NCBI GenBank assembly: GCA_049510745.1
Contig: JBEKYR010000012.1
Coordinates: forward strand, 88,267-152,266
Reading direction: 5' to 3'
DNA length: 64,000 bases
From: Verrucomicrobiota bacterium
GTDB lineage: Bacteria; Verrucomicrobiota; Verrucomicrobiia; Limisphaerales; Palsa-1400
Shown: one piece after another, positions 1 through 64,000 of the stretch
How the letters are laid out: each line of letters opens with the position of its first letter
Position numbering within the stretch: the stretch's first letter is position 1
Position numbers and translations under genes: made by a program
Notes under the pieces: generated by a model
Database searches by the model: none
Seen by the model: the letters and a program-made list of their open reading frames with translations, nothing else
What the model was told of the DNA's origin: nothing

Positions 1-210
1 GATGATTGTAGCTGTTGAGATCAAGTCGAGATCATGCATCTTGTGGCAATTAGGGCAGAGGATGACTAGGTTTGATGCTGCGCTATTGGCTCGATTTCCG
101 TCAATGTGGGCCACTTCCAGAACGTCTTTAATTCCGAATCCGCAATGAGCGCACAAGGCGGGATAGGTTGCGAAGGCCAACTTGCGGTAATTGACGCGCT
201 TGGCACTCAC
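1..210 (-). CDS. HNH endonuclease (partial, runs off left edge; not in ORF track)
   Basis: Manual translation from GTG at 210: MSAKRVNYRKLAFATYPALCAHCGFGIKDVLEVAHIDGNRANSAASNLVILCPNCHKMHDLD..., i.e. the CxxC...H...N...LCxxCH..H zinc/HNH signature. Confidence 0.8.
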   Translation of the reverse strand, partial: MSAKRVNYRKLAFATYPALCAHCGFGIKDVLEVAHIDGNRANSAASNLVILCPNCHKMHDLDLISTATII

Positions 211-239
211 GTTACTTGGAGAATTTGTATATTCATAAG

Positions 240-1094
240 TCATTGACTAGTATTATGTTGTGAACGTTTATCCTCTTGCTCTCTGAGTTTACTGCAATCT
301 TCTTCCCATTGTTTCTCGGCTTGCCGCGACTTTTCGAACGCTTCGTCTATTTCTTTGTAAATATCGGCGATAACTCTCTCGTATGCTTGCGTTCTAGCCA
401 CTCCAAGTTGATTGTTTTCGGCGTTAAGTTTTTTGCAAATTCGTTCCGTGAAGTGATTCGGGAATGGCATGGTGCGTTTTCGACCACGCTCTACAACCGC
501 AACGCTGACAGGGCCACCGCAAAAAGCGTCAATGCCCTTGACGTGCTCAATTGTATCTATCGCCAAAGTCAGCCCTGTTTGCCATGTCATGCGGCTGGCG
601 TCTATTTGACTGAGAAAGAACTTCGATATTCTAGAGGCAATTCCAATCGCCGCAAATCGGGAACACGGCTGGGCTTGGGCCGTGATTGAGTCAATGGTAT
701 AAAGATAGGCTTTATACCTGTAAAAATGGGCGATCATCAATTGAAAAAAATTCTCGTCTCGTTCAAATAAAGCCCGCTGCCGATCTTCTGGCATGTCTGG
801 AAGATTATATAAGCCCAACACATTACGATGGAAATTTTTGATTGATTTTTGTGCTAAATTTACCGCTGCCCATTCGCTATCTAGGGATTTGCCATTAGCC
901 TCTCTTTTAATGTCATCAATAACCCGGAAGGCAGGCGCAATTCCACCACAGAATGCAATCAAAGCCCCATTATCTTCAAAATCAATGCTGTATATTTTCA
1001 ACGCATCGAGTTCTTTCATGCTGCCAGCGGTCGCTTGACTCTCTCCCGCCATGACAACCGTATCTTTACAGATGACACCCACAATCTGGCTCAT
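240..1094 (-). CDS. Proteasome beta-subunit-like Ntn-hydrolase with N-terminal Ser
   Basis: ATG at 1094 preceded by GGAGG. MSQIVGVICKDTVVMAGESQAT...KIY, FAAIG and DAFCGG align by eye with beta-subunit motifs TTxVGI..D.VV.A(D/E).R.T, K33, AIGSG and DxxSGG. Confidence 0.7.
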   Translation of the reverse strand: MSQIVGVICKDTVVMAGESQATAGSMKELDALKIYSIDFEDNGALIAFCGGIAPAFRVIDDIKREANGKSLDSEWAAVNLAQKSIKNFHRNVLGLYNLPDMPEDRQRALFERDENFFQLMIAHFYRYKAYLYTIDSITAQAQPCSRFAAIGIASRISKFFLSQIDASRMTWQTGLTLAIDTIEHVKGIDAFCGGPVSVAVVERGRKRTMPFPNHFTERICKKLNAENNQLGVARTQAYERVIADIYKEIDEAFEKSRQAEKQWEEDCSKLREQEDKRSQHNTSQ

Positions 1095-1326
1095 TGGCAC
1101 CCTCCATTTCTTAAAAAAGGGCGGCGGCTTTGGTTGCGGAAACCTGTAAGGAGTGAATGGACGTTTTTAACGGAGTCATTCATACCGCCAATGGTAAACG
1201 CTGGAATCGCTGCGACAAGACTGAATATCTGATAGCGGGGCATTATTCATCGCAACACACTAATCCGCAGCGACTTCCGCAGAGGTAACGTTGTATATAA
1301 TTCCCCTAATTTGAATTGCGGTTAGC

Positions 1327-1782
1327 TCATGCTTCAGGCTGCCATTCCGTTTCCGCAAATATGGTGTAAAGAAGACTCTGCCCGCTGTCTATTGCCATCC
1401 CTTCCAGCCGGGAGGAGATAACCACATTGAGAAACCTGCTCAGAGCGAAAGGGGTGTGTCGCTCATCGACGGAGATGATTTGCGCCAACTTGTTCGCAGA
1501 AAGGCAAGCCAGAATGCGGTAATACTCCTCTAATGCAGGCGCATCCGCGAGCGCCTGTGGATGGGCGAACACTTCGCTGGGTACGAAGTCAAGGAGTTGC
1601 GCGGTCTGGCGAGCCAGATTGGAAATGCAAAGTTCATCCCAATCCCAAACAAGGTTTCTCCACATTGCGCGCTGGGCTATCTCTCGCAGTTGCTCAAACC
1701 GGGATGCTTGGATGCAGTGCCAGAAACTGCGAGACCGCGCCAGGAATTGCTCCTGGAGCGCAGAGGTAATGTCTTGAGTCAT
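1327..1782 (-). CDS. Hypothetical 151-aa protein, translationally coupled to trpA; weak resemblance to the N-terminal part of XcyI-family restriction endonucleases
   Basis: ATGA overlap with trpA stop; segment EVFAHPQALADAPALEEYYRILACLS. Confidence 0.45.
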   Translation of the reverse strand: MTQDITSALQEQFLARSRSFWHCIQASRFEQLREIAQRAMWRNLVWDWDELCISNLARQTAQLLDFVPSEVFAHPQALADAPALEEYYRILACLSANKLAQIISVDERHTPFALSRFLNVVISSRLEGMAIDSGQSLLYTIFAETEWQPEA

Positions 1783-2594
1783 ATCTCTTCTGCTGGAATG
1801 CCTTTCACCGCTCTGGCCAGCCCAGCGGCGAAGCCGCTGACGCGGGCGGGCAGATCGGTGTCGCGGCCATGCAGGGCGATTTGGTTGACGATGGCGCTGC
1901 CCACGACCACTGCGTCGGCGTTTTCCGCCACCTGGCGCGCTTGTTCGGGGGTGGAAATGCCAAAGCCGACGGCCACGGGCAAGCTGGTGTGGGCGCGGAT
2001 TTTGGCGGTCATCTCGCCGATGGTTTCGGAAACTTTCTTTTGCATCCCGGTGACGCCCTCGCGGGAGACGTAGTAGATAAAGCCGGCGCCGCGCCGGACG
2101 ATGAGTTCGATGCGGGAGTCGGGCGTGGTGGGCGCGACCAGGTAGATGGCGCAAAGGCCCGCCCTGGTCATGAGCGCCTCGTAATTCTCCGATTCCTCCG
2201 GCGGCAAATCGAGCACCAGCAGGCCGTCCACGCCGGCGGCGGCGGCGGCGGCCACGAATTTCTCCAAGCCGTGGCGGTGGATGAGGTTGAAATAGATGTA
2301 GAGAACGATGGGGATTTGGGAATCGCGGCGGATGGCGGCGACGGTTTGCAGGACTTTGACGGGCGTAGTGCCCGACTCCAGCCCGCGTTGGGCCGCCAAC
2401 TGGTTGACCAGGCCGTCGGCGAGGGGATCGCTGAAGGGCACGCCCAGTTCGAGAACATCGACGCCGGCTTGATCGAGGGCCAGGGCCAGGCGGCGGGTCA
2501 TTTCGAGGTTGGGATCGCCCGCGCCGATATAGACAATGAACCCTTTTTGTCCGTCTCTCTTCAGCCGCGCAAATCGTTCTGCGATGCGGTTCAT
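1779..2594 (-). CDS. trpA: Tryptophan synthase alpha subunit
   Basis: MNRIAERF start; LELGVPFSDPLADG, YYVSREGVTG and VVVGSAIV motifs. Confidence 0.97.
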   Translation of the reverse strand: MNRIAERFARLKRDGQKGFIVYIGAGDPNLEMTRRLALALDQAGVDVLELGVPFSDPLADGLVNQLAAQRGLESGTTPVKVLQTVAAIRRDSQIPIVLYIYFNLIHRHGLEKFVAAAAAAGVDGLLVLDLPPEESENYEALMTRAGLCAIYLVAPTTPDSRIELIVRRGAGFIYYVSREGVTGMQKKVSETIGEMTAKIRAHTSLPVAVGFGISTPEQARQVAENADAVVVGSAIVNQIALHGRDTDLPARVSGFAAGLARAVKGIPAEEI

Positions 2595-2643
2595 CGGAGG
2601 TAAAAAGGTGGGCGGTGGCTGCGGCCAGCCCGGCGGCGAGGCC

Positions 2644-3057
2644 TTAGTGGTGGCGGCGGCGGCGTTTGACGGTGATCTGGGCCAGGGAATTGGCCAGGGC
2701 GGCGTGGACGGTCGCGGCCTCTTCGTCATCGAGTTGGTCGGCCAGGCGGGCTTCGGCCCGGCGCCGGGCTTCCTCGGCTTTGGTTTCGTCAATTTGCTCG
2801 GCCGGGATGGCCATGTCGGTCAACACCGCCACGTGGTCGCCCGTGATTTCGACAAAGCCGTCGCCGACGGCGAGGTAGAATTCCTGCCCGTCCTTGCGCA
2901 CGACGATTTCGCCGGCGACCAATTGAGTCATCAAGGGGACGTGGTTGGGATAAACGCCCATCTCGCCTTCCGCGCCCGGCAAGGTGACCATCTCGACTTG
3001 ATCGGAGAAGGCCTGGGAGTCGGGCGTGACGATTTCAAGCTGGAGTGTGTTCGCCAT
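2644..3057 (-). CDS. atpC: F1Fo ATP synthase epsilon subunit
   Basis: LEIVTPD...LPGAEGEMGVYPNHVP...VGDGFVEI; directly follows atpD. Confidence 0.97.
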   Translation of the reverse strand: MANTLQLEIVTPDSQAFSDQVEMVTLPGAEGEMGVYPNHVPLMTQLVAGEIVVRKDGQEFYLAVGDGFVEITGDHVAVLTDMAIPAEQIDETKAEEARRRAEARLADQLDDEEAATVHAALANSLAQITVKRRRRHH

Positions 3058-4527
<1,470 letters not shown>

Positions 4528-4593
4528 TCAAGGGCGCATTGCGTAACTTTGCGCTTTGAATTTGGGCCGGTTGCCGCCATTTTGGCGGTTGAC

Positions 4594-5382
4594 ATGAAGA
4601 AACTATTTCGCACCGCTCTCCTGGCGCTGGCGGCGGCCGCGGTGACGGGTTGCGCGTCCAAGACCAGGGTGCCTTACCACGCGGGCGATGAGGCCCCGCC
4701 CGATTTTCTGGCGGGTCCGGTGGCGGTCTTGCTCACGAACTTCGAGGGCTTTAGCGCCAGTCTGACCGCGTCGCTGCCCCGGCGCACCGGCGAGCAACGC
4801 TTCGTTTCCGGCGACCTGCTGGAACGGGAAGGGCGGCTGATCTTCCAGCCCTCGACCGCCGTCAAGGGCAAACGCAAGCGCAGCGAAGGGGGGATGTTTT
4901 TCATCTGGCACGAGGACAGGAACGCGGGTTTTGTCTTGAGCGATCCGTTGCAGGCCTACGCGCAGATCGCGTGCAGCGTCCAGGTGACCAACCTGGTCTG
5001 GAAAACCAGCGGCGCGGTCGCGGAGGCGGCGGGCGGGCATCCGTGCCGGCGGGTCGAGGCCGTGGTCGAGTCCAGCGACGGTTTGTCGGCGCGGTATCTG
5101 GTCTGGCAGGCGGAGGACGCCAAATGGTTTCCGGTGCGGATTGCGTCGGCGGACGGGGTGCGGGGGTTGACGCTGGATTTCACCAATATCCGGCTGGAAC
5201 TGCCGCCGCCGGAACTATTCTATCCGCCGGACGGCTTTACCAAGTATGAATCTCCCACTGCCTTGATGAACGAACTGATCGTGCGCCAAAGCACGTACGT
5301 GAAGGGGTCGGGCGGGGAGAGGGAAGGAGAACCGGTGCCGGCGGTCGGTCCCGCAAACTGGCGTCCGGGCCAAGCCCGCTAG
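4594..5382 (+). CDS. Hypothetical lipoprotein (LolA/DUF4412-like fold possible)
   Basis: MKKLFRTALLALAAAAVTGC lipobox; C-terminal LFYPPDGFTKY motif. Confidence 0.6.
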   Translation: MKKLFRTALLALAAAAVTGCASKTRVPYHAGDEAPPDFLAGPVAVLLTNFEGFSASLTASLPRRTGEQRFVSGDLLEREGRLIFQPSTAVKGKRKRSEGGMFFIWHEDRNAGFVLSDPLQAYAQIACSVQVTNLVWKTSGAVAEAAGGHPCRRVEAVVESSDGLSARYLVWQAEDAKWFPVRIASADGVRGLTLDFTNIRLELPPPELFYPPDGFTKYESPTALMNELIVRQSTYVKGSGGEREGEPVPAVGPANWRPGQAR

Positions 5383-5458
5383 TGATGCCGGGGGAGTAAT
5401 TCAATGAATCAATTCCCGGCGTCCTGTGTCTAAGCAATACTGAAAAGCTGACTCAACT

Positions 5459-6796
5459 ATGCCAACCAACCAGCCGCCCACTGGGCCGCCTTTACCTCAA
5501 GCCAACCCCTCGTCCCGCCCAGCTCCGGAAACTTCCGCGGCGCCGAAGCCGCGCCGTGGCTTTGGGTTTGTCATCATCGTTGTGGCTGTGCTCTGCGTGG
5601 CCGGCCTGGTTTGGCTGGTCAAATACCGCCAGGCCGAAGCGGCAGCCAAAACGAGCGCCCGCGGGCGGGCCGATATGGCCATTCCCGTCACCGCCGGACG
5701 GGTGACGCGCAAGGATGTGCCCATTTACCTGGATGGCCTGGGGACGGCCCAGGCGTATAACACCGTGACGGTCAAGACGCGTGTCGATGGCCAATTGGTG
5801 CGGGTGGCGTTTACGGAGGGGCAGGACGTGCATCCGGGGGACTTGCTGGCGCAGATCGATCCACGTCCGTTCAAGGCGGCGCTGGAACAGGCGCAAGCGA
5901 AGAAGAAACAAGATGAAGCGCAATTGGCCAACGCCAAAGTGGATTTGCAGCGCGATCAGGACCTGGTCAAAGACAAGATTGTGACCGAGCAGGCGCTGGC
6001 GACCCAACAGTCGCTGGTCGATCAATTGGAGGGAACCGTCCAGGCCGACCAAGCCGGCATCGACAGCGCCCAGGTGCAACTGGATTACACGACCATCAGC
6101 TCGCCGCTGGAGGGCCGGTGCGGCGTGCGCCTGGTTGATCAGGGCAACATCGTTCATGCCACCGACACCAACGGCTTGGTGGTCATCACCCAATTGCGTC
6201 CCATTTTTGTCGTGTTCACCCTGCCGGAGCAAGATGTTGGCATCATCTCCCGCCAAATGGCCCAAGGCCCGGTCACTGTTCTGGCCCTGGATCACGACAA
6301 CAAAACGGTCCTGGACACGGGAACGGTGGCGGTGATGGACAACCAGATTGACACCACGACGGGCACGATCAAACTCAAGGCGGCGTTTCCCAACCAGGAC
6401 CTGCGCCTTTGCCCCGGCCAATTCGTCAATCCGCGCGTCCTGGTCGAAAAGACCAACGGATTGGTCGTGCCCGAAAACGTCATTCAGCGCGGTCCCGAGG
6501 GCGAGTACGTCTTCACCATCGTCGGGCAGGGAAGCAATCTGACAGTGAAATTGACGCCGGTGACAGTGGGACGGATGCAAGACGACTGGGCGTTGGTCGC
6601 AAAAGGACTGACCAACGGGCAGGAAGTGGTGGTGGACGGGCAATACCGATTGGAAGACGGATCGAAAGTCAATGTCCAGGATGCCGAGCATCCTGCCGGT
6701 TCGGCGGGCGATCTGGGGCACGGCACCCGGCGCGGGAGCGGCGGCGGAACCAACCACCCGCCGGCCAATCACCCGCCCAAAGAATCCGGCGCGTGA
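5459..6796 (+). CDS. mdtA: RND efflux periplasmic adaptor, MdtA family
   Basis: N-terminal TM; GLGTAQAYNTVTVKTRVDGQL and DNQIDTTTGTIKLKA. Confidence 0.9.
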   Translation: MPTNQPPTGPPLPQANPSSRPAPETSAAPKPRRGFGFVIIVVAVLCVAGLVWLVKYRQAEAAAKTSARGRADMAIPVTAGRVTRKDVPIYLDGLGTAQAYNTVTVKTRVDGQLVRVAFTEGQDVHPGDLLAQIDPRPFKAALEQAQAKKKQDEAQLANAKVDLQRDQDLVKDKIVTEQALATQQSLVDQLEGTVQADQAGIDSAQVQLDYTTISSPLEGRCGVRLVDQGNIVHATDTNGLVVITQLRPIFVVFTLPEQDVGIISRQMAQGPVTVLALDHDNKTVLDTGTVAVMDNQIDTTTGTIKLKAAFPNQDLRLCPGQFVNPRVLVEKTNGLVVPENVIQRGPEGEYVFTIVGQGSNLTVKLTPVTVGRMQDDWALVAKGLTNGQEVVVDGQYRLEDGSKVNVQDAEHPAGSAGDLGHGTRRGSGGGTNHPPANHPPKESGA

Positions 6797-9700
6797 GCAT
6801 TTCCGAGCCATTCATCCGCCGACCGATCGCCACGTCGCTGCTCATGGCGGGGGTGCTTCTGATGGGATTCCTGGGCTATGAACTGTTGCCGATCTCGGCC
6901 CTGCCCCCGGTTGATTTCCCCACCATCCAGATCGTGGCGCAATATCCCGGCGCCAGCCCGGACGTCATGGCCTCGTCGGTCACCACGCCGTTGGAGCGGC
7001 AATTCGGCCAGATCAGCGGGCTTTCGCAGATGACTTCCATCAGTTCGTTCGGCACGACGACCATCACCCTCCAGTTCACGCTGGATCGGAACATAGATTC
7101 CGCCGCCCAAGACGTGCAGGCGGCCATCAACGCGGCCAGCGGCGTGCTGCCCACCGGCATGCCCAACCCGCCGATCTTTAACAAAGTCAACCCCGCCGAC
7201 ACCCCAATCCTGACCCTCCAACTGACGTCCAAGGAACTCCCGCTGGCCAAAGTCAACGACCTGGCCGACACGGTTCTGGCCCAAAAATTGAGCGAAGTCA
7301 CCGGCGTGGGGCTGGTCACCATCGAGGGCAATCAGAAACCGGCCGTTCGAGTGCGGATCAATCCGGCGGTCCTCGCCACTCTGGGACTGGGGATGGAAGA
7401 CGTGCGCAGCGCCCTGATGTTGAACAACATCAATCTGCCCAAAGGCAGTTTCGACGGCCGCCAGCAGGCCTATGCCATCGGCGCCAACGACCAGCTTTTC
7501 TCCGCCGCCGATTTCGGCAACGTCATCGTCAAAGTGGTCAACGGAGCGCCGATCCGCCTCAAGGACATCGGCGAGGTGGTGGACGACGTGGAGAACGTGC
7601 ATCTCGCGGGATGGGTCAACAATAAGTCTGCCGTGATCGTGGACATCCAGCGCCAGCCCGGGGCCAACATCATCCAGACGGCCGACCGGGTCAAGGCCTT
7701 GCTGCCCCGGCTGCGCACGAGCATCCCGCCCTCCATCAACATCAAGGTCTTCAGCGATCGCACCGAGATGATCCGCGCGTCGATTCACGACGTTCAGTTT
7801 ACGCTCCTCCTCACGATCGGGCTGGTGGTCATGGTCATCTTCCTGTTTCTACGCACCCTCTGGGCGACGGTGATTACGAGCGTGGCGCTGCCTCTGGCCA
7901 TCGTCGGCACCTTCGGCCTGATGTACCTGATGGGATTCAGCCTGGACAATCTTTCGCTCATGGCGCTGACCATCTCGACCGGCTTCGTGGTGGACGATGC
8001 GATAGTCATGATCGAAAACATCGTCCGCTTCATCGAAGGGGGAGAGCCGCCCATGATCGCCGCGCTCAAAGGAGCCAAGCAGATCGGTTTCACCGTCGTC
8101 TCCCTGAGCCTTTCGCTCATCGGCGTCTTCATTCCATTGATATTCATGTCGGGCATTGTCGGGCGTCTGTTTCGTGAATTCGCCATCACGATGAGCGCGG
8201 CCGTGGTGGTCTCAATGATAGTCTCGCTGACGCTCACGCCGATGATGTGTTCGCGGCTCCTGCGCCCGGAAAATGAAAGCCATCATGGAGGCCTGTGGCA
8301 TTGGTCGGAGAGATTTTTCCGGGGATTTCTCGCGCTCTACGAACGGGGCCTGAAGTGGGTTCTGGCCCACCAACCACTCACCCTCATGGTCGCCGTGGCC
8401 ACTCTTATCGGCACGATCTGGCTGTATGTCATGATCCCCAAGGGGCTTCTGCCCTTGCAGGACACGGGCATGATCATCGGCGTGACCGATGCCGCCCAGT
8501 CGATTTCGTTTCGGGCCATGGTCGAACGGCAGCGGCGGGTGGCGGAAGTAGCGGCGCAAGACCGGGACGTTGCCAGCGTGGCGTCGTTTGTCGGCGCCGG
8601 AACGGTCAATCCAACCGCCAACTCCGGGCGCCTTTACATCAGCCTTAAACCCCGCGATCAACGCAAATCCGGTGTGGCCGAGGTGATAGACCGGTTGCGC
8701 GAAGCGACGCGCTCGCTCCAGGGGATTTCCCTCTTCATGCAGGCCGTGCAGGATGTCCAGATAGACAGCCGTGTCAGCCGCACGCAATACCAATACACGC
8801 TGCAGGACGCCGACGAGCAGGAACTGGGCGAATGGGCGCCGCGCCTCGTGGCCGCCTTGTCCGCCAGGCCGGAGTTGGCCGACGTGGCCAGCGATCAACA
8901 GTCCAGGGGCTTTGGACTCAACGTGGAAGTAGATCGCGACAAAGCCTCCCAGTTGAACATCATGCCCCAGGCGATTGACGACGTGCTCTACGACGCCTTC
9001 GGCCAGCGGCAGGTCACGATCATTTTCACCCAACTCAACCAGTACCGGGTCATCCTGGAAGCCGAACCGCATTTCCAACTCAACCCCGCCGCGCTGGATA
9101 AAATCTACGTCAAGTCCACCACCGGGCAGATGGTGCCGTTGGGCGCGTTTGCCTCGGTCACCACCCAGACGGTCCCGCTGGTCATATTGCACGAAGGCCA
9201 GTTCCCGGCCGTGACCCTCTCCTTCAACCTGGGAGCGGACAGTTCGCTTGACGCGGCCGTCAAGGCCATCGCCGCGGCTGAAAAGGACATTAAATTGCCC
9301 GAAACCATAGCTACGAGTTTTTCCGGCAGCGCCGCGGAATTCCGCTCTTCCCTGAAAACCGAACCGCTTCTTATCCTGGCGGCCGTCATTGTCATCTACA
9401 TCATTCTCGGCGTCCTCTACGAGAGCTACATTCATCCGATCACCATTCTTTCGAGCCTGCCTTCCGCCGGAGTGGGCGCGTTGCTCGCCTTGATGCTCTT
9501 CCACATCGAACTGTCCCTGGTTTCCCTCATCGGCATCATCCTGCTCATCGGCATCGTCCAGAAAAACGCCATTATGATGATTGACTTCGCCCTGGACGCC
9601 GAGCGGGAGGAGCATTTGCCGCCCGAACAATCCATTTACAAGGCCTGCAAGCTGCGCTTCCGTCCGATTATGATGACGACTATGGCCGCCCTCTTGGGCG

Positions 9701-9936
9701 CCCTGCCCCTGGCCCTGCAAAACGGCAACGGCTCCGAGCTGCGCCGTCCCCTGGGCGTGGCCATCGTCGGCGGCCTGCTGGTCTCCCAATGCCTGACACT
9801 TTACACGACGCCGGTGATCTACCTTTACATGGGAAGACTCAGCCATTGGGCCAAACGCTGGCGCGCAGCCGCCGGACTGGAAGAAGTTGAACCGGTGCGA
9901 GGCGCAGGGAAAGAGGCGCCGGCCTCCGTGGCATGA
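6793..9936 (+). CDS. mdtB: RND efflux permease, MdtB family
   Basis: GTG start overlapping mdtA stop; FIRRPIAT, VVDDAIVMIENI, RFRPIMMTT. Confidence 0.92.
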   Translation: MSISEPFIRRPIATSLLMAGVLLMGFLGYELLPISALPPVDFPTIQIVAQYPGASPDVMASSVTTPLERQFGQISGLSQMTSISSFGTTTITLQFTLDRNIDSAAQDVQAAINAASGVLPTGMPNPPIFNKVNPADTPILTLQLTSKELPLAKVNDLADTVLAQKLSEVTGVGLVTIEGNQKPAVRVRINPAVLATLGLGMEDVRSALMLNNINLPKGSFDGRQQAYAIGANDQLFSAADFGNVIVKVVNGAPIRLKDIGEVVDDVENVHLAGWVNNKSAVIVDIQRQPGANIIQTADRVKALLPRLRTSIPPSINIKVFSDRTEMIRASIHDVQFTLLLTIGLVVMVIFLFLRTLWATVITSVALPLAIVGTFGLMYLMGFSLDNLSLMALTISTGFVVDDAIVMIENIVRFIEGGEPPMIAALKGAKQIGFTVVSLSLSLIGVFIPLIFMSGIVGRLFREFAITMSAAVVVSMIVSLTLTPMMCSRLLRPENESHHGGLWHWSERFFRGFLALYERGLKWVLAHQPLTLMVAVATLIGTIWLYVMIPKGLLPLQDTGMIIGVTDAAQSISFRAMVERQRRVAEVAAQDRDVASVASFVGAGTVNPTANSGRLYISLKPRDQRKSGVAEVIDRLREATRSLQGISLFMQAVQDVQIDSRVSRTQYQYTLQDADEQELGEWAPRLVAALSARPELADVASDQQSRGFGLNVEVDRDKASQLNIMPQAIDDVLYDAFGQRQVTIIFTQLNQYRVILEAEPHFQLNPAALDKIYVKSTTGQMVPLGAFASVTTQTVPLVILHEGQFPAVTLSFNLGADSSLDAAVKAIAAAEKDIKLPETIATSFSGSAAEFRSSLKTEPLLILAAVIVIYIILGVLYESYIHPITILSSLPSAGVGALLALMLFHIELSLVSLIGIILLIGIVQKNAIMMIDFALDAEREEHLPPEQSIYKACKLRFRPIMMTTMAALLGALPLALQNGNGSELRRPLGVAIVGGLLVSQCLTLYTTPVIYLYMGRLSHWAKRWRAAAGLEEVEPVRGAGKEAPASVA

Positions 9937-12900
9937 GCATTTCCGAGCCATTCATCCGCCGGCCCATCGGCACGTCGCTGCTGGCCATGGGGCTGTTTCT
10001 CACGGGCATGACGGCCTATCGCTCGCTCCCCGTGGCATCCGTGCCCCGGGTGGATTATCCCATGGTCTCGGTCGGGGCGTCGTTGCCCGGAGCGGACCCG
10101 TCCACGGTGGCCTCGTCGCTGGCCGCGCCGCTGGAACGGCGCCTGGGACAAATCGCGGGGGTCAATGAAATGACCTCCGTCAGCACGCTGGGGGGGTGCA
10201 ACATCAGCATTCAATTTGATTTGAACCGGCCGGTGGACGGTGCGGCGCGCGATGTGCAGGCGGCCATCAACGCCGCCGCCAGTGAACTGCCCCTGAACCT
10301 CCCCGGGCCGCCCACCTACCGCAAGGTCAATCCGGCCGACGCCCCCATTCTCATCATGGGCATGGTTTCCGACAACCTCCCGCCGACGGAGGTTTTTGAG
10401 GTGGCGGATGAAATCGTCGGCCAGCGCCTCAGCCAGGTGGAAGGGGTCAGCCAGGTCCTGGTCACCGGGGCGGAGAAATCAGCCGTGCGGGTCCAGATCA
10501 ACCCGGCCCGGCTTGCCACCACCGGGCTGAGCCTGGAGGATGTGCGCGGGTTGATCGGCAAGGTCAATGTGGATTCGCCCAAGGGGAGCATTGAAGACAG
10601 AAATATGTTTTACGCCTTGACGAGCAACGACAAGAATTTTGAGGCCAAAGATTATCACTCCCTCATCCTCACCCAATCCAACGGCGTGCCCATCCGGCTG
10701 AGCAGCCTGGGCAACATTGTGGACGGGGTGGAGAACGCCCTCATCGCCGGATGGGTCGGCACCAAGCCGGCCGTCATCCTGCTGGTTTTCAAGCAGCCCG
10801 ATGCCAATGTGATCGAAACGGTGGACCGGATCCGGGCCGTCTTGCCGCAAGTGAAACGTTGGATTCCGCCGGCGGTGAAAATCCTCATCACGTCCGACCG
10901 CACGGTGACGATCCACACGTCGGTCAACGATGTTCAAGTCTCCCTCACCCTGAGCGTGATCCTGGTGGTGCTGGTGATATTTCTTTTCTTGCGGCGCTTC
11001 TGGCCGACGTTCATCGCCAGCATCAGCATTCCGCTGGCCCTTTCCGGCACGTTCGCCTTCATGTACCTGCTGCATTACAGCCTGGATAACCTCTCGCTCA
11101 TGGCCATCACCATCTCGGTCGGTTTTGTGGTGGACGACGCCATCGTCGTGATCGAGAACATATACCGGCACATAGAGCACGGAGAAAAGCCGATGGCGGC
11201 GGCGCTGGAAGGGGCGCGGCAGATTGGTTTCACGGTCGTTTCCATGAGCACGTCGCTGGTGGCGGTCTTCATTCCGCTGCTTTTCATGGGCGGGTTGATT
11301 GGCCGGCTGTTCCATGAATTTGCGGTGACGCTAAGCCTGGCCATCCTGGTATCAGGGGTCATCTCGCTGACGTTGACGCCGATGCTCTGCTCGCGCTTCT
11401 TGAAATCGCAGGCTTCTTATGGAAAGCCCGGTCCCTTTTACCGGGCCAGTGAATGGGTTTTTAAACGGCTGTTGGCCGTTTACGAACAGGGCCTGCGCTG
11501 GGTGCTGCGCCATCAGCCGTTGATGCTGGCCATCACCTTCATCACGCTGGGCTTCACCGTCTTTGTGTATGCCGAGATTCCCAAGGGGTTCTTTCCGCAA
11601 CAAGACACCGGCTCGATCAGCGGGACGACCGACGCCGCCCAGGATATTTCCTTCAGCGCCATGTCGCGCCTGCAGGACCAGATGGCGCGAATCGTCCTGG
11701 CGGACCCCGCCGTGGAGACGCTCGGCTCGTTCATCGGGGCCTCCTCCGGCAGCACGACTGTCAACAATGGCCGGATGTTCATCACCCTGAAACCGCGCAG
11801 CCAGCGGCCCGGAAAAGTGTCCGCCGATCAGATCATCGCCCGCCTGCGCCGAAAGACCTCCGGCATCCCGAAGGTGACGTTGATTCTGCAAGCCGTCCAG
11901 GACATCCGGGTGGGGGGACGGATGAGCAAAGGCCAATACCAGTATTCGCTGCAATCCTCCAGCCTGGACGACCTGAACCGCTGGACGCCCCTGCTCATGA
12001 GCAAGCTGAAAAAGATTCCCCAACTCAAGGATGTCAGCAGCGACCAGCAAACCCGCGGCCTGCAAGCCAGCGTGGTGGTGGACCGCGACGCGGCGGCGCG
12101 CCTGGGGATTTCGCCCCAGGTGATTGATGACACCCTTTACGACGCCTTTGGCCAGCGGCAGGTTTCGACCGTGTATAAACGATACAACCAGCATCACGTC
12201 GTTCTTGAAGTCGATCCGTCCTACCTTAAAAGCCCGGATTCCCTGCAAAAAATCTTCGTCAAATCCACCCGGGGAAAGTTGGTTCCGCTGGCCGCCCTGG
12301 CGAGATTTCAGGACACCAACACCTACCTCTCCGTCAACCACCAGGGCCAGTTTCCCGCCGTGACCATCTCGTTCAACCTGGACCCCGGCACTTCCTTGGG
12401 CCAGGCGACCGATTTGATCCAGCAAGCCGCGCGCGAGTTGAACCTGCCCGCAACCGTGCAAGGCAGCTTCCAGGGAACGGCCCAGATGTTCCAGGCCTCG
12501 CTCAGTTCCCTTCCCCTGCTCCTGGCCGCCGCGCTCCTGGCGGTATATATCGTTCTGGGCATGCTCTATGAAAGCCTCATCCATCCGCTGACCATCCTGT
12601 CCAGCCTCCCCTCCGCCGGGCTGGGCGCCCTGCTGGCGCTCATGCTCTTCGGCATGGACCTGTCGCTGGTCTCGTTCATCGGCATCATTCTCCTCATGGG
12701 AATAGTCAAGAAGAACGCCATCATGATGGTGGATTTCGCCCTGGTCGCCGAACGCGAGGAGAAACTCCGCCCCGAGGAGGCCATTTACAAGGCCTGCGTC
12801 ATCCGTTTCCGGCCGATCATGATGACCACGATGGCCGCCTTTTGCGGCTCGATCCCGCTGGCCCTCGGCCTGGGCACCGGCTCCGAACTGCGCCGGCCCC

Positions 12901-13073
12901 TGGGCGTTTCCGTCGTGGGCGGCCTGCTCATTTCCCAGGTGCTGACCCTCTACACCACCCCGGTTGTCTATCTGGCTTTCGAACACGCCCGCGACAGAGT
13001 CCGCTCCTGGCGACGGCGCGGCAAAGCGCCCGCCCCGCTGACCCAACCCGCCCCTCCCGCGCTCCCCGCCTGA
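9933..13073 (+). CDS. mdtC: RND efflux permease, MdtC family
   Basis: ATGA overlap; same RND motifs; paralog of the preceding gene. Confidence 0.9.
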   Translation: MSISEPFIRRPIGTSLLAMGLFLTGMTAYRSLPVASVPRVDYPMVSVGASLPGADPSTVASSLAAPLERRLGQIAGVNEMTSVSTLGGCNISIQFDLNRPVDGAARDVQAAINAAASELPLNLPGPPTYRKVNPADAPILIMGMVSDNLPPTEVFEVADEIVGQRLSQVEGVSQVLVTGAEKSAVRVQINPARLATTGLSLEDVRGLIGKVNVDSPKGSIEDRNMFYALTSNDKNFEAKDYHSLILTQSNGVPIRLSSLGNIVDGVENALIAGWVGTKPAVILLVFKQPDANVIETVDRIRAVLPQVKRWIPPAVKILITSDRTVTIHTSVNDVQVSLTLSVILVVLVIFLFLRRFWPTFIASISIPLALSGTFAFMYLLHYSLDNLSLMAITISVGFVVDDAIVVIENIYRHIEHGEKPMAAALEGARQIGFTVVSMSTSLVAVFIPLLFMGGLIGRLFHEFAVTLSLAILVSGVISLTLTPMLCSRFLKSQASYGKPGPFYRASEWVFKRLLAVYEQGLRWVLRHQPLMLAITFITLGFTVFVYAEIPKGFFPQQDTGSISGTTDAAQDISFSAMSRLQDQMARIVLADPAVETLGSFIGASSGSTTVNNGRMFITLKPRSQRPGKVSADQIIARLRRKTSGIPKVTLILQAVQDIRVGGRMSKGQYQYSLQSSSLDDLNRWTPLLMSKLKKIPQLKDVSSDQQTRGLQASVVVDRDAAARLGISPQVIDDTLYDAFGQRQVSTVYKRYNQHHVVLEVDPSYLKSPDSLQKIFVKSTRGKLVPLAALARFQDTNTYLSVNHQGQFPAVTISFNLDPGTSLGQATDLIQQAARELNLPATVQGSFQGTAQMFQASLSSLPLLLAAALLAVYIVLGMLYESLIHPLTILSSLPSAGLGALLALMLFGMDLSLVSFIGIILLMGIVKKNAIMMVDFALVAEREEKLRPEEAIYKACVIRFRPIMMTTMAAFCGSIPLALGLGTGSELRRPLGVSVVGGLLISQVLTLYTTPVVYLAFEHARDRVRSWRRRGKAPAPLTQPAPPALPA

Positions 13074-13094
13074 CCTCCGAATGGAAGGAAGCAG

Positions 13095-13463
13095 ATGGCT
13101 GTAAACAATAAAACGCCCGGGCCGGACCGCTCACGCCGGGGCGGGGCGCGACTCAGGATCATTGGCGTCCTTGTCCTGCTGCTGGGCCTTGGCGGCGCGG
13201 GCGTGGTCTATTGGACGGGCGCTCCTCCGGAGGATTTGTCCGACGACCCGTCCACGGCGAGGGCTTACAAGAGAGAGGCGCGGGAGGTTGAAATCAATTT
13301 CGGCAAAATGGGCCTGTTGATGAACGGTTTATGGGAGGACTTAAAACACCCGGGCACCCAGGCCGCCATGATCGCGGCGGCGTCGATCCTTGCGGCCTCC
13401 GGTTGTTTTTACTTTGCCCGATTGCAGGGCCGCGGGGATGAATCGGACGGCCCGGCCGTTTGA
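13095..13463 (+). CDS. Hypothetical membrane protein (two hydrophobic segments)
   Basis: 122-aa ORF with AAGGA upstream; two TM-like stretches. Confidence 0.55.
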   Translation: MAVNNKTPGPDRSRRGGARLRIIGVLVLLLGLGGAGVVYWTGAPPEDLSDDPSTARAYKREAREVEINFGKMGLLMNGLWEDLKHPGTQAAMIAAASILAASGCFYFARLQGRGDESDGPAV

Positions 13464-13528
13464 ACTGCCCCACGGCTGCTGCTGTTTGGTTTCTCCAGGC
13501 TGCGGCCATGATCGAGCCGAACCGGAGT

Positions 13529-13699
13529 TCATTTCACCGCCGCGAGGTGATCTTCGCGCCTATAAAGTTTGACGCCTGGACGACGTGCCATCTTGCGATA
13601 GTATTCGCCCGCCTTCTTCGGGTCGTAGTTGAATTGTTTTGCCATCTTGCGGCGGATTTCCCGGAGCCATTCCAAACCGTCATCATGTTTCGTTTTCAT
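13529..13699 (-). CDS. Small putative antitoxin partner of the PIN gene
   Basis: MKTKHDDGLEWLREIRRKMAKQFNYD; overlaps the end of the PIN gene. Confidence 0.55.
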   Translation of the reverse strand: MKTKHDDGLEWLREIRRKMAKQFNYDPKKAGEYYRKMARRPGVKLYRREDHLAAVK

Positions 13700-14171
13700 C
13701 GTCATTTTCCAGGAGTTGGAGCGGCGTGGCCAGCGCGGGGGTCTCCAGGCCAAGCCATGCGTTCACGCGCCGGATTTGCGGCAGTTTGTTCGTGTTTGCG
13801 ATGTGCTTGCAGTTCCACGTGACCAATATATCACAGTGATGGAAGGAGGCGAGGGCCAAATGATGGGCGTCGCCCAGCGCCTCGGCAGGCATGAGCTTGT
13901 GCGCCAGGTACACCGCGACGATTTCGTCGATCTCCGGGTCTGGCGGCAGAACTTCCAAATCCTGGATTAAGTCCAGAGCCGCTTGGCGCTTCGGGGGCGG
14001 CGATTGGGCAAGTTCGGCAAGAACTGGAAAGCCGGTGACAAGAACCGTTTCAGGCTTGGGCAGACTCCACCAGAGGCGAGTCCACTTGCGCCGGGCCTGC
14101 ATTTCGACATTTGACCGGGTGTCAAAATAAAAACTCGGAACGCTGGTTTCGACGTAAATGAGAACGTCCAT
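13683..14171 (-). CDS. PIN-domain (VapC-like) ribonuclease
   Basis: IYVETSVPS, DAHHLALA, LVTWNCKHIAN motifs. Confidence 0.85.
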   Translation of the reverse strand: MDVLIYVETSVPSFYFDTRSNVEMQARRKWTRLWWSLPKPETVLVTGFPVLAELAQSPPPKRQAALDLIQDLEVLPPDPEIDEIVAVYLAHKLMPAEALGDAHHLALASFHHCDILVTWNCKHIANTNKLPQIRRVNAWLGLETPALATPLQLLENDDENET

Positions 14172-14196
14172 CACCGGACTTATACCCTCACCGCCG

Positions 14197-15282
14197 TTAG
14201 TTGTCAATAATCAGTTGCGGCTGGAGGGTGATGGGCTTGCCCTCGACGTTGCGCTGGGGCGGCAGACCCAGCAACCGGCGGGCTTCGCCGATGACGTAAT
14301 CCCATTGCAAAGCCGGGCCGGGGTCCACCTTGTTGGTCTGGATATGGTAATGGCCCATCACGCCCCGGTACTGTTTCAATTCGGCCGGGGGCAGTTTGTG
14401 GGTCATCAGTCTGCCGTCGGCCTCGCGGGGGTAGTCGCAGTTGATTTGCGGAAAGACGGCGCAGAGGGCGGCGGTCAACCTGGCCAGGGCCTTGTATTGC
14501 TGGGGCGTGAAATCGTATTGGCGCTGTTGCTTTCCCTGCACCTCGCCCACGATCATTTCGCGGCGGGCGGGGCGCCCGGTGAAATGCGGGGTGCGTTCGG
14601 GCGAGGGGCCGAATCTTTCGGGGATGGTGATGACGGTCCGACCGAGGGCGTCCTTCTTATACCAATCGGCCAGCGGGCTTTTTTCGGCATCGCCGTAGGA
14701 ACCCATGTTGGCGATTTCGACGCCAATGGAGCGGCCATTGGAAGTGGTGGCGTGCCGGGCGCGCTCCTTCAAGTCGAGCGTCTGGTAAAGGGTCCCATCC
14801 AGGTCGAGCATGAAATGGACGCTCAAATCGCGCACGTCCTGGAGGATTTTGAAGCAGGTGCGGGAAGTGCCGGCGACATCGAAGTGCAGGACGAACTGAT
14901 CGACGTTGGATTGGAGGGTGGGCAGGTCCCAGCCGCCGCCGCGGACGCGTTCGAGTTGTTCCGGGGTGAGGTTGCCGTCGCGCAGGCCGTAGCGGTTGGG
15001 CGAGCGGGGCGGATCGAGGTGAGGCTTGGAGGTTTCCCAATCCGATTGGTCATAGGGGACGAAGCGGCGTTCGACGCGATAGGCGTCGTAACCCCCCGGG
15101 TCCATCCACAGCACCACCGGCGTGCCGGTGTGAAACAACTGGCCGGCAACAACAATTTCATCCCCCTTCCTCTTCGCGTGCGCGCCGGGGGAGTGACAGA
15201 GGCAGCCGGAAAGAAACAACGGACCCAGCAGAAGAAGCAGCGGGGCCGCGCAGCGTCTGGAAAGAAGGCCGTTCATCGGCAT
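14197..15282 (-). CDS. N-acetylmuramoyl-L-alanine amidase (Amidase_2), lipoprotein
   Basis: FLSGC lipobox; VLHFD, LSVHFMLDLDG, SIGVEIAN, GHYH...KVDPGP. Confidence 0.85.
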   Translation of the reverse strand: MPMNGLLSRRCAAPLLLLLGPLFLSGCLCHSPGAHAKRKGDEIVVAGQLFHTGTPVVLWMDPGGYDAYRVERRFVPYDQSDWETSKPHLDPPRSPNRYGLRDGNLTPEQLERVRGGGWDLPTLQSNVDQFVLHFDVAGTSRTCFKILQDVRDLSVHFMLDLDGTLYQTLDLKERARHATTSNGRSIGVEIANMGSYGDAEKSPLADWYKKDALGRTVITIPERFGPSPERTPHFTGRPARREMIVGEVQGKQQRQYDFTPQQYKALARLTAALCAVFPQINCDYPREADGRLMTHKLPPAELKQYRGVMGHYHIQTNKVDPGPALQWDYVIGEARRLLGLPPQRNVEGKPITLQPQLIIDN

Positions 15283-15304
15283 GGCTCGGTGGAGTGGCGG
15301 AACT

Positions 15305-15460
15305 TCAGTGGTGGAGGATGGCGATCTTGGTCACGCCGAGGACAAAGCCAAGCACGGCAAGAATCAAAAGCCAGAAGGCGCCCTTGACGGCCATCACGAC
15401 GCCCGCGACCAGGATGGCCGCCATAATCAGGTAAACAATCATCGCCAAAAAGATATTCAT
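15305..15460 (-). CDS. 51-aa hydrophobic membrane peptide (below ORF-track cutoff)
   Basis: MNIFLAMIVYLIMAAILVAGVVMAVKGAFWLLILAVLGFVLGVTKIAILHH*, clean ATG..TGA with GC-rich third positions. Confidence 0.65.
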   Translation of the reverse strand: MNIFLAMIVYLIMAAILVAGVVMAVKGAFWLLILAVLGFVLGVTKIAILHH

Positions 15461-15514
15461 CAGGCGGTCAGTTTAGCGGAAGGTTTGCGGGAGGCAAGTT
15501 TGGAGAACGGCGGG

Positions 15515-15742
15515 TTAACGTTTGCGCGTTCCGTTTTTCTTCACCGGAAGGTTCTTGACGGCAACGATGTGAAGGGGGTCGAGCCAGGCAATCTCACGAT
15601 CTTCGTCCAAGACGGCCAAAGCGGACTCACTAATCAAGATGCACTCGGGGTGAGTTACCGGGTACTCGCGCCCGTCGGACGTTCTCAGGGAAAACGGCCG
15701 GAAACCCGAAGCGAGTCGTTGTCGCAAACGCGCGATGTTCAT
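15515..15742 (-). CDS. Small hypothetical protein (FRPF..TSDGREY.V.HPE type)
   Basis: 75-aa ORF co-oriented with tal. Confidence 0.6.
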   Translation of the reverse strand: MNIARLRQRLASGFRPFSLRTSDGREYPVTHPECILISESALAVLDEDREIAWLDPLHIVAVKNLPVKKNGTRKR

Positions 15743-15789
15743 GGGCCAAAACTACGATTTGTTCGCTGGGCTGTCAATCTGCGGCCCCT

Positions 15790-16785
15790 TCACAATTTCC
15801 GGGCGAGAAACTCCTCCAGCTTGACGGCGTCGGCCGCGAAGGTGCGGATGCCCTCGGCCAATTTCTCGGTCGCCATGGCGTTTTCATTGAGCATCCAGCG
15901 GAAGGTTTTTTCGTTGACCGCCAGCCGGGCCAGCCGGGCGTCGCGGCTCGTCTCCGGCGACAATTTGCGCGGGACCGGGTCGGTGCTGTTCTTCATTTCG
16001 GCCAGCAATTCCGGGCTGATGGTGAGCAGGTCGCATCCGGCCAATTCGAGGGCTTCACCCTTGCTGCGGAAGCTGGCGCCCATGACTTCGGTGGGATGAC
16101 CAAAGGTTTTGTAATAGGCGTAAATCTCCCGGACCGACTGGACGCCCGGGTCTTCGGCGGGGGCGTATTCCCGCTTGTTGGTTTTTTTGTACCAGTCAAG
16201 AATGCGTCCGACAAACGGGGAAATCAATTTCGCGCCCGCCTCGGCGGCGCCGACGGCCTGGGCCATGGAAAAGAGCAGGGTCATGTTGCAGTTGATGCCT
16301 TCCTTTTGCAGGATGCGGGCGGCCTGGATGCCCTCCCAGGTGGTGGCCAGCTTGATCAACACCCGTTCGCGGGGCACGCCGGCCTTGGCGTAACGCTCGA
16401 TGAAGAGCCGCCCTTCGGCCACCAGCGCTTCGGTGTCAAACGCAATTTTGGCGCTGGTTTCCGTCGAGACGCGGCCGGGGACGATTTTCAGAATCTCCAG
16501 GCCGAACAACACCAGCAGCGTCCGCATGACATCGTCCGGGGATTGCGCGCTCTTTTTGCCGTCCTGCGCGGCCTTGGCGACCAGCGCCTGGTATTCGGGT
16601 TTTTGGGCGGCCTTGAGGATCAAGGTGGGATTGGTCGTGGCGTCCTCGGGGGCGTATTGCTTCAGAAGCGCGAAGTCGCCGGTGTCGGCGACGACGCGGG
16701 TGAATTTTTTCAGTTGCTCGAGTTGGTTCAGGCCGGGGCGGGACGGAACGGTTTGACTTTTTTCGGGTGTAACGCTGGCATTCAT
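15790..16785 (-). CDS. tal: Transaldolase
   Basis: [34 protein letters not shown]. Confidence 0.97.
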
Positions 16786-16911
16786 AAGCGGTCTCTGGGA
16801 ATTAAGTTGGCGCATCGGGGGCGCGGACGCAACGGCAAAGAGGGCGCAAAAGGGTGTCGCGCAAAAGGGTTGAAATCGGGGCGGAGATCGTGTTAGCCTG
16901 CTTGAAATCTT

Positions 16912-17460
16912 ATGAATCCGTTGATGATCACGGCTGGCCTTGTGAGCTTCGGATGCGCGCTGTCGGTCGCGCCAATTGCCCTGGGCCGGTCCCTGCCGAA
17001 ACTGACCGTCTCCAGCGCGGCCTTTGCCGAGGGCGCGCCTATTCCGGTGAAGTACACCTGCCAGGGGGACGATATTTCGCCCCCGCTGCAATGGGCGGGC
17101 GCGCCCGCGGCGACAAAGAGCTTCGCCTTGATTTGCGACGATCCGGACGCCCCCGTGGGGACATGGGTCCATTGGGTGCTTTACAATTTGCCGCCCACCG
17201 CCGCCGCGCTGTCCGAGAAGACGCCCAAATCCAAGGTTCTCGCCAATGGCGCGGCGCAGGGATTGAACAGTTCCGGGCAGACCGGCTACCAGGGGCCATG
17301 TCCGCCGGGAGGCAAGGCGCATCGCTATTTTTTCAAGTTGTATGCGTTGGACGCGACGGTGTCACTGGAAGGCCGCGTGACGAAGGAAGAATTGCTCAAG
17401 GCGATGGAAGGCCACATTCTGGGCATCGGCCAGATCATGGGCACCTATCAGCGGCAGTAA
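16912..17460 (+). CDS. YbhB/YbcL family (PEBP/RKIP-like) protein
   Basis: [34 protein letters not shown]. Confidence 0.93.
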
Positions 17461-17470
17461 AAAGAATCCT

Positions 17471-18262
17471 TTAGAAACTCTTAACGAAGTACTTATTGGT
17501 GCTGTTATTGTTCAGCCCAAGCCGCAAGTCGATCCGTTTGAACGGGCCGAAAGACCAGACGACGGCGTGACCGGGCGGGTTCAGGCCGGTGCTGCCGCTG
17601 AATTGATTCATGTACATCTGGTTCAGATAAGGATCGAAAGCGTGGTCGTTGTAGTTTAAGTCAATCGTCACCATATAGGGCAAGCCCCAGGGATCGCGCC
17701 ACACCTCGTCAGATCCAAGTCCGGGAGGGCCGGGAGCGGCCCCTGAGGTGGCTGGAGCGGTGGCCGCCTTTGGCTGGAAGAACGGCGTTTGCCGCGAATT
17801 GTAAATATGGCCGGAATTGTTGGTGAACTCAGGCCAAAAGTTATCATCCCCCAGAATCGCCATCAATTCCGAATTGTTATTCTGCCAGGTGGCGGCGGAT
17901 TCACCGAGGGTCGTGATCGAAAATGCGGCGCCGGTGGCCGGGTTGATCGGCATTCCAGATAAGGCGCCTGCGGAGCCATTGGCCGAGCCGAAAGTGAAAT
18001 CGTTGGTGGTCCCCGCGACCGCAGCCACGGCATTGGACGAGGCGGGAAGCCGGCTATAAGTGGCGTAATACTGCTCGATGGCGCCCACCAAAAGGCTTTC
18101 CTCCGATTGTGCCATCTTCATTTGCGTGTTGATTCTGACCCGGCCATAGGTGGGCACGAGCAGGGCGGCCAAAATTCCGATGATGGCGATGACAACCAGC
18201 AGTTCAACGAGAGTAAACGCCGCCCGAAGCGGCCCGGCGGCGGGAAATGGCCTCTGGCACAT
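17471..18262 (-). CDS. Prepilin-type N-terminal methylation domain protein (pseudopilin-like)
   Basis: AFTLVELLVVIAIIGILAALL; DPWGLPY. Confidence 0.9.
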   Translation of the reverse strand: MCQRPFPAAGPLRAAFTLVELLVVIAIIGILAALLVPTYGRVRINTQMKMAQSEESLLVGAIEQYYATYSRLPASSNAVAAVAGTTNDFTFGSANGSAGALSGMPINPATGAAFSITTLGESAATWQNNNSELMAILGDDNFWPEFTNNSGHIYNSRQTPFFQPKAATAPATSGAAPGPPGLGSDEVWRDPWGLPYMVTIDLNYNDHAFDPYLNQMYMNQFSGSTGLNPPGHAVVWSFGPFKRIDLRLGLNNNSTNKYFVKSF

Positions 18263-18271
18263 AACCCTCCT

Positions 18272-19012
18272 CTAAAAGCTCGTGACGATGTAGCGGTTGG
18301 GGGGTAGCGGCGAGCGCAGGAACTGGTTCGTGGCGACGGTCTTCTGCGGACCAAACGACCAGACCACTGCCACGCCGGGGACGTTGAGGATATTGGTTCT
18401 GTTTCCTCCCGGCGGCGACTGGTACATCTGATTCAAGGCGACATCAAACACCTTGTTGTCGTAGCCCAAATCGAGCGTCACGATGTACGGCATGCCCCAC
18501 GGGTCGCGCAAGACTTCGTCCGGCCCGAGACCGGGAGAATTGGTGTCGAGCGCGGTCTTCGGGTTGAAGAACACCGTCTGTTGCGGGTTGTAAATATGGG
18601 CCAGATTGCCGCTCACCTCGGGCCAGACCCTGTCGTCCCGCAGAATCGCCATGAGTTCGGCGTTATTGGTTTGATACACAGTTTCTCCCGCAGTCATGAT
18701 GTTGTTCGTGAGACCCAGGCCCGCCGTCCCATAGGTGAAATCATTCGAATTGGCGGTCGCCTGCAAAGCCGCCGCCACCGCGTTGCTCGAAGCGGGCAGG
18801 CGGCTGTAGGTGGCCTGATACTGGTTAATAGCGCCGACGAGGTTGACCTCCTCGGCTTGACAGAGCTTGCGCTGGGCGTTGACTTTGGCCCTGCCGAGGG
18901 CGGGGAGGAGCAGGCCGGCCAAAATTCCGATGATGGCGATGACGACCAGCAGTTCGATCAGGGTAAACGCCCGGCCAGACAGGCGGGTTGCGGGAAACGG
19001 TCTCTTTAACAT
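18272..19012 (-). CDS. Prepilin-type N-terminal methylation domain protein (paralog)
   Basis: AFTLIELLVVIAIIGILAGLLLP; DPWGMPY. Confidence 0.9.
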   Translation of the reverse strand: MLKRPFPATRLSGRAFTLIELLVVIAIIGILAGLLLPALGRAKVNAQRKLCQAEEVNLVGAINQYQATYSRLPASSNAVAAALQATANSNDFTYGTAGLGLTNNIMTAGETVYQTNNAELMAILRDDRVWPEVSGNLAHIYNPQQTVFFNPKTALDTNSPGLGPDEVLRDPWGMPYIVTLDLGYDNKVFDVALNQMYQSPPGGNRTNILNVPGVAVVWSFGPQKTVATNQFLRSPLPPNRYIVTSF

Positions 19013-19069
19013 AGCTTTGCCTTATTCTAATGGTTCAACACTTAATGTCAACATTGCCTCCTTGCGGGA

Positions 19070-19144
19070 TGGTGCGCGATGCAGGGATTGAACCTGCGAC
19101 CCCCACCGTGTCAAGGTGATGCTCTACCACTGAGCTAACCGCGC
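19070..19144 (-). tRNA. tRNA-Val(GAC)
   Basis: GCGCGGT/ATCGCGC acceptor stem, AGCTCAGTGGTAGAGC D-arm, TCACC-TTGACAC-GGTGG anticodon arm, GCAGG-TTCAATC-CCTGC T-arm, encoded CCA. Confidence 0.97.
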
Positions 19145-19161
19145 CCTCCACCTGTCCAAAC

Positions 19162-20217
19162 CTAGACGCAACCACCCCCGATGGCAAGCGGAGAATGGAC
19201 GGATTTGAGGCGCTCGATGGCCCAGCGGGCGTGCCCGGCCACAAGGGGTTCGGGGTCGAGCGCGGCCCGTTCCAGCGCCGGCAAGGCCCGGCCGTCCCGG
19301 CTGTTTCCCAGGGCGACGCAGACGTTGCGCAGGAAGCCGCGGCGTTTGGCCCGCAGCATGGGAGTGCCCGCGAAGCGCTTTTGGAAGGCGGCGTCGTCCA
19401 GCGCCAGCAGAGGGATCAGATCGGGCGCCGCCAGGTCGGAACGGTAATGGGGGCGCATGAGGGAGCCTTCGCGGGCGAAACGGTTCCAGGGGCAGGCGGC
19501 CAGGCAGTCGTCGCAGCCGTAAATCCGGTTGCCGATGGCGGGACGCAATTCCTCCGGAATCGCCCCTTTCAATTCAATGGTCAAATAAGAGATGCAGCGG
19601 CGGGCGTCGAGCTGGAACGGAGCGGTGATGGCGGCCGTCGGGCAGGCGTCGATGCAGCGGCGGCACGAGCCGCAGTGGTTTTTTTCGGGCGGGTCCGGTT
19701 CCAATTCCAGGGTGGTGATGATTTCGGAGAGAAAAATCCAGTTGCCGAGCTTGCGGCTGATGAGATTGGTGTGTTTGCCGATGAACCCCAGGCCCGCCCG
19801 TTCCGCCAGATCCCGCTCGAGCAACGGACCGGTATCGACGTAGCACAAGGAGCGGACGCCGCTGCCGAGGGAATTGAGGAATCCGGCCAGGTTTCGGAGG
19901 CGTTCGCCCAGCACGTGGTGATAATCGGCAAACCGGGCGTAGCGGGCGATTAAGCCGGCGCCCGGCGCCGGGACCGGACCGGAAGCGGACGGCGGTGTGT
20001 AGCTGACAGCCAGGGTGAGGATGGATTTGGCGGCGGCCAGGACTTGGGCCGGGTCGATGCGTTTGCGGGCGTTGCGTTCGAGGTAGGCCATCTGGCCGTG
20101 GCAACCAGCGGCGAGCCAGCGTTGGAATTGGGCGGCGTGGGCGGGCGGCTGCGCCGAGGTGAAACGGCAGTCGTCAAAGCCCAACTGGCGGGCGCGTTGC
20201 CGGATGGCGGTCTTCAC
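19162..20217 (-). CDS. queG: Epoxyqueuosine reductase
   Basis: YVDTGPLLER, CGSCRRCIDACPT, RCISYLTIE, GCDDCLAACPWN. Confidence 0.96.
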   Translation of the reverse strand: MKTAIRQRARQLGFDDCRFTSAQPPAHAAQFQRWLAAGCHGQMAYLERNARKRIDPAQVLAAAKSILTLAVSYTPPSASGPVPAPGAGLIARYARFADYHHVLGERLRNLAGFLNSLGSGVRSLCYVDTGPLLERDLAERAGLGFIGKHTNLISRKLGNWIFLSEIITTLELEPDPPEKNHCGSCRRCIDACPTAAITAPFQLDARRCISYLTIELKGAIPEELRPAIGNRIYGCDDCLAACPWNRFAREGSLMRPHYRSDLAAPDLIPLLALDDAAFQKRFAGTPMLRAKRRGFLRNVCVALGNSRDGRALPALERAALDPEPLVAGHARWAIERLKSVHSPLAIGGGCV

Positions 20218-20687
20218 TGCTCAAAGAACTGCCCAAGAATGAATTTAACCGCATAGAGCGCAGAGATCACAAAGATGAGAAAGGGCGCCGAATGAGACCG
20301 ATTATCGCGGACTGCCCGAGAAAGCGCGAATTTGCGGATTTCAAATTTGTAGGAACCGAAATTGATGAGCAGGCCGTGTTCGAGGCGCGCCGACTTAAGA
20401 TATCCCATAACTTGGGCGATGTGTTCGGGCGCGATTGCTCTTGCGGTTTTCAGTTCGATCACAAGGCAGCTCTCAATCAACAAATCCGCGGAATAATCGC
20501 CGACGAGTGTTCCATCCTCGTCGAAAACCGGGAGAGGATGTTGCTGTTTGACCTCAAGTCCTGCCTTTCGCAGTCGATGAGCGAGGGCGTTTTCATAGAC
20601 TTTTTCCAGATGACCGTGTCCATGATAAACATGAATGTCGTACGCTGTCTGCCGAACTTGGTCGCACAGTGCCTGAATGTCTCTCAT
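20214..20687 (-). CDS. GxxExxY protein (PD-(D/E)xK-like)
   Basis: GHLEKVYEN, ADLLIE..LVIELK, YLKS...GLLINFG. Confidence 0.92.
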   Translation of the reverse strand: MRDIQALCDQVRQTAYDIHVYHGHGHLEKVYENALAHRLRKAGLEVKQQHPLPVFDEDGTLVGDYSADLLIESCLVIELKTARAIAPEHIAQVMGYLKSARLEHGLLINFGSYKFEIRKFALSRAVRDNRSHSAPFLIFVISALYAVKFILGQFFEQ

Positions 20688-20732
20688 AATCTGCCTTTCT
20701 CATTTGCGTTCTTTGAGTTCTTTGCGGTTAAA
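20244..20732. repeat. Imperfect inverted repeats (20244-20283 / 20695-20732) bracketing the GxxExxY gene
   Basis: TTTAACCGCATAGAGCGCAGAGATCACAAAGATGAGAAAG versus the reverse complement of the right arm TTTAACCGCAAAGAACTCAAAGAACGCAAATGAGAAAG. Confidence 0.85.
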
Positions 20733-20742
20733 CTCTCTGCGG

Positions 20743-21294
20743 CTAAATCGCTTTTCCCTTGCGGGCGAGGTGGAATTGGTGGAGGACTTGCTGGACGACT
20801 TCCTTGGGGGAACGTTGATCGGTCAGGATCATGACGTCGGCCTGGCGATAGGCCGGTTTGCGCTGTTCGAGCAATTCGCGAATCCGGACCAGGGGATCGG
20901 GCGTCTGGACGAGGAGCGGGCGATGGGTTTGCGCGCGCACCCGCTCCCAAATGGTTTCCGGCGAGGCCCACAAACAGACGACCAGCGCGTGCGTTTTCAG
21001 GCTGGCCAGGTTGTCGGGATTGACGATCAGGCCGCCGCCGGTGGCAATGACCGTGTTGCGGCGGGTGGTCAGACCCTGCACCACGTTCCGTTCCAGGGCG
21101 CGAAATTCCTCTTCACCATGCTGGGTGAAAATGTCGCTGATGGACTTTCCGGTCTGGCTTTCGATCAATTCGTCGGTGTCGATGAAAGCGAATTGGAGAT
21201 GCTCGCAGGCGAGTCGGGCGACGGAAGACTTGCCCGTGCCCATGAATCCGACAAGGGCGAGGTTATGGATGGCGCGAGGATGAGACGCATTCAA
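20743..21294 (-). CDS. aroK: Shikimate kinase (start approximate)
   Basis: LVGFMGTGKSSV, FIDTD, GEEEFRALE, VIATGGG, HRPLL. Confidence 0.95.
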   Translation of the reverse strand: MNASHPRAIHNLALVGFMGTGKSSVARLACEHLQFAFIDTDELIESQTGKSISDIFTQHGEEEFRALERNVVQGLTTRRNTVIATGGGLIVNPDNLASLKTHALVVCLWASPETIWERVRAQTHRPLLVQTPDPLVRIRELLEQRKPAYRQADVMILTDQRSPKEVVQQVLHQFHLARKGKAI

Positions 21295-21358
21295 GGGTCT
21301 TATGTTTGAACCAAAGCCGGCCATTTGCAAGCCCGCAGCGGGCGTCAATCACCCCAAT

Positions 21359-21739
21359 TTACGGGGGAAGAGCGAAGGCGGTTCGATGTCTGGCGGACGC
21401 ATCCAAGGTAGCCCAGAGCATGCCGTGCCTTTCCGCCAAACTGGCCAGATAGAAATCTGTCGTTTTCCCGCTGACAGGGGCGGGTTCGCTGTCGAGCGCC
21501 GCCAAGTCGCAAGGAATGCTTTTGGGCCGCAGCTTTTTGTGCCAGTCTGCAAGCATTTCCCGGGCTTGCTCCATCGAAGCGCCGAAAGCCGGCTGCGTTG
21601 ATATGCGCAGGAAGCCAAGCTCGACAATGGGGCAAACCGCCACCGATTTCCCGGTCTGCCACCGTATCACGCGGGAATGGTGCTCGTGGTTGTCCCAAAG
21701 CCACGCCAACAGAACGGAGACGTCGAGCAGAAACGTCAT
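21359..21739 (-). CDS. VapC-family PIN toxin
   Basis: FLLDVSVLLA, ELGFLRIST, TDFYLASLA, ATLD. Confidence 0.88.
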   Translation of the reverse strand: MTFLLDVSVLLAWLWDNHEHHSRVIRWQTGKSVAVCPIVELGFLRISTQPAFGASMEQAREMLADWHKKLRPKSIPCDLAALDSEPAPVSGKTTDFYLASLAERHGMLWATLDASARHRTAFALPP

Positions 21740-21963
21740 GGGAATTGATCCATGAGCGCTCGGGTTTGCGCCATTGTAATTCGCCGTCCATTGGTTGCCA
21801 AAAGAAGCCCCTGTTTGCGCTTGAGAGTGACTTTCCGCGGGGCCTTCTCCAGCCGTGTCAAGACGAACTGGCCTGCGTCCGTTTTTTCGACAGCAAAGGC
21901 ATCACCCGGGTGGGCGGGTTCGGGGAGTGTCACCCGGCGTCTGGAATCGGCGACAATAATCAT
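21736..21963 (-). CDS. AbrB/MazE-like antitoxin
   Basis: MIIVADSRRRVTLP...PGDAF; ATGA overlap with the PIN gene. Confidence 0.75.
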   Translation of the reverse strand: MIIVADSRRRVTLPEPAHPGDAFAVEKTDAGQFVLTRLEKAPRKVTLKRKQGLLLATNGRRITMAQTRALMDQFP

Positions 21964-21966
21964 GGA

Positions 21967-21981
21967 GTGGGTATAACCCAC
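21967..21981. promoter_or_regulatory. Palindromic operator candidate for the TA operon
   Basis: GTGGGT-ATA-ACCCAC immediately upstream of the antitoxin ATG. Confidence 0.45.
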
Positions 21982-22014
21982 ATTGGGACATTTGGCAAGT
22001 TGGAGCCGACGCCT

Positions 22015-23493
22015 TTATTCCGCCAAGGGCGGCTTGGCTTTGTGCCAGGGGGTGCTTTGTTCGTAGGCGTGCGCCAGTTTGAGCAGCGTTTCTTCGCCGA
22101 AAGGCTTGCCCAGCAGTTGCAGGCCAATGGGAAGTTTGGGACTGGCGGTAAAGCCGCAGGGCAGACTCAGGCCGCAGATGCCGGCCAGATTGCAGGAGAT
22201 GGTGAAAATGTCCGAGAGATACATCTGCAGCGGGTCGCCGGCTTTTTCGCCCACCTTAAAGGCGGCGGTCGGCGAGGTCGGCGTGATAATGGCATCGACT
22301 TTCCCGAAGGCGTCGAGGAAATCGCGCCGAATCAAGGTGCGGACTTTCTGGGCGCGCAAATAGTAGGCGTCGTAGTAACCGCTGCTCAGGACGTAAGCCC
22401 CAAGGATGATGCGGCGTTTGACCTCCGCCCCGAACCCGGCCCCGCGCGTTTTGCAGTAAAGATCAATGGGATCGCCGCCCTCCACGCGCAGGCCGTAACG
22501 GATGCCGTCAAAGCGGGCGAGGTTGGCGCTGGCCTCGGCGGTGGCGATGATGTAATAGGCCGCCACGGCAAAGTCGGTGTGCGGCAGGGAAATTTCCACG
22601 ATCTCCGCCCCCAGTTTTTCATATTGACGGACGGCGGATTGGACGGCCGCGCCGACGGCCGGGTCCAGGCCGCCGATCATGTACTCTTTGGCCAGGCCCA
22701 GTTTCAGGCCCTTGATCCGGCCGTCGAGCGCGGCGGCATAATCGGGCACGGGCGAGGGCACGCACGTCGAGTCGCGCGGGTCCGGGCCGCTGATGGCGCC
22801 GAGGACGAGGGCGGCGTCGCGCACGTCTTTGGCGAGGGGGCCGATTTGGTCAAGCGACGAGGCGAAGGCCACCAGGCCGTAGCGCGAAACGCGCCCGTAA
22901 GTGGGCTTCAAACCGACGCAGCCGCACAGGGCGGCGGGTTGGCGAATGGAACCGCCGGTGTCGCTGCCCAGCGCGGCGATGCACTCGTCGGCGGCGACGG
23001 CGGCGGCGGAACCGCCGGAGGAACCGCCCGGAATGCGGCCGGTGTCCCACGGATTGTGAGTGACGCCGAAAGCGGAGTTTTCCGTCGAACTGCCCATGGC
23101 GAATTCGTCCATGTTCAGGCGGCCAAAGACAATCGCGCCAGCCTGGCGCAGTTTATCAATGACGGTGGCGCTGTAGGGGGAGATGAATTGGCCGAGGATT
23201 TTGGAGCCGCAATTGAGGGGTTGCCCGCGCACGGCCAGGACATCCTTGATGCCGATGGGAATGCCGAGCAGCGGTTTGCCGGTTGTTCCGCCCGCCAGCT
23301 CGCGGTCGGCGGCGTCGGCCTGCTCTAGGGCGTCGGCGGCATCATAGCTGATAAAGGCATGGACTTGGCCCTCGACGCGCTCGATCCGGTCCAGGCAGGC
23401 CTGCATGACTTGGCGGGCGGAAACCTCGCGGCGGCCGAGTTTGGCGGCCAATTCCCAAGTGGTCAGTTGGTTGAGCATGGCGGTGACGGTCAT
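22015..23493 (-). CDS. gatA: Glutamyl/aspartyl-tRNA amidotransferase subunit A
   Basis: [41 protein letters not shown]. Confidence 0.98.
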
Positions 23494-23774
23494 TCCACTA
23501 TCTTGGGAACGAGGAACAACCCGTTGGCCGTGGCGGGGGCGTTGCGCAGCGCCTCGGCCTGCGGCAGGGAGGGGCGGATCTCGTCGTGCCGAAAGACGTT
23601 GAGGAGCGGGACGGCGTGGGCGGTCGGCTCGATTTGGCTGACGTCGAGTTGGTTGAGCTTTTCGATGTAGCCGAGGATGTTGGAGAGTTGGGCGCCGAAT
23701 TGTTCCTCTTCGGCGGGGGTCAGGGCGATGCGCGCCAGATGGGCCACGTATTTGACGTCGAAGTTGCCGGGCAT
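23490..23774 (-). CDS. gatC: Amidotransferase subunit C
   Basis: [10 protein letters not shown]...FLVPKIVE. Confidence 0.96.
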
Positions 23775-23784
23775 GGGATGAGGA

Positions 23785-24084
23785 TCAGGTTTCGTCGAAT
23801 TTGCGCTTCAGGAGCGCTTCGATGGCATCGAGGGCCTGGTGGGAATCGTCGCCTTCGCAGGTGACGACCAATTTGGTTCCCGGGCCGGCGGCCAGCATCA
23901 TCAAGCCCATGATGCTCTTGCCGTTGACTTGTTCGCCGCCCCGCTCGACGAGCACACTACAGGCGAACTGGTTGGCGACCTTGACAAACATGGCGGCCGG
24001 GCGGGCGTGGATGCCCAGCTTGTTGATCACCACCAGTTCACGATGGAGAGCTTGTTTGCCGCCGGTCTTTTTCGCACTACTCAT
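23785..24084 (-). CDS. ptsH: HPr phosphocarrier protein
   Basis: GIHARPA and NGKSIMGLMML motifs. Confidence 0.95.
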   Translation of the reverse strand: MSSAKKTGGKQALHRELVVINKLGIHARPAAMFVKVANQFACSVLVERGGEQVNGKSIMGLMMLAAGPGTKLVVTCEGDDSHQALDAIEALLKRKFDET

Positions 24085-24127
24085 GCCGCGCCATCTTGAA
24101 GGGGAAGGGAAGTTTTTGCGATGAAAA

Positions 24128-25078
24128 TTATATCGGGGCTTTTCCGCCGGCCATTTGGGCCAGGAGGCGGTCATTCAATTCCCGGGCCGAATTGCGGCCC
24201 GATTTCTTGAGTTTGATTTGAAACGCCGCCACTTCGATCAGCCGCGCCAGATCGCGTCCGGGCCGGACGGGGATCGTGATATGCGGGACCGGCACGCCGA
24301 GAATTCTGACAAATTCCTGCTCCATGCCGACGCGGTCCACGTCGGTCACCTCTTCCCACTGTTTGAGAGAGATAACCAGATCGACGGTTTTCTCGGAGCG
24401 GATGCTGCGGACGCCGAACATATCGGCCACGTTGATGATGCCGATGCCGCGGACTTCCATGTGGTTGCGGGTCACTCCGGCGCCGGTGCCGAGAATCTCG
24501 CGTCCGTCCAACAGAGTGACGCGGGTGACATCGTCGGAAACCAGGCTGTAGCCGCGTTCGATCAGGGCCAGGACGCTTTCACTTTTGCCGATGCCGCTTT
24601 CGCCGCGGATGATGACGCCGACGCCGAGGATATCGACCATGCTGCCCATCTCGCTGGCGCGCGGGGCGAAGAGCATTTCCAGGGCGATGGTGGCGCGGTT
24701 GATGAACTTCATGGTGATCATCGGGGTGACGAAGATGGGCACCTGGGCCTTCTCGGCGGCGCGGAGGAAGAGTTTTTCCGGGACGAGGTTGCGGGAGAAG
24801 ATGACGCCGGGAATCCTGTAGGAAAACAAATTGGCGTAGCGTTTCTCGCGATCGGCGGCGGAGAGGGTTTTGAGGAACCAGGACTCGGCGTTGCCGATGA
24901 CCTGCAGGCGTTTGTTGGCGAAGTAGCGCGTAAACCCGGCCAGCGCCAAGCCCGGGCGGTTGACCGTCGGTTCGCGGATAATGCGCTTGAGGCCCGTGGC
25001 CCCCGCCACCAATCTCAAGGGCAGGTTGGGGGATTGGTCGGTGTAAAACCGCTCGACTGTTATTGTATCACGCTGCAT
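24128..25078 (-). CDS. hprK: HPr kinase/phosphorylase
   Basis: RPGLALAG, GESGIGKSE, LVSDD, MEVRGIGII. Confidence 0.96.
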   Translation of the reverse strand: MQRDTITVERFYTDQSPNLPLRLVAGATGLKRIIREPTVNRPGLALAGFTRYFANKRLQVIGNAESWFLKTLSAADREKRYANLFSYRIPGVIFSRNLVPEKLFLRAAEKAQVPIFVTPMITMKFINRATIALEMLFAPRASEMGSMVDILGVGVIIRGESGIGKSESVLALIERGYSLVSDDVTRVTLLDGREILGTGAGVTRNHMEVRGIGIINVADMFGVRSIRSEKTVDLVISLKQWEEVTDVDRVGMEQEFVRILGVPVPHITIPVRPGRDLARLIEVAAFQIKLKKSGRNSARELNDRLLAQMAGGKAPI

Positions 25079-25138
25079 GGGGAAGGGATGATAGGGGAAG
25101 GGGGGCGGCAAGTCAGCCACAAAGTGGACGCCCGCCGC

Positions 25139-25939
25139 TCACAAATTAAACTCCGGCCCCAAATAAATCTCGCGCGCTTTCGGGTCGTCGGGCATGTCCG
25201 GCCCCAATCCTTCGTACACGACCTGGCCGTGGTGGATCAAATAGGCGCGGTCCACCAACTTGAGCGTCTCACGGGCGTCGTGGTCGGTGACCAAGATGCC
25301 CAGGCCGCGTTCCTTGAGGCGGCGGATGATTTTTTGCACTTCATACTTGGCGATGGGGTCGATGCCGCTGAAGGGTTCGTCCAAGAGCAGCAATTTGGGG
25401 CTGGTCACAAGGGCGCGCGTGATTTCCAGCCGGCGTTTCTCGCCGCCGCTCAGGGTGTAGGCCTTGCTTTTGGCCAGGCGGGCCAGGTCCAGTTCGTCCA
25501 GGAGCGATTGGAGCCGCAATTGCCGCTCCTTGGCGCCGAGGGCGCAGGTTTCCAAAATCGCCAGGATGTTTTGCTCGACGGTCAGTTTGCGGAAGACCGA
25601 CGGTTCCTGTGTCAAATATCCAATGCCCAGCCGGGCGCGCTTGTGCATCGGCAGCCTGGTGATGTCTTTGCCTTGAAACGCCACTTTGCCTTCGTCCGGC
25701 TTGACGATGCCGACGACGATGTTGAAGGTCGTGGTTTTGCCGGCGCCGTTGGGTCCGAGCAGTCCGACAATTTCGCCGGCGTTGACGAAAATGGAAACGC
25801 CGTTGACCACCCGGCGGTCGTTGTATTTCTTGACCAATTTGTAGGTCGAAAGCAGCGGGACGGCTGTGTCAACGGCCACCGCGGGCGCCGGAGTATTCTT
25901 CCGCAACACCGGTTTGGTTTCTGGATTTGGCTCGCTCAT
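25139..25939 (-). CDS. lptB: LPS export ABC ATPase
   Basis: GPNGAGKTT, GIGYLTQEPSVFRKL, LSGGEKRRLEI, LLDEPFSGIDP. Confidence 0.96.
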   Translation of the reverse strand: MSEPNPETKPVLRKNTPAPAVAVDTAVPLLSTYKLVKKYNDRRVVNGVSIFVNAGEIVGLLGPNGAGKTTTFNIVVGIVKPDEGKVAFQGKDITRLPMHKRARLGIGYLTQEPSVFRKLTVEQNILAILETCALGAKERQLRLQSLLDELDLARLAKSKAYTLSGGEKRRLEITRALVTSPKLLLLDEPFSGIDPIAKYEVQKIIRRLKERGLGILVTDHDARETLKLVDRAYLIHHGQVVYEGLGPDMPDDPKAREIYLGPEFNL

Positions 25940-25942
25940 GCC

Positions 25943-27898
25943 TTAGGGGGAAGGTTGATTGGTTTTGGCCTTGATGGGAATGATATTATAGCGGCCAACG
26001 GCCTGAAAACGGTTCGTCTTCGACTGCCAAATCAGGCAGTCGGAGTTCGAAATAATGTAGCTTTCGGTGCGGGCGACGGGAGTGCCGGTGAGTGTGACGC
26101 GGTCGTTGGTCGCGGCATAGACGGCCCGGTCGCCGGTGGCATGCATGAGTCGGGCCGCCTGCCATTGATCGAGAACGACATCGCGCTCGGCCACGGCTTG
26201 TTCCATCCGGTTTGTCACCGGCGAAAATTGCGCGGTCGCCACCGCCGCTGTCAACTGATTGGTCGCCGCTTTGGGGCCGGTCCCGAAAGCGGCCAGCACG
26301 ACGTTGGTCTCGGCGGCGAGGTCCTTGAGCAAGCCGGTGGCGGGCGAGCGGTGCGCGGTAAGCACGGCGCAGGAGATGGTTTTGATCACGCCCGCGAAGT
26401 TGGGCGCGGTCTGGCCGCGGACATGGCCTCGGGCGACGGCCTCGACCACCTGGTTGCTTTCCAGCGTGACCACGAGAAGATCGCAAGCCAGCGTGTCGCG
26501 AAGCGTGTCTCCTTCGAGAAGCCGCGCGACCACGTGCTCGTGAAAGGTCGCCAGGTTGGTTTGATAGTCGAGGTCGGTGGAAGTGATGATAAGCCACTGG
26601 GTGGCGGAGCGGTTGGAGGACGGGGCGGCGTTGGTCTTGGCGGTCCCGGCGAGGTTGAGTTTAAGTTGGGCGCCGCCGCGGGCGTGATAGAGCTTGTTGG
26701 TCAACTCCGCCCGCAGCACCCGGCCCTTGACTTCCAATTGGTCGTTCCACCAAACCGGGTTTTCAGTCAATTCGAAGGAATCGTTGGTCCGCGCATAGAC
26801 GGCGCGCCCGCCGGTGGCGCGGCTGTGATCGGCCTCGTTGACAATGAGGACATTGCCGGTGGCGGTCATGCTTTCCACCGGGCCGTTGGTGGGCGGCCAC
26901 TGCAAGGCGGCGAAGTCTGCGAACAATTCGCGGAAAGCGTTGGTGTCGGCAACGGGCGCGGCGCCGGGCGGCGGGCGGTTCGTGCCTGGCGCGGCATTGG
27001 GCCAGCGGACGTAAACGTGATTGGAGCCGGTGAGATAATGGCGCGCGCTGTCGTATAGAAAGCATCCGGCCCAGGCCTGCTCGTCGCCGTTTTGCCAGGC
27101 GGCGTCGCCGGTCAATTCCATCATTTCGCCGGCGTCGGCCAGGTAATAAAACGCCCGATTGCCGGTGGCGCGGCCCTTGTTGGTGGTGGTGATGACGACG
27201 TCGCGCCGGGCCAGAATCGTGTCAACGGCGCCATTGGTGGTGAGTTGGACGGTCATGAGTTCGGAGGTCATGTCCATCTGCGGATCGATCACGTGAACGT
27301 GGCGCGAGTAATCGATCCGGTTGGACTGGTAATCGAATTGGCCGGCACCGGAGAAAATCCACACGATCTGCCCGGCGGCGGACGGCCCGTTGGACGGCCC
27401 GCCGGCAAGGAGCGGGGTCTTGAGCAGGGCCTTGAGCACGCGCGTTTCGACGTCGTTGGAAATGGCGACGATGTGGTTGGATTCAGTAAAGAAGAAACCA
27501 TCGCCCTGCACGAAGACGTTGGTGGTCGGCGTGAAGAGCACCAGGTGGCCCTCGTCCCAGGCCTCTTTGCCGACGTTGTCGATGTGGCAGGCCGGGGCCT
27601 GGGCGATCAATTGCACCTGGTTGGCCTGCCCGTTCCGGTAAGATTTCATCTCGAAGGGAGTGGCCAGGACATCCCGGTCCGAGAGCCGGTTCCAGTTCGA
27701 GGCCGTCAAGACAGTGTCAAGCATCTTGCCTTGCGGAGTGTCGCGGTAGAAGATCATCGAGGCGTTGCCGCCCAGATGGTCCTCGGGGGCGGCGCGGGCG
27801 TGAACGGCGGCGCAGACCCAGGCCAGAAGAAGAAACAAAGGCGGGAGGAGGCGCCGCCGCGCTGCCGTGCCGGCGGCGTGAGAACGGCGGGTTTTCAT
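25943..27898 (-). CDS. Multi-domain LptA/LptC/OstA-like beta-jellyroll protein
   Basis: Signal peptide; repeated ATG.RA.Y....L.LTG.P units; lies between kdsA and lptB. Confidence 0.75.
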   Translation of the reverse strand: MKTRRSHAAGTAARRRLLPPLFLLLAWVCAAVHARAAPEDHLGGNASMIFYRDTPQGKMLDTVLTASNWNRLSDRDVLATPFEMKSYRNGQANQVQLIAQAPACHIDNVGKEAWDEGHLVLFTPTTNVFVQGDGFFFTESNHIVAISNDVETRVLKALLKTPLLAGGPSNGPSAAGQIVWIFSGAGQFDYQSNRIDYSRHVHVIDPQMDMTSELMTVQLTTNGAVDTILARRDVVITTTNKGRATGNRAFYYLADAGEMMELTGDAAWQNGDEQAWAGCFLYDSARHYLTGSNHVYVRWPNAAPGTNRPPPGAAPVADTNAFRELFADFAALQWPPTNGPVESMTATGNVLIVNEADHSRATGGRAVYARTNDSFELTENPVWWNDQLEVKGRVLRAELTNKLYHARGGAQLKLNLAGTAKTNAAPSSNRSATQWLIITSTDLDYQTNLATFHEHVVARLLEGDTLRDTLACDLLVVTLESNQVVEAVARGHVRGQTAPNFAGVIKTISCAVLTAHRSPATGLLKDLAAETNVVLAAFGTGPKAATNQLTAAVATAQFSPVTNRMEQAVAERDVVLDQWQAARLMHATGDRAVYAATNDRVTLTGTPVARTESYIISNSDCLIWQSKTNRFQAVGRYNIIPIKAKTNQPSP

Positions 27899-28728
27899 TG
27901 GCTGGCCGGCAAAGCGCGGAGAGCGGCGTGCAACCTGGCCAACCCGGCCAGAAGCCGCGCCATCTGGTGGAGCGGAATCATATTGGGACCGTCGCTCAGG
28001 GCGTGGTCCGGATCGGGATGCGTTTCGATGAACAGGCCGTCGGCGCCCGCGGCCAGGGCGCAACGGGCCAGCACCGGCGCCATCTCGCGCTCGCCGCCGG
28101 AGCGGTCGCCGCCCGCCCCGGGCAGTTGCACCGAATGCGTCGCGTCGAAGATCACGGGGAATCCGAACTGGCGCAGAATCGGGATGGAGCGCATGTCCAC
28201 CACCAGATTGTTATAGCCGAAAGTCGTGCCGCGCTCGGTCACCAGCAGTTTATGGCCGCCCGCGCCGGCGGCCTTCTTGATGACCTGACCCATTTCCTGG
28301 GGAGACAGGAACTGGCCCTTTTTCAAGTTGACGATCTTGCCCGTGCGCACGGCGGCGGCGATCAAATCGGTTTGGCGGCACAAAAAGGCCGGGATTTGGA
28401 GAATATCGACGGCGTTGGCGGCGGCGCGCGCCTGCTCCTCGGTGTGGACATCGGTCAGGACGGGAACGCCGAGTCGGGCGCGAATCCGGGCCAGGACCTC
28501 CAGACCGGCCTGCAGGCCGGGACCGCGGAAGGATTGGCCGGAGGACCGGTTGGCCTTGTCGTAGCTGGCCTTGAAAATGTAGTTCAGGCCCAGCCGGCGG
28601 CAGGTTTTGCGCAGCGACACCGCCACTTCGAAGCAAAGCTCCTCCGATTCGATGACGCACGGGCCGGCGATCAAAGTCAATTGCTTTGACCGTCGCAACG
28701 AATTCCAAATGGCGGTGTCACTGAGCAT
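27895..28728 (-). CDS. kdsA: KDO 8-phosphate synthase
   Basis: IAGPCVIE, KASYDKANRSS, QIPAFLCRQTD, DATHSVQ. Confidence 0.98.
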   Translation of the reverse strand: MLSDTAIWNSLRRSKQLTLIAGPCVIESEELCFEVAVSLRKTCRRLGLNYIFKASYDKANRSSGQSFRGPGLQAGLEVLARIRARLGVPVLTDVHTEEQARAAANAVDILQIPAFLCRQTDLIAAAVRTGKIVNLKKGQFLSPQEMGQVIKKAAGAGGHKLLVTERGTTFGYNNLVVDMRSIPILRQFGFPVIFDATHSVQLPGAGGDRSGGEREMAPVLARCALAAGADGLFIETHPDPDHALSDGPNMIPLHQMARLLAGLARLHAALRALPASQ

Positions 28729-28860
28729 GTCCGTGTCTCTGCCTCTGTTTTATGGGAAAAGAGCGGCCACCGCAAGAGCGCTTGCGCCGGACCACTGCCG
28801 GCGCAGTTCCAGGCTGATCCAATTGGACTGTGAATCCGCGCGTCTGTCCGGCTTTCAGTT

Positions 28861-29011
28861 TGGAATTGAAAACTCACCGCCAGACCGTAGGCTCGGCTGC
28901 GAATGCCGGACCTGAATTATCAGCGAATGATCATTGGCTGTTTCCGGCCCAATCCGAGTTCTTACCTGGCAGAACGTTGAACGCGAGGCCCTGGGGCGAG
29001 TTTCCGATCCA
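28861..29011. ncRNA. Candidate structured RNA (long irregular rod hairpin; 6S-like size and shape, unproven)
   Basis: On the minus strand 5' TGGATCGGAAACTCGCCCCAGG pairs with 3' TCTGGCGGTGAGTTTTCAATTCCA; inner TGCCAGG/CCGGCA helix; apical ATTGG...CCAAT. Confidence 0.4.
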
Positions 29012-29073
29012 GAGAACGAAAGGGGCGCCCCCGGACAGTTGCCGGAGGCACGGGCTGAAGTCAGAAGCGGCAT

Positions 29074-29259
29074 TCAGCCGCCGTATTCTTTCGCCAGTTT
29101 TCCGTCAGTTGTGTAAATGCCGGACGCGATCAAGGACTGGAAACCTTCCTTTGGGGCCATTCCGCGGACTCGCTTCAGAACGCGCTCATGCAACTCCAAC
29201 AACTCTTTCCTGGAAAGGACTGAGCCGTTTGCTTCGGGCCTCTTTGTCTTTGTTGTCAT
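29074..29259 (-). CDS. Small hypothetical protein, possible orphan antitoxin
   Basis: 61 aa ending LIASGIYTTDGKLAKEYGG; followed immediately by ATG CCG CTT CTG ACT. Confidence 0.5.
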   Translation of the reverse strand: MTTKTKRPEANGSVLSRKELLELHERVLKRVRGMAPKEGFQSLIASGIYTTDGKLAKEYGG

Positions 29260-29365
29260 TCGTATTTGAACGGTTCCGTTGAGAACCAGTTCACTGGCAA
29301 AATATCTCCGTTTCCGGTCGGAAGTCAACTCTGCGTCCAGAATTGTTTCGCGCGCCGCCCTGAGC

Positions 29366-31468
29366 TTACCGGCTCCCGCTTGGCGCGGCGGGCCGGGGAC
29401 TCTGGGCCGGCAGGCGGCAAATAACATTGTTGACGCTGTCGGCGATGTAGAGATTCCCCTTCGCGTCCACCGCGATGGCGGACGGATCCGCGAACGGGCC
29501 GCCGGCCGCGCCGGTCAACGACACGGGCGGCAGCCTGGTCATCTTGCCGTCCGGCAAGATTTTGTGGAGGCCCGCCGCGTCCGTGACATAGACCGAGCCG
29601 AGGCCATCGACGGCGACGTTCTCCGGAGCGGAAAGAGCCGGGGCAAAAGTGGTGGTTTCACTGGCGGGAGTGATTTTGCGGATGGCGTTGTTGGAACTGT
29701 CGGCGACATAGACGTTGCCGGCGTGATCGACGGCCACCCCGTGCGGATCGCCAAACCGGGCGTAGCCGCCGAAGCCGTTGGCGAAGCCCGGTTTTGCGGG
29801 CGAACCGGCGCAGGTGCTGACCCGGCCGCCGGGTGTGACCTCGCGAATGGTGAAATTGCTTTTGTCGCTGACATAGACGTTGCCCGTGCGGTCCACCGCC
29901 AACGCCCAGGGATTGCGGAAATGGGCGTCGGCGCCGACGCCGTTCTCGCTGCCGGGATAATTGGCCGCGCCGGCCAGGGTCGTGACCGTGCCGTCGGGCG
30001 TGATTTTGCGGATCGTGTCGGTGGCGAATTCGGCCACATAGACGTTGCCCAGGCTGTCCACCGCGATGCCCAGCGGCGCCAGGAAGCGCGCGGCGGCGGC
30101 AGCGCCGTCGGTTTCGCCCGGTTTGCCCGCCGCTCCGGCCACGGTGCTGACCAGGCCGTCGGGCGTGATTTTGCGGATGGTGTTGTTGCCGGTGTCCGCC
30201 ACAAAAAGGTTCCCGGCGCTGTCAACAGCAATTCCGCCCGGCGATTGGAAGCGCGCGGCGGTCCCGGGGCCGTCCGCGCTCCCCGGCGCGCCGAGCCGCC
30301 CGGCGATGATCGGGGACGGGCCGCCTGTCGGGACGGCCGGAAAGCTGGGCTGGATGACTACCGGCGGCGCGGAGGTCGGGACCGGCTGGGCGGGGCGGGC
30401 CACTTTCGCGGGCGGCGCAGGCCAAGTGCTCCACAGCGCCAGCGCCAACAAGGCCAGGCCGGCGGGAATCCAAATGGCGGAAGGAATCCGCCGGACGCGC
30501 CGGACCAGGCCGTGCGGCCCGACCGGCGGTTTGCCTTGTTGGATGCGTTCCAAATCGGCCAGAACGTCGGCCATGTCGGCGTAACGGTCGCGCAATTCGC
30601 GCGCCATGGCGCCTTCGGCCACAGCGGTCAAGCCCGCGTCGGCCGCGGGTTGGCGGGTCTTGATGGGGGTGGGCGGGCCGGCCAGGATTTGGCGGCGGAT
30701 GTCGCTGGTGCTGCGTCCGGCGTAAGGCGGTTCGCCAGTGAGCATTTCGTAGAGCAGCGCGCCAAAGGCGTAAATATCGCAACGGGTGTCCTCCGCGTTG
30801 CCGGCGGCCACCCCCGGGGACATATAGGGGGCGGTGCCTTCGATCTGCTCCCGCTCTACGTCAACAATAGTGTCGTTGAACAAGGTCCGCGCCAGTCCGA
30901 AGTCGGCCAGGCAGGCGGCTTCGCCGGGGCCGAGCAGGATGTTGGCGGGCTTGAGATCGCGGTGAATGATGCCACGGCGATGCGCGAATTGCAGCCCGTC
31001 GGCCACGTGCCGGGCAATCTCCAGGGCCGCGCCGGGCTCGAGGGGTTGTCCGGGCTTGAGGCGCTGGGCCAGGCTGCCGCGCTCAAAGAAGGGCATGACG
31101 AAATAGGGGCCTTGCGCCCGGTCGGAAACTTCCAGGACGGGCACGACGTTTTTGTGGCGCAGCTTTTGCAGGTGGCCGGCTTCCTTGACGAAGCGATGGA
31201 CGATTTGCTGATTGGGCGCCAGCTCGGGCCGGATCATTTTGATGGCAACGTCGCGACCGGTCTCGGTGTCGCGCGCCATGAGAACGACTCCCATGCCGCC
31301 GCCGCCGAGCACGCGCAGCACTTCGTAGCGGGCCAGGGTGGCCAGCAGGCCGGGGCGGCTGGGCGGCGAAAGCAAGCGATGGCCGACCAGTTCGGCAATG
31401 GGTCCGGCGAAGGCCGAAACCGGCGGCGTAAAGGCGGAAGGCTGCTGGTTGGAAGGTTCGTTGCTCAT
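29366..31468 (-). CDS. Hanks-type Ser/Thr kinase with TM helix and extracytoplasmic NHL-repeat beta-propeller
   Basis: GGGGMGVV, VAIK, HRDLKPAN, DFG, GTAPYMSP; repeated GIAVDSAGNLFVADTGNNTIRKITP. Confidence 0.93.
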   Translation of the reverse strand: MSNEPSNQQPSAFTPPVSAFAGPIAELVGHRLLSPPSRPGLLATLARYEVLRVLGGGGMGVVLMARDTETGRDVAIKMIRPELAPNQQIVHRFVKEAGHLQKLRHKNVVPVLEVSDRAQGPYFVMPFFERGSLAQRLKPGQPLEPGAALEIARHVADGLQFAHRRGIIHRDLKPANILLGPGEAACLADFGLARTLFNDTIVDVEREQIEGTAPYMSPGVAAGNAEDTRCDIYAFGALLYEMLTGEPPYAGRSTSDIRRQILAGPPTPIKTRQPAADAGLTAVAEGAMARELRDRYADMADVLADLERIQQGKPPVGPHGLVRRVRRIPSAIWIPAGLALLALALWSTWPAPPAKVARPAQPVPTSAPPVVIQPSFPAVPTGGPSPIIAGRLGAPGSADGPGTAARFQSPGGIAVDSAGNLFVADTGNNTIRKITPDGLVSTVAGAAGKPGETDGAAAAARFLAPLGIAVDSLGNVYVAEFATDTIRKITPDGTVTTLAGAANYPGSENGVGADAHFRNPWALAVDRTGNVYVSDKSNFTIREVTPGGRVSTCAGSPAKPGFANGFGGYARFGDPHGVAVDHAGNVYVADSSNNAIRKITPASETTTFAPALSAPENVAVDGLGSVYVTDAAGLHKILPDGKMTRLPPVSLTGAAGGPFADPSAIAVDAKGNLYIADSVNNVICRLPAQSPRPAAPSGSR

Positions 31469-32010
31469 GGTGTGGCGGCGCTGGCGGGGCCGGGCGGGGA
31501 AAGTTTTTGCAGGCCTTGGGCGAGCAATTGCTGGATGGGCGGATCGACCCACCGCTGGTCTTTGGCCCAAGTGAAGCCCCGCCGCAATTCCGCGTCGTTA
31601 AGCTGGGAAATCCGCTGGTCCAGCCGCACCAACCCGGCGGCGATGCTGGTGTAATAGAGCACGGCGGCCACTTCCTTGGGCAGGATGCTGTCCGGGTGGT
31701 CCATGTTGGTCTTGGCGAATTCCTTTGTCAGCGTGAGCAATTCGACCGGCGGGACGGGGTGAAGGAACAACTCCAAAAAACTTTTCAGCAGCAGGCTCTG
31801 GGCGTTGCTGAGCGTCTTGAGGCGGCCCGCGGTGGCCGGATCGAATCCGCCCAGGTCCACCAGGATGGGAGCCGAGAGTTGATGGCGGAAAATGGCGCCC
31901 AACTCGTCGGTACGCCAGAGCCGGGCGCGCTCGTCCCCCGCCGCCATGAAGGCGGCAAGGCTTTTGGGCGCGCTCTTGGACAAAGCGTCGGCGGTGTCAA
32001 ATTCGGACAT
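31465..32010 (-). CDS. Hypothetical 181-aa helical protein between the sigma factor and the kinase
   Basis: ATGA overlap with the kinase start. Confidence 0.7.
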   Translation of the reverse strand: MSEFDTADALSKSAPKSLAAFMAAGDERARLWRTDELGAIFRHQLSAPILVDLGGFDPATAGRLKTLSNAQSLLLKSFLELFLHPVPPVELLTLTKEFAKTNMDHPDSILPKEVAAVLYYTSIAAGLVRLDQRISQLNDAELRRGFTWAKDQRWVDPPIQQLLAQGLQKLSPPGPASAATP

Positions 32011-32104
32011 ATAACTTGGACAGGCTCGACCCGCCTTTGGGCGGATTTGTCCCCTCGATTGCCAATACGGCCCGCTGGATGGAATCTTGCGCGCGCATTT
32101 TCAT

Positions 32105-32842
32105 TCAAGTTCGCCCGGCCAGCCCCGTGACAAATTGCTCCAGCGCCTGGATTTCCGCCGCCGCGGCGGCGTCCTGCCCGGCGTAATCCTTGATCACGCG
32201 GGTCAGGTGCGCCTTGAAAATCCGTTTGGCGGTCAGGAGCATGTTCGAGGCGTCGGTCGGGGATTTGAGGCCGAAGCGCTCGATCAACTGTTCATAAGGC
32301 GGCTGGGGAGCGTCGTTGAAGATCGGCTCCAGCAGTCGGATACGGAACATCTCCCAGATGTGGCGGCGGCGGGGCTGCTCGGCGGACGGGTCTTTGCAAT
32401 CGGCCTCCATGCGGCGCAAGGTCTCGGCCAGCACGGTGCGGACCCAAGTCAAGTCAAATTCCTCCGCCGGCGCCTCCGGGCCGGGCAATTCCGCCTCCAA
32501 CTCGTCGAGCGAAACGGGCGGGCGCTTCACCTCCGCGCGGTCCAGGCGGTCGAGGACGAAATTGCGCAGGCTGGTTTTGAGAAAATCGCGGAACTGGCCG
32601 CGCTCTCGATCGGCGCGTTGCAGCCAGCCTTTTTTGAGGATTTTATCCTCGGCGAACTCCTGCAGGAGGATGTCCCACTGGTCTTTGAGGCTGGGGAAGG
32701 AGGCGGCCAGGTAGATTTTGAGCGGCGGCCAATAAAGGCGGATGAGGCGGTCCAGCCGGGCCTCGTCGGCCTCGGCCGCCTTCCCCAACTCCGTCCAATC
32801 GGTGCGCGGGAAGATGGAACTGGCTGTTGAATCGGAAGACAT
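32105..32842 (-). CDS. ECF-type sigma-70 factor (F..T.W N-terminus, PVC/kinase-associated type)
   Basis: FPRTDWT, LYWPPL, ADRERGQFRDFLKTSLRNF, FDLTW. Confidence 0.8.
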   Translation of the reverse strand: MSSDSTASSIFPRTDWTELGKAAEADEARLDRLIRLYWPPLKIYLAASFPSLKDQWDILLQEFAEDKILKKGWLQRADRERGQFRDFLKTSLRNFVLDRLDRAEVKRPPVSLDELEAELPGPEAPAEEFDLTWVRTVLAETLRRMEADCKDPSAEQPRRRHIWEMFRIRLLEPIFNDAPQPPYEQLIERFGLKSPTDASNMLLTAKRIFKAHLTRVIKDYAGQDAAAAAEIQALEQFVTGLAGRT

Positions 32843-32970
32843 AGTCGCCCGCGGAGTATTGAAGGGGAGACAGCGAGCCGGGGCAAGCGCAATTCCGGGG
32901 GACGCATCCCGGTTTGTGGCAACCATATTGTCAATGAGAGGCACTGGCCGGCCGCAGACAGGCCCACAAG

Positions 32971-33100
32971 AATGACGAATGTCTAAGCTCGAATGACGAA
33001 ACAATGACGAAGCTCGAATGACGAAACTCATGCGGGTGCAGTTTTCGCCATTGGGTCATTGGAGCATTCTTTAGACATTCGAGCTTAGGCATTAGTCATT
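32971..33100. repeat. Intergenic inverted repeat built from AATGACG-type units
   Basis: AATGACGAATGTCTAAGCTCGAATG... pairs with ...CATTCGAGCTTAGGCATTAGTCATT. Confidence 0.85.
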
Positions 33101-33233
33101 TTCCCCGGTTGATCGCGGCTTGCCGTCCAGCGGCACTGACGAGTGTCCAAGAAGTGATGCGCCCCAACTCAGTTTTCGAAGGTCGTTGTTCGTGACTTTT
33201 GCCCGGCAGAGCGGTCTAATTGCATGGTAGGAT

Positions 33234-34976
33234 ATGAAGGCTGCGAGTCTGGCAAATTTTGCGAGGCGGCGGGGCCGAATGGGGCTGGCCGTCGCATTGG
33301 TTGCGGCAGTGGCCGCTCTCTGCTGGTGGACGGGCTTGTTTGAACGGGAACCTTCCTATCAAGGGAAGACCGCCACTCAATGGCTGGAATCGGTCCAGAA
33401 CGGCGGAGGTTGGGCGGCGGCTACGGCGGCCTTCAGGTCAATGGGTCCAAAGGGTGTGCGTTTTCTCGCGCGGACATTGGAGAAAAAGCCAGTTCAAATG
33501 CCTGCGAGCGTCGAGAGGTTTATTAACTCACTTGAGCTCCCCGAATGGGCCAATCCGACGTGGCGAATGGACTACAATGCAGCACATTTAGGTTACCGTC
33601 AGGAAGCTGCGGCGAATATCCTTCAGCGCTTGGGAAGCGATGCAGCGCCTGCAATTCCCACCTTGGTGCGCATGTTCCGTCATCGTAAGGCAAACGAGTC
33701 GAACGGGTTCGCGTACCTGATGGCGCCAATGGCAGACAAGCTTGAATTCATGGTGCCGGAACTGATCAAGGATTTGGACCAAAATAAACCGGGCAACATC
33801 CGGCCCATCGAGGACATCAAGCTTCTTGCCGCGATCGGCCCCAAGGCGGAAGATGCCATTCCGGTTCTGTCGAAAATAGCGCAGTCCGGAAACGGTTGGG
33901 TGGAGCTGCCCGCGGCGGTTGCGCTCTGGAACATCGCTCGCGAGACGAACGAGTTAATCCGATGCATCTCAAACACTCTGAGGGGGCGTGGTGACTTGAC
34001 TTTCTCTGCGCTGCCCGAGTTGCGCGACTGCGTTCCTCCTCCGCAACCGATGATCCCTCTGCTGGAGAACGCTTTACGCCACCCGATGCCACGGGTACGT
34101 CAGGACGCTGCATCTCTGATCGAGAAAATCGATCCCGACCGGTTACGGCGGATTGCGGAAGAATTGAACAGGCATCAAGCCGAGCTTTTTCAGGAACACT
34201 TGAAGTTATTGGAAAGCTCCAACGATCTGGATCGCTTGACCGCCATCGAGGCGATACAATTCATGGGACCCCAAGCCATAAGCGCCGTCTCACGCCTGGC
34301 CCAAATTATTTGTCGCCAGCAGCGCAGCCCTTTAATGGCCAATACTTTCGTCGCTTCGGGCCTGGATGTGTTCGGGGCATTCCGAGCTTTGCGGGAAATT
34401 GGTCATGGCGGCGCCGCTGCCACCCCGATTCTCATTGGGTTGCTTCAGACTAACACTGATTTGGCCCCTTCGGTCTTCGACACTCTGTCGAGTTTTGGCG
34501 TCGACGCTGCGGCGGCGATTCCCGCCGTGCGCGCATTTATGGCGACGAACACCGGCCCCGCGCGTTTTCAAGCGGCGCTGGCGTTGGCTGCCATCGACCC
34601 GGGCGATACCAACGCAGTTGCGATTATTCGCGAGCTCACAACCTCCCAGCCTCATTACTGGGGAGGCCGGATTGTGCCCAGCGATCCAACGACGCGCCTC
34701 TTTGCCTCCGTCTCATTATGGAAGCTTGGTCTGGAAACGAATCCACCGGTGGACGAACTGATTGCCCATGCGACGAACTATAATGGCGGCTGGGCTATCA
34801 ACTTATTGGGGGACATCGGTCCTTCGGCGAGAAAGGCGTTGCCGTTTTTGGAGCAGAAGTTAGACCCGTTAATCCCGTCGCTTGATATAGCCATCGCCAT
34901 CCGCAAGATCGATCCCGAGGAAGCGAAGCGTCTTGGCTTGCCCGGCCTGTTGATCATCTGCCCGGACAAGTATTAG
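33234..34976 (+). CDS. HEAT-repeat protein with N-terminal TM anchor
   Basis: EPSYQGK..QWL; repeated LxxIGPxAxxAIPxL units. Confidence 0.8.
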   Translation: MKAASLANFARRRGRMGLAVALVAAVAALCWWTGLFEREPSYQGKTATQWLESVQNGGGWAAATAAFRSMGPKGVRFLARTLEKKPVQMPASVERFINSLELPEWANPTWRMDYNAAHLGYRQEAAANILQRLGSDAAPAIPTLVRMFRHRKANESNGFAYLMAPMADKLEFMVPELIKDLDQNKPGNIRPIEDIKLLAAIGPKAEDAIPVLSKIAQSGNGWVELPAAVALWNIARETNELIRCISNTLRGRGDLTFSALPELRDCVPPPQPMIPLLENALRHPMPRVRQDAASLIEKIDPDRLRRIAEELNRHQAELFQEHLKLLESSNDLDRLTAIEAIQFMGPQAISAVSRLAQIICRQQRSPLMANTFVASGLDVFGAFRALREIGHGGAAATPILIGLLQTNTDLAPSVFDTLSSFGVDAAAAIPAVRAFMATNTGPARFQAALALAAIDPGDTNAVAIIRELTTSQPHYWGGRIVPSDPTTRLFASVSLWKLGLETNPPVDELIAHATNYNGGWAINLLGDIGPSARKALPFLEQKLDPLIPSLDIAIAIRKIDPEEAKRLGLPGLLIICPDKY

Positions 34977-34979
34977 CCT

Positions 34980-35477
34980 TTATTTCCGGCCGCGAAAAGG
35001 CATCAGCCCGAAATGCAGGGCCAGCCAGATGGGCGGGGCGAAAATCACCACGGCCACCAAGCGGGCCAATGTCCAGTTCAGAAAGTGGGCCTGCATCGGG
35101 AAGATCGTGATCATGAAATAATTGGCGAAACGCGTGTGGCCGAGGAAACGGCCATGTTTGGGGAACCGCTTGCGCACGCCGCTCAGAAGCGCCACCACTC
35201 CGATTGTCAATACTAGCACAGTAACCAGCAGATTGATGGGCAGGGAGGCGTGGGATTCCGGCGGGTGGACGGGCGCGGGGCGCGGCGCGAAAAGCCATTG
35301 CAGACCCGCCCAGAGAAAACTGAACCCGGTCTGGAGCGCGGTGCGGAAATTGGCCTTGGTCGGCGCGGTTTCGTTCAGGAGCAGGCCAAAATAAAGGGGC
35401 ACGATGCCCCAAATCAATTGGAGGTGCTCGAACGGCGTCACAATCAATCGCACAAACACGGACCAGTAAAAATGCAT
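34980..35477 (-). CDS. Hypothetical integral membrane protein
   Basis: MHFYWSVF start; several TM segments. Confidence 0.6.
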   Translation of the reverse strand: MHFYWSVFVRLIVTPFEHLQLIWGIVPLYFGLLLNETAPTKANFRTALQTGFSFLWAGLQWLFAPRPAPVHPPESHASLPINLLVTVLVLTIGVVALLSGVRKRFPKHGRFLGHTRFANYFMITIFPMQAHFLNWTLARLVAVVIFAPPIWLALHFGLMPFRGRK

Positions 35478-35570
35478 AACTTGCCCCAACGCTAAAACGT
35501 CCGGCTCCGCGCGGAAAGCATTCAGTGCGGGCTGTCCCAAATCCTCGTAAGACGGGCGCGAAACATTCAG

Positions 35571-35707
35571 GGGAGTACGCGCGCCCTCGCGTGTCGTGGC
35601 CGGCGCCCTCGCCGGCCACATCTTTGAATCTTATACACTTCCTATGGAATTTGGGGATGCCATCGGCGAGGGCGCCGATGGCGACACGCGCGGGCGCGTG
35701 TGCTCCC
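35571..35707. repeat. REP-like doublet: two inverted ~49-bp palindromic units
   Basis: GGGAGTACGCGCGCCCTCGCGTGTCGTGGCCGGCGCCCTCGCCGGCCAC versus the reverse complement of the right unit GGGAGCACACGCGCCCGCGCGTGTCGCCATCGGCGCCCTCGCCGATGGC. Confidence 0.85.
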
Positions 35708-35802
35708 GATCCGCAGCCGTCCTTTCGTTACGCGAGGATCAAGGGCTGTTTTCTTAACTTGACCGGAGGCTGCAATGGCGTTTGGATGGCGGCGCTTATC
35801 TT

Positions 35803-37104
35803 ATGAAGATTCTCAAATGGGCCGTGTTGGGCGGCGCGTTGTCCTTCGTTTTCGCCGGGTGCCTGGCGCGGCACGAGACCGGCTTTGTCCCGCTGTTCGA
35901 CGGCAAAACGCTCCATGGCTGGACGGAAATGCACAAGACGCCCGGCCCTTCCTATTTTGTCACCAATGGCGTCATTGCGTCGCCCCCGAACGCGGCCAAC
36001 GATCTGGTCACCGACCAGGCGTTTGGCGATTTTATTCTGCGCATGGATTTCAAATTGACTCCCGGCGCCAACAACGGGGTCGGCATCCGGGTCCCGTTCG
36101 AGACCAACGATCTGACTTATTCGGGCAACGAGGTGCAGATTCTCGATGATGACGACGCGCAATACGCGCACCTGGATCCGGGCCAGTATTGCGGTTCGCT
36201 TTACAAGGTTTTCCCCGCCAGGCGCGGCGCGCTGAACAAGGCGGGCGAGTGGAACCATTATGAAATCAGCGTTCTTGGCCGCCATATCGAAGTTGTGCTG
36301 AACGGCCAGACCATCGTGGACGGCAACATGAATGAGGTGACGGACCGGGAAGTGTTGCGCGGCCATCCCGGCCTGTTGCGCGATCGCGGGCACATCGCGC
36401 TGCTGGGCCACTGGAGCTATTGCGAATTCCGCGACATTTTCATCAAGGAATTTCCACGCGCCGAACGGGAGAACACGCCGCCGGAAGGGTTCACGGCTCT
36501 TTTTGACGGACACGATCTGGCCGGCTGGAAGGGCCTGGTCGCCGATCCTCCGGCGCGCGCGAAAATGCCGCCGGACGAGCTGGCCGCCGCCCAAGCCCGG
36601 GCCGACGAGCGGATGCGCGCGCATTGGAAGGCCGCCGGCGGCCTGCTGGTCTTCGACGGCCACGGCGACAACCTTTGCACGGCGCGCGATTACGGCGATT
36701 TCGAGATGTTGGTGGATTGGAAAATTCCGCCCAAGGGGGACAGCGGCATTTATTTGCGCGGCACGCCGCAGGTGCAAATCTGGGAGACGAACAGCCCCGG
36801 ACAATTCCCCGCGCCCGACGGCTCCGGGGGCCTCTGGAACAACCGGAAGAATAACCGGCACCCGCTGAAATATGCCGATCACCCGGTCGGCCAGTGGAAT
36901 CGGTTCCGCATTCTCATGGTGGGCGGGCAGGCGCATGTGTTTCTGAACGGAGAGTTGGTGGTGCGCGACACGACGCTGGAGAATTATTGGGAGCCGGACA
37001 AGCCGATTTATCCGACGGGCCAGATCGAATTGCAGAACCACGGCGGGCCGCTTTGGTTCAAGAACATCTACCTCCGGGAAATCCCGCCCGCGCCGGCGCG
37101 ATAA
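35803..37104 (+). CDS. Tandem DUF1080 (3-keto-disaccharide hydrolase-like) lipoprotein
   Basis: FAGC lipobox; two LFDG..L.GW domains; GHIALLGH and GQIELQNHG...FKNIYLREI. Confidence 0.88.
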   Translation: MKILKWAVLGGALSFVFAGCLARHETGFVPLFDGKTLHGWTEMHKTPGPSYFVTNGVIASPPNAANDLVTDQAFGDFILRMDFKLTPGANNGVGIRVPFETNDLTYSGNEVQILDDDDAQYAHLDPGQYCGSLYKVFPARRGALNKAGEWNHYEISVLGRHIEVVLNGQTIVDGNMNEVTDREVLRGHPGLLRDRGHIALLGHWSYCEFRDIFIKEFPRAERENTPPEGFTALFDGHDLAGWKGLVADPPARAKMPPDELAAAQARADERMRAHWKAAGGLLVFDGHGDNLCTARDYGDFEMLVDWKIPPKGDSGIYLRGTPQVQIWETNSPGQFPAPDGSGGLWNNRKNNRHPLKYADHPVGQWNRFRILMVGGQAHVFLNGELVVRDTTLENYWEPDKPIYPTGQIELQNHGGPLWFKNIYLREIPPAPAR

Positions 37105-37223
37105 GGCATCGCGTCACGCGCTATCGGCGGCAAATAAACCGACATGACTCCATCGTGCGGCGGGCTTGCCCGAAGCAAAGTTTGTTCTTGCGCGCGCCGT
37201 GTCTTTAATGTAGATACGTCAGA

Positions 37224-37466
37224 ATGAAAACGGCGGTTCAAAAATGGGGCAACAGCCTGGCCATCCGCATTCCGCGCGCCTTCGCCCAGGAAACCCGCCT
37301 GGACAGCGGCACCGAGGTTGATCTGCGGTTGAAATCGGGCAAGCTGGTAGTCAGCCGCCTGTCAAAGAAACGCGAGGGTTTGCGTTCGTTGCTCGACCGG
37401 GTTCGGAAGTCGAATCGGCATGGGGAAACCGACTGGGGCGGGCCGATGGGGCGGGAGGTTTGGTGA
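37224..37466 (+). CDS. mazE: MazE/AbrB antitoxin (orphan)
   Basis: VQKWGNSLAIRIP...ETDWGGPMGREVW. Confidence 0.9.
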   Translation: MKTAVQKWGNSLAIRIPRAFAQETRLDSGTEVDLRLKSGKLVVSRLSKKREGLRSLLDRVRKSNRHGETDWGGPMGREVW

Positions 37467-37495
37467 AGGCGGGATACTTTCCAAATTTTGATTGA
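37463..37495 (+). pseudogene. Stub of mazF-like toxin (MKAGYFP then stop)
   Basis: GTGA overlap with the mazE stop, the usual toxin start position; reads only VKAGYFPNFD*. Confidence 0.45.
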
Positions 37496-37546
37496 CGAAC
37501 AAACAGACGACCCCGATCAAGTTTGATTATCTTATCCGGCGAATCC

Positions 37547-39190
37547 CTACGGCGTCGCCTTCTGTTTTCGGTAGCGGCGGATCAAGTTGTTCGTGGAACT
37601 GTCGTGCTTGAGCCGGGGGGTTGCCGGGCTTTCCAGTTCGGGAATGATGCGCTGGGCCAGCACCTTGCCCAACTCGACGCCCCACTGGTCGAACGAGTCC
37701 AGATTCCAAAGCACGCCCTGCGTGAAAACACTGTGCTCGTAAAGGGCGATCAGTTGGCCGAGCGTTTCCGGCGTGAGCCGCCCGGCGAGGATCATGTTCG
37801 ACGGGCGGTTGCCCTCGAAGACGCGGTGCGGCGCCAGCCAGTCCGGCGTGCCCTCGGCTTTGACTTCGTCCAGCGTCTTGCCGAAAGCCAGCGCCTCGGC
37901 CTGGGCAAAGACGTTCGCCAAAAGGATGTCATGGTGCCGCCCCAGCGGGGTGAGCGCGTGGGCGAAGGCGATGAAGTCGCACGGGATGAGCCGGGTGCCC
38001 TGATGGATCAACTGGTAAAACGAATGTTGGCCGTTGGTGCCGGGTTCGCCCCAGTAGATCGGGCTGGTCTGGTAATTGATTTTCTTCCCGTCGAGCGTGA
38101 CGTGCTTGCCGTTGCTCTCCATCGTCAACTGTTGCAGATACGCCGGGAACCGCTTCAGATATTGCTCGTAGGGCAAAACCGCCACGCTCTCCGCGCCGAG
38201 GAAGTCGTTGTTCCAGACCGACAGCAGCCCCAGGAGGGCCGGCAGGTTTTTCTCGAACGGCGCGGCGCGAAAGTGCTCGTCCATCTGGTGAAATCCGTGG
38301 AGCATCGCGCGAAAGTTTTCCGGTCCTATGGCCAGCATCGTGGAAAGGCCGATGGCTGAGTCCATGGAGTAACGCCCGCCCACCCAGTCCCAGAATCCAA
38401 ACATGTTGGCCGTGTCAATGCCGAAGGCGGAGACCTTTTCGGCATTGGTCGAAACCGCGACAAAGTGCTTGGCCACGGCCTTGGTGTCCGCGCCGCGTCC
38501 GGCCAGGAGCCAGGCGCGCGCGCTTTGGGCGTTGGTCATCGTCTCCAGCGTCGTGAAGGTTTTTGAAGAAACGATGAACAGTGTCTCGGCCGGATCAACG
38601 TCGCGGGTCGCCTCAACAAAATCGATGCCATCGACGTTGGAAACAAACCGGAACGCCAGGTTGCGCCGGCTGTAATGCTTGAGCGCTTCGCAGGCCATCA
38701 CCGGGCCAAGATCGGAGCCGCCGATGCCGATGTTAATGACGTTGCGGATCGGCCTGCCGGTGTGGCCCTTCCACTGCCCGTCGCGAACGCGCCTCGAAAA
38801 GCCGGCCATCTTGTCAAGCACCGCGTGGACTTCCGGCACGACGTTCCTGCCGTCCACGAAAATGGAAGCACCTTTGGGGGCGCGCAGGGCGACGTGCAGG
38901 ACGGCGCGGTTTTCCGTCAGATTGATCCTGTCGCCCCGGAACATGGCCTCCGTCCTCTCCCGCAAGCCGGACTCCTCCGCCAAATTGAAGAGCAGTTGGA
39001 GGGTTTCGTCGGTGACGCGGTTTTTCGAGTAGTCAAGAAAAAGGCCCGCCGCCTCGGCGGTCAGGCGCCGGCCGCGTTTGGGGTCCGCGGCGAAAAGCTG
39101 GCGGAGATGGACGGTTCGGACTTTCTGGAAGTGGCGGGCGAGGTCTTTCCAGGCCTTGCGTTTGGTCAAGGGTTGAACGGGGGCTTTCAT
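37547..39190 (-). CDS. pgi: Glucose-6-phosphate isomerase
   Basis: [33 protein letters not shown]. Confidence 0.99.
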
Positions 39191-39191
39191 G

Positions 39192-39632
39192 TCAAAGGAT
39201 TTTCTCCACTATTTCCACGACCGTTTGCACACAGCCTTTGCAGGTCTTGTGCAGGAGATCGTTCTCCTTGAAGTATCGCTGTCCGCTTGGGGTGTTGAGG
39301 TCGCACCCGTTGAGCAAGGTGCGGCAGAGGCATGTGCCGTGCTTGGATTCAAATTGCGACATGAGTTCCCGCACCTTCCGATAGGTTTCCTCAGTCACCG
39401 TCCTCTCCTGTCCCTCGCCGCGTCCGTGCTTGAGTCCGAGGGTGATTATGCCCCCGCTGATCGCGCCGCAAACCTCTTGCTTTCGCGCCATCCCGGCCCC
39501 GAACCCGCAGGCCAGTCTCAGGGCGGTATCCTTATTGACGCCGAGATCATCGCAAAACGAGTAGAGAACCGCTTGCGCGCAGTTGTAGCCGGAGAGAAAC
39601 TTCTCCGCGGCAATATCACTTCTTGTGCTCAT
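39192..39632 (-). CDS. C-GCAxxG-C-C family putative redox protein
   Basis: [30 protein letters not shown]. Confidence 0.9.
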
Positions 39633-39789
39633 AGGATTCCTTGCTCCGAACAGGTATTGAGCGGCGAAAACGCCGCACCGGGAGAAGATGTGGAGGCGGC
39701 GGCGCGGAATCAAGCGTGAAGTGCGATTTCGTTTCTTTATCCCCTTGCAAAAATCGCTTCCCTTTCGCATCGGCCTGTGCGAAAAGAGG

Positions 39790-39866
39790 AACGGCAATGG
39801 GGTTTGCCGTCTCGCTTTGTGGCGGGAGAACCGCCTGAGAGGCTTTCAGAGCTGATGACTCCTGCC
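39790..39866 (+). promoter_or_regulatory. Fluoride riboswitch (crcB motif)
   Basis: GGCAATGGGGTTTGCC...AACCGC...GCTGATGACTCCTGC matches the consensus GGCGAUGGxGUUCGCC...GCUGAUGACxCCU; lies directly upstream of crcB. Confidence 0.92.
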
Positions 39867-39894
39867 GAGAGAAAGGCTGTCGGTAGGATTTTTT

Positions 39895-40293
39895 ATGCTC
39901 AATTATCTGGCTGTGGGTGTGGGCGGCGCGCTTGGGAGTGTCGGACGTTTCTGGTTGAACGGCCTGATTTCCCGCCGGTTTGGAGAAACGTTTCCTTTCG
40001 GCACGCTCTTCATCAACGTCTCCGGCTCATTCCTCATCGCTTTCTTTGCGACCATGACCGCGCCGGAAGGGCGAATACTGGTTTCCCCAACGTTCCGCAC
40101 TTTCTTCATGATCGACATTTGCGGCGGCTACACGACCTTTTCTTCGTTCAGCCTGCAAACCCTCAACCTGGCTCTGGACGGTGAATGGCTTTACGCGGGC
40201 GCCAACACGGTGCTGTCCGTGGTGCTGTGCCTGGCGGCGGCGTGGCTGGGCTACGTGGCGGCCCTGGCCATCAAACCAATGAAAGGACATTGA
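39895..40293 (+). CDS. crcB: Fluoride channel Fluc/CrcB
   Basis: GGALGSVGRF, FPFGTLFIN, CGGYTTFSSF. Confidence 0.96.
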   Translation: MLNYLAVGVGGALGSVGRFWLNGLISRRFGETFPFGTLFINVSGSFLIAFFATMTAPEGRILVSPTFRTFFMIDICGGYTTFSSFSLQTLNLALDGEWLYAGANTVLSVVLCLAAAWLGYVAALAIKPMKGH

Positions 40294-40294
40294 C

Positions 40295-40642
40295 ATGCAA
40301 ATTCCTCATGACGCGACGCTGCTGCGAATTTTTATCGGCGAGAGCGACCGCTGGCATCATCAACCGCTCTACGAAGCGCTGGTGCTCAAAGCGCGCGAGA
40401 AACACCTGGCCGGCGCCACGGTGCTGCGCGGCCCGATGGGCTTCGGCAAATCCAGCCTGCTGCACACGGCCAAGATTCTCCGGCTCTCGCTGGATTTGCC
40501 GCTGGTGATCGAGATCGTGGACAGCGAGGAAAAAATCAACGGCTTCCTGCCTGTGCTCGACGAGATGATTCAAGGCGGTTTGGTCACGCTGGAAAAGGTG
40601 CGGGTGATTGACTACCGCGCCGCCGAACCGCCAAAGACTTAA
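40295..40642 (+). CDS. DUF190 (PII-like) protein
   Basis: LRIFIGESD, GATVLRGPMGFG, DLPLVIEIVD. Confidence 0.92.
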   Translation: MQIPHDATLLRIFIGESDRWHHQPLYEALVLKAREKHLAGATVLRGPMGFGKSSLLHTAKILRLSLDLPLVIEIVDSEEKINGFLPVLDEMIQGGLVTLEKVRVIDYRAAEPPKT

Positions 40643-40699
40643 ACCTCCAGAAATCTCCAGCCGGGAAAGTCTTGCATCTTCCCGTGGAACGCCCTCCCT

Positions 40700-41920
40700 A
40701 TGAACTCCAGCCCTCCCGCTCCTCCAGGCCGCCCGCCGGTTCGCTGGCTCAATCGCACCGTGCTCGGCATCGGCCTGGCGTCGCTGTTCAGCGATTGGTC
40801 GCATGAAACCGCCACGGCGGTCATGCCCGCGTTCCTGGCGACGATGGGCGCGGCGGCCGCATGGCTGGGGCTGATCGAAGGAGTTTCAGACGGCTTGTCC
40901 AGTTTCGCCAAAATGGGTTCCGGCTTTTACACAGACAAATTGCAGCGGCGCAAACCCATTGCCGTCATCGGCTATCTCGTGACCGCGCTCGGTACGGCGT
41001 CCTTTGCTTTGGCCACCGCCGCCTGGCACGTCCTGCTCGCCCGGGCGTTCGCCTGGCTCGGACGCGGGGTGCGCACGCCCGTCCGCAAGGCCCTGCTCGC
41101 CGGAGCGGTGACGCGGGAGACTTACGGACGCGCCTTTGGCTTCGAGCGGATGATGGACACGATGGGCGCCATCGTCGGACCCGCCAGCGCGTTCTGGCTG
41201 CTCCAGGCCCTGAACCATCGTTACTCGACACTCTTTGCCCTGACGCTCATCCCCAGCCTCATCGCCGCCGGACTCATCGCGTTTCTGGTGAAGGAAAAGG
41301 AGCGCGCGCCGGTCCCGCACATTTCGCTTGGAGAACGATTGCGTCTGCTGCCGGCCGCGTATCGCAAAATGTTGCTCGGCGTGGGTTTGTTCGGCCTGGG
41401 CGCGTTTGCCCACACGCTGCTCATTCTCCTGGCCGCGCAAAAACTGGCGCCCAGACTGGGCGCGACCAAAGCGGCGAGCCTGGCGGTGGGACTTTACGTG
41501 CTGCACAATGTTTTTTACGCCTCGTTCGCGTTTATCGGCGGCTGGCTCGGCGATCGATTTCCCAAAAACCGCCTGCTGGCCCTCGGTTACTCGCTGTCTG
41601 CCGTCATGTCGCTTTGCATCATCACGCTGCCGGCCAACCTCGGCACGCTGGCCTTGATCTTCATCCTCGGCGGAACCAACGTCGCGCTCGAAGAAACCCT
41701 GGAAGACTCCCTCTGCGCGGAACTCGTGGCTGAAGAACATCGCGGCATCGCGTTCGGCGCCCTGTCCACGGTCAACGGCGCGGGCGACTTCCTTTCCAGC
41801 ATGATCGTGGGCGCGTTGTGGACGGCGTTTGGAACCGGCGTGGCCTTCGGCTACAGCGCGGTGTTGTCGGCCCTTGGCGCGCTGCTGATAATGCGGCTGC
41901 GCGCCGGCGAAACGCAATAG
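40700..41920 (+). CDS. MFS transporter
   Basis: SLFSDWSHE, DKLQRRKP, GRAFGFERMMDTMGA; multiple TMs. Confidence 0.9.
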   Translation: MNSSPPAPPGRPPVRWLNRTVLGIGLASLFSDWSHETATAVMPAFLATMGAAAAWLGLIEGVSDGLSSFAKMGSGFYTDKLQRRKPIAVIGYLVTALGTASFALATAAWHVLLARAFAWLGRGVRTPVRKALLAGAVTRETYGRAFGFERMMDTMGAIVGPASAFWLLQALNHRYSTLFALTLIPSLIAAGLIAFLVKEKERAPVPHISLGERLRLLPAAYRKMLLGVGLFGLGAFAHTLLILLAAQKLAPRLGATKAASLAVGLYVLHNVFYASFAFIGGWLGDRFPKNRLLALGYSLSAVMSLCIITLPANLGTLALIFILGGTNVALEETLEDSLCAELVAEEHRGIAFGALSTVNGAGDFLSSMIVGALWTAFGTGVAFGYSAVLSALGALLIMRLRAGETQ

Positions 41921-41943
41921 TTGACGAATCGACAATGACAGAT

Positions 41944-41973
41944 TCAAAATTTTCAATTTTCAATTTTCAATTC
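41944..41973. repeat. Short tandem repeat (TTTTCAA)n
   Basis: ttcaaaattttcaattttcaattttcaattc. Confidence 0.6.
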
Positions 41974-42076
41974 CTCTCCGCTCCACGTTTAGAGCATCAG
42001 TCGCGTTCAGAGACGAGCAAGGAATCCCGATTTTCGCCTCGCTCCAGCGGGGCGGCGGCGCCACAATTGCCCCGTT

Positions 42077-43168
42077 ATGAACAGTCCTGCCACCGCTCAA
42101 CCGCATCTATTTCAACCGCTGACCATTAAATCGGTCACGCTGCGCAATCGCATCGGCGTGTCGCCGATGTGCCAGTATTCGTCCGTGGACGGGGTGGCGA
42201 CGGACTGGCATCTGGTGCATCTGGGAGCGCGCGCGGTGGGCGGGGCGGGATTGGTCATCGCCGAAGCCACTGCCGTTTCACCCGAAGGCCGCATCACGCC
42301 CGGCGACGCCGGCCTCTGGGCGGACAAGCACATCGAGCCGATCGCCCGCGTCAACCGTTTCCTCAAGGAACACGGCGCCGTGCCGGCCATCCAGATCGCG
42401 CACGCGGGCCGCAAGGCCTCGGCGGCGCGCCCGTGGGAAGGCGAGGCGCAACTGGCGGACAAGGCCGGCGGCTGGGAAACCATCGCCCCCAGCGCGCTCG
42501 CCTTCGGCGGTCATTTGCCAAAGGTCCCGCGCGCCATGACCGAGGCGGACATCGCCCGCGTGCAAAATGAATTTGTCGCGGCGGCCAAACGCTCGCTGGC
42601 GGCGGGTTGCGAGTTCCTGGAATTGCATTCGGCCCACGGTTACCTGAGCCACGAATTTCTTTCGCCGCTGACAAACCAGCGGACGGATCGTTACGGCGGC
42701 AGCTTCGAGAACCGCATCCGCTTTCTGCTGGAAACGACCCGCGCCGTGCGGGCGGTGTGGCCGGACCGACTGCCGTTTGCGGTGCGGATTTCCTGCACCG
42801 ATTGGGTGGCCGGCGGCTGGGACATCGAGCAAAGCATCGAGTTGGCGCGGCGATTGAAGGCCGAGGGCGTGGACCTGATGGATTGCAGTTCGGGCGGAAC
42901 CGTGCCGGACGCAAAAGTTCCCGTGGGCGCGGGTTATCAGGTGCCATTCGCCGAACGCATTCGGCGTGAAGCGGGCCTTTTGACGGCGGCGGTCGGCTGC
43001 CTCACGGAGCCGGCGCACGCGGACGAAATCATCCGCAACGGACGGGCGGACGTGGTGCTGCTGGCGCGGGAATTTTTGCGGGAGCCATACTGGCCGCGCC
43101 GGGCCGCGCGCGCCTTGGGGCAGAAGGAAGCGGTTCCTGGGCCGGTGCAATACCGCAGAGGGTGGTAA
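42077..43168 (+). CDS. NADH:flavin oxidoreductase (Old Yellow Enzyme, YqjM/NamA-like)
   Basis: SPMCQYS, AHAGRKAS, HSAHGYL, RTDRYGGSFENR, PVQYRRGW. Confidence 0.93.
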   Translation: MNSPATAQPHLFQPLTIKSVTLRNRIGVSPMCQYSSVDGVATDWHLVHLGARAVGGAGLVIAEATAVSPEGRITPGDAGLWADKHIEPIARVNRFLKEHGAVPAIQIAHAGRKASAARPWEGEAQLADKAGGWETIAPSALAFGGHLPKVPRAMTEADIARVQNEFVAAAKRSLAAGCEFLELHSAHGYLSHEFLSPLTNQRTDRYGGSFENRIRFLLETTRAVRAVWPDRLPFAVRISCTDWVAGGWDIEQSIELARRLKAEGVDLMDCSSGGTVPDAKVPVGAGYQVPFAERIRREAGLLTAAVGCLTEPAHADEIIRNGRADVVLLAREFLREPYWPRRAARALGQKEAVPGPVQYRRGW

Positions 43169-43353
43169 ACGGCGTCTGCATGCCGCGCATGCGGTTAAAG
43201 ATGACTGGTGGAAAATTGTTCCTCGTTTAAGCCCTCCTTCGCTCGCTGACGCAAGCTACGGCGGGCAGCCTCCGCCTTTCATATCGACGATTAAAAACCG
43301 TTCGCAATCATTTTGAAAGCCGGCTTGCCAGCCGCAGCGCGAAGCGCGGAGGC

Positions 43354-43374
43354 TGGAGCCAGTTGTCGGGCTCG
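43354..43374 (-). other. Attachment site: duplicated tRNA 3' end (probably tRNA-Thr)
   Basis: Minus strand CGAGCCCGACAACTGGCTCCA = partial T-loop, T-stem strand CCGAC, acceptor strand AACTGGC, discriminator T and CCA; no 5' half of a tRNA nearby. Confidence 0.7.
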
Positions 43375-43532
43375 GGCTGTTTTGCCGGTCTGGCCCTCCA
43401 TTCGGAAACTGCACCAAATGAAGAGGTTGCGAACAAAATCCGCACTGCATTTACGAGGGAAAATATGCCTCGAAGTCATGTAGAATTCAAGAGAATTCTG
43501 CAACTATTTTTTGTAATCCGTCACTACTCGTT

Positions 43533-43565
43533 TGGTGTCCATTTTGGTGTCCAAAATGGTGTCCA
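43533..43565 (+). repeat. Three direct repeats TGGTGTCCA with 12-bp period (integrase arm-site candidates)
   Basis: tggtgtcca ttt tggtgtcca aaa tggtgtcca, about 160 bp inside the att site. Confidence 0.75.
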
Positions 43566-43707
43566 TATTCGGATGACCGGCAAGAATTCCGGCAGCTTTT
43601 AGGGGGTAATTGAACGAAGCGCGATACGCGCGGTCGGGATTTAGACTTTGCATCAATCGCTCTCAGCCGCCACGACTGGCGGCACTCTGCGAACTTCTGG
43701 ACACGCG

Positions 43708-44030
43708 ATGAGCCTTCTGGAACACTTAGTCGCTGTGAAAGACGATGTTCGCTACTGTGAATTCCTGTTTCTCTGCGAGACAGAAAAACATCCATTGAAG
43801 TGGGTTAACGTCAACGACGCGAGGGAACAACAGGCGGTCGGATTGCAACAGACGATGTATGCCGAAATGGTCATGTCCATGCTCGAAGATTTATATGTGC
43901 ATCCCAACCAAGGCGAGATTTTAGGTCTTGCTCGTCAGGTGCGCCGAGAAACTCTGCGCAATCCAGGCATCGCCCGGCACGACCTGTTCACGAAACTTAT
44001 CAGCGGCCTTTATCAATTTCGCATCACCGA
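43708..44030 (+). pseudogene. Hypothetical protein, apparently 3'-truncated at the junction with the recombinase remnant
   Basis: MSLLEHLVAV... frame continues only as antisense of the recombinase after ~44030. Confidence 0.35.
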
Positions 44031-45801
44031 CACGCAGGCCGCAACAAAACAAGAGCGTCAAACCGATCTGAACAGTGTGAGAGCGCAATGGAGTGGACTT
44101 CCTGTTTTCCAGTTGTGCGGCAGTCGCCAGCACGCGTGCCATTTCCTCTGTGGACACCAGACGTGGCAATCGTGCAGATGATGGTTTTCGGAAAGGGGTC
44201 TGGTCGGGCACGAAGCAGCGCGGGTGTTGGCGGGCGTAATGCACGAGAAAACCTCGGACGCAATACCAGTAATTGCGTTGCGTCTTGGCAGCGAGATGGG
44301 ATTTGGTCTTGGCCCAGAGGCAGTAGCACTCACGGTTGAGGGTTTTCACTTTTTGCCGATAAAGAAAAGCATCCCAGTCCCGCAGAACGCCCTCCTCCTC
44401 GGCGTACTTGCAGCCCAGCGTTCGCCGGGTGTCGATGTATTGCTTTATGGACTCGCCAAACGCGCTGCGAAAGCGTGACTGCGAACGGGGTCGTGGCCCC
44501 ATTTGCACACGGACTTTCGGAAAACGCGCGTGCCAGTCTCCTGTCAACAAAGGCATGGCTTGGACTGGCTTGGGAACTGGCAATCCCGCCTTGCGCAAAT
44601 CATCGACGTTCAGCCGCAGATATTGGGCGGTACTCGTCAAGTTGCGGTGTCCTAACGTGTCTCCGATACACTTCATGGATACCCCGCGCCGGAGAAAATG
44701 TACGGCCAGTGAATGACGCAGGGTATGTGGGCTAACGCGACCGAGTTCCAGCCCACTGTGCTTGAGCCGATTTTGCAGGATGACATTTACTGCCCAGGGA
44801 AGCAGCGGCCCCTCCGGAGCCCGCGACCGCAAGAACAACTCTCGCCGACTGCTGCGCGGTCTGGCTTTGCGCAGATAACGCGCCAGCACATCGCCCGCCT
44901 CGTCGGTCAAAGGAAGCGACAGCGCCTGCCGTGTTTTGGCCTGTTTTACATGCAGAACGCCGTTGCGCCAGTCGATGCTTTCCAAGCGCAACCCGACCAC
45001 ATCACTGCGGCGCAATCCATAAAGCGCGATCAGAAAGAGCATCGTAAAGTCACGCAGACCGGCGGGACTCGTTTTATCAATCGAGCGCAGCAATGCTCTC
45101 ACCTGTTCCCTTGTCAGCGCACACGGCAACCGTTCCCCGGCGTACACCCGTGGTGTGTCGAGTTGCTCATGCAGGGGACGGGGCAAGGTTCCTTGAGAGA
45201 ACTCAAATCGGAGGAACGCCCGTAGCGTGAGGACGACGTTGAGCAGACTGTGCCGGTCGTGTGTCCGGGCCATCTGCTGCACAAAGCGTTCGATCTGACT
45301 ATGTTCAAGCTGGGTCAAGGCCGACTGTTTGCGGTCGTAACCGATAGACTCCAAGAATCGAACCACGCACCGGTGGTGATCCACAATGGTACTTTCTGCC
45401 AATCCACGCACTTCCCGCAGATGCGTCGCATAACACCCAGCTTCCTTTTGCGACGGCGACAGCACGGCTGGCTTGGGGGCTGGCAGCGCGTGCCGATCAC
45501 AGAGAAAACGGTGTAACGCTTGACCGGCCCACCGGGCATTGTCATCGCGAGGGCGGAAATACGCATCCGCCGCCGTCAGCACTTCCGGGGTTATCTGCGC
45601 CCTGGAGGCAATCCGCCGCCGTCGCAGCCAGTGGTCAATCACATACGCGCCTTGAGACATTCCTCGAATGGTGCGTCGAGTGTAACCCTGTGACTGGAGC
45701 CACTCGGCAAAGCCCTCCATCACGGGGCCGAAGACAGGCAGGCTTGAATACCTGACGTGGTTAAGAGGAAAGACATGTTTTAAAAGAGAAGTGTTTTTCA
45801 T
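43921..45801 (-). CDS. Fused RIT-type tyrosine recombinase: complete RitA-like domain plus RitB-like domain truncated just after its catalytic Arg
   Basis: YGLRRSDV, KQAKT, PHTLRHS, LGH...QYLR; then FRSAFGESIKQYIDTRRTLG... LLFCCGLRVG followed by unrelated sequence. Confidence 0.8.
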   Translation of the reverse strand: MKNTSLLKHVFPLNHVRYSSLPVFGPVMEGFAEWLQSQGYTRRTIRGMSQGAYVIDHWLRRRRIASRAQITPEVLTAADAYFRPRDDNARWAGQALHRFLCDRHALPAPKPAVLSPSQKEAGCYATHLREVRGLAESTIVDHHRCVVRFLESIGYDRKQSALTQLEHSQIERFVQQMARTHDRHSLLNVVLTLRAFLRFEFSQGTLPRPLHEQLDTPRVYAGERLPCALTREQVRALLRSIDKTSPAGLRDFTMLFLIALYGLRRSDVVGLRLESIDWRNGVLHVKQAKTRQALSLPLTDEAGDVLARYLRKARPRSSRRELFLRSRAPEGPLLPWAVNVILQNRLKHSGLELGRVSPHTLRHSLAVHFLRRGVSMKCIGDTLGHRNLTSTAQYLRLNVDDLRKAGLPVPKPVQAMPLLTGDWHARFPKVRVQMGPRPRSQSRFRSAFGESIKQYIDTRRTLGCKYAEEEGVLRDWDAFLYRQKVKTLNRECYCLWAKTKSHLAAKTQRNYWYCVRGFLVHYARQHPRCFVPDQTPFRKPSSARLPRLVSTEEMARVLATAAQLENRKSTPLRSHTVQIGLTLLFCCGLRVGDAKLIKAADKFREQVVPGDAWIAQSFSAHLTSKT

Positions 45802-45835
45802 TCCCCACATCCCAAACGCCGCGCCACCCAAGCGT

Positions 45836-45950
45836 CAATAATGTTGCATTGAACTCCCCCGTATCGCCTTTGATTATCGAAGTCAACCCACGGCTACGCA
45901 ACATTACTGATCGCTCAACATTAATGCTGTTATGTTAAACTTCACATAAC
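45836..45950. mobile_element. Terminal recombination-site array of the RIT-like element
   Basis: TAATGTTGC/GCAACATTA inverted pair; GCTCAACATTA-ATGCTG-TTATGTTAAAC (dif-like 11-6-11); GTTATGT-8bp-ACATAAC. Confidence 0.6.
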
Positions 45951-46336
45951 ATCATTACGGTGATGGCGGGTTGCGGGTCGTCCACGTCCAGGGCGCCGCA
46001 AGTGGCGATCAGTTTCACCAGCCGGGGGCGGCGGTTGTCGTTGCGCACGTAAAGCGCAAACGGCAGGCGTGTTTGACCGGGGCTTGTCTTGCGGATGGCG
46101 TGCCGCAAGAGCGTCAGGACATCCCAAAGGCGTCCGGCTTCGTCCTGGCCAGCCACGTCGGGCGGCACGGTCACGTAAACGTCATAAACGGCGCGGGTGA
46201 GAAAGACCGGAAAGCGGATTCCGGCTTCCTGCGCGGTCTTGGTCACTTCGACTTGAAAACCGTCGGCGACGGCGTGGGCGCGGGTGTAGGTGTAAATCAC
46301 TTCGCCAAAAGGCGAGTCGTTTTCATTCGTGTTCAT
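45935..46336 (-). CDS. DUF6573-like ICE/plasmid protein, C-terminus probably clipped by the RIT insertion
   Basis: VIYTYTRAHAVADG...EAGIRFPVFLT...DEAGRLWDVL...PAITVMM then LCEV* read from the site array. Confidence 0.65.
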   Translation of the reverse strand: MNTNENDSPFGEVIYTYTRAHAVADGFQVEVTKTAQEAGIRFPVFLTRAVYDVYVTVPPDVAGQDEAGRLWDVLTLLRHAIRKTSPGQTRLPFALYVRNDNRRPRLVKLIATCGALDVDDPQPAITVMMLCEV

Positions 46337-46340
46337 GGTG

Positions 46341-46535
46341 TTAGTGTTTGCGTGATGGTGGGGTGAACAGCGCCGCCTGCGCCTTCTCCGCAAGTCTGTG
46401 GGCGCGGTTTGCCTCGTCGCGTTCACGGGCAAGACGGTCTCCGTCGAGTCCGGTTTCCTGCATCAAGGTGAACGTGTCGGGGACAAAACCAAACTCGTGT
46501 TGCGGAATCGCCAAGCGGCGTCTGTTTCGTTTCAT
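46341..46535 (-). CDS. Small hypothetical protein
   Basis: 64-aa ORF tightly packed between co-oriented neighbours. Confidence 0.55.
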   Translation of the reverse strand: MKRNRRRLAIPQHEFGFVPDTFTLMQETGLDGDRLARERDEANRAHRLAEKAQAALFTPPSRKH

Positions 46536-46541
46536 GGCGTG

Positions 46542-46910
46542 TCAGGCAAGGTTCATGTCGGCGGGAAAATAGCTGCGGTATTTCCGGCGCGGGTTTTGAT
46601 TGCTGGACGGTGTCACCGTGCCGCACGGGTGCTGCCAGACTTGGCGGCGGTTGTTCCAATGGAAGCCATACTCGGCCAGTGCCGCAGTGATTTCTCTCGG
46701 CTGCCGGTCTTCAAACTGAATCCAAACCCACTTGCCAACCACTTCCGCCAATTCCCAAAAGTCCGGCGCTTCCCGTCGAATCAACCTCAACAGTGATTCG
46801 GTTGGTAATCCCCGGTTCCGATGTCTGCGGGCGAAGTCAATTCTTGGCAAATTGTCTTGAATGCGCTGTGCGGTCCGGTTCTTGAGCTCTGAATCTGAAT
46901 TTGTTTTCAT
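46542..46910 (-). CDS. Hypothetical protein (Trp-rich: VVGKWVWIQF...GFHWN..RQVWQHPCG)
   Basis: 122-aa ORF with A-rich upstream region; first gene of a three-gene run. Confidence 0.65.
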   Translation of the reverse strand: MKTNSDSELKNRTAQRIQDNLPRIDFARRHRNRGLPTESLLRLIRREAPDFWELAEVVGKWVWIQFEDRQPREITAALAEYGFHWNNRRQVWQHPCGTVTPSSNQNPRRKYRSYFPADMNLA

Positions 46911-47897
46911 AATCTTTTTTTTTGCTGCTGTGCGTTCTCGGCCTCTCGCCCTTCACGAAAAAGCCTGCGGAACAGGGCGGCCAGCGGGAGTAGTCTTCAG
47001 AGGGCACCGCGTCCGGCCCCCTCAGACTGAAAGCTGCGGAGTGGAGCGGTCGCCCATTTGCGTAGGGCCAGACGCGCAGAGCGAGCGCAGCGATTCCGAG
47101 CATCGTAGCCGGAGCGAATGGGCGAGTAAGCGGAAGGCAGTGGCTTTCAGGCTGAGGGACAAGCTCGAATCCGGGGCGGCATGAGTTCGGCGGTTTTGCG
47201 GAGGCCCAGCCTCGCACGAAGGAGAAGCGTAGCCGGGAGCAAAAGCCGCCGCTCTCAGGACGCGAGGGGATCAGCCTGTCTCCGGCAATTTGAAACGAGG
47301 AACGGAGCGCAATGGAAGCGATGGACGGTGGAGTGCTTCACTGGCGGCGCTGGAATGGAGCGGAGTGAGCGTTTTGAATTGGCGGAGTCAGGCCCCAAAC
47401 CGCAGCCGATGTGTCGTCGTGGAATCTGGAGGCCGAGGCTCGCAGGCACGAGAACCGGAGCAGGAGAATTCCACGGCGACTCATCGGCGGTCGGTCCGGG
47501 GGGATGATTTGTCGGAGGAAATCCTCATCAGGAAAACTATTGTTGAATTTGTCAGAGAAAGCTTTTGACAAGATTGTCCAGGGGAGCCGGTTGCAGTGAG
47601 GATCGGATCGGAAAGGTGGTTGGAGAACGATCAAGGATTTTTTCGATCATGAAATCGGACACTAGGGTAATGGCTCGATGTTGCGATGAATCAGACTGAT
47701 GTTTCAGTGCGTACACATAATCATACCTAATGTTATTTAAACGTATCTCTAAAATCGTCAATTGGTTAGAGAAAAGAATCGACAAGCTCGAAAAATCTTA
47801 TTATATGTAATCCCTGAAGGAGAATTTAGTAGCTGAACTTTTGACGGGCATCCTCAGTAGGTTTTCCGAGTCGCCGAGAGTTTGGGGAAAGGTGGAA

Positions 47898-50800
47898 ATG
47901 AAGTGGACGGATTTGTGGCGTGAGAGATTGGCGAAGGCTGCGCGCGTCAGTTGGAGTATTGCGACTTGTGCCTCGTTGCCAGCGAAGTTGGGGCCGGCGC
48001 TTGTTTTTCTGTTGCTGCTCGATTTGGGCGGCGCTCCTTGCCGGGGACAATCCTCTATGGGCACGGCGGCGAAGGTCCTGGATTCCAGCGATTATGCGAT
48101 CGTTCAGCGCGGGCCGCATTGGCGGACGTGGGGAACAATCACAACGCAGACGAATCAGTTGGGGCAGGTGTTGACGCAAACGAACTTGGCCTATACGGAA
48201 CTCGCCACCGGACTTTGTTACCAGAAAGATGGGCAATGGGTTGATTCTGTCGAGCAAATAGACCTTGTGGCCGATGGCGCTTCTGCGACGCAAGGGCAGC
48301 ACAAGGTTCGTTGGATGGGCAACGCAAATACGGCAGGCGGCGCGGTTCATCTGACCACTCCGGACAATAAGGATTTCCTGAGCCGGGTTTATGGGTTGAG
48401 TTATTTTGATGCTTCTACCGGCGCCAACATTCTCATCGCGGAACTGAAAGATTCCCAAGGTTTGCTCGTGGGGAATAATCAGATAGTTTATCCTGACACA
48501 TTTACCGATCTGACGGCCGACCTTGAATACGACGTGACCCTGGATGGGCTGGAGCAGAACGTCATCCTTCGCGCGCAGCCTCCCTCGCCCTCAGCTTACG
48601 GATTGAATCCAGATACTACTCGCCTCCAGGTCTATACGGAGTTTTTTGATCCGCCCGCGCCTCAAATAACGGTCATGGAGGACAATGGGATCGCGCATGA
48701 CGCATTTCTGAATTTTGGAGAGATGAGCATTGGAGTTGGCAGCGCGTTTCTCACCGAAAGCCAGAGGATCCGGATTGATGCCGGTTCGGTCTATAAGCAC
48801 TGGACGCAGATAAACGGCCGCACCTTTCTCATCGAGGAAATTCCCTACGCATCTATTGCGAACCTGCTCCAAGCGTTGCCGTTGCACTCCTCCGTGGTGA
48901 ATCCGAACCAGAGCATTATCAGGCGGATTGCCTCCTCTAAATCACCGACGCCGAAACGCGGGCTCTCGAGATCGGGCACTCCTATCCGGGTGGCGAAGAC
49001 GCGGCCCCGTCAAGCGGGTTTGGTCGTGGACTACACTACCGTTGGAAGCGTGAACAACTACGATTTCGCGGGAAACATGACCTATTATCTGTCCGCCAAC
49101 GCCGCTATGGGCGGAACGAACACGACGTTTGAAGGCGGGACGCTATTAAAATTTGCCAGCAATGTGACCATGACGGTCAATTCGCCAGTGACCTGGACGG
49201 CCAGCGCGTATAATCCAGTTATTCTGACCGCCAAGGACGACAGCGGCGTGGGAGCTTCGATCTCCGGCTCGACTCGCAATCCCGGAACAAAATATTACGC
49301 GAATACGGCGTTTTACTTCAATGCGAGCAGGGCGGGCACGAACCTGATCCTCAACCATCTGCGAGTGATGAACGCCAAGACCGCAGTGACCATCAACGGG
49401 AATACCAACCATGTATTGAGCGACGTGCAAATGGTCAACTGCGGCAATGGACTGGCCGCGACGAACGCGGGGTTCAGCCTGTGGAACGGGCTGATGTATA
49501 ACGTGATGACCAATTTCACCGGCACCAATTCCACTGGGGACGTCGAGCATTTGACGGTGGACACGGCGAACTGGCTGAACATCAACGAGACCTTGAATAT
49601 GACCAACTGTCTGCTCGTGGCAGTGACGAACACCGGGACGATTGCCAGCAGCGCTGAGATCTATACGGCGACCAGCGGTTCGGCGGCCTTCCAGAGCGCG
49701 GGCTTGGGGGCGCATTATCTGGCGGAGGGCAGCCCGTGTGTGAACGCGGGAACCACCAACATCGCCCCCGCGCTGGCGGCGGCTCTGATGCAATTGACCA
49801 CCTTTCCGCCGGTGGTGCTGACCGCCAATTTCAGTAACAACACCACCTTGTCGCCGCAGGCCCAACGGGATACGGATACGCCAGATGTCGGCTACCATTA
49901 CGATCCGCTGGATTATGTCTGGACCAATCTGACGGTCAGTTCCAACGTGACGCTCACCCTGACCAATGGGGTCGCGGTGGCTGTGCTGGGGAACATCGGC
50001 GTGACGGTCAACGGGAATATTGTCAGCCAGGGAACGCCGCTGACCTTGAACGTATTGGCCACGGCGTCGGTCGTGCAGGAAGAGTTTTCCCAGACGAACC
50101 TGTTCGAGTTGCTTGGCGGCGTTGGCTCATATAGCGGGACCGGCGGCGGCACGTGGCGGAGTTTTTACCTGCGTTTTACCGATCTTCCGATGCAGGGTGG
50201 AAGCGATGAAAGCACGTACGGCATGTACTTTATGGTGGAATTCCTGGGTGCGCCTGGGTCGGCTCCCGCGCAGGTGATCATGCAAGATTGCCAAGTCGGC
50301 GGCGGATGTATTTACGTCGAATCGGAGTCTGCTTGCGAAATGTATCTGACCCTGTTCAACAATCTGTTTTCTCGCAGCAGTCTTTTCTTTGAAGTGTCGG
50401 ATCCTGGTGCGTATCAAGTGAATTTTGGGAATAATCTTCTGCACATGGGGGTGGTTGACTTTTTTTACTATATCAATTCCCAGCCTGGCTCGCAGTGGTT
50501 CATCTACAACAACCTCTTTGAGAACAGCCACGTAAGTCCCTCGGGAAGCGGAACGAACTGGGCTTTGCAGTTCCAAGACAGTAATAACGCCTACATCCAA
50601 GACACTGGGAGCGAGTTGCCCAATTCCAGCGGCGGAGACCTGACTCCCTCCCGCGCGGATTATCAGACCGGGGCCTTGGGAAGTTATTATTATCCGACCA
50701 CGGGGACGAACCTCGCGACGTTGATATTTGCAGGTGTCGGGTCGGGGGCCAATGTGGGCAGCAACTACTACCCGCCAGCGACGGGTCTTTACCATTACAC

Positions 50801-51038
50801 CGTGACAACGAACAATGTCATCGAAGGCACGAACATCGTAAGCATCGGGTTTCACTACGTGGCGGTGGGGAGCAACGGTTTGCCGCTGGACACCAACGGG
50901 GACGGCATCCCGGACTACCTTGAGGACGCCAATGGAAACGGCGTGGTCCATTCGGGCGAAATTGACTGGCAAGTGTCCGGAGATTTGGGTCTGGCTGTCG
51001 TCATCACTCAGCCCGCTAATAATTCCAAGATCCCGTAA
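47898..51038 (+). CDS. Large secreted Asn/Thr-rich protein with beta-helix-like middle and C-terminal Ca-binding DTNGDGIPDYLED motif (start uncertain)
   Basis: Hydrophobic ALVFLLLLDLGGA segment; two internally related blocks ending VGYHY and IGFHY. Confidence 0.75.
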   Translation: MKWTDLWRERLAKAARVSWSIATCASLPAKLGPALVFLLLLDLGGAPCRGQSSMGTAAKVLDSSDYAIVQRGPHWRTWGTITTQTNQLGQVLTQTNLAYTELATGLCYQKDGQWVDSVEQIDLVADGASATQGQHKVRWMGNANTAGGAVHLTTPDNKDFLSRVYGLSYFDASTGANILIAELKDSQGLLVGNNQIVYPDTFTDLTADLEYDVTLDGLEQNVILRAQPPSPSAYGLNPDTTRLQVYTEFFDPPAPQITVMEDNGIAHDAFLNFGEMSIGVGSAFLTESQRIRIDAGSVYKHWTQINGRTFLIEEIPYASIANLLQALPLHSSVVNPNQSIIRRIASSKSPTPKRGLSRSGTPIRVAKTRPRQAGLVVDYTTVGSVNNYDFAGNMTYYLSANAAMGGTNTTFEGGTLLKFASNVTMTVNSPVTWTASAYNPVILTAKDDSGVGASISGSTRNPGTKYYANTAFYFNASRAGTNLILNHLRVMNAKTAVTINGNTNHVLSDVQMVNCGNGLAATNAGFSLWNGLMYNVMTNFTGTNSTGDVEHLTVDTANWLNINETLNMTNCLLVAVTNTGTIASSAEIYTATSGSAAFQSAGLGAHYLAEGSPCVNAGTTNIAPALAAALMQLTTFPPVVLTANFSNNTTLSPQAQRDTDTPDVGYHYDPLDYVWTNLTVSSNVTLTLTNGVAVAVLGNIGVTVNGNIVSQGTPLTLNVLATASVVQEEFSQTNLFELLGGVGSYSGTGGGTWRSFYLRFTDLPMQGGSDESTYGMYFMVEFLGAPGSAPAQVIMQDCQVGGGCIYVESESACEMYLTLFNNLFSRSSLFFEVSDPGAYQVNFGNNLLHMGVVDFFYYINSQPGSQWFIYNNLFENSHVSPSGSGTNWALQFQDSNNAYIQDTGSELPNSSGGDLTPSRADYQTGALGSYYYPTTGTNLATLIFAGVGSGANVGSNYYPPATGLYHYTVTTNNVIEGTNIVSIGFHYVAVGSNGLPLDTNGDGIPDYLEDANGNGVVHSGEIDWQVSGDLGLAVVITQPANNSKIP

Positions 51039-51077
51039 GAGTTTAGTCAATCAACTTATCAATCGAAGGGACATCCT

Positions 51078-54000
51078 ATGCGCTTACAATCAGTGGACTT
51101 GAAAGCTCGGTTCTCGGTCGCTTTTCCTTGGTTTCCACGAATCAGGCTTCTCACAGGCACTCTTGTCTTGGCCACGTCGGTGGCGTCTGCGTCGCCCGAC
51201 GCCCTGGTTGACGGGGTGACGCTTAATTCAGGCCGGTCCAACAATTGCGGCGCCGTTGCGCTGCACCAATTGATCGTGGCCTTGAAAGGGGCGACGGCGG
51301 ACACAAAAATCATCGATGCCGCCCCTGTTCCCGCAAACGGCTTCTCCATGACGGAACTGCTGGCCCTTTCGGCCAAAGCCGGGCTTGATTTAGTTGCCGT
51401 GCAGCGTCCGGCAGGTGGATCCATCCCTGTGCCGAGCTTAATGCACTGGAAGCAAGGCCATTACAGCGCCATTGTGGATCAGCGCGAAGGCTTTTACAAG
51501 GTTTTCGATCCAAGCTTTCCCTCCCAATGGCTTGGGGACGGAACGATCTTGAAGGAATCAAGCGGAGATTTCATTGTGAAACAAGACAGAATCACCGCAA
51601 CTTGGCGGCGTCTGGCCCGGTCGCAAACCGATCGCATTCGCGGAGGTGTGGTCGTCTGGCTTCCTGCTTATTGCGACACCAACGATACCCCCCCTTGTCA
51701 GGCGGACTGTTCGAGTTGTCCGACCGGAGGCGATGAACCGATGGCGATGGCTGCCCCTTCGTCCGGGATGGCGACTTGGCGGGTTTCGGAGCCGTATATC
51801 AATCTGTGGTTGATGGACGAGCCGCTAGGGTACAATCCGGGATTGGGGAGCCGAATTTCATTCCAACTTGCCTATAAGCAACGCGAGACCTTGGCGGGAA
51901 CCAACCCCGCGGTATTCAGTTGCGGACAGATGTGGAATTGTTCCTGGATTAGTTATGTGATCGCACCGTCGATCACTCCGCCACCCGGGCCGCCCATGAC
52001 GTTGGTGCTGCCGGATGGAGGCGAGCGGGGCTACACGGCGGACGGGGCGACTCCGGAGTATTACAGCCGCAGCGTGATGAGCGTGACGACGACGAACGGC
52101 GGGACGCTCGCTGGTTGCACGGTTGTTTACCCGGATGGGGCGAGCGATTCCTACAACGACGTGTTCACGGCCCCGTCGGGAGACGTTCTGTGCTTCCGTA
52201 CGGCGCAGACCGATCCGGCCGGCCACAGCACACAATTCATCTACACGAATTCGAGCACCAACATCGTCCTTATCTATGTCGTGGATACGGATGGACGCAC
52301 GAACACATTGGGTTACACCAACACCTCCTACCCGAACCAGATTACAGGAGTGACCGATCCGTTTGGGAGGAGCACAACGCTCGAGTATGACATCGCCGGG
52401 TTTCTGACCAATATAACCGACGTGATGAATCTTGCGAGCGCGTTTACTTACGGCGCCAACCAGTGGATCACATCTCTGAGCACGCCCTACGGCACAACCA
52501 CATTCAGCTTAACCGACAATAAGATGTCCACCAACGATGCCATTGACCGGGCGGTTTTGGTGGTGGACCCGATGGGTGGCAAAAATCTTTTTGTCTCCCG
52601 TCACGAGGCCAGTTTTCTCAGTGGCACGACCTACACCGTGCCGAACGAACCGGCGGGCGCTCCGTCCATTTCGTCCAGCACCATGACCTATCTGAACAGT
52701 TGGCACTGGGGCCCGATGCAATTTCCACAGTTGTCCACGACCAACATGTACTCGTTCACGGCAGCGGACTACCTGAAGGGCCGGCAGCGCAACTGGCTGG
52801 CTGGCTCCGCCAGCCTTGCCTTCAGCGACGCGCTGAACATGGAACAGGCGGTCAGCCCGGACGGCAGCACGCCGGGCCAGCAAAAGTGGCGGGCCTACGA
52901 CGGTGAAAGTGGTTACCAGCAAGGTACCAACGCATTACCGGCGGTGTTGGCGTGGATCCTGCCCGACGGCAACAGCTACTACCAATGGACTCAGCGGAAC
53001 GGTTGGGGAAACCCCACCGAGGTGCAAGAGGTCTGGTCGCAAACCTTTCGCGGCCTATCGCTGACTCGGATCAAGCAGTATTTCTACGCGGCCAACGGGA
53101 TCGATTTGATGCAACAACTCGGTCCGCTGAACGAGACAGTAGCCGGCTCCAGCTACGACACCCATCACAATGTCCTGACGGCGACGAACGCGGTTGGAGA
53201 CGTGACGACTTACACTTACGATACCGAGTCACGCTTGACCAGTGTCACCACGCCAGCGGGCTTAACGACAACCAACATCTACTTCTCCTCGACCGGCTAC
53301 ACGAATTGGATTCAGTGGCGGATTGACCTCCAAATCAGTCGCACGAATTCCTATTTTTATGCCAACGATCTTGTCGTGAGCCACACCAACGAGCTTGGCC
53401 TTGTGGTCAGGCAAACGTGGGACAACCTTCAGCGCTTGACCAGCACGACCTTTCTCGACGGCACCTACACCACCAACATTTACGTCAACCTCGACCTCGT
53501 CGAAACAATTGACAGGCTTGGCAATCAAACCAAGTACGGCTATGACGGGCTGAGACATCTGGTGGCCGTAACCAACGCGCTGGGCAATGTTACGCGCTAC
53601 AATTACTGCACCTGCGGCGCGCTGGAAAACATGCAAGATGCGTTAAACCACTACACGTATTATTACTATGACATCGCGGGGCGCCGGGTCAACATCGTCT
53701 ATCCCGACTTGACCTCGATAACAAATAATTACAACCCCTTGAGCCAGGTTACAAACAAGACGGATGGCGCGGGAATAAGCACGACAAACTGGTACACCGA
53801 CCAGGGCCTTTTATACGCTTCCAGCAACGCCTTCGGTCAAGTGTTTGTTCGATGGTTTGACATCGAAGACCGCCTTACCAACAGCGTTGACGCCAATGGC
53901 GTGGGGATTACCAATACCTACGACAATCTGGCCCGGGTGCTAACGCGCAGCTACCCCGGTGGCGGGGTGGAACGGTTTGGGTATTCGGCCTTCGGATTGG

Positions 54001-56237
54001 TCGCTTACACCAACCAGTTGACCAACGTCACCCTTTACGGCTACGACGGTGCTCGCCGGAAAATCGCGGAAACCAATGCGCTCTCTCAAGTCACTCAATA
54101 CGCCTACGATCCGGCTGGTGACCTCACCAATCTTACGGATGCGAACAACCACAGCACAGGCTGGGGTTATGACGTGTATGGACGGGCGACCAACAAGGTG
54201 GATGCAACGGGTACGTCGATTTTGCAGTATCAGTACGACGCCGACAATCGGCTGACCAATCGTTGGAGCATTGCAAAGACGAACACTGCCTACGCCTACG
54301 ACAACGTGGGAAACTTGACGGGCGTGACGTACTATTTCAACCACGCGCTGTCGTTTTCCTACGACGCCATGAACCGGATGACCAGCATGTCGGACGGGAT
54401 CGGGACGACGACATTTACCTACACGCCGACCGGACAATTGACTTCCGAGAGCGGCCCGTGGGCCGGCGATACGGTCTCTTACGCCTATTCCGACCGGCTG
54501 CGAACGGCGCTGAGTTTGCAGGAGCCCAACGCCTCCGCTTGGGTGGAAAGTTACGGATACGACCTGGCTAATCGCCTGCACACGATCACCTCGCCGGCGG
54601 GGACTTTCACGTACATATACAATCCGGGCCTGGCGGGGGCAACGTCCTCCTCGTCCTTGATCGCAAATATCGCGTTGCCGAGTGGCGCGTTCATCACCAA
54701 CACTTTCGACAACAACGCGCGGATGCTCGGGACGTGGCTCTACAACAGCGGCGCAAGTGCTTTGGATTACGCGGGATACACCTACAACCAGGGGAACCAA
54801 AGAACGGTGGCCATCCGTGGTGCGAATAATTCCGTTTCCAACAATTACGCTTATGACCCGATTGGACAGGTCGTGGGGGATAACGCTTACGAACAGTCCA
54901 ACAGCGCCCCGCGATTGAATGAGCAGTTGTCGTACGTTTTCGACCCGGCCGGGAACCTGAATTATCGCACGAACAACGGCTTGATCGAGAGTTTTCAGGT
55001 GAATTCGCTGAATGAGTTGACGATGAACACCAACGGTGGCACATTGACCGTCATGGGCACGACGACTTCACCGGCCACAAGTGTGACGGTCAACGGCACC
55101 AACGCGCTGCATTACGGCGATTCGACCTTCGCCGCCACGAACATGCCCTTGACCACGACGTACACCGCCGTTGCTCAGGATAGTTATGGGCGCAGCGCCA
55201 CGAACACCGTGACGGTCAGCCTATGCACCAATATCGCCTTCCAATATGACGCCAACGGGAACCTGACCAATGACGGCCTCCGCAGTTTTGCTTACGACGA
55301 CGAAAACCAGTTGACAAAGGTCTGGGTGGCCAACCAATGGTTGTCACAGTTCACGTACGATGGGAAGATGCGGCGGAGAATCAGGGAAGAGTTTACATGG
55401 ACAGGAGCCGCCTGGGTGCAGACCAACGCGGTCTATTACGTCTATGACGGGAATCTGGTCATCCAGGAGCGCGACATGAACAATTTGCCGCTGGTCACCT
55501 ACACGCGGGGCAAGGATTTAAGCGGCAGCTTGCAGGGAGCGGGCGGGATAGGGGGTTTATTGGCCCGCACTGACAACACGTCACTTGTCACTCCTCCCTC
55601 CTTTTACCACGCCGACGGAAACGGCAACATCACGATGCTGATAAACTCATCCCAAGCCATCGTGGCCAAATATCTTTACGACGCCTTTGGGAACATGCTC
55701 TCGAAATCCGGTTCGCTGGCGGACGCGAACGTTTATCGCTTTTCGAGCAAGGAATGGCATGCGAACTCGGGTCTGGTCTATTACCTCTACCGCTACTACG
55801 ACCCGAATTTACAACGGTGGCTCAATAGAGACCCATTAGAGGAAGCGGGAGGGCAAAATTTGTACCAATTTACAGCGAACGCACCGGTCGACTTTGCGGA
55901 TACGGATGGCAATGCGCCTATTCTAACGCAACCGCCGCAGTTTTTTTGGCCGACGAATCCGATGGTGCCATTTAGAGTGACTAACCCGCCTTCAGGTTGG
56001 TGGAGTATCCCGGATAATACACATCAGTGGAATCAATTACCACCGTACCCCCAAAAAGGTCCAACCAATCCGTCTCCGCCGGGGACGAACAATCCGTGTC
56101 CGCCGGGGACGAACAATCCTGCTCCGCCAGGGACGAACAATCCTGCTCCGCCAGGGACGAACAATCCTGCTCCGCCAGGGACGAACAATCCTGCTCCGCC
56201 AGGGACGAACAATCCTGCATCCGCCACTCCCAGATGA
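51078..56237 (+). CDS. Peptidase C39-RHS/YD-repeat fusion protein with Pro/Asn repeat C-terminus
   Basis: Signal-like N-terminus; NNCGAVAL, HWKQGHY, VFDPS (C39 Cys-His-Asp); many YD repeats; RHS core YRFSSKE...RYYDPNLQRWLNRDP...PVDFADTDG. Confidence 0.9.
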   Translation: MRLQSVDLKARFSVAFPWFPRIRLLTGTLVLATSVASASPDALVDGVTLNSGRSNNCGAVALHQLIVALKGATADTKIIDAAPVPANGFSMTELLALSAKAGLDLVAVQRPAGGSIPVPSLMHWKQGHYSAIVDQREGFYKVFDPSFPSQWLGDGTILKESSGDFIVKQDRITATWRRLARSQTDRIRGGVVVWLPAYCDTNDTPPCQADCSSCPTGGDEPMAMAAPSSGMATWRVSEPYINLWLMDEPLGYNPGLGSRISFQLAYKQRETLAGTNPAVFSCGQMWNCSWISYVIAPSITPPPGPPMTLVLPDGGERGYTADGATPEYYSRSVMSVTTTNGGTLAGCTVVYPDGASDSYNDVFTAPSGDVLCFRTAQTDPAGHSTQFIYTNSSTNIVLIYVVDTDGRTNTLGYTNTSYPNQITGVTDPFGRSTTLEYDIAGFLTNITDVMNLASAFTYGANQWITSLSTPYGTTTFSLTDNKMSTNDAIDRAVLVVDPMGGKNLFVSRHEASFLSGTTYTVPNEPAGAPSISSSTMTYLNSWHWGPMQFPQLSTTNMYSFTAADYLKGRQRNWLAGSASLAFSDALNMEQAVSPDGSTPGQQKWRAYDGESGYQQGTNALPAVLAWILPDGNSYYQWTQRNGWGNPTEVQEVWSQTFRGLSLTRIKQYFYAANGIDLMQQLGPLNETVAGSSYDTHHNVLTATNAVGDVTTYTYDTESRLTSVTTPAGLTTTNIYFSSTGYTNWIQWRIDLQISRTNSYFYANDLVVSHTNELGLVVRQTWDNLQRLTSTTFLDGTYTTNIYVNLDLVETIDRLGNQTKYGYDGLRHLVAVTNALGNVTRYNYCTCGALENMQDALNHYTYYYYDIAGRRVNIVYPDLTSITNNYNPLSQVTNKTDGAGISTTNWYTDQGLLYASSNAFGQVFVRWFDIEDRLTNSVDANGVGITNTYDNLARVLTRSYPGGGVERFGYSAFGLVAYTNQLTNVTLYGYDGARRKIAETNALSQVTQYAYDPAGDLTNLTDANNHSTGWGYDVYGRATNKVDATGTSILQYQYDADNRLTNRWSIAKTNTAYAYDNVGNLTGVTYYFNHALSFSYDAMNRMTSMSDGIGTTTFTYTPTGQLTSESGPWAGDTVSYAYSDRLRTALSLQEPNASAWVESYGYDLANRLHTITSPAGTFTYIYNPGLAGATSSSSLIANIALPSGAFITNTFDNNARMLGTWLYNSGASALDYAGYTYNQGNQRTVAIRGANNSVSNNYAYDPIGQVVGDNAYEQSNSAPRLNEQLSYVFDPAGNLNYRTNNGLIESFQVNSLNELTMNTNGGTLTVMGTTTSPATSVTVNGTNALHYGDSTFAATNMPLTTTYTAVAQDSYGRSATNTVTVSLCTNIAFQYDANGNLTNDGLRSFAYDDENQLTKVWVANQWLSQFTYDGKMRRRIREEFTWTGAAWVQTNAVYYVYDGNLVIQERDMNNLPLVTYTRGKDLSGSLQGAGGIGGLLARTDNTSLVTPPSFYHADGNGNITMLINSSQAIVAKYLYDAFGNMLSKSGSLADANVYRFSSKEWHANSGLVYYLYRYYDPNLQRWLNRDPLEEAGGQNLYQFTANAPVDFADTDGNAPILTQPPQFFWPTNPMVPFRVTNPPSGWWSIPDNTHQWNQLPPYPQKGPTNPSPPGTNNPCPPGTNNPAPPGTNNPAPPGTNNPAPPGTNNPAPPGTNNPASATPR
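56076..56219 (+). repeat. Six tandem 24-bp coding repeats (PPGTNNP[C/A])
   Basis: CCGCC(A/G)GGGACGAACAATCCTGCT units with no spacers. Confidence 0.95.
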
Positions 56238-56330
56238 TGCGCCTCCCAATCAATGGCTCTCGACGTGGATGCTGGCGTCTGTGAAGTATAACGAAAAGTC
56301 GGAGCAACTTTGTTATCACTTGGAGCATAG

Positions 56331-57758
56331 ATGAACACGATGCCGCGTATCGATGTGAGCGTTCGTCAGTATCAAAGCATGTGTTTCGCGAGTATAATTA
56401 GGGGCTTTCCCAAGCCAGGAGGACTTCTGGCGTATTTTGCAAATGTGATAATGATTTCGGCTCTGTATGCGAGTCCAGGGCCAAATTCCTTGAACGCATC
56501 TGAAAGGGACACGATGTCGAACAGTCTCGTCGTGAATGCAAATTCAAACCTGGGTTCTGAGTCGGATATTACGACGAACTGGGGAACTCAAAACTACATT
56601 AGCATTCCATCTGTTCAGGATTTTACGGAAGCAGTGTTGACAGCGGCATGCCGGCAGAAGCTCAGCCCAGACGAATTGAAACTGGTTATCAACCCTCTAT
56701 TAGGCAGTCCGGAAATAGATCATTGGGCACTGCAACTAACGACGGAGGCCACAAATGATGAGGCCAAGGCCGAAATACTTTTCGAGGCACTGGCGCATCG
56801 CGCACGAAAGAGCAATGCTCGGACAGAAGGTGCGATGCGAACCGCTAGGGAGGCATTCGCAGCTTGGAACAGTCCTGAAGAGCCCCTCTATTGCATGGAT
56901 TACGCATTTCTGTACGTGGTCATGGCTCGCGCCGTTGGGATTAAGGCCTATGATGTGTATGTCGAAAAAGAAGCTGATGGTCAAGAAGCACCACATGCTT
57001 GCGCTGCCATCATTCTTAAGAATAAGAGCCTTCTTGTGGACCCGGGCTGGTTGTGGTTTGGTGTTCCACATAAGAAATTCATTGTGCTGAACGATTTGCA
57101 GGCGACAGGCATCTATATGGGCCAGCTTCCAGACATGAAAGATTCTGAAATCGCTTGCAAGTTGGCGCCGAATTTCGCATTAGTGCAATTGAATTTCTTT
57201 GAGCATCTGGTTGAAAATGGCCGATTGAATGAAGCGCAGGAAGTCTTGCCGATAATCAAACGGTTGGATACAAATGCCGCGACCGGGGATTATGTGGGAG
57301 CGAAACTTTCGCTGCTTCAAAACAGACCTGAGGATGCAATCGACCTTTTGTTAAAGGCGATTGCCATAAACTCTCATGAATCTACCTACTACACAAGCCT
57401 TGCAGAAGCATACGTCGAGGCGGGCAAAGTGACCAACGCGCTTGAGTCCTATCAAAATGCATTGCGGTGTCCCATTACAGCTGCAGATATGGAAAGGGTA
57501 CGCTCGTGCATCGCGCGGTCGAACGAACTGGCCGCCGTGAGTTGGTGTTATCTTGCTCGCAAAATGCAGAGCAAAGGGGATTTGGATGGTGCCCTGAATA
57601 CCTACGATAAGGCTATCAGGCAAGCGCCCGAGTACGCGGATGCATACATGGGTCGGGCTTACGTTAAGCAGGCTAAAGGTGATACGAACGGAGCCTCTAT
57701 TGACTACCGTCGCGCGATCCAATTAAAGCCAGACTTGGCTTCAAAAGTCGGTCCGTAA
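56331..57758 (+). CDS. Transglutaminase-like (Cys-His-Asp) domain plus TPR-repeat protein
   Basis: LYCMDYAFLYVVMARAVGI, HACAA, LVDP; TPRs such as YADAYMGRAYVKQAKGD...DYRRAIQLKP. Confidence 0.8.
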   Translation: MNTMPRIDVSVRQYQSMCFASIIRGFPKPGGLLAYFANVIMISALYASPGPNSLNASERDTMSNSLVVNANSNLGSESDITTNWGTQNYISIPSVQDFTEAVLTAACRQKLSPDELKLVINPLLGSPEIDHWALQLTTEATNDEAKAEILFEALAHRARKSNARTEGAMRTAREAFAAWNSPEEPLYCMDYAFLYVVMARAVGIKAYDVYVEKEADGQEAPHACAAIILKNKSLLVDPGWLWFGVPHKKFIVLNDLQATGIYMGQLPDMKDSEIACKLAPNFALVQLNFFEHLVENGRLNEAQEVLPIIKRLDTNAATGDYVGAKLSLLQNRPEDAIDLLLKAIAINSHESTYYTSLAEAYVEAGKVTNALESYQNALRCPITAADMERVRSCIARSNELAAVSWCYLARKMQSKGDLDGALNTYDKAIRQAPEYADAYMGRAYVKQAKGDTNGASIDYRRAIQLKPDLASKVGP

Positions 57759-57794
57759 ATTGTCCTTTTGACTAATAAGAGGTCATCAGTGCTT

Positions 57795-57842
57795 GAATTG
57801 GGAAATGGCTGAATTGTGAATTGGTGAATTGTGAATTGGGGT
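57795..57842. repeat. Short tandem (GAATTG[T/G])n tract
   Basis: tgaattgggaaatggctgaattgtgaattggtgaattgtgaattggggt. Confidence 0.55.
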
Positions 57843-58007
57843 CGCATCGAAACATTCTACATTTTAAGTTCTTTTCCAGCCTCTAGCGGCGATTTGATGG
57901 CACAATTCTGTTGCAGGCGCAAGGGTCGCCCGGACAGAGCATTGACGGTAAGCGGTAAAGCGGAGTCCCCCTATTAGTCGCCGGCAGGCCGTGTTAAGAA
58001 CACGGCC

Positions 58008-58346
58008 ATGAAGCAAAGCAGCGTTTCTCCGCCTCGCCGCCGCGCGGTCCGCACCGATGCCGCCCAGCGCGCTCAACTGCTCGCGGCGTTTGACCGGAGC
58101 GGATTGTCCGCCGCCGATTTCGCCCGCCAGCACGGGGTTCATTACACCACCTTCAGCGGCTGGCGGCAGCGCCGGGATCGGACCAACGCGTCTCCGGCTT
58201 TTCTCCAGGTGGAGTTGGCCTCGCCCGCGCCGCCCTCGGAGTTGGTGATCGAAGTAGGCGCAGCCCGGCTGCGTGTGGTGTCGGTGGCCCAATTGCCGCT
58301 GGCCGCGCGGTTGCTGCAAATTCTTCAGGAGAGCCGGCGATGCTGA
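58008..58346 (+). CDS. tnpA: IS66 TnpA (HTH)
   Basis: RSGLSAADFARQHGVHYTTFSGW. Confidence 0.9.
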   Translation: MKQSSVSPPRRRAVRTDAAQRAQLLAAFDRSGLSAADFARQHGVHYTTFSGWRQRRDRTNASPAFLQVELASPAPPSELVIEVGAARLRVVSVAQLPLAARLLQILQESRRC

Positions 58347-58696
58347 GTTTTCACGCGCAGCTCAAGGTGTTCCTGGCGACCGCGCCGTGCGATTTGCGGA
58401 TGAACTTCAACGGGCTGTGGGCGGCAGCGCAGCAACGGCTGGGCGAAGATCCCAAGGGCGGGGCGCTGTTTGTCTTTGGCAACCGGAGGCACAACCGGAT
58501 CAAGATTCTGTATTTTGACGGCACGGGTGTTTGCGTCCTGGCAAAACGGCTGGAAGAGGGAACGTTCCACTGGCCGCAAAGCGCGGGCGAGCCGGGGGCC
58601 AAAATCCGTCTGGCGCCCCAGGCCTTGCAGTTGTTGCTGGACGGGGTGGATTTGAAGGACGGGGCGCGCCGGGCCTGGTATGAAAGCGCCGCGTAA
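58340..58696 (+). CDS. tnpB: IS66 accessory protein TnpB
   Basis: DLRMNFNGL, IKILYFDGTG, KRLEEGTFHWP. Confidence 0.95.
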   Translation: MLSFHAQLKVFLATAPCDLRMNFNGLWAAAQQRLGEDPKGGALFVFGNRRHNRIKILYFDGTGVCVLAKRLEEGTFHWPQSAGEPGAKIRLAPQALQLLLDGVDLKDGARRAWYESAA

Positions 58697-58775
58697 AGCA
58701 TAAAAACTATTTCGCGAAAATAATCCAAAAAAGATTGAAACTTTTTTAGCGGCGTTGCGTCGGATTGACAGACTG

Positions 58776-60326
58776 ATGAACGACCCGGCGCTGCAAACGC
58801 AAATCAACCTGCTGCAAGAGCAAGTGGCCTCCTTGCGGCAGGCGTTGGAGCAAACCCGCCAGGCGTTGGAACAGTCCCGGCGCGAGAACACGATTTTGCG
58901 CCAGAAGCTCGACGCGCTGGCCCGGCGATTCTTTGGCAAAAAGAGCGAGCAGTTGAACGCCGCCCAGATGGAGTTGCTCCTCAGTGGTTTGATTGACAGT
59001 GCCGTCTCCGAGGAAAAGAAGGAGCCGCCCGCGCGGCCCGCGCCGCGCACTTCTCCTTCCTCTTCGCAACGCATTCGCACCCCGGAACATCTGGAAGTGA
59101 TACGCCAAGTCATCGAGCCGGAACTGGTGCAGGCCCAACCGGACCAATGGAAAAAGATCGGCGAGGAAATCAGCCGCCGGCTGGATTATCAGCCGGGCAA
59201 GTTCTTCTGGCAGGAAACCGTCCGGCCCAAATATGTGCGCGCCGATCAGCGGGACCTGCCGCCGGTGATGGCGCCGGCTCCGGCCCAAGTGGCCGAGCAC
59301 AGCCTGGCCGCGCCCGGTTTGCTGGCGCAAATCCTGGTGGCCAAGTATTGCGATCATTTGCCCTTCTACCGGCAGGAGCAGATTTTTCAGCAACGTCACG
59401 ACGTGTTCATCAGCCGTCAACAGATGGTGCAATGGACCTTTCAGAGTGTGCGCCTGCTTTCGGGCATCAGCGACTTTCTCAAAAATCAAATGCGCCAGAG
59501 CGGCTACGTGCAAGTGGATGAAACGCCGGTGCGCTATCAAGACTCGGATCTGCCGGGCCGCTGTGGACAAGGCTATCTGTGGGTGGCGTCGGTTCCCGAT
59601 GGGAGCGTGGTGTTTGAATGGCACGCCAGCCGGGCGGCGGGTTGTTTGAACTCCCTGTTGGGTCCGGGCTATCGGGGCAAGCTGCAAAGCGACGGTCACA
59701 GCGCCTATCCCGCCTTTGTCAAGGAGAAGGAGGATTTGAAACTCTTCGGCTGCTGGGCACATGCGCGGCGGGGATTTTTTGAAGCCAAGGAACAAGCGCC
59801 GCAAGTGGCGGGGTGGTTCTTAAACCAGATCGGGCAGATGTATGGCTGGGAAAGGCAACTGCGGTTGAGCCGGGCCGGACCGGCCTTGCGCCAGGCTCAT
59901 CGGCGGTCCGACAGCCGCATGGTGGTGGAACGACTGGAACGCGCGCTTCAATTGCTGCGCCCGCGTTACCTTCCAAAAAGTCCGATGGGGCAGGCCATCC
60001 ACTATGCCTTGAACCAATGGCCGACCCTGGTCCGGTTCCTGGATCATGGCGAAGTGGAGATCGATAACAATCTGGTGGAGAATGCCATCCGGCCTACAGC
60101 CATCGGCAAAAAGAACTGGCTGTTTTTCGGCTCAGAAGAAGCCGGCCAGCGCAGCGCCGTCATTTACACTCTGATTGAAAATTGCCGGCGCCACGGCGTG
60201 GAACCCCACACCTATCTCAAAGACGTGCTGGAGCGCCTGCCCACCACGACCAACCGGGAAGTCGGCCAACTGACGCCGCTCAACTGGAAGAAGGCCCGTC
60301 AACAACAAGTGAAGCTGGCCGCTTGA
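58776..60326 (+). CDS. tnpC: IS66 DDE transposase TnpC
   Basis: KYCDHLPFYRQ, VDETP, CWAHARR, IDNNLVENAIRP..GKKNWLF. Confidence 0.97.
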   Translation: MNDPALQTQINLLQEQVASLRQALEQTRQALEQSRRENTILRQKLDALARRFFGKKSEQLNAAQMELLLSGLIDSAVSEEKKEPPARPAPRTSPSSSQRIRTPEHLEVIRQVIEPELVQAQPDQWKKIGEEISRRLDYQPGKFFWQETVRPKYVRADQRDLPPVMAPAPAQVAEHSLAAPGLLAQILVAKYCDHLPFYRQEQIFQQRHDVFISRQQMVQWTFQSVRLLSGISDFLKNQMRQSGYVQVDETPVRYQDSDLPGRCGQGYLWVASVPDGSVVFEWHASRAAGCLNSLLGPGYRGKLQSDGHSAYPAFVKEKEDLKLFGCWAHARRGFFEAKEQAPQVAGWFLNQIGQMYGWERQLRLSRAGPALRQAHRRSDSRMVVERLERALQLLRPRYLPKSPMGQAIHYALNQWPTLVRFLDHGEVEIDNNLVENAIRPTAIGKKNWLFFGSEEAGQRSAVIYTLIENCRRHGVEPHTYLKDVLERLPTTTNREVGQLTPLNWKKARQQQVKLAA

Positions 60327-60954
60327 GATAACCGCCGCCACCCGCTACCCCCTCATCTCGTCGCCCCCATCGCCGTGTCAAGGGGGACTCCGCTTTACCG
60401 CTTACCATTGACGTGCAAGCGAGCACCAACCTGCAAACATGGCAGGCCTCGGCAGCGTCGCCGCCAACACCAACGGCGTGGCCCAATTCGATCAGACCAA
60501 CGCCCCCGCCTTCGACTGGCGCTTTTACCTGACCGTCCCACAGTAAGCGAATGGCAGCCCGATAGATCGTGAAGCCCTTATGGAACGGCTCCTACCCGTC
60601 CAACGTTCCGAGGGAACCTTTGGGGCGAGAAAACAGCCTTTTTTTTGGAATTGCGCGCTTTTGACCGCTTTGATGGAGGTCTGATGGAGGAATAAACGTG
60701 CCGAAAAGCGCTTTTCAATCACGATTTGACAACCGTGGGAGCGCAGCGGCGGCGGAGTTCGGTCGTGGCGGGTGCCCTGGGACAAGCCAGTCTTATGGCT
60801 TACGGCGTCAATGGCATCGGCTGAAAGTTTGGGGCGGTGGCGGGCGAAAGTTGAACGGGACGGAACAAGCACCCAACCCGAGGCAAGGCCGGGTTTCGCG
60901 GAATGGAGACGGCGAAGTTTAATCAGGATGAAACGCTGTTTTCGCGGGTACGGT

Positions 60955-61203
60955 TTATGCGGCTTCAAGTTGCCGCATTAGCGTGGCGGCCTCTTTTACA
61001 GGGTCCGCCTCACAGGCTCGGCAAAACCAAAAAAACTCGACCATATCGAGGCGGCGCTCGCCCAACTCCAGGCGGCCAATGAAACTGCGCTCCCGTTGGA
61101 GTTTTTCTGCCAATTGTCGTTGGGTGAGTCCAGCCTTTGTGCGCAGTGCCACAATCATTTTACGGAGGCATTCGCTTTGACGGGAATGGATTGTCTTATT
61201 CAT
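60955..61203 (-). CDS. XRE-family HTH regulator
   Basis: RTKAGLTQRQLAEKL...IGRLELGERRLD. Confidence 0.88.
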   Translation of the reverse strand: MNKTIHSRQSECLRKMIVALRTKAGLTQRQLAEKLQRERSFIGRLELGERRLDMVEFFWFCRACEADPVKEAATLMRQLEAA

Positions 61204-61295
61204 GCCCGCATCTTGCGGGCGCTATTTGCTTGCTTCCAAAATGCGGGCAGGCACAATTATGACCGACATGTGGTTTTTGGCATAACGAATCAAAC

Positions 61296-61880
61296 ATGAT
61301 GGAATTGGAGCAAGAAACGACGCTGGCAAAAGTGCGATTACACTGGATAATCTTCATTCCTGTGCTGCTGGTTGCATTGGGCCCGATTCTGGCGTCATTG
61401 CCTATCATATTCATGCTCCACGGATTGGTTAACGCGCTGGGCCAAATGGGAATGCCCGCCAATCCGCGCCTTAACTTGATCTGGCTGCTGATTCTGGTGC
61501 CGTACTTCCTGATCGTCCTGGGCCTGCTTCTGGCAACATGGTTTACATATTGGAAATCGGAATTCATGTTGACGAATCGGCGTTTGGCTTTCCGCACTGG
61601 ATTTTTGTCGAGGCGTTCCGGTGAGTTGCCGCTGGAAAATGTCGAATCCATTTACATTTCTGAACCGCTGCTGGGGCGTATGTGTGGTTACGGGAGTGTA
61701 ACGGTTACAACGGTTGGTGGAGCGGATTTTCCGCTCTTGTTTATCGGCTCGCCGCAAAGCTTCCATTCGACGCTGCAAAAGGCTGTTTTGAACGCCAAAA
61801 AATCTGCGAGACCTATCCCAAAGCTGCCCGGATCAGGATCGCCCTCGGACGATGACGACTCGCGGTATAAGCCAAAATGA
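61296..61880 (+). CDS. Membrane protein with bacterial PH (bPH_2-like) domain
   Basis: Two TMs, then LTNRRLAFRTGFL...ELPLENVESI...LGRMCGYGSV. Confidence 0.8.
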   Translation: MMELEQETTLAKVRLHWIIFIPVLLVALGPILASLPIIFMLHGLVNALGQMGMPANPRLNLIWLLILVPYFLIVLGLLLATWFTYWKSEFMLTNRRLAFRTGFLSRRSGELPLENVESIYISEPLLGRMCGYGSVTVTTVGGADFPLLFIGSPQSFHSTLQKAVLNAKKSARPIPKLPGSGSPSDDDDSRYKPK

Positions 61881-61888
61881 TAGATATA

Positions 61889-62683
61889 TTAGTGGATGGG
61901 TTTTGCGGCCAAACTGGATCGAAACTCTGTGATTTCCCAATAGAGGGCTTGGTCAAGCGCCTCCTTGATTTCGGGAGGAATATAACGTTCGCTGTCGAGA
62001 ATATATTTAGCATCGCGCAATTTCATGTCCGCGCCATGTGGAAGGACGGGTTTTTCAACCAAATAATATTGCTCTGGCCAACCGCGTGGCAAGATAAACT
62101 CCATTAGCTTGTCGGGTGGGTACCGTTTGTCGTCCTTGTACCCGAGGATGTCGGCATACGCAGAAAACTTTCGCAAATCGCTGACGCGATAAATTCGTTT
62201 TTCGGAATGGCCGCTCTCATGGAGAATTTTGTGGATGCTCTTTGTCAAATGGAAATCGTCGGCTAAATTGACTAAGGCTCTCTGAAGAACTGAATTTACT
62301 ACATAGGTTTTGAACTTGCCCCCGCGATTTGATGCGACAAAAAGCAACTGGAGTTGACGGAAAATTTTGATCAATAAAAGGTTCAATTCTTTTCCGTCGT
62401 ACCCTGGGACGCTGTGAGAAAAAGTGTAGGCTTCTTTGGTGTATTCGAGGCCCCTGGTGTCCAGTGCTCTTGCGTCAGGCCCGGCAAGGAGTGAGACGGG
62501 GTCGGCACCGGTCGCTTCAAGAATGCTGATTGCCAGTTTAGGGCTCAATGGAAGCGTGCCATTTTCGATCCGCTGAATGGCGATGGCAGAACAGCCGATC
62601 AGGTTGGCGAAGGTTGGTTGGGAAAGACCAAGGCAGGTTCTGACCTGTCGCACAGGATGAATGAATCGTGGCTTACGCGGCAT
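61889..62683 (-). CDS. XRE-family HTH repressor-like protein with long C-terminal domain
   Basis: HPVRQVRTCLGLSQPTFANLIGCSAIAIQRIENG; divergent from the SSB-like/Rep genes. Confidence 0.75.
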   Translation of the reverse strand: MPRKPRFIHPVRQVRTCLGLSQPTFANLIGCSAIAIQRIENGTLPLSPKLAISILEATGADPVSLLAGPDARALDTRGLEYTKEAYTFSHSVPGYDGKELNLLLIKIFRQLQLLFVASNRGGKFKTYVVNSVLQRALVNLADDFHLTKSIHKILHESGHSEKRIYRVSDLRKFSAYADILGYKDDKRYPPDKLMEFILPRGWPEQYYLVEKPVLPHGADMKLRDAKYILDSERYIPPEIKEALDQALYWEITEFRSSLAAKPIH

Positions 62684-62794
62684 AACATACCACGTATGTA
62701 TAAAAGTCGCCGAAGTGGCCAGCCAAAATTGTAAATTTCCTTGGGGGGACTGAGAATTGGGTTGTGCAAAGAGAACAGTTCAATTCAAGCCGCA

Positions 62795-62915
62795 TGGGGG
62801 CGGTAATCAGGCCGTATTGTTGGCTGGCGCAAGTTGGTGTCACGGGCTGCACGGCGTGGCGTTGGCGGCGCGAAGAGGGGGGATGGAAACGTGAACATCC
62901 CGGACGAATCAATTT
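62795..62915 (+). pseudogene. Possible decayed excisionase/AlpA-like HTH
   Basis: MGAVIRPYCWLAQVGVTGCTAWRWRR, then an apparent frame break before a VNI..GR-like segment. Confidence 0.3.
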
Positions 62916-62993
62916 CCCGGCGTGCCTCCGTCGATGCCGGGCGAATCAACTAACCCGACGGAAAATGACAAAAAACAAGAAAGGTAAATCAAC

Positions 62994-63272
62994 ATGGTTG
63001 CAACGTTTCAAGTACACAAACAAACATACGGCCGCTGGCCGGCCAAGAATGGCAAGCCTGCTGGCGAGTCCTTCGACTTGGACCTCATTGACATGAGCCT
63101 TCCGGCGGAACACGCCTATCGGGGCACTCTGCCCTATCGCCTGTCGCCAGAGGAAAAAGAGAAGTACTGGGGCAAGGTCGAACGCAAAAACATTCAGGTG
63201 GCGATTCACGAAATCCAGACCACGACGCGCGGCCCCGTGCTTCGGGGCGCCATCATTTCGATGGAGAAATAA
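62994..63272 (+). CDS. Small protein, candidate ssDNA-binding protein (inovirus pV-like size and position)
   Basis: 92 aa, beta-rich, AGAAAGG RBS, stop 3 nt before the Rep start. Confidence 0.5.
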   Translation: MVATFQVHKQTYGRWPAKNGKPAGESFDLDLIDMSLPAEHAYRGTLPYRLSPEEKEKYWGKVERKNIQVAIHEIQTTTRGPVLRGAIISMEK

Positions 63273-63275
63273 ACG

Positions 63276-63812
63276 ATGCAAAGGTTTCCGCTGGACAGCT
63301 ACGCATACTCGCTGGCGCGCGTTCGTTGGGACGTATTCGGCACTTTGACCTTCCGGTCGGTGCCGTCCCCGAAAAGAGCGTATGGCCGGGCCTGGGCGCT
63401 GATGCGCCTGGCGGCGGAGCTGGTCCAGCGGCCCTATTCCCAACTCCTGATTGCGTTGCGCGCGGAGCTTGGGGAGATGACGGGACGGTTCCACTTCCAT
63501 TTTCTTTTGGGTGGAACCCAAACGCGCAACGAAATCACGCTGGCGCACCAGCTTGAACACCGTTGGTATGGGTTGTTCGGCCAGGGGGCGATCAGCAAGT
63601 GCCGGCCATACGACCGCTCCCGCGCTGGGGTGGCCTACGTTACGAAGTGCCTGGGCAAAGGGGCTTGGGGCGCGAACGATTACGAGTTGAGAAAGTTCAA
63701 CTTGGCCGACACGGTGACGCTGTCCAGGTCTGTGTTCCGGGTGATTGGGAGCTTTGACCGCATGGGGACGGACGCCACAGCGCGCACGTGTGAAAAGACG
63801 GGCTTTCGATGA
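63276..63812 (+). CDS. HUH rolling-circle replication initiator (minimal)
   Basis: Motif I FGTLTF, motif II GRFHFHFLL (HUH), motif III AYVTK (YxxK). Confidence 0.85.
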   Translation: MQRFPLDSYAYSLARVRWDVFGTLTFRSVPSPKRAYGRAWALMRLAAELVQRPYSQLLIALRAELGEMTGRFHFHFLLGGTQTRNEITLAHQLEHRWYGLFGQGAISKCRPYDRSRAGVAYVTKCLGKGAWGANDYELRKFNLADTVTLSRSVFRVIGSFDRMGTDATARTCEKTGFR

Positions 63813-64000
63813 GGGAGCAACCGCGCAGCGCAGGCTTAGACCAGCCTCCCATGTGCTATGCCGCAAGGCCGGTGCATGGATTACGAGGCCGTAAACGCGA
63901 CTATCTCGCCGGTTAAAACGCGGTCTTACTGCCGCGCACGTGAAAGGGGACTCAAGGGCCCCAGGGGACGGGCGGAGCGGCGCGCCAGCGCCGCCCCCCC

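What the first reader, a model, noticed from the sequence alone, without database searches (positions are those of the whole stretch)
51078..51700. RHS protein carries a C39 peptidase and its own double-glycine cleavage motif in cis
Seen: a signal-like N-terminus, an intact-looking C39 triad (NNCGAVAL / HWKQGHY / VFDPS), and immediately after it LARSQTDRIRGG|VVVW (about 51612-51647), followed by a Cys-rich linker (C..ND.PPC..DC..C) and the YD cage. Established: C39 domains of bacteriocin ABC exporters cut after leaders of the form L(S/T)xxELxxIxGG. Inference: the protease probably removes itself at this GG, so the RHS cage may be Sec-exported and matured by two cuts (C39 at the N-terminus, the RHS aspartyl autoprotease at the C-terminus). 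No PAAR/VgrG or T6SS genes are visible in the window, which would make this an unusual delivery route.
Basis: partly seen in the sequence, partly recalled or inferred. Interest (0 to 1): 0.8.

Follow-up and report, generated by a model that had tools for sequence, protein, structure and literature searches.

The report
Self-cleaving C39 pro-domain on RHS toxin
A secreted RHS toxin-cage protein starts with its own bacteriocin-type cysteine protease followed by a matching leader-like cut site, and this layout defines a large undescribed protein family in which the protease probably cuts itself off.

Summary
ORF 51078-56237 (+, 1719 aa) encodes a signal-like N-terminus, a C39 peptidase (Pfam above cut-off; Cys57/His128/Asp144 align to the LahT150 triad; fold match to 6mpz), then W176..L179..Q183..I187-R-G189-G190, a Cys-rich linker, an RHS cage with Rhs core, and a 108-aa proline-rich tail.

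This is not a one-off. A profile of the module finds 1033 clusters at E<=1e-30. In 169 aligned members the triad is kept in 168 and Gly(-2) in 169. Position -1 is Lys or Arg in 142, and Gly in only 10, which are the window's clade.

Support for self-removal is indirect:
- AF2 places the motif on the domain at pLDDT about 97, with the helix-then-extended shape of a bound leader.
- Relatives lacking C39 have a signal peptide ending exactly where the cut is predicted (5 in one clade, 1 in the window's clade).
- A C39 toxin (StbD-CT) is reported to self-cleave in cis after GG.

Cleavage itself is unproven. No T6SS sheath or PAAR was found in the 94%-complete genome, but Sec-signal RHS toxins are already known. 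A variable partner gene sits directly upstream in 10 of 12 related loci.

Verdict: new variant of known kinds, interest about 0.6.

The parts
47841..51038 (+). Upstream partner gene (P0002, 1065 aa from the TTG start, which is uncertain). It is a secreted-looking protein with no Pfam family and a DxDGDG-type C-terminal region. It ends 39 nt before the RHS gene.
   Evidence: It is 31% identical over 459 aa to the ORF directly upstream of the C39-RHS gene in L025. An upstream ORF with TSP3-type repeats and/or the shared C-terminal strand is present in 10 of 12 related loci.
51078..56237 (+). C39-RHS gene (P0001, 1719 aa, one open frame; the end coordinate includes the stop codon).
51078..51191 (+). 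Signal-peptide-like N-terminus, residues 1-38, with predicted signal-peptidase site ASA|SP.
   Evidence: By inspection and hydropathy. The N-terminus is conserved in homologs. No predictor was run.
51210..51587 (+). C39 cysteine peptidase domain, about residues 45-170. The triad is Cys57 (51246-51248), His128 (51459-51461) and Asp144 (51507-51509).
   Evidence: Pfam PF03412 at 28.9 bits against a cut-off of 22. The family profile hits LahT150 6mpz at E 4e-13 and ComA 3k8u at 1.2e-9, and the printed alignment puts the family's Cys, second His and DP on LahT Cys27, His101 and Asp117. AF2 pLDDT is above 90. Foldseek's top hit is 6mpz at E 2.1e-5, probability 1.00.
51603..51647 (+). Leader-like motif W176-G190 (WRRLARSQTDRIRGG). 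The predicted scissile bond is G190|V191, between nt 51647 and 51648.
   Evidence: In the AF2 model, residues -10 to -5 are helical, there is a bridge at -3, and pLDDT is about 97.
51648..51767 (+). Cys-rich linker, residues 191-230 (C199, C207, C211, C214; DTND motif). This is the predicted mature N-terminus.
   Evidence: C214 is invariant in alignments A1 and A2. AF2 pLDDT is below 50 here.
51768..55910 (+). RHS/YD-repeat cage, residues 231-1611, including the Rhs-associated core at 1534-1611 (nt 55677-55910).
55911..56234 (+). C-terminal tail of 108 aa after the core. It is proline-rich, has no family match, and holds 6.7 copies of a 24-nt repeat (PPGTNNPA) at 56066-56226.
56331..57758 (+). 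Downstream gene (P0003, 475 aa) with a transglutaminase-like core plus TPR repeats. It is not conserved next to the homologs, so its tie to the system is open.
   Evidence: tblastn found it in none of the 12 related loci.

Best explanation
P0001 is a pre-pro-RHS toxin container. The N-terminal signal peptide takes it across the inner membrane (inferred). The C39 cysteine peptidase that follows binds the leader-like segment lying just C-terminal to it, in the way PCAT peptidases bind double-glycine leaders: a helix with L179 and I187 in the hydrophobic groove, and R188-G189-G190 extended into the active site. It then cuts after G190, most likely within the same chain.

This cut frees the RHS cage with V191 and the Cys-rich linker as its new N-terminus. 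The peptidase leaves with its own 'leader' as a pro-fragment. A second cut, by the aspartyl autoprotease of the Rhs core, would free the proline-rich C-terminal cargo inside the cage (inferred from the family only).

The same design defines a large family, at least partly in Verrucomicrobiota. In most members P1 is Lys or Arg rather than Gly. In most loci examined, a variable binder-like partner protein is encoded directly upstream.

Shown here: the domain identities, the conserved triad, the conserved motif, the model confidence and the coincidence of module boundaries. Inferred: export, the cleavage itself, its exact position, and whether it acts in cis.
For: 1. C39 identity. Pfam scores above its cut-off. 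The family profile hits LahT150 at E 4e-13 and ComA at 1.2e-9, with catalytic residues aligned. The AF2 model has mean pLDDT 82, with model residues 11-152 mostly above 90. Foldseek's top hits are 6mpz, 3b79, 5xe9 and 3zua at probability 1.00.

2. The enzyme is kept active-looking. The Cys/His/Asp triad is present in 168 of 169 aligned family members; the remaining row is N-terminally truncated.

3. The motif is a family feature at a fixed place. Over 169 aligned sequences: Gly(-2) 169 of 169, Val/Ile(-4) 162, Glu(-8) 140, Val/Leu(-12) 146, Trp(-15) 157. This is the -4/-8/-12 spacing of double-glycine leaders. [quoted passage not shown]
   - A second clade in the same phylum carries textbook leaders: ASELEAFAGG|CC, SSELKQFTGG|CC, and in L020 NELRSFTGG|CC with Asp at -12 (L010-L012, L020).
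   - The window's clade has GG in 10 of 10 members.

4. The AF2 model puts the motif on the domain with pLDDT about 97. It is helical at -10 to -5 and has a bridge at -3. Confidence collapses right after the GG.

5. Natural deletion variants. Of 122 relatives of the RHS N-terminal region, 51 carry C39 and 71 do not.
   - With the anchor x5-[IVLA]-x-[DN]-x2-D-x-C, 17 C39-bearing proteins have it starting at the Gly right after G[KRM].
   - 5 C39-less proteins (P0181, P0194, P0208, P0215, P0223) have it starting at a Gly right after a signal-peptide-like stretch ending VYG, LQA, LHA, VLG or AFA.
   - In the window's clade, P0024 reads ..ALGYA|SYPASPGYPDTND, and P0009 reads ..IRGG|SYPASPGYPDTND.
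   - So signal peptidase in one set and the predicted C39 cut in the other would give the same N-terminus.

6. Precedent. The C39 toxin StbD-CT cleaves itself in cis after Gly157-Gly158, dependent on Cys183 (bioRxiv 10.64898/2026.05.07.723447; abstract and section 7 read).

7. This is the only C39 domain found in the genome, so no PCAT exporter is present to use or explain the motif.
Against: - No experiment and no atomic coordinates were available. I could not measure whether G190 lies at Cys57 in the model; only pLDDT and secondary structure are returned.
- In most of the family, P1 is Lys or Arg (142 of 169) or Met (11). Known C39 peptidases are not reported to accept these; GG, GA and GS were cleaved in PMC6363468 section 8. 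So the segment could be an uncleaved pseudo-substrate there, or the cut could lie one residue earlier, after the invariant Gly with an aromatic P2.
- Position -7 is small (Ala/Gly/Thr) rather than Leu, and Leu-7 mattered for LahT150.
- The Gln six residues before the catalytic Cys of LahT and ComA is Ser51 here.
- The boundary coincidence is also what a plain domain boundary would give. P0194, P0208 and P0209 are related to each other. Two C39-less relatives (P0197, P0023) have a different spacing.
- Covariation between -1 and the residue two before the catalytic Cys was not significant on the tree.
- A free catalytic thiol must survive outside the cytoplasm.
- The signal peptide is judged by eye only.
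Confidence: 0.6

Rival explanations
1. Uncleaved pseudo-substrate. The leader-like segment sits permanently in the groove of the C39 domain as an autoinhibitory or purely structural element. The domain stays attached to the cage, for example as a latent protease released or activated only at the target, or as a docking module.
For: P1 is Lys, Arg or Met in 153 of 169 family members, which no characterised C39 peptidase is reported to cut (GG, GA and GS in PMC6363468 section 8). AF2 models the segment as an integral, very confident part of the domain. Degenerate C39-like domains that bind but do not cut are known (HlyB CLD, 3zua, among the fold hits).
Against: The triad is kept in 168 of 169 members, unlike HlyB-type CLDs. 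The window's clade and a second clade carry canonical GG or near-canonical leaders. C39-less relatives start their mature chain exactly at +1. +1 Gly is kept both in C39-bearing (158 of 169) and in the 5 signal-peptide-only relatives, which fits a required free N-terminus.
Confidence: 0.2
2. Trans-acting processing protease. The C39 domain's real substrates are other proteins (the upstream partner, other copies of the RHS protein, or target-cell proteins). The cis motif only guides or gates it.
For: C39-type toxins that cut GG sites in target proteins exist (StbD-CT cleaves GyrB and ParE; abstract read). A partner gene is conserved directly upstream in 10 of 12 loci. The chain-split complex prediction gave weak support for the segment binding as a separate chain.
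Against: A leader-like pattern scan found no site in P0002 or P0003, and only the cis site plus one loose match (residue 566) in P0001. In RHS toxins the delivered toxin lies at the C-terminus inside the cage, whereas this domain is N-terminal and outside it. Cleavage between copies would have the same outcome as cis cleavage.
Confidence: 0.12
3. Chance motif next to a relic domain. The C39 domain is a decaying passenger with no role, and the GG is fortuitous.
For: A loose version of the motif occurs in 23% of shuffles of this protein. The Pfam score is modest (28.9 bits).
Against: 1033 clusters match the whole module at E<=1e-30, with the triad and Gly(-2) essentially invariant.
Confidence: 0.03

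Closest known systems
C39 peptidase domains of peptidase-containing ABC transporters (PCAT/AMS: ComA, LahT, PCAT1)
   Same: Same Pfam family, fold and Cys-His-Asp triad. The recognition element has hydrophobic residues at -4 and -12, Glu/Gln at -8 and Gly at -2. In the model it is helical and then extended, as in the LahT147-leader complex.
   Different: It is not fused to an ABC transporter. It lies behind a signal peptide, so it is presumably extracytoplasmic. The protease and its site are in one chain, with the site C-terminal to the enzyme, so the enzyme leaves with the 'leader'. The cargo is a protein of more than 1500 aa rather than a peptide. There is no Gln at Cys-6. Across the family P1 is mostly Lys/Arg and -7 is small.
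StbD-CT (CdiA-type) C39 peptidase toxin, with Tox-PL-C39 of Zhang et al. 2012
   Same: A C39 domain within a polymorphic-toxin protein. StbD-CT cuts itself in cis after a GG in an adjacent linker. Tox-PL-C39 occurs with RHS repeats.
   Different: Those domains are the C-terminal toxins that are delivered, and the GG of StbD-CT lies upstream of the peptidase. Here the domain is N-terminal, outside the cage, and its site lies downstream. Zhang 2012 lists Tox-PLC39 for Bacteroidetes, Chloroflexi and Firmicutes, not Verrucomicrobia.
T6SS Rhs effectors with two self-cleavages (TseI, RhsA, Rhs1)
   Same: An RHS cage matured by an N-terminal and a C-terminal cut (abstract starts seen in the search listing).
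   Different: Those proteins carry PAAR or VgrG-binding N-termini and no dedicated N-terminal protease domain. Here there is a signal peptide and a C39 domain, and neither PAAR nor a T6SS sheath was found in the genome.
Releasing peptidases of polymorphic toxins (HINT, ZU5, PrsW, caspase-like, PVC metallopeptidase; Zhang 2012)
   Same: A built-in protease that processes the toxin protein.
   Different: The passages I read treat these as peptidases that release the toxin domain (their position in the chain is recalled, not read). The C39 domain here sits at the N-terminus and would release the whole cage from a pro-region. I found no C39 among the releasing peptidases in the passages read.

Membership tests
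Peptidase C39 (Pfam PF03412) | HMM score above the curated cut-off | tested here: met
   28.9 bits against a cut-off of 22, residues 53-152. The genome-level scan gives 34.3 bits.
Peptidase C39 (Pfam PF03412) | Cys-His-Asp triad at the homologous positions | tested here: met
   Cys57, His128 and Asp144 correspond to LahT150 Cys27, His101 and Asp117 in the profile alignment. The triad is kept in 168 of 169 family members.
Peptidase C39 (Pfam PF03412) | Papain-like alpha/beta fold of ComA/LahT peptidase domains | tested here: met
   AF2 mean pLDDT 82. Foldseek hits 6mpz at E 2.1e-5 with TM (target) 0.63, and 5xe9 and 3k8u at probability 1.00.
Peptidase C39 (Pfam PF03412) | Gln six residues before the catalytic Cys (proposed oxyanion residue) | tested here: not met
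   Ser51 in P0001. No Gln at this place in the aligned homologs. The LahT paper itself doubts the role of this Gln.
Peptidase C39 (Pfam PF03412) | Cleaves after the Gly-Gly of a leader of the LSxxELxxIxGG type | not testable with these tools
   A matching site is present in cis (L179, Q183, I187, G189, G190). Activity was not assayed.
Peptidase-containing ABC transporter (PCAT/AMS) | C39 domain fused to ABC transmembrane and ATPase domains | tested here: not met
   No ABC domains in P0001. True PCATs from the same phylum (L014-L018) have a different architecture.
RHS / YD-repeat polymorphic toxin | RHS repeats and the Rhs-associated core domain | tested here: met
   RHS_repeat E 5e-50 with 10 stretches. 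Rhs_assc_core 71.9 bits against a cut-off of 32.5.
RHS / YD-repeat polymorphic toxin | Recognisable C-terminal toxin domain with an adjacent immunity gene | tested here: inconclusive
   The 108-aa tail is proline-rich with no family match. The downstream gene (transglutaminase-like plus TPR) is absent from all 12 related loci.
RHS / YD-repeat polymorphic toxin | Aspartyl autoprotease motif (DPxGL type) at the end of the core | tested here: inconclusive
   The sequence reads ..NRDPLEEAGGQNLY..VDFADTDGN, so the last motif is degenerate. The consensus is recalled, not taken from a call.
T6SS Rhs effector | PAAR or VgrG-binding N-terminus and a T6SS in the genome | tested here: not met
   No PAAR domain in P0001. 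No PAAR and no VipB/TssC match in the genome, which is 94% complete.
Tox-PL-C39 toxin domain (Zhang 2012) | C39-like domain placed as the C-terminal toxin module | tested here: not met
   The domain lies at residues 45-170, N-terminal to the cage.

The most novel reading that the evidence does not exclude
A widespread, undescribed class of Sec-exported two-gene RHS systems (a variable binder protein plus a cage). In it, the cage is made as a zymogen-like precursor whose N-terminal C39 peptidase excises itself at its own built-in leader. In most members this C39 lineage has shifted from Gly to Lys/Arg at P1, which would be a new specificity for the family. The precisely defined new N-terminus (Gly in most members, Val or Ser in the window's clade) is what arms the cage or lets it assemble with the partner.
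Probability: 0.3. Interest if true: 0.75.

Novelty: new variant of a known kind. Interest (0 to 1): 0.6.

Why it matters
How RHS cages that are not fired by a T6SS or mounted on a Tc injector are matured and delivered is poorly understood. This gene is one member of a family with at least 1033 sequence clusters, and that family offers a concrete, easily tested maturation step: a built-in C39 peptidase and its site in one chain.

If confirmed, three things would follow:
- C39 peptidases would extend beyond ABC exporters and toxin domains to a self-removing pro-domain of very large secreted proteins.
- A C39 lineage with Lys/Arg at P1 would be revealed, which could be useful as a processing tool in the way LahT150 is.
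- A conserved two-gene module (variable binder plus cage) would be flagged as a candidate delivery system in Verrucomicrobiota.

The architecture is already visible to automatic annotation ('cysteine peptidase family C39 domain-containing protein' and 'RHS repeat-associated protein'). The new part is the reading, not the domains.

Tried and rejected
- **Complex prediction.** I split the chain into the C39 core (residues 39-168) and residues 169-230. The verdict was 'weak support': score 0.50, best of 3 controls 0.04. That mark was reached by 116 of 157 solved complexes and 2 of 215 mismatched pairs, but at 0.60 or under by only 18 of those 157 and by both mismatches that passed. The runs agree in at least 63% of contacts, and the partner's pLDDT is at least 48. 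These are two halves of one chain, and a similar complex (6mpz) is solved, so the pass may reflect memory. No contacts were returned, so it does not place G190 at Cys57.
- **Covariation.** Among fully occupied columns, the strongest partner of position -1 is the residue two before the catalytic Cys. It is Phe/Tyr in 172 of 175 Lys/Arg members, and Asn/Arg/Leu in the 14 Gly members. Other high-ranking columns lie at Cys+3, Cys+6 and His-2. On a FastTree of the domain, the independent-pairs test had only 6 supported pairs (same direction 2.4, opposite 0.0, no difference 3.6; median p 0.5). This is suggestive and not significant. Gly at -1 arose only twice on the tree.
- **Scan of genome contigs with the N-terminal 260 aa.** It returned one weak, unrelated locus (Leptolyngbya, 36 residues matched).
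- **Earlier notes of this scan.** Nothing was found for this place.
- **Cluster look-up for names and taxa.** No names beyond 'RHS repeat-associated protein'.
- **P0003 as a conserved immunity or partner gene.** Rejected, with 0 of 12 loci.
- **The second RHS gene of the genome (C25, P0025).** It has no C39 and an unrelated N-terminus, so it is not informative.
- **Pfam on longer N-terminal stretches of three loci.** This failed because my coordinates ran into a stop codon, and I did not repeat it. Six full-length members scanned show no Pfam family in the extra 150-220 N-terminal residues that most of the family has and the window's clade lacks.
- **Literature.** Three full-text searches and targeted reading of Zhang 2012 found no description of an N-terminal C39 domain with a cis site in RHS proteins. 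Subscription journals and supplements were not covered.
Full report
**What is there.** Window 51078-56237 (+) is a single open frame of 1719 codons. From the N-terminus it reads as follows:
- A signal-peptide-like start: R21 and R23, then LLTGTLVLATSVASA, then ASA|SP. This is judged by inspection and hydropathy only.
- A C39 cysteine peptidase domain. Pfam PF03412 matches residues 53-152 at 28.9 bits against a cut-off of 22.
- The segment WRRLARSQTDRIRGG, ending at G189-G190 (nt 51642-51647).
- About 40 residues with four cysteines and a DTND motif.
- A long YD/RHS repeat region ending in an Rhs-associated core (71.9 bits against a cut-off of 32.5).
- A 108-residue proline-rich tail that includes 6.7 copies of a 24-nt repeat.

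**Is the peptidase real?**
- A profile of 14 family members finds the LahT150 double-glycine protease (6mpz) at E 4e-13 and ComA (3k8u) at 1.2e-9.
- In the printed alignment, the family's Cys, the second His of HWxxxH and the DP aspartate fall on LahT Cys27, His101 and Asp117. The triad of the window's protein is therefore Cys57, His128 and Asp144.
- An AlphaFold2 model of residues 39-230, built on a 23-row alignment, has mean pLDDT 82 and mostly above 90 for model residues 11-152.
- Foldseek against the PDB returns C39 domains as its best matches: 6mpz at E 2.1e-5, then 3b79, 5xe9, 3zua and PCAT1, all at probability 1.00.
- One classical feature is missing. The Gln six residues before the catalytic Cys is Ser51 here.

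**How common is the architecture?**
- A word-indexed search with residues 1-260 found 20 other proteins. Of these, 18 have the C39 domain in front of an RHS region.
- In a sample of 400 other genomes of the same phylum, 11 carry one or two such genes (13 loci, L003-L013, L019, L020). Five further hits are ordinary ABC exporters with a C39 domain.
- A profile search of 1.84 billion cluster representatives gave 8162 hits at E<=0.001 and 1033 at E<=1e-30. Nearly all of the best 150 cover almost the whole profile: peptidase, motif and the first strands of the RHS region. Most are 1500-2100 aa long, and the shorter ones are probably contig fragments.
- Source names seen for relatives are 'RHS repeat-associated protein', 'MAG TPA: cysteine peptidase family C39 domain-containing protein, partial [Verrucomicrobiae bacterium]' and similar. 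The phylum is therefore Verrucomicrobiota. Spread beyond it was not determined.
- Most members have an extra 150-220 residues between the signal peptide and the peptidase, with no Pfam match in 6 of 6 members scanned. The window's clade lacks this region.

**The motif.** Over 169 aligned sequences (150 representatives plus the window's protein and 18 homologs), conservation is as follows:

| Position | Residue(s) | Count of 169 |
|---|---|---|
| Triad | Cys/His/Asp intact | 168 |
| -2 | Gly | 169 |
| -4 | Val/Ile | 162 |
| -8 | Glu | 140 |
| -12 | Val/Leu | 146 |
| -15 | Trp | 157 |
| -3 | aromatic | 147 |
| +1 | Gly | 158 |
| -1 | Lys 96, Arg 46, Met 11, Gly 10, other 6 | 169 |

- The spacing -4/-8/-12 with Gly at -2 matches that of double-glycine leaders.
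[quoted passage not shown] GG, GA and GS sites were cut (PMC6363468, sections 8 and 9).
- The window's clade has GG in 10 of 10 members.
- A separate clade of the phylum has textbook or near-textbook sites: ASELEAFAGG|CC, SSELKQFTGG|CC, and NELRSFTGG|CC in L020, which has Asp rather than a hydrophobic residue at -12 (L010-L012, L020).
- By itself, the motif would occur by chance fairly often in a protein this long: in 23% of shuffles for a loose pattern, and at a mean of 0.075 per shuffle for the strict one.

**Evidence that the site is used.**
1. *Model shape.* In the AF2 model the motif is part of the confidently folded unit. pLDDT is about 97 for positions -12 to -3, positions -10 to -5 are helical, and there is a bridge at -3. 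Confidence collapses within a few residues after G190. This is the shape of a bound leader. The tool returns no coordinates, so I could not check the distance to Cys57.
2. *Natural deletions.* Of 122 relatives of the RHS N-terminal region (residues 191-480), 51 carry the C39 module and 71 do not.
   - I used the conserved element x5-[IVLA]-x-[DN]-x2-D-x-C as an anchor. In 17 C39-bearing proteins it starts at the Gly immediately after G[KRM].
   - In 5 C39-less proteins (P0181, P0194, P0208, P0215, P0223) it starts at a Gly immediately after a hydrophobic signal-like stretch ending VYG, LQA, LHA, VLG or AFA.
   - In the window's own clade, P0024 reads ..ALGYA|SYPASPGYPDTND where P0009 reads ..IRGG|SYPASPGYPDTND.
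   - Signal peptidase in one set and the predicted C39 cut in the other would thus produce the same N-terminus.
   - This also favours a cut after position -1, rather than after the invariant Gly, in the Lys/Arg members.
3. *Precedent.* The C39 toxin domain of StbD cuts itself in cis after Gly157-Gly158, dependent on its catalytic Cys (bioRxiv 10.64898/2026.05.07.723447, abstract and section 7).
4. *No other user of the motif.* The genome has no other C39 domain, so there is no exporter for which the motif could be meant.

**Evidence that leaves doubt.**
- Nothing here shows cleavage.
- Lys, Arg or Met at P1 is unknown for characterised C39 peptidases. Position -7 is small rather than Leu. The boundary coincidence is also what a tight domain boundary would give, and some of the five cases are related to each other. 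Two other C39-less relatives (P0197, P0023) have a different spacing.
- Position -1 covaries with the residue two before the catalytic Cys. That residue is Phe/Tyr in 172 of 175 Lys/Arg members and Asn/Arg/Leu in the 14 Gly members. Further high-ranking columns lie at Cys+3, Cys+6 and His-2. A tree-aware test had too few independent contrasts to reach significance (median p 0.5).
- Splitting the chain and predicting the complex gave only weak support: 0.50 against a best control of 0.04. Details and calibration counts are under Tried and rejected.

**Surroundings.**
- The gene lies in a stretch of lower G+C (0.50-0.57 against about 0.60-0.64 elsewhere in the window). A tyrosine-integrase gene (43924-45831, -) lies on one side and an IS66 transposase (58755-60323, +) on the other, so this is probably an island.
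- Directly upstream, separated by 39 nt, is a 1065-aa ORF with no Pfam family.
- In 10 of 12 related loci fetched with flanks, an ORF on the same strand ends within 47 nt of the C39-RHS start codon or overlaps it. Nine of these ORFs are large (408 aa, cut by a contig end, up to 1779 aa) and one is 278 aa.
- Their bodies differ: DUF5122 or RCC1 propellers, LamG, Ig, fn3 and Calx-beta domains. They share bacterial TSP3 repeats and a similar last strand (..TPPxITIxEP..).
- P0002 is 31% identical over 459 aa to one of them. This looks like a conserved two-gene module of a variable binder plus a cage. I did not test whether the two proteins bind.
- The downstream gene (transglutaminase-like core plus TPR) is not found at any of the 12 loci.
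- The genome (5.6 Mb, 94% complete) gave no match to the T6SS sheath protein VipB or to PAAR. It has one other RHS gene, which is of a different type.

**Comparison with what is known.**
- The domain is a member of peptidase family C39 by HMM, triad and fold. The protein is not a PCAT, because it has no ABC domains.
- It is an RHS polymorphic-toxin-type protein by its repeats and core. It is not a T6SS Rhs effector.
- Zhang et al. 2012 describe C39-like domains in RHS proteins only as C-terminal toxin modules (Tox-PL-C39; Bacteroidetes, Chloroflexi, Firmicutes). They list other folds as releasing peptidases (passages read).
- T6SS Rhs proteins are known to undergo both N- and C-terminal self-cleavage, but without a dedicated N-terminal protease domain (abstract starts seen in the listing).
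- RHS toxins with signal peptides are an established class (the 'T2SS' rows), so the lack of T6SS is not in itself remarkable.
- Three full-text searches found no description of an N-terminal C39 domain with its own site in RHS proteins. Subscription journals and supplementary files were not covered.

**Verdict.**
Self-removal of the C39 pro-domain at G190|V191 is the best reading (about 0.6). The main rival is an uncleaved pseudo-substrate (about 0.2).
- This is a new variant of known kinds, not a new kind. It represents a large, uncharacterised family and gives a simple, decisive experiment.

Noticed in passing
window 47841-51038 (+); L024 9693-13610, L027 9565-13503, L031 9691-13416, L032 8416-12075, L033 658-4503, L028 2-5251, L030 10163-15499, L025 2-3277, L029 2-1225, L023 9426-10259: A gene directly upstream of the C39-RHS gene, abutting or overlapping its start, is present in 10 of 12 related loci and in the window. 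The bodies are variable (propellers, LamG, Ig, fn3, Calx-beta). They share bacterial TSP3 repeats and a conserved last strand (..TPPxITIxEP..) just before the stop. This suggests a two-component binder-plus-cage system.
   Followed up: partly
window 55911-56234, tandem repeat 56066-56226: The cargo region after the Rhs core is 108 aa, proline-rich, and holds 6.7 copies of a 24-nt repeat (PPGTNNPA). No toxin family matches it. Several close homologs also have proline-rich tails, some ending in a hydrophobic run. This is an unusual cargo for an RHS cage.
   Followed up: no
window 43924-45831 (-), 45938-46432 (-), 58755-60323 (+); G+C profile 44-58 kb: A phage-type integrase, a DUF6573 gene and an IS66 transposase flank the three-gene cluster. 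G+C falls to 0.50-0.57 there against about 0.60-0.64 in the rest of the window. This is probably a genomic island.
   Followed up: partly
window 56331-57758 (+): The downstream gene encodes a transglutaminase-like (papain-fold) core plus TPR repeats, with a hydrophobic N-terminal stretch. It has a weak TPR-only hit to the PA2778 C39 peptidase family. It is not conserved beside homologs (0 of 12 loci), so a role as immunity or accessory protein is open.
   Followed up: partly
proteins P0177, P0178, P0182, P0185 and others: About 18 of the 71 C39-less RHS relatives begin at or next to the Met of the conserved GM(A/P)xW motif, with no signal peptide (most exactly at that Met). These are either mis-called starts, or genes whose N-terminal part is encoded separately or absent. 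The DNA was not examined.
   Followed up: no
proteins P0206, P0207, P0212, P0214, P0218, P0219 and others: Many C39-less relatives instead carry a signal peptide plus a different N-terminal domain of about 100-150 aa that looks beta-rich, placed before the same DDxxDG...C-GMPxW junction. The pro-region therefore appears to be a swappable cassette.
   Followed up: no
window 17474-19012 (-), 35782-37101 (+): There are two prepilin-type N-terminal methylation-motif proteins and a 3-keto-disaccharide hydrolase (DUF1080-type) gene. By my recollection these gene types are common in Verrucomicrobiota and Planctomycetota genomes, which fits the taxon names seen for homologs.
   Followed up: no
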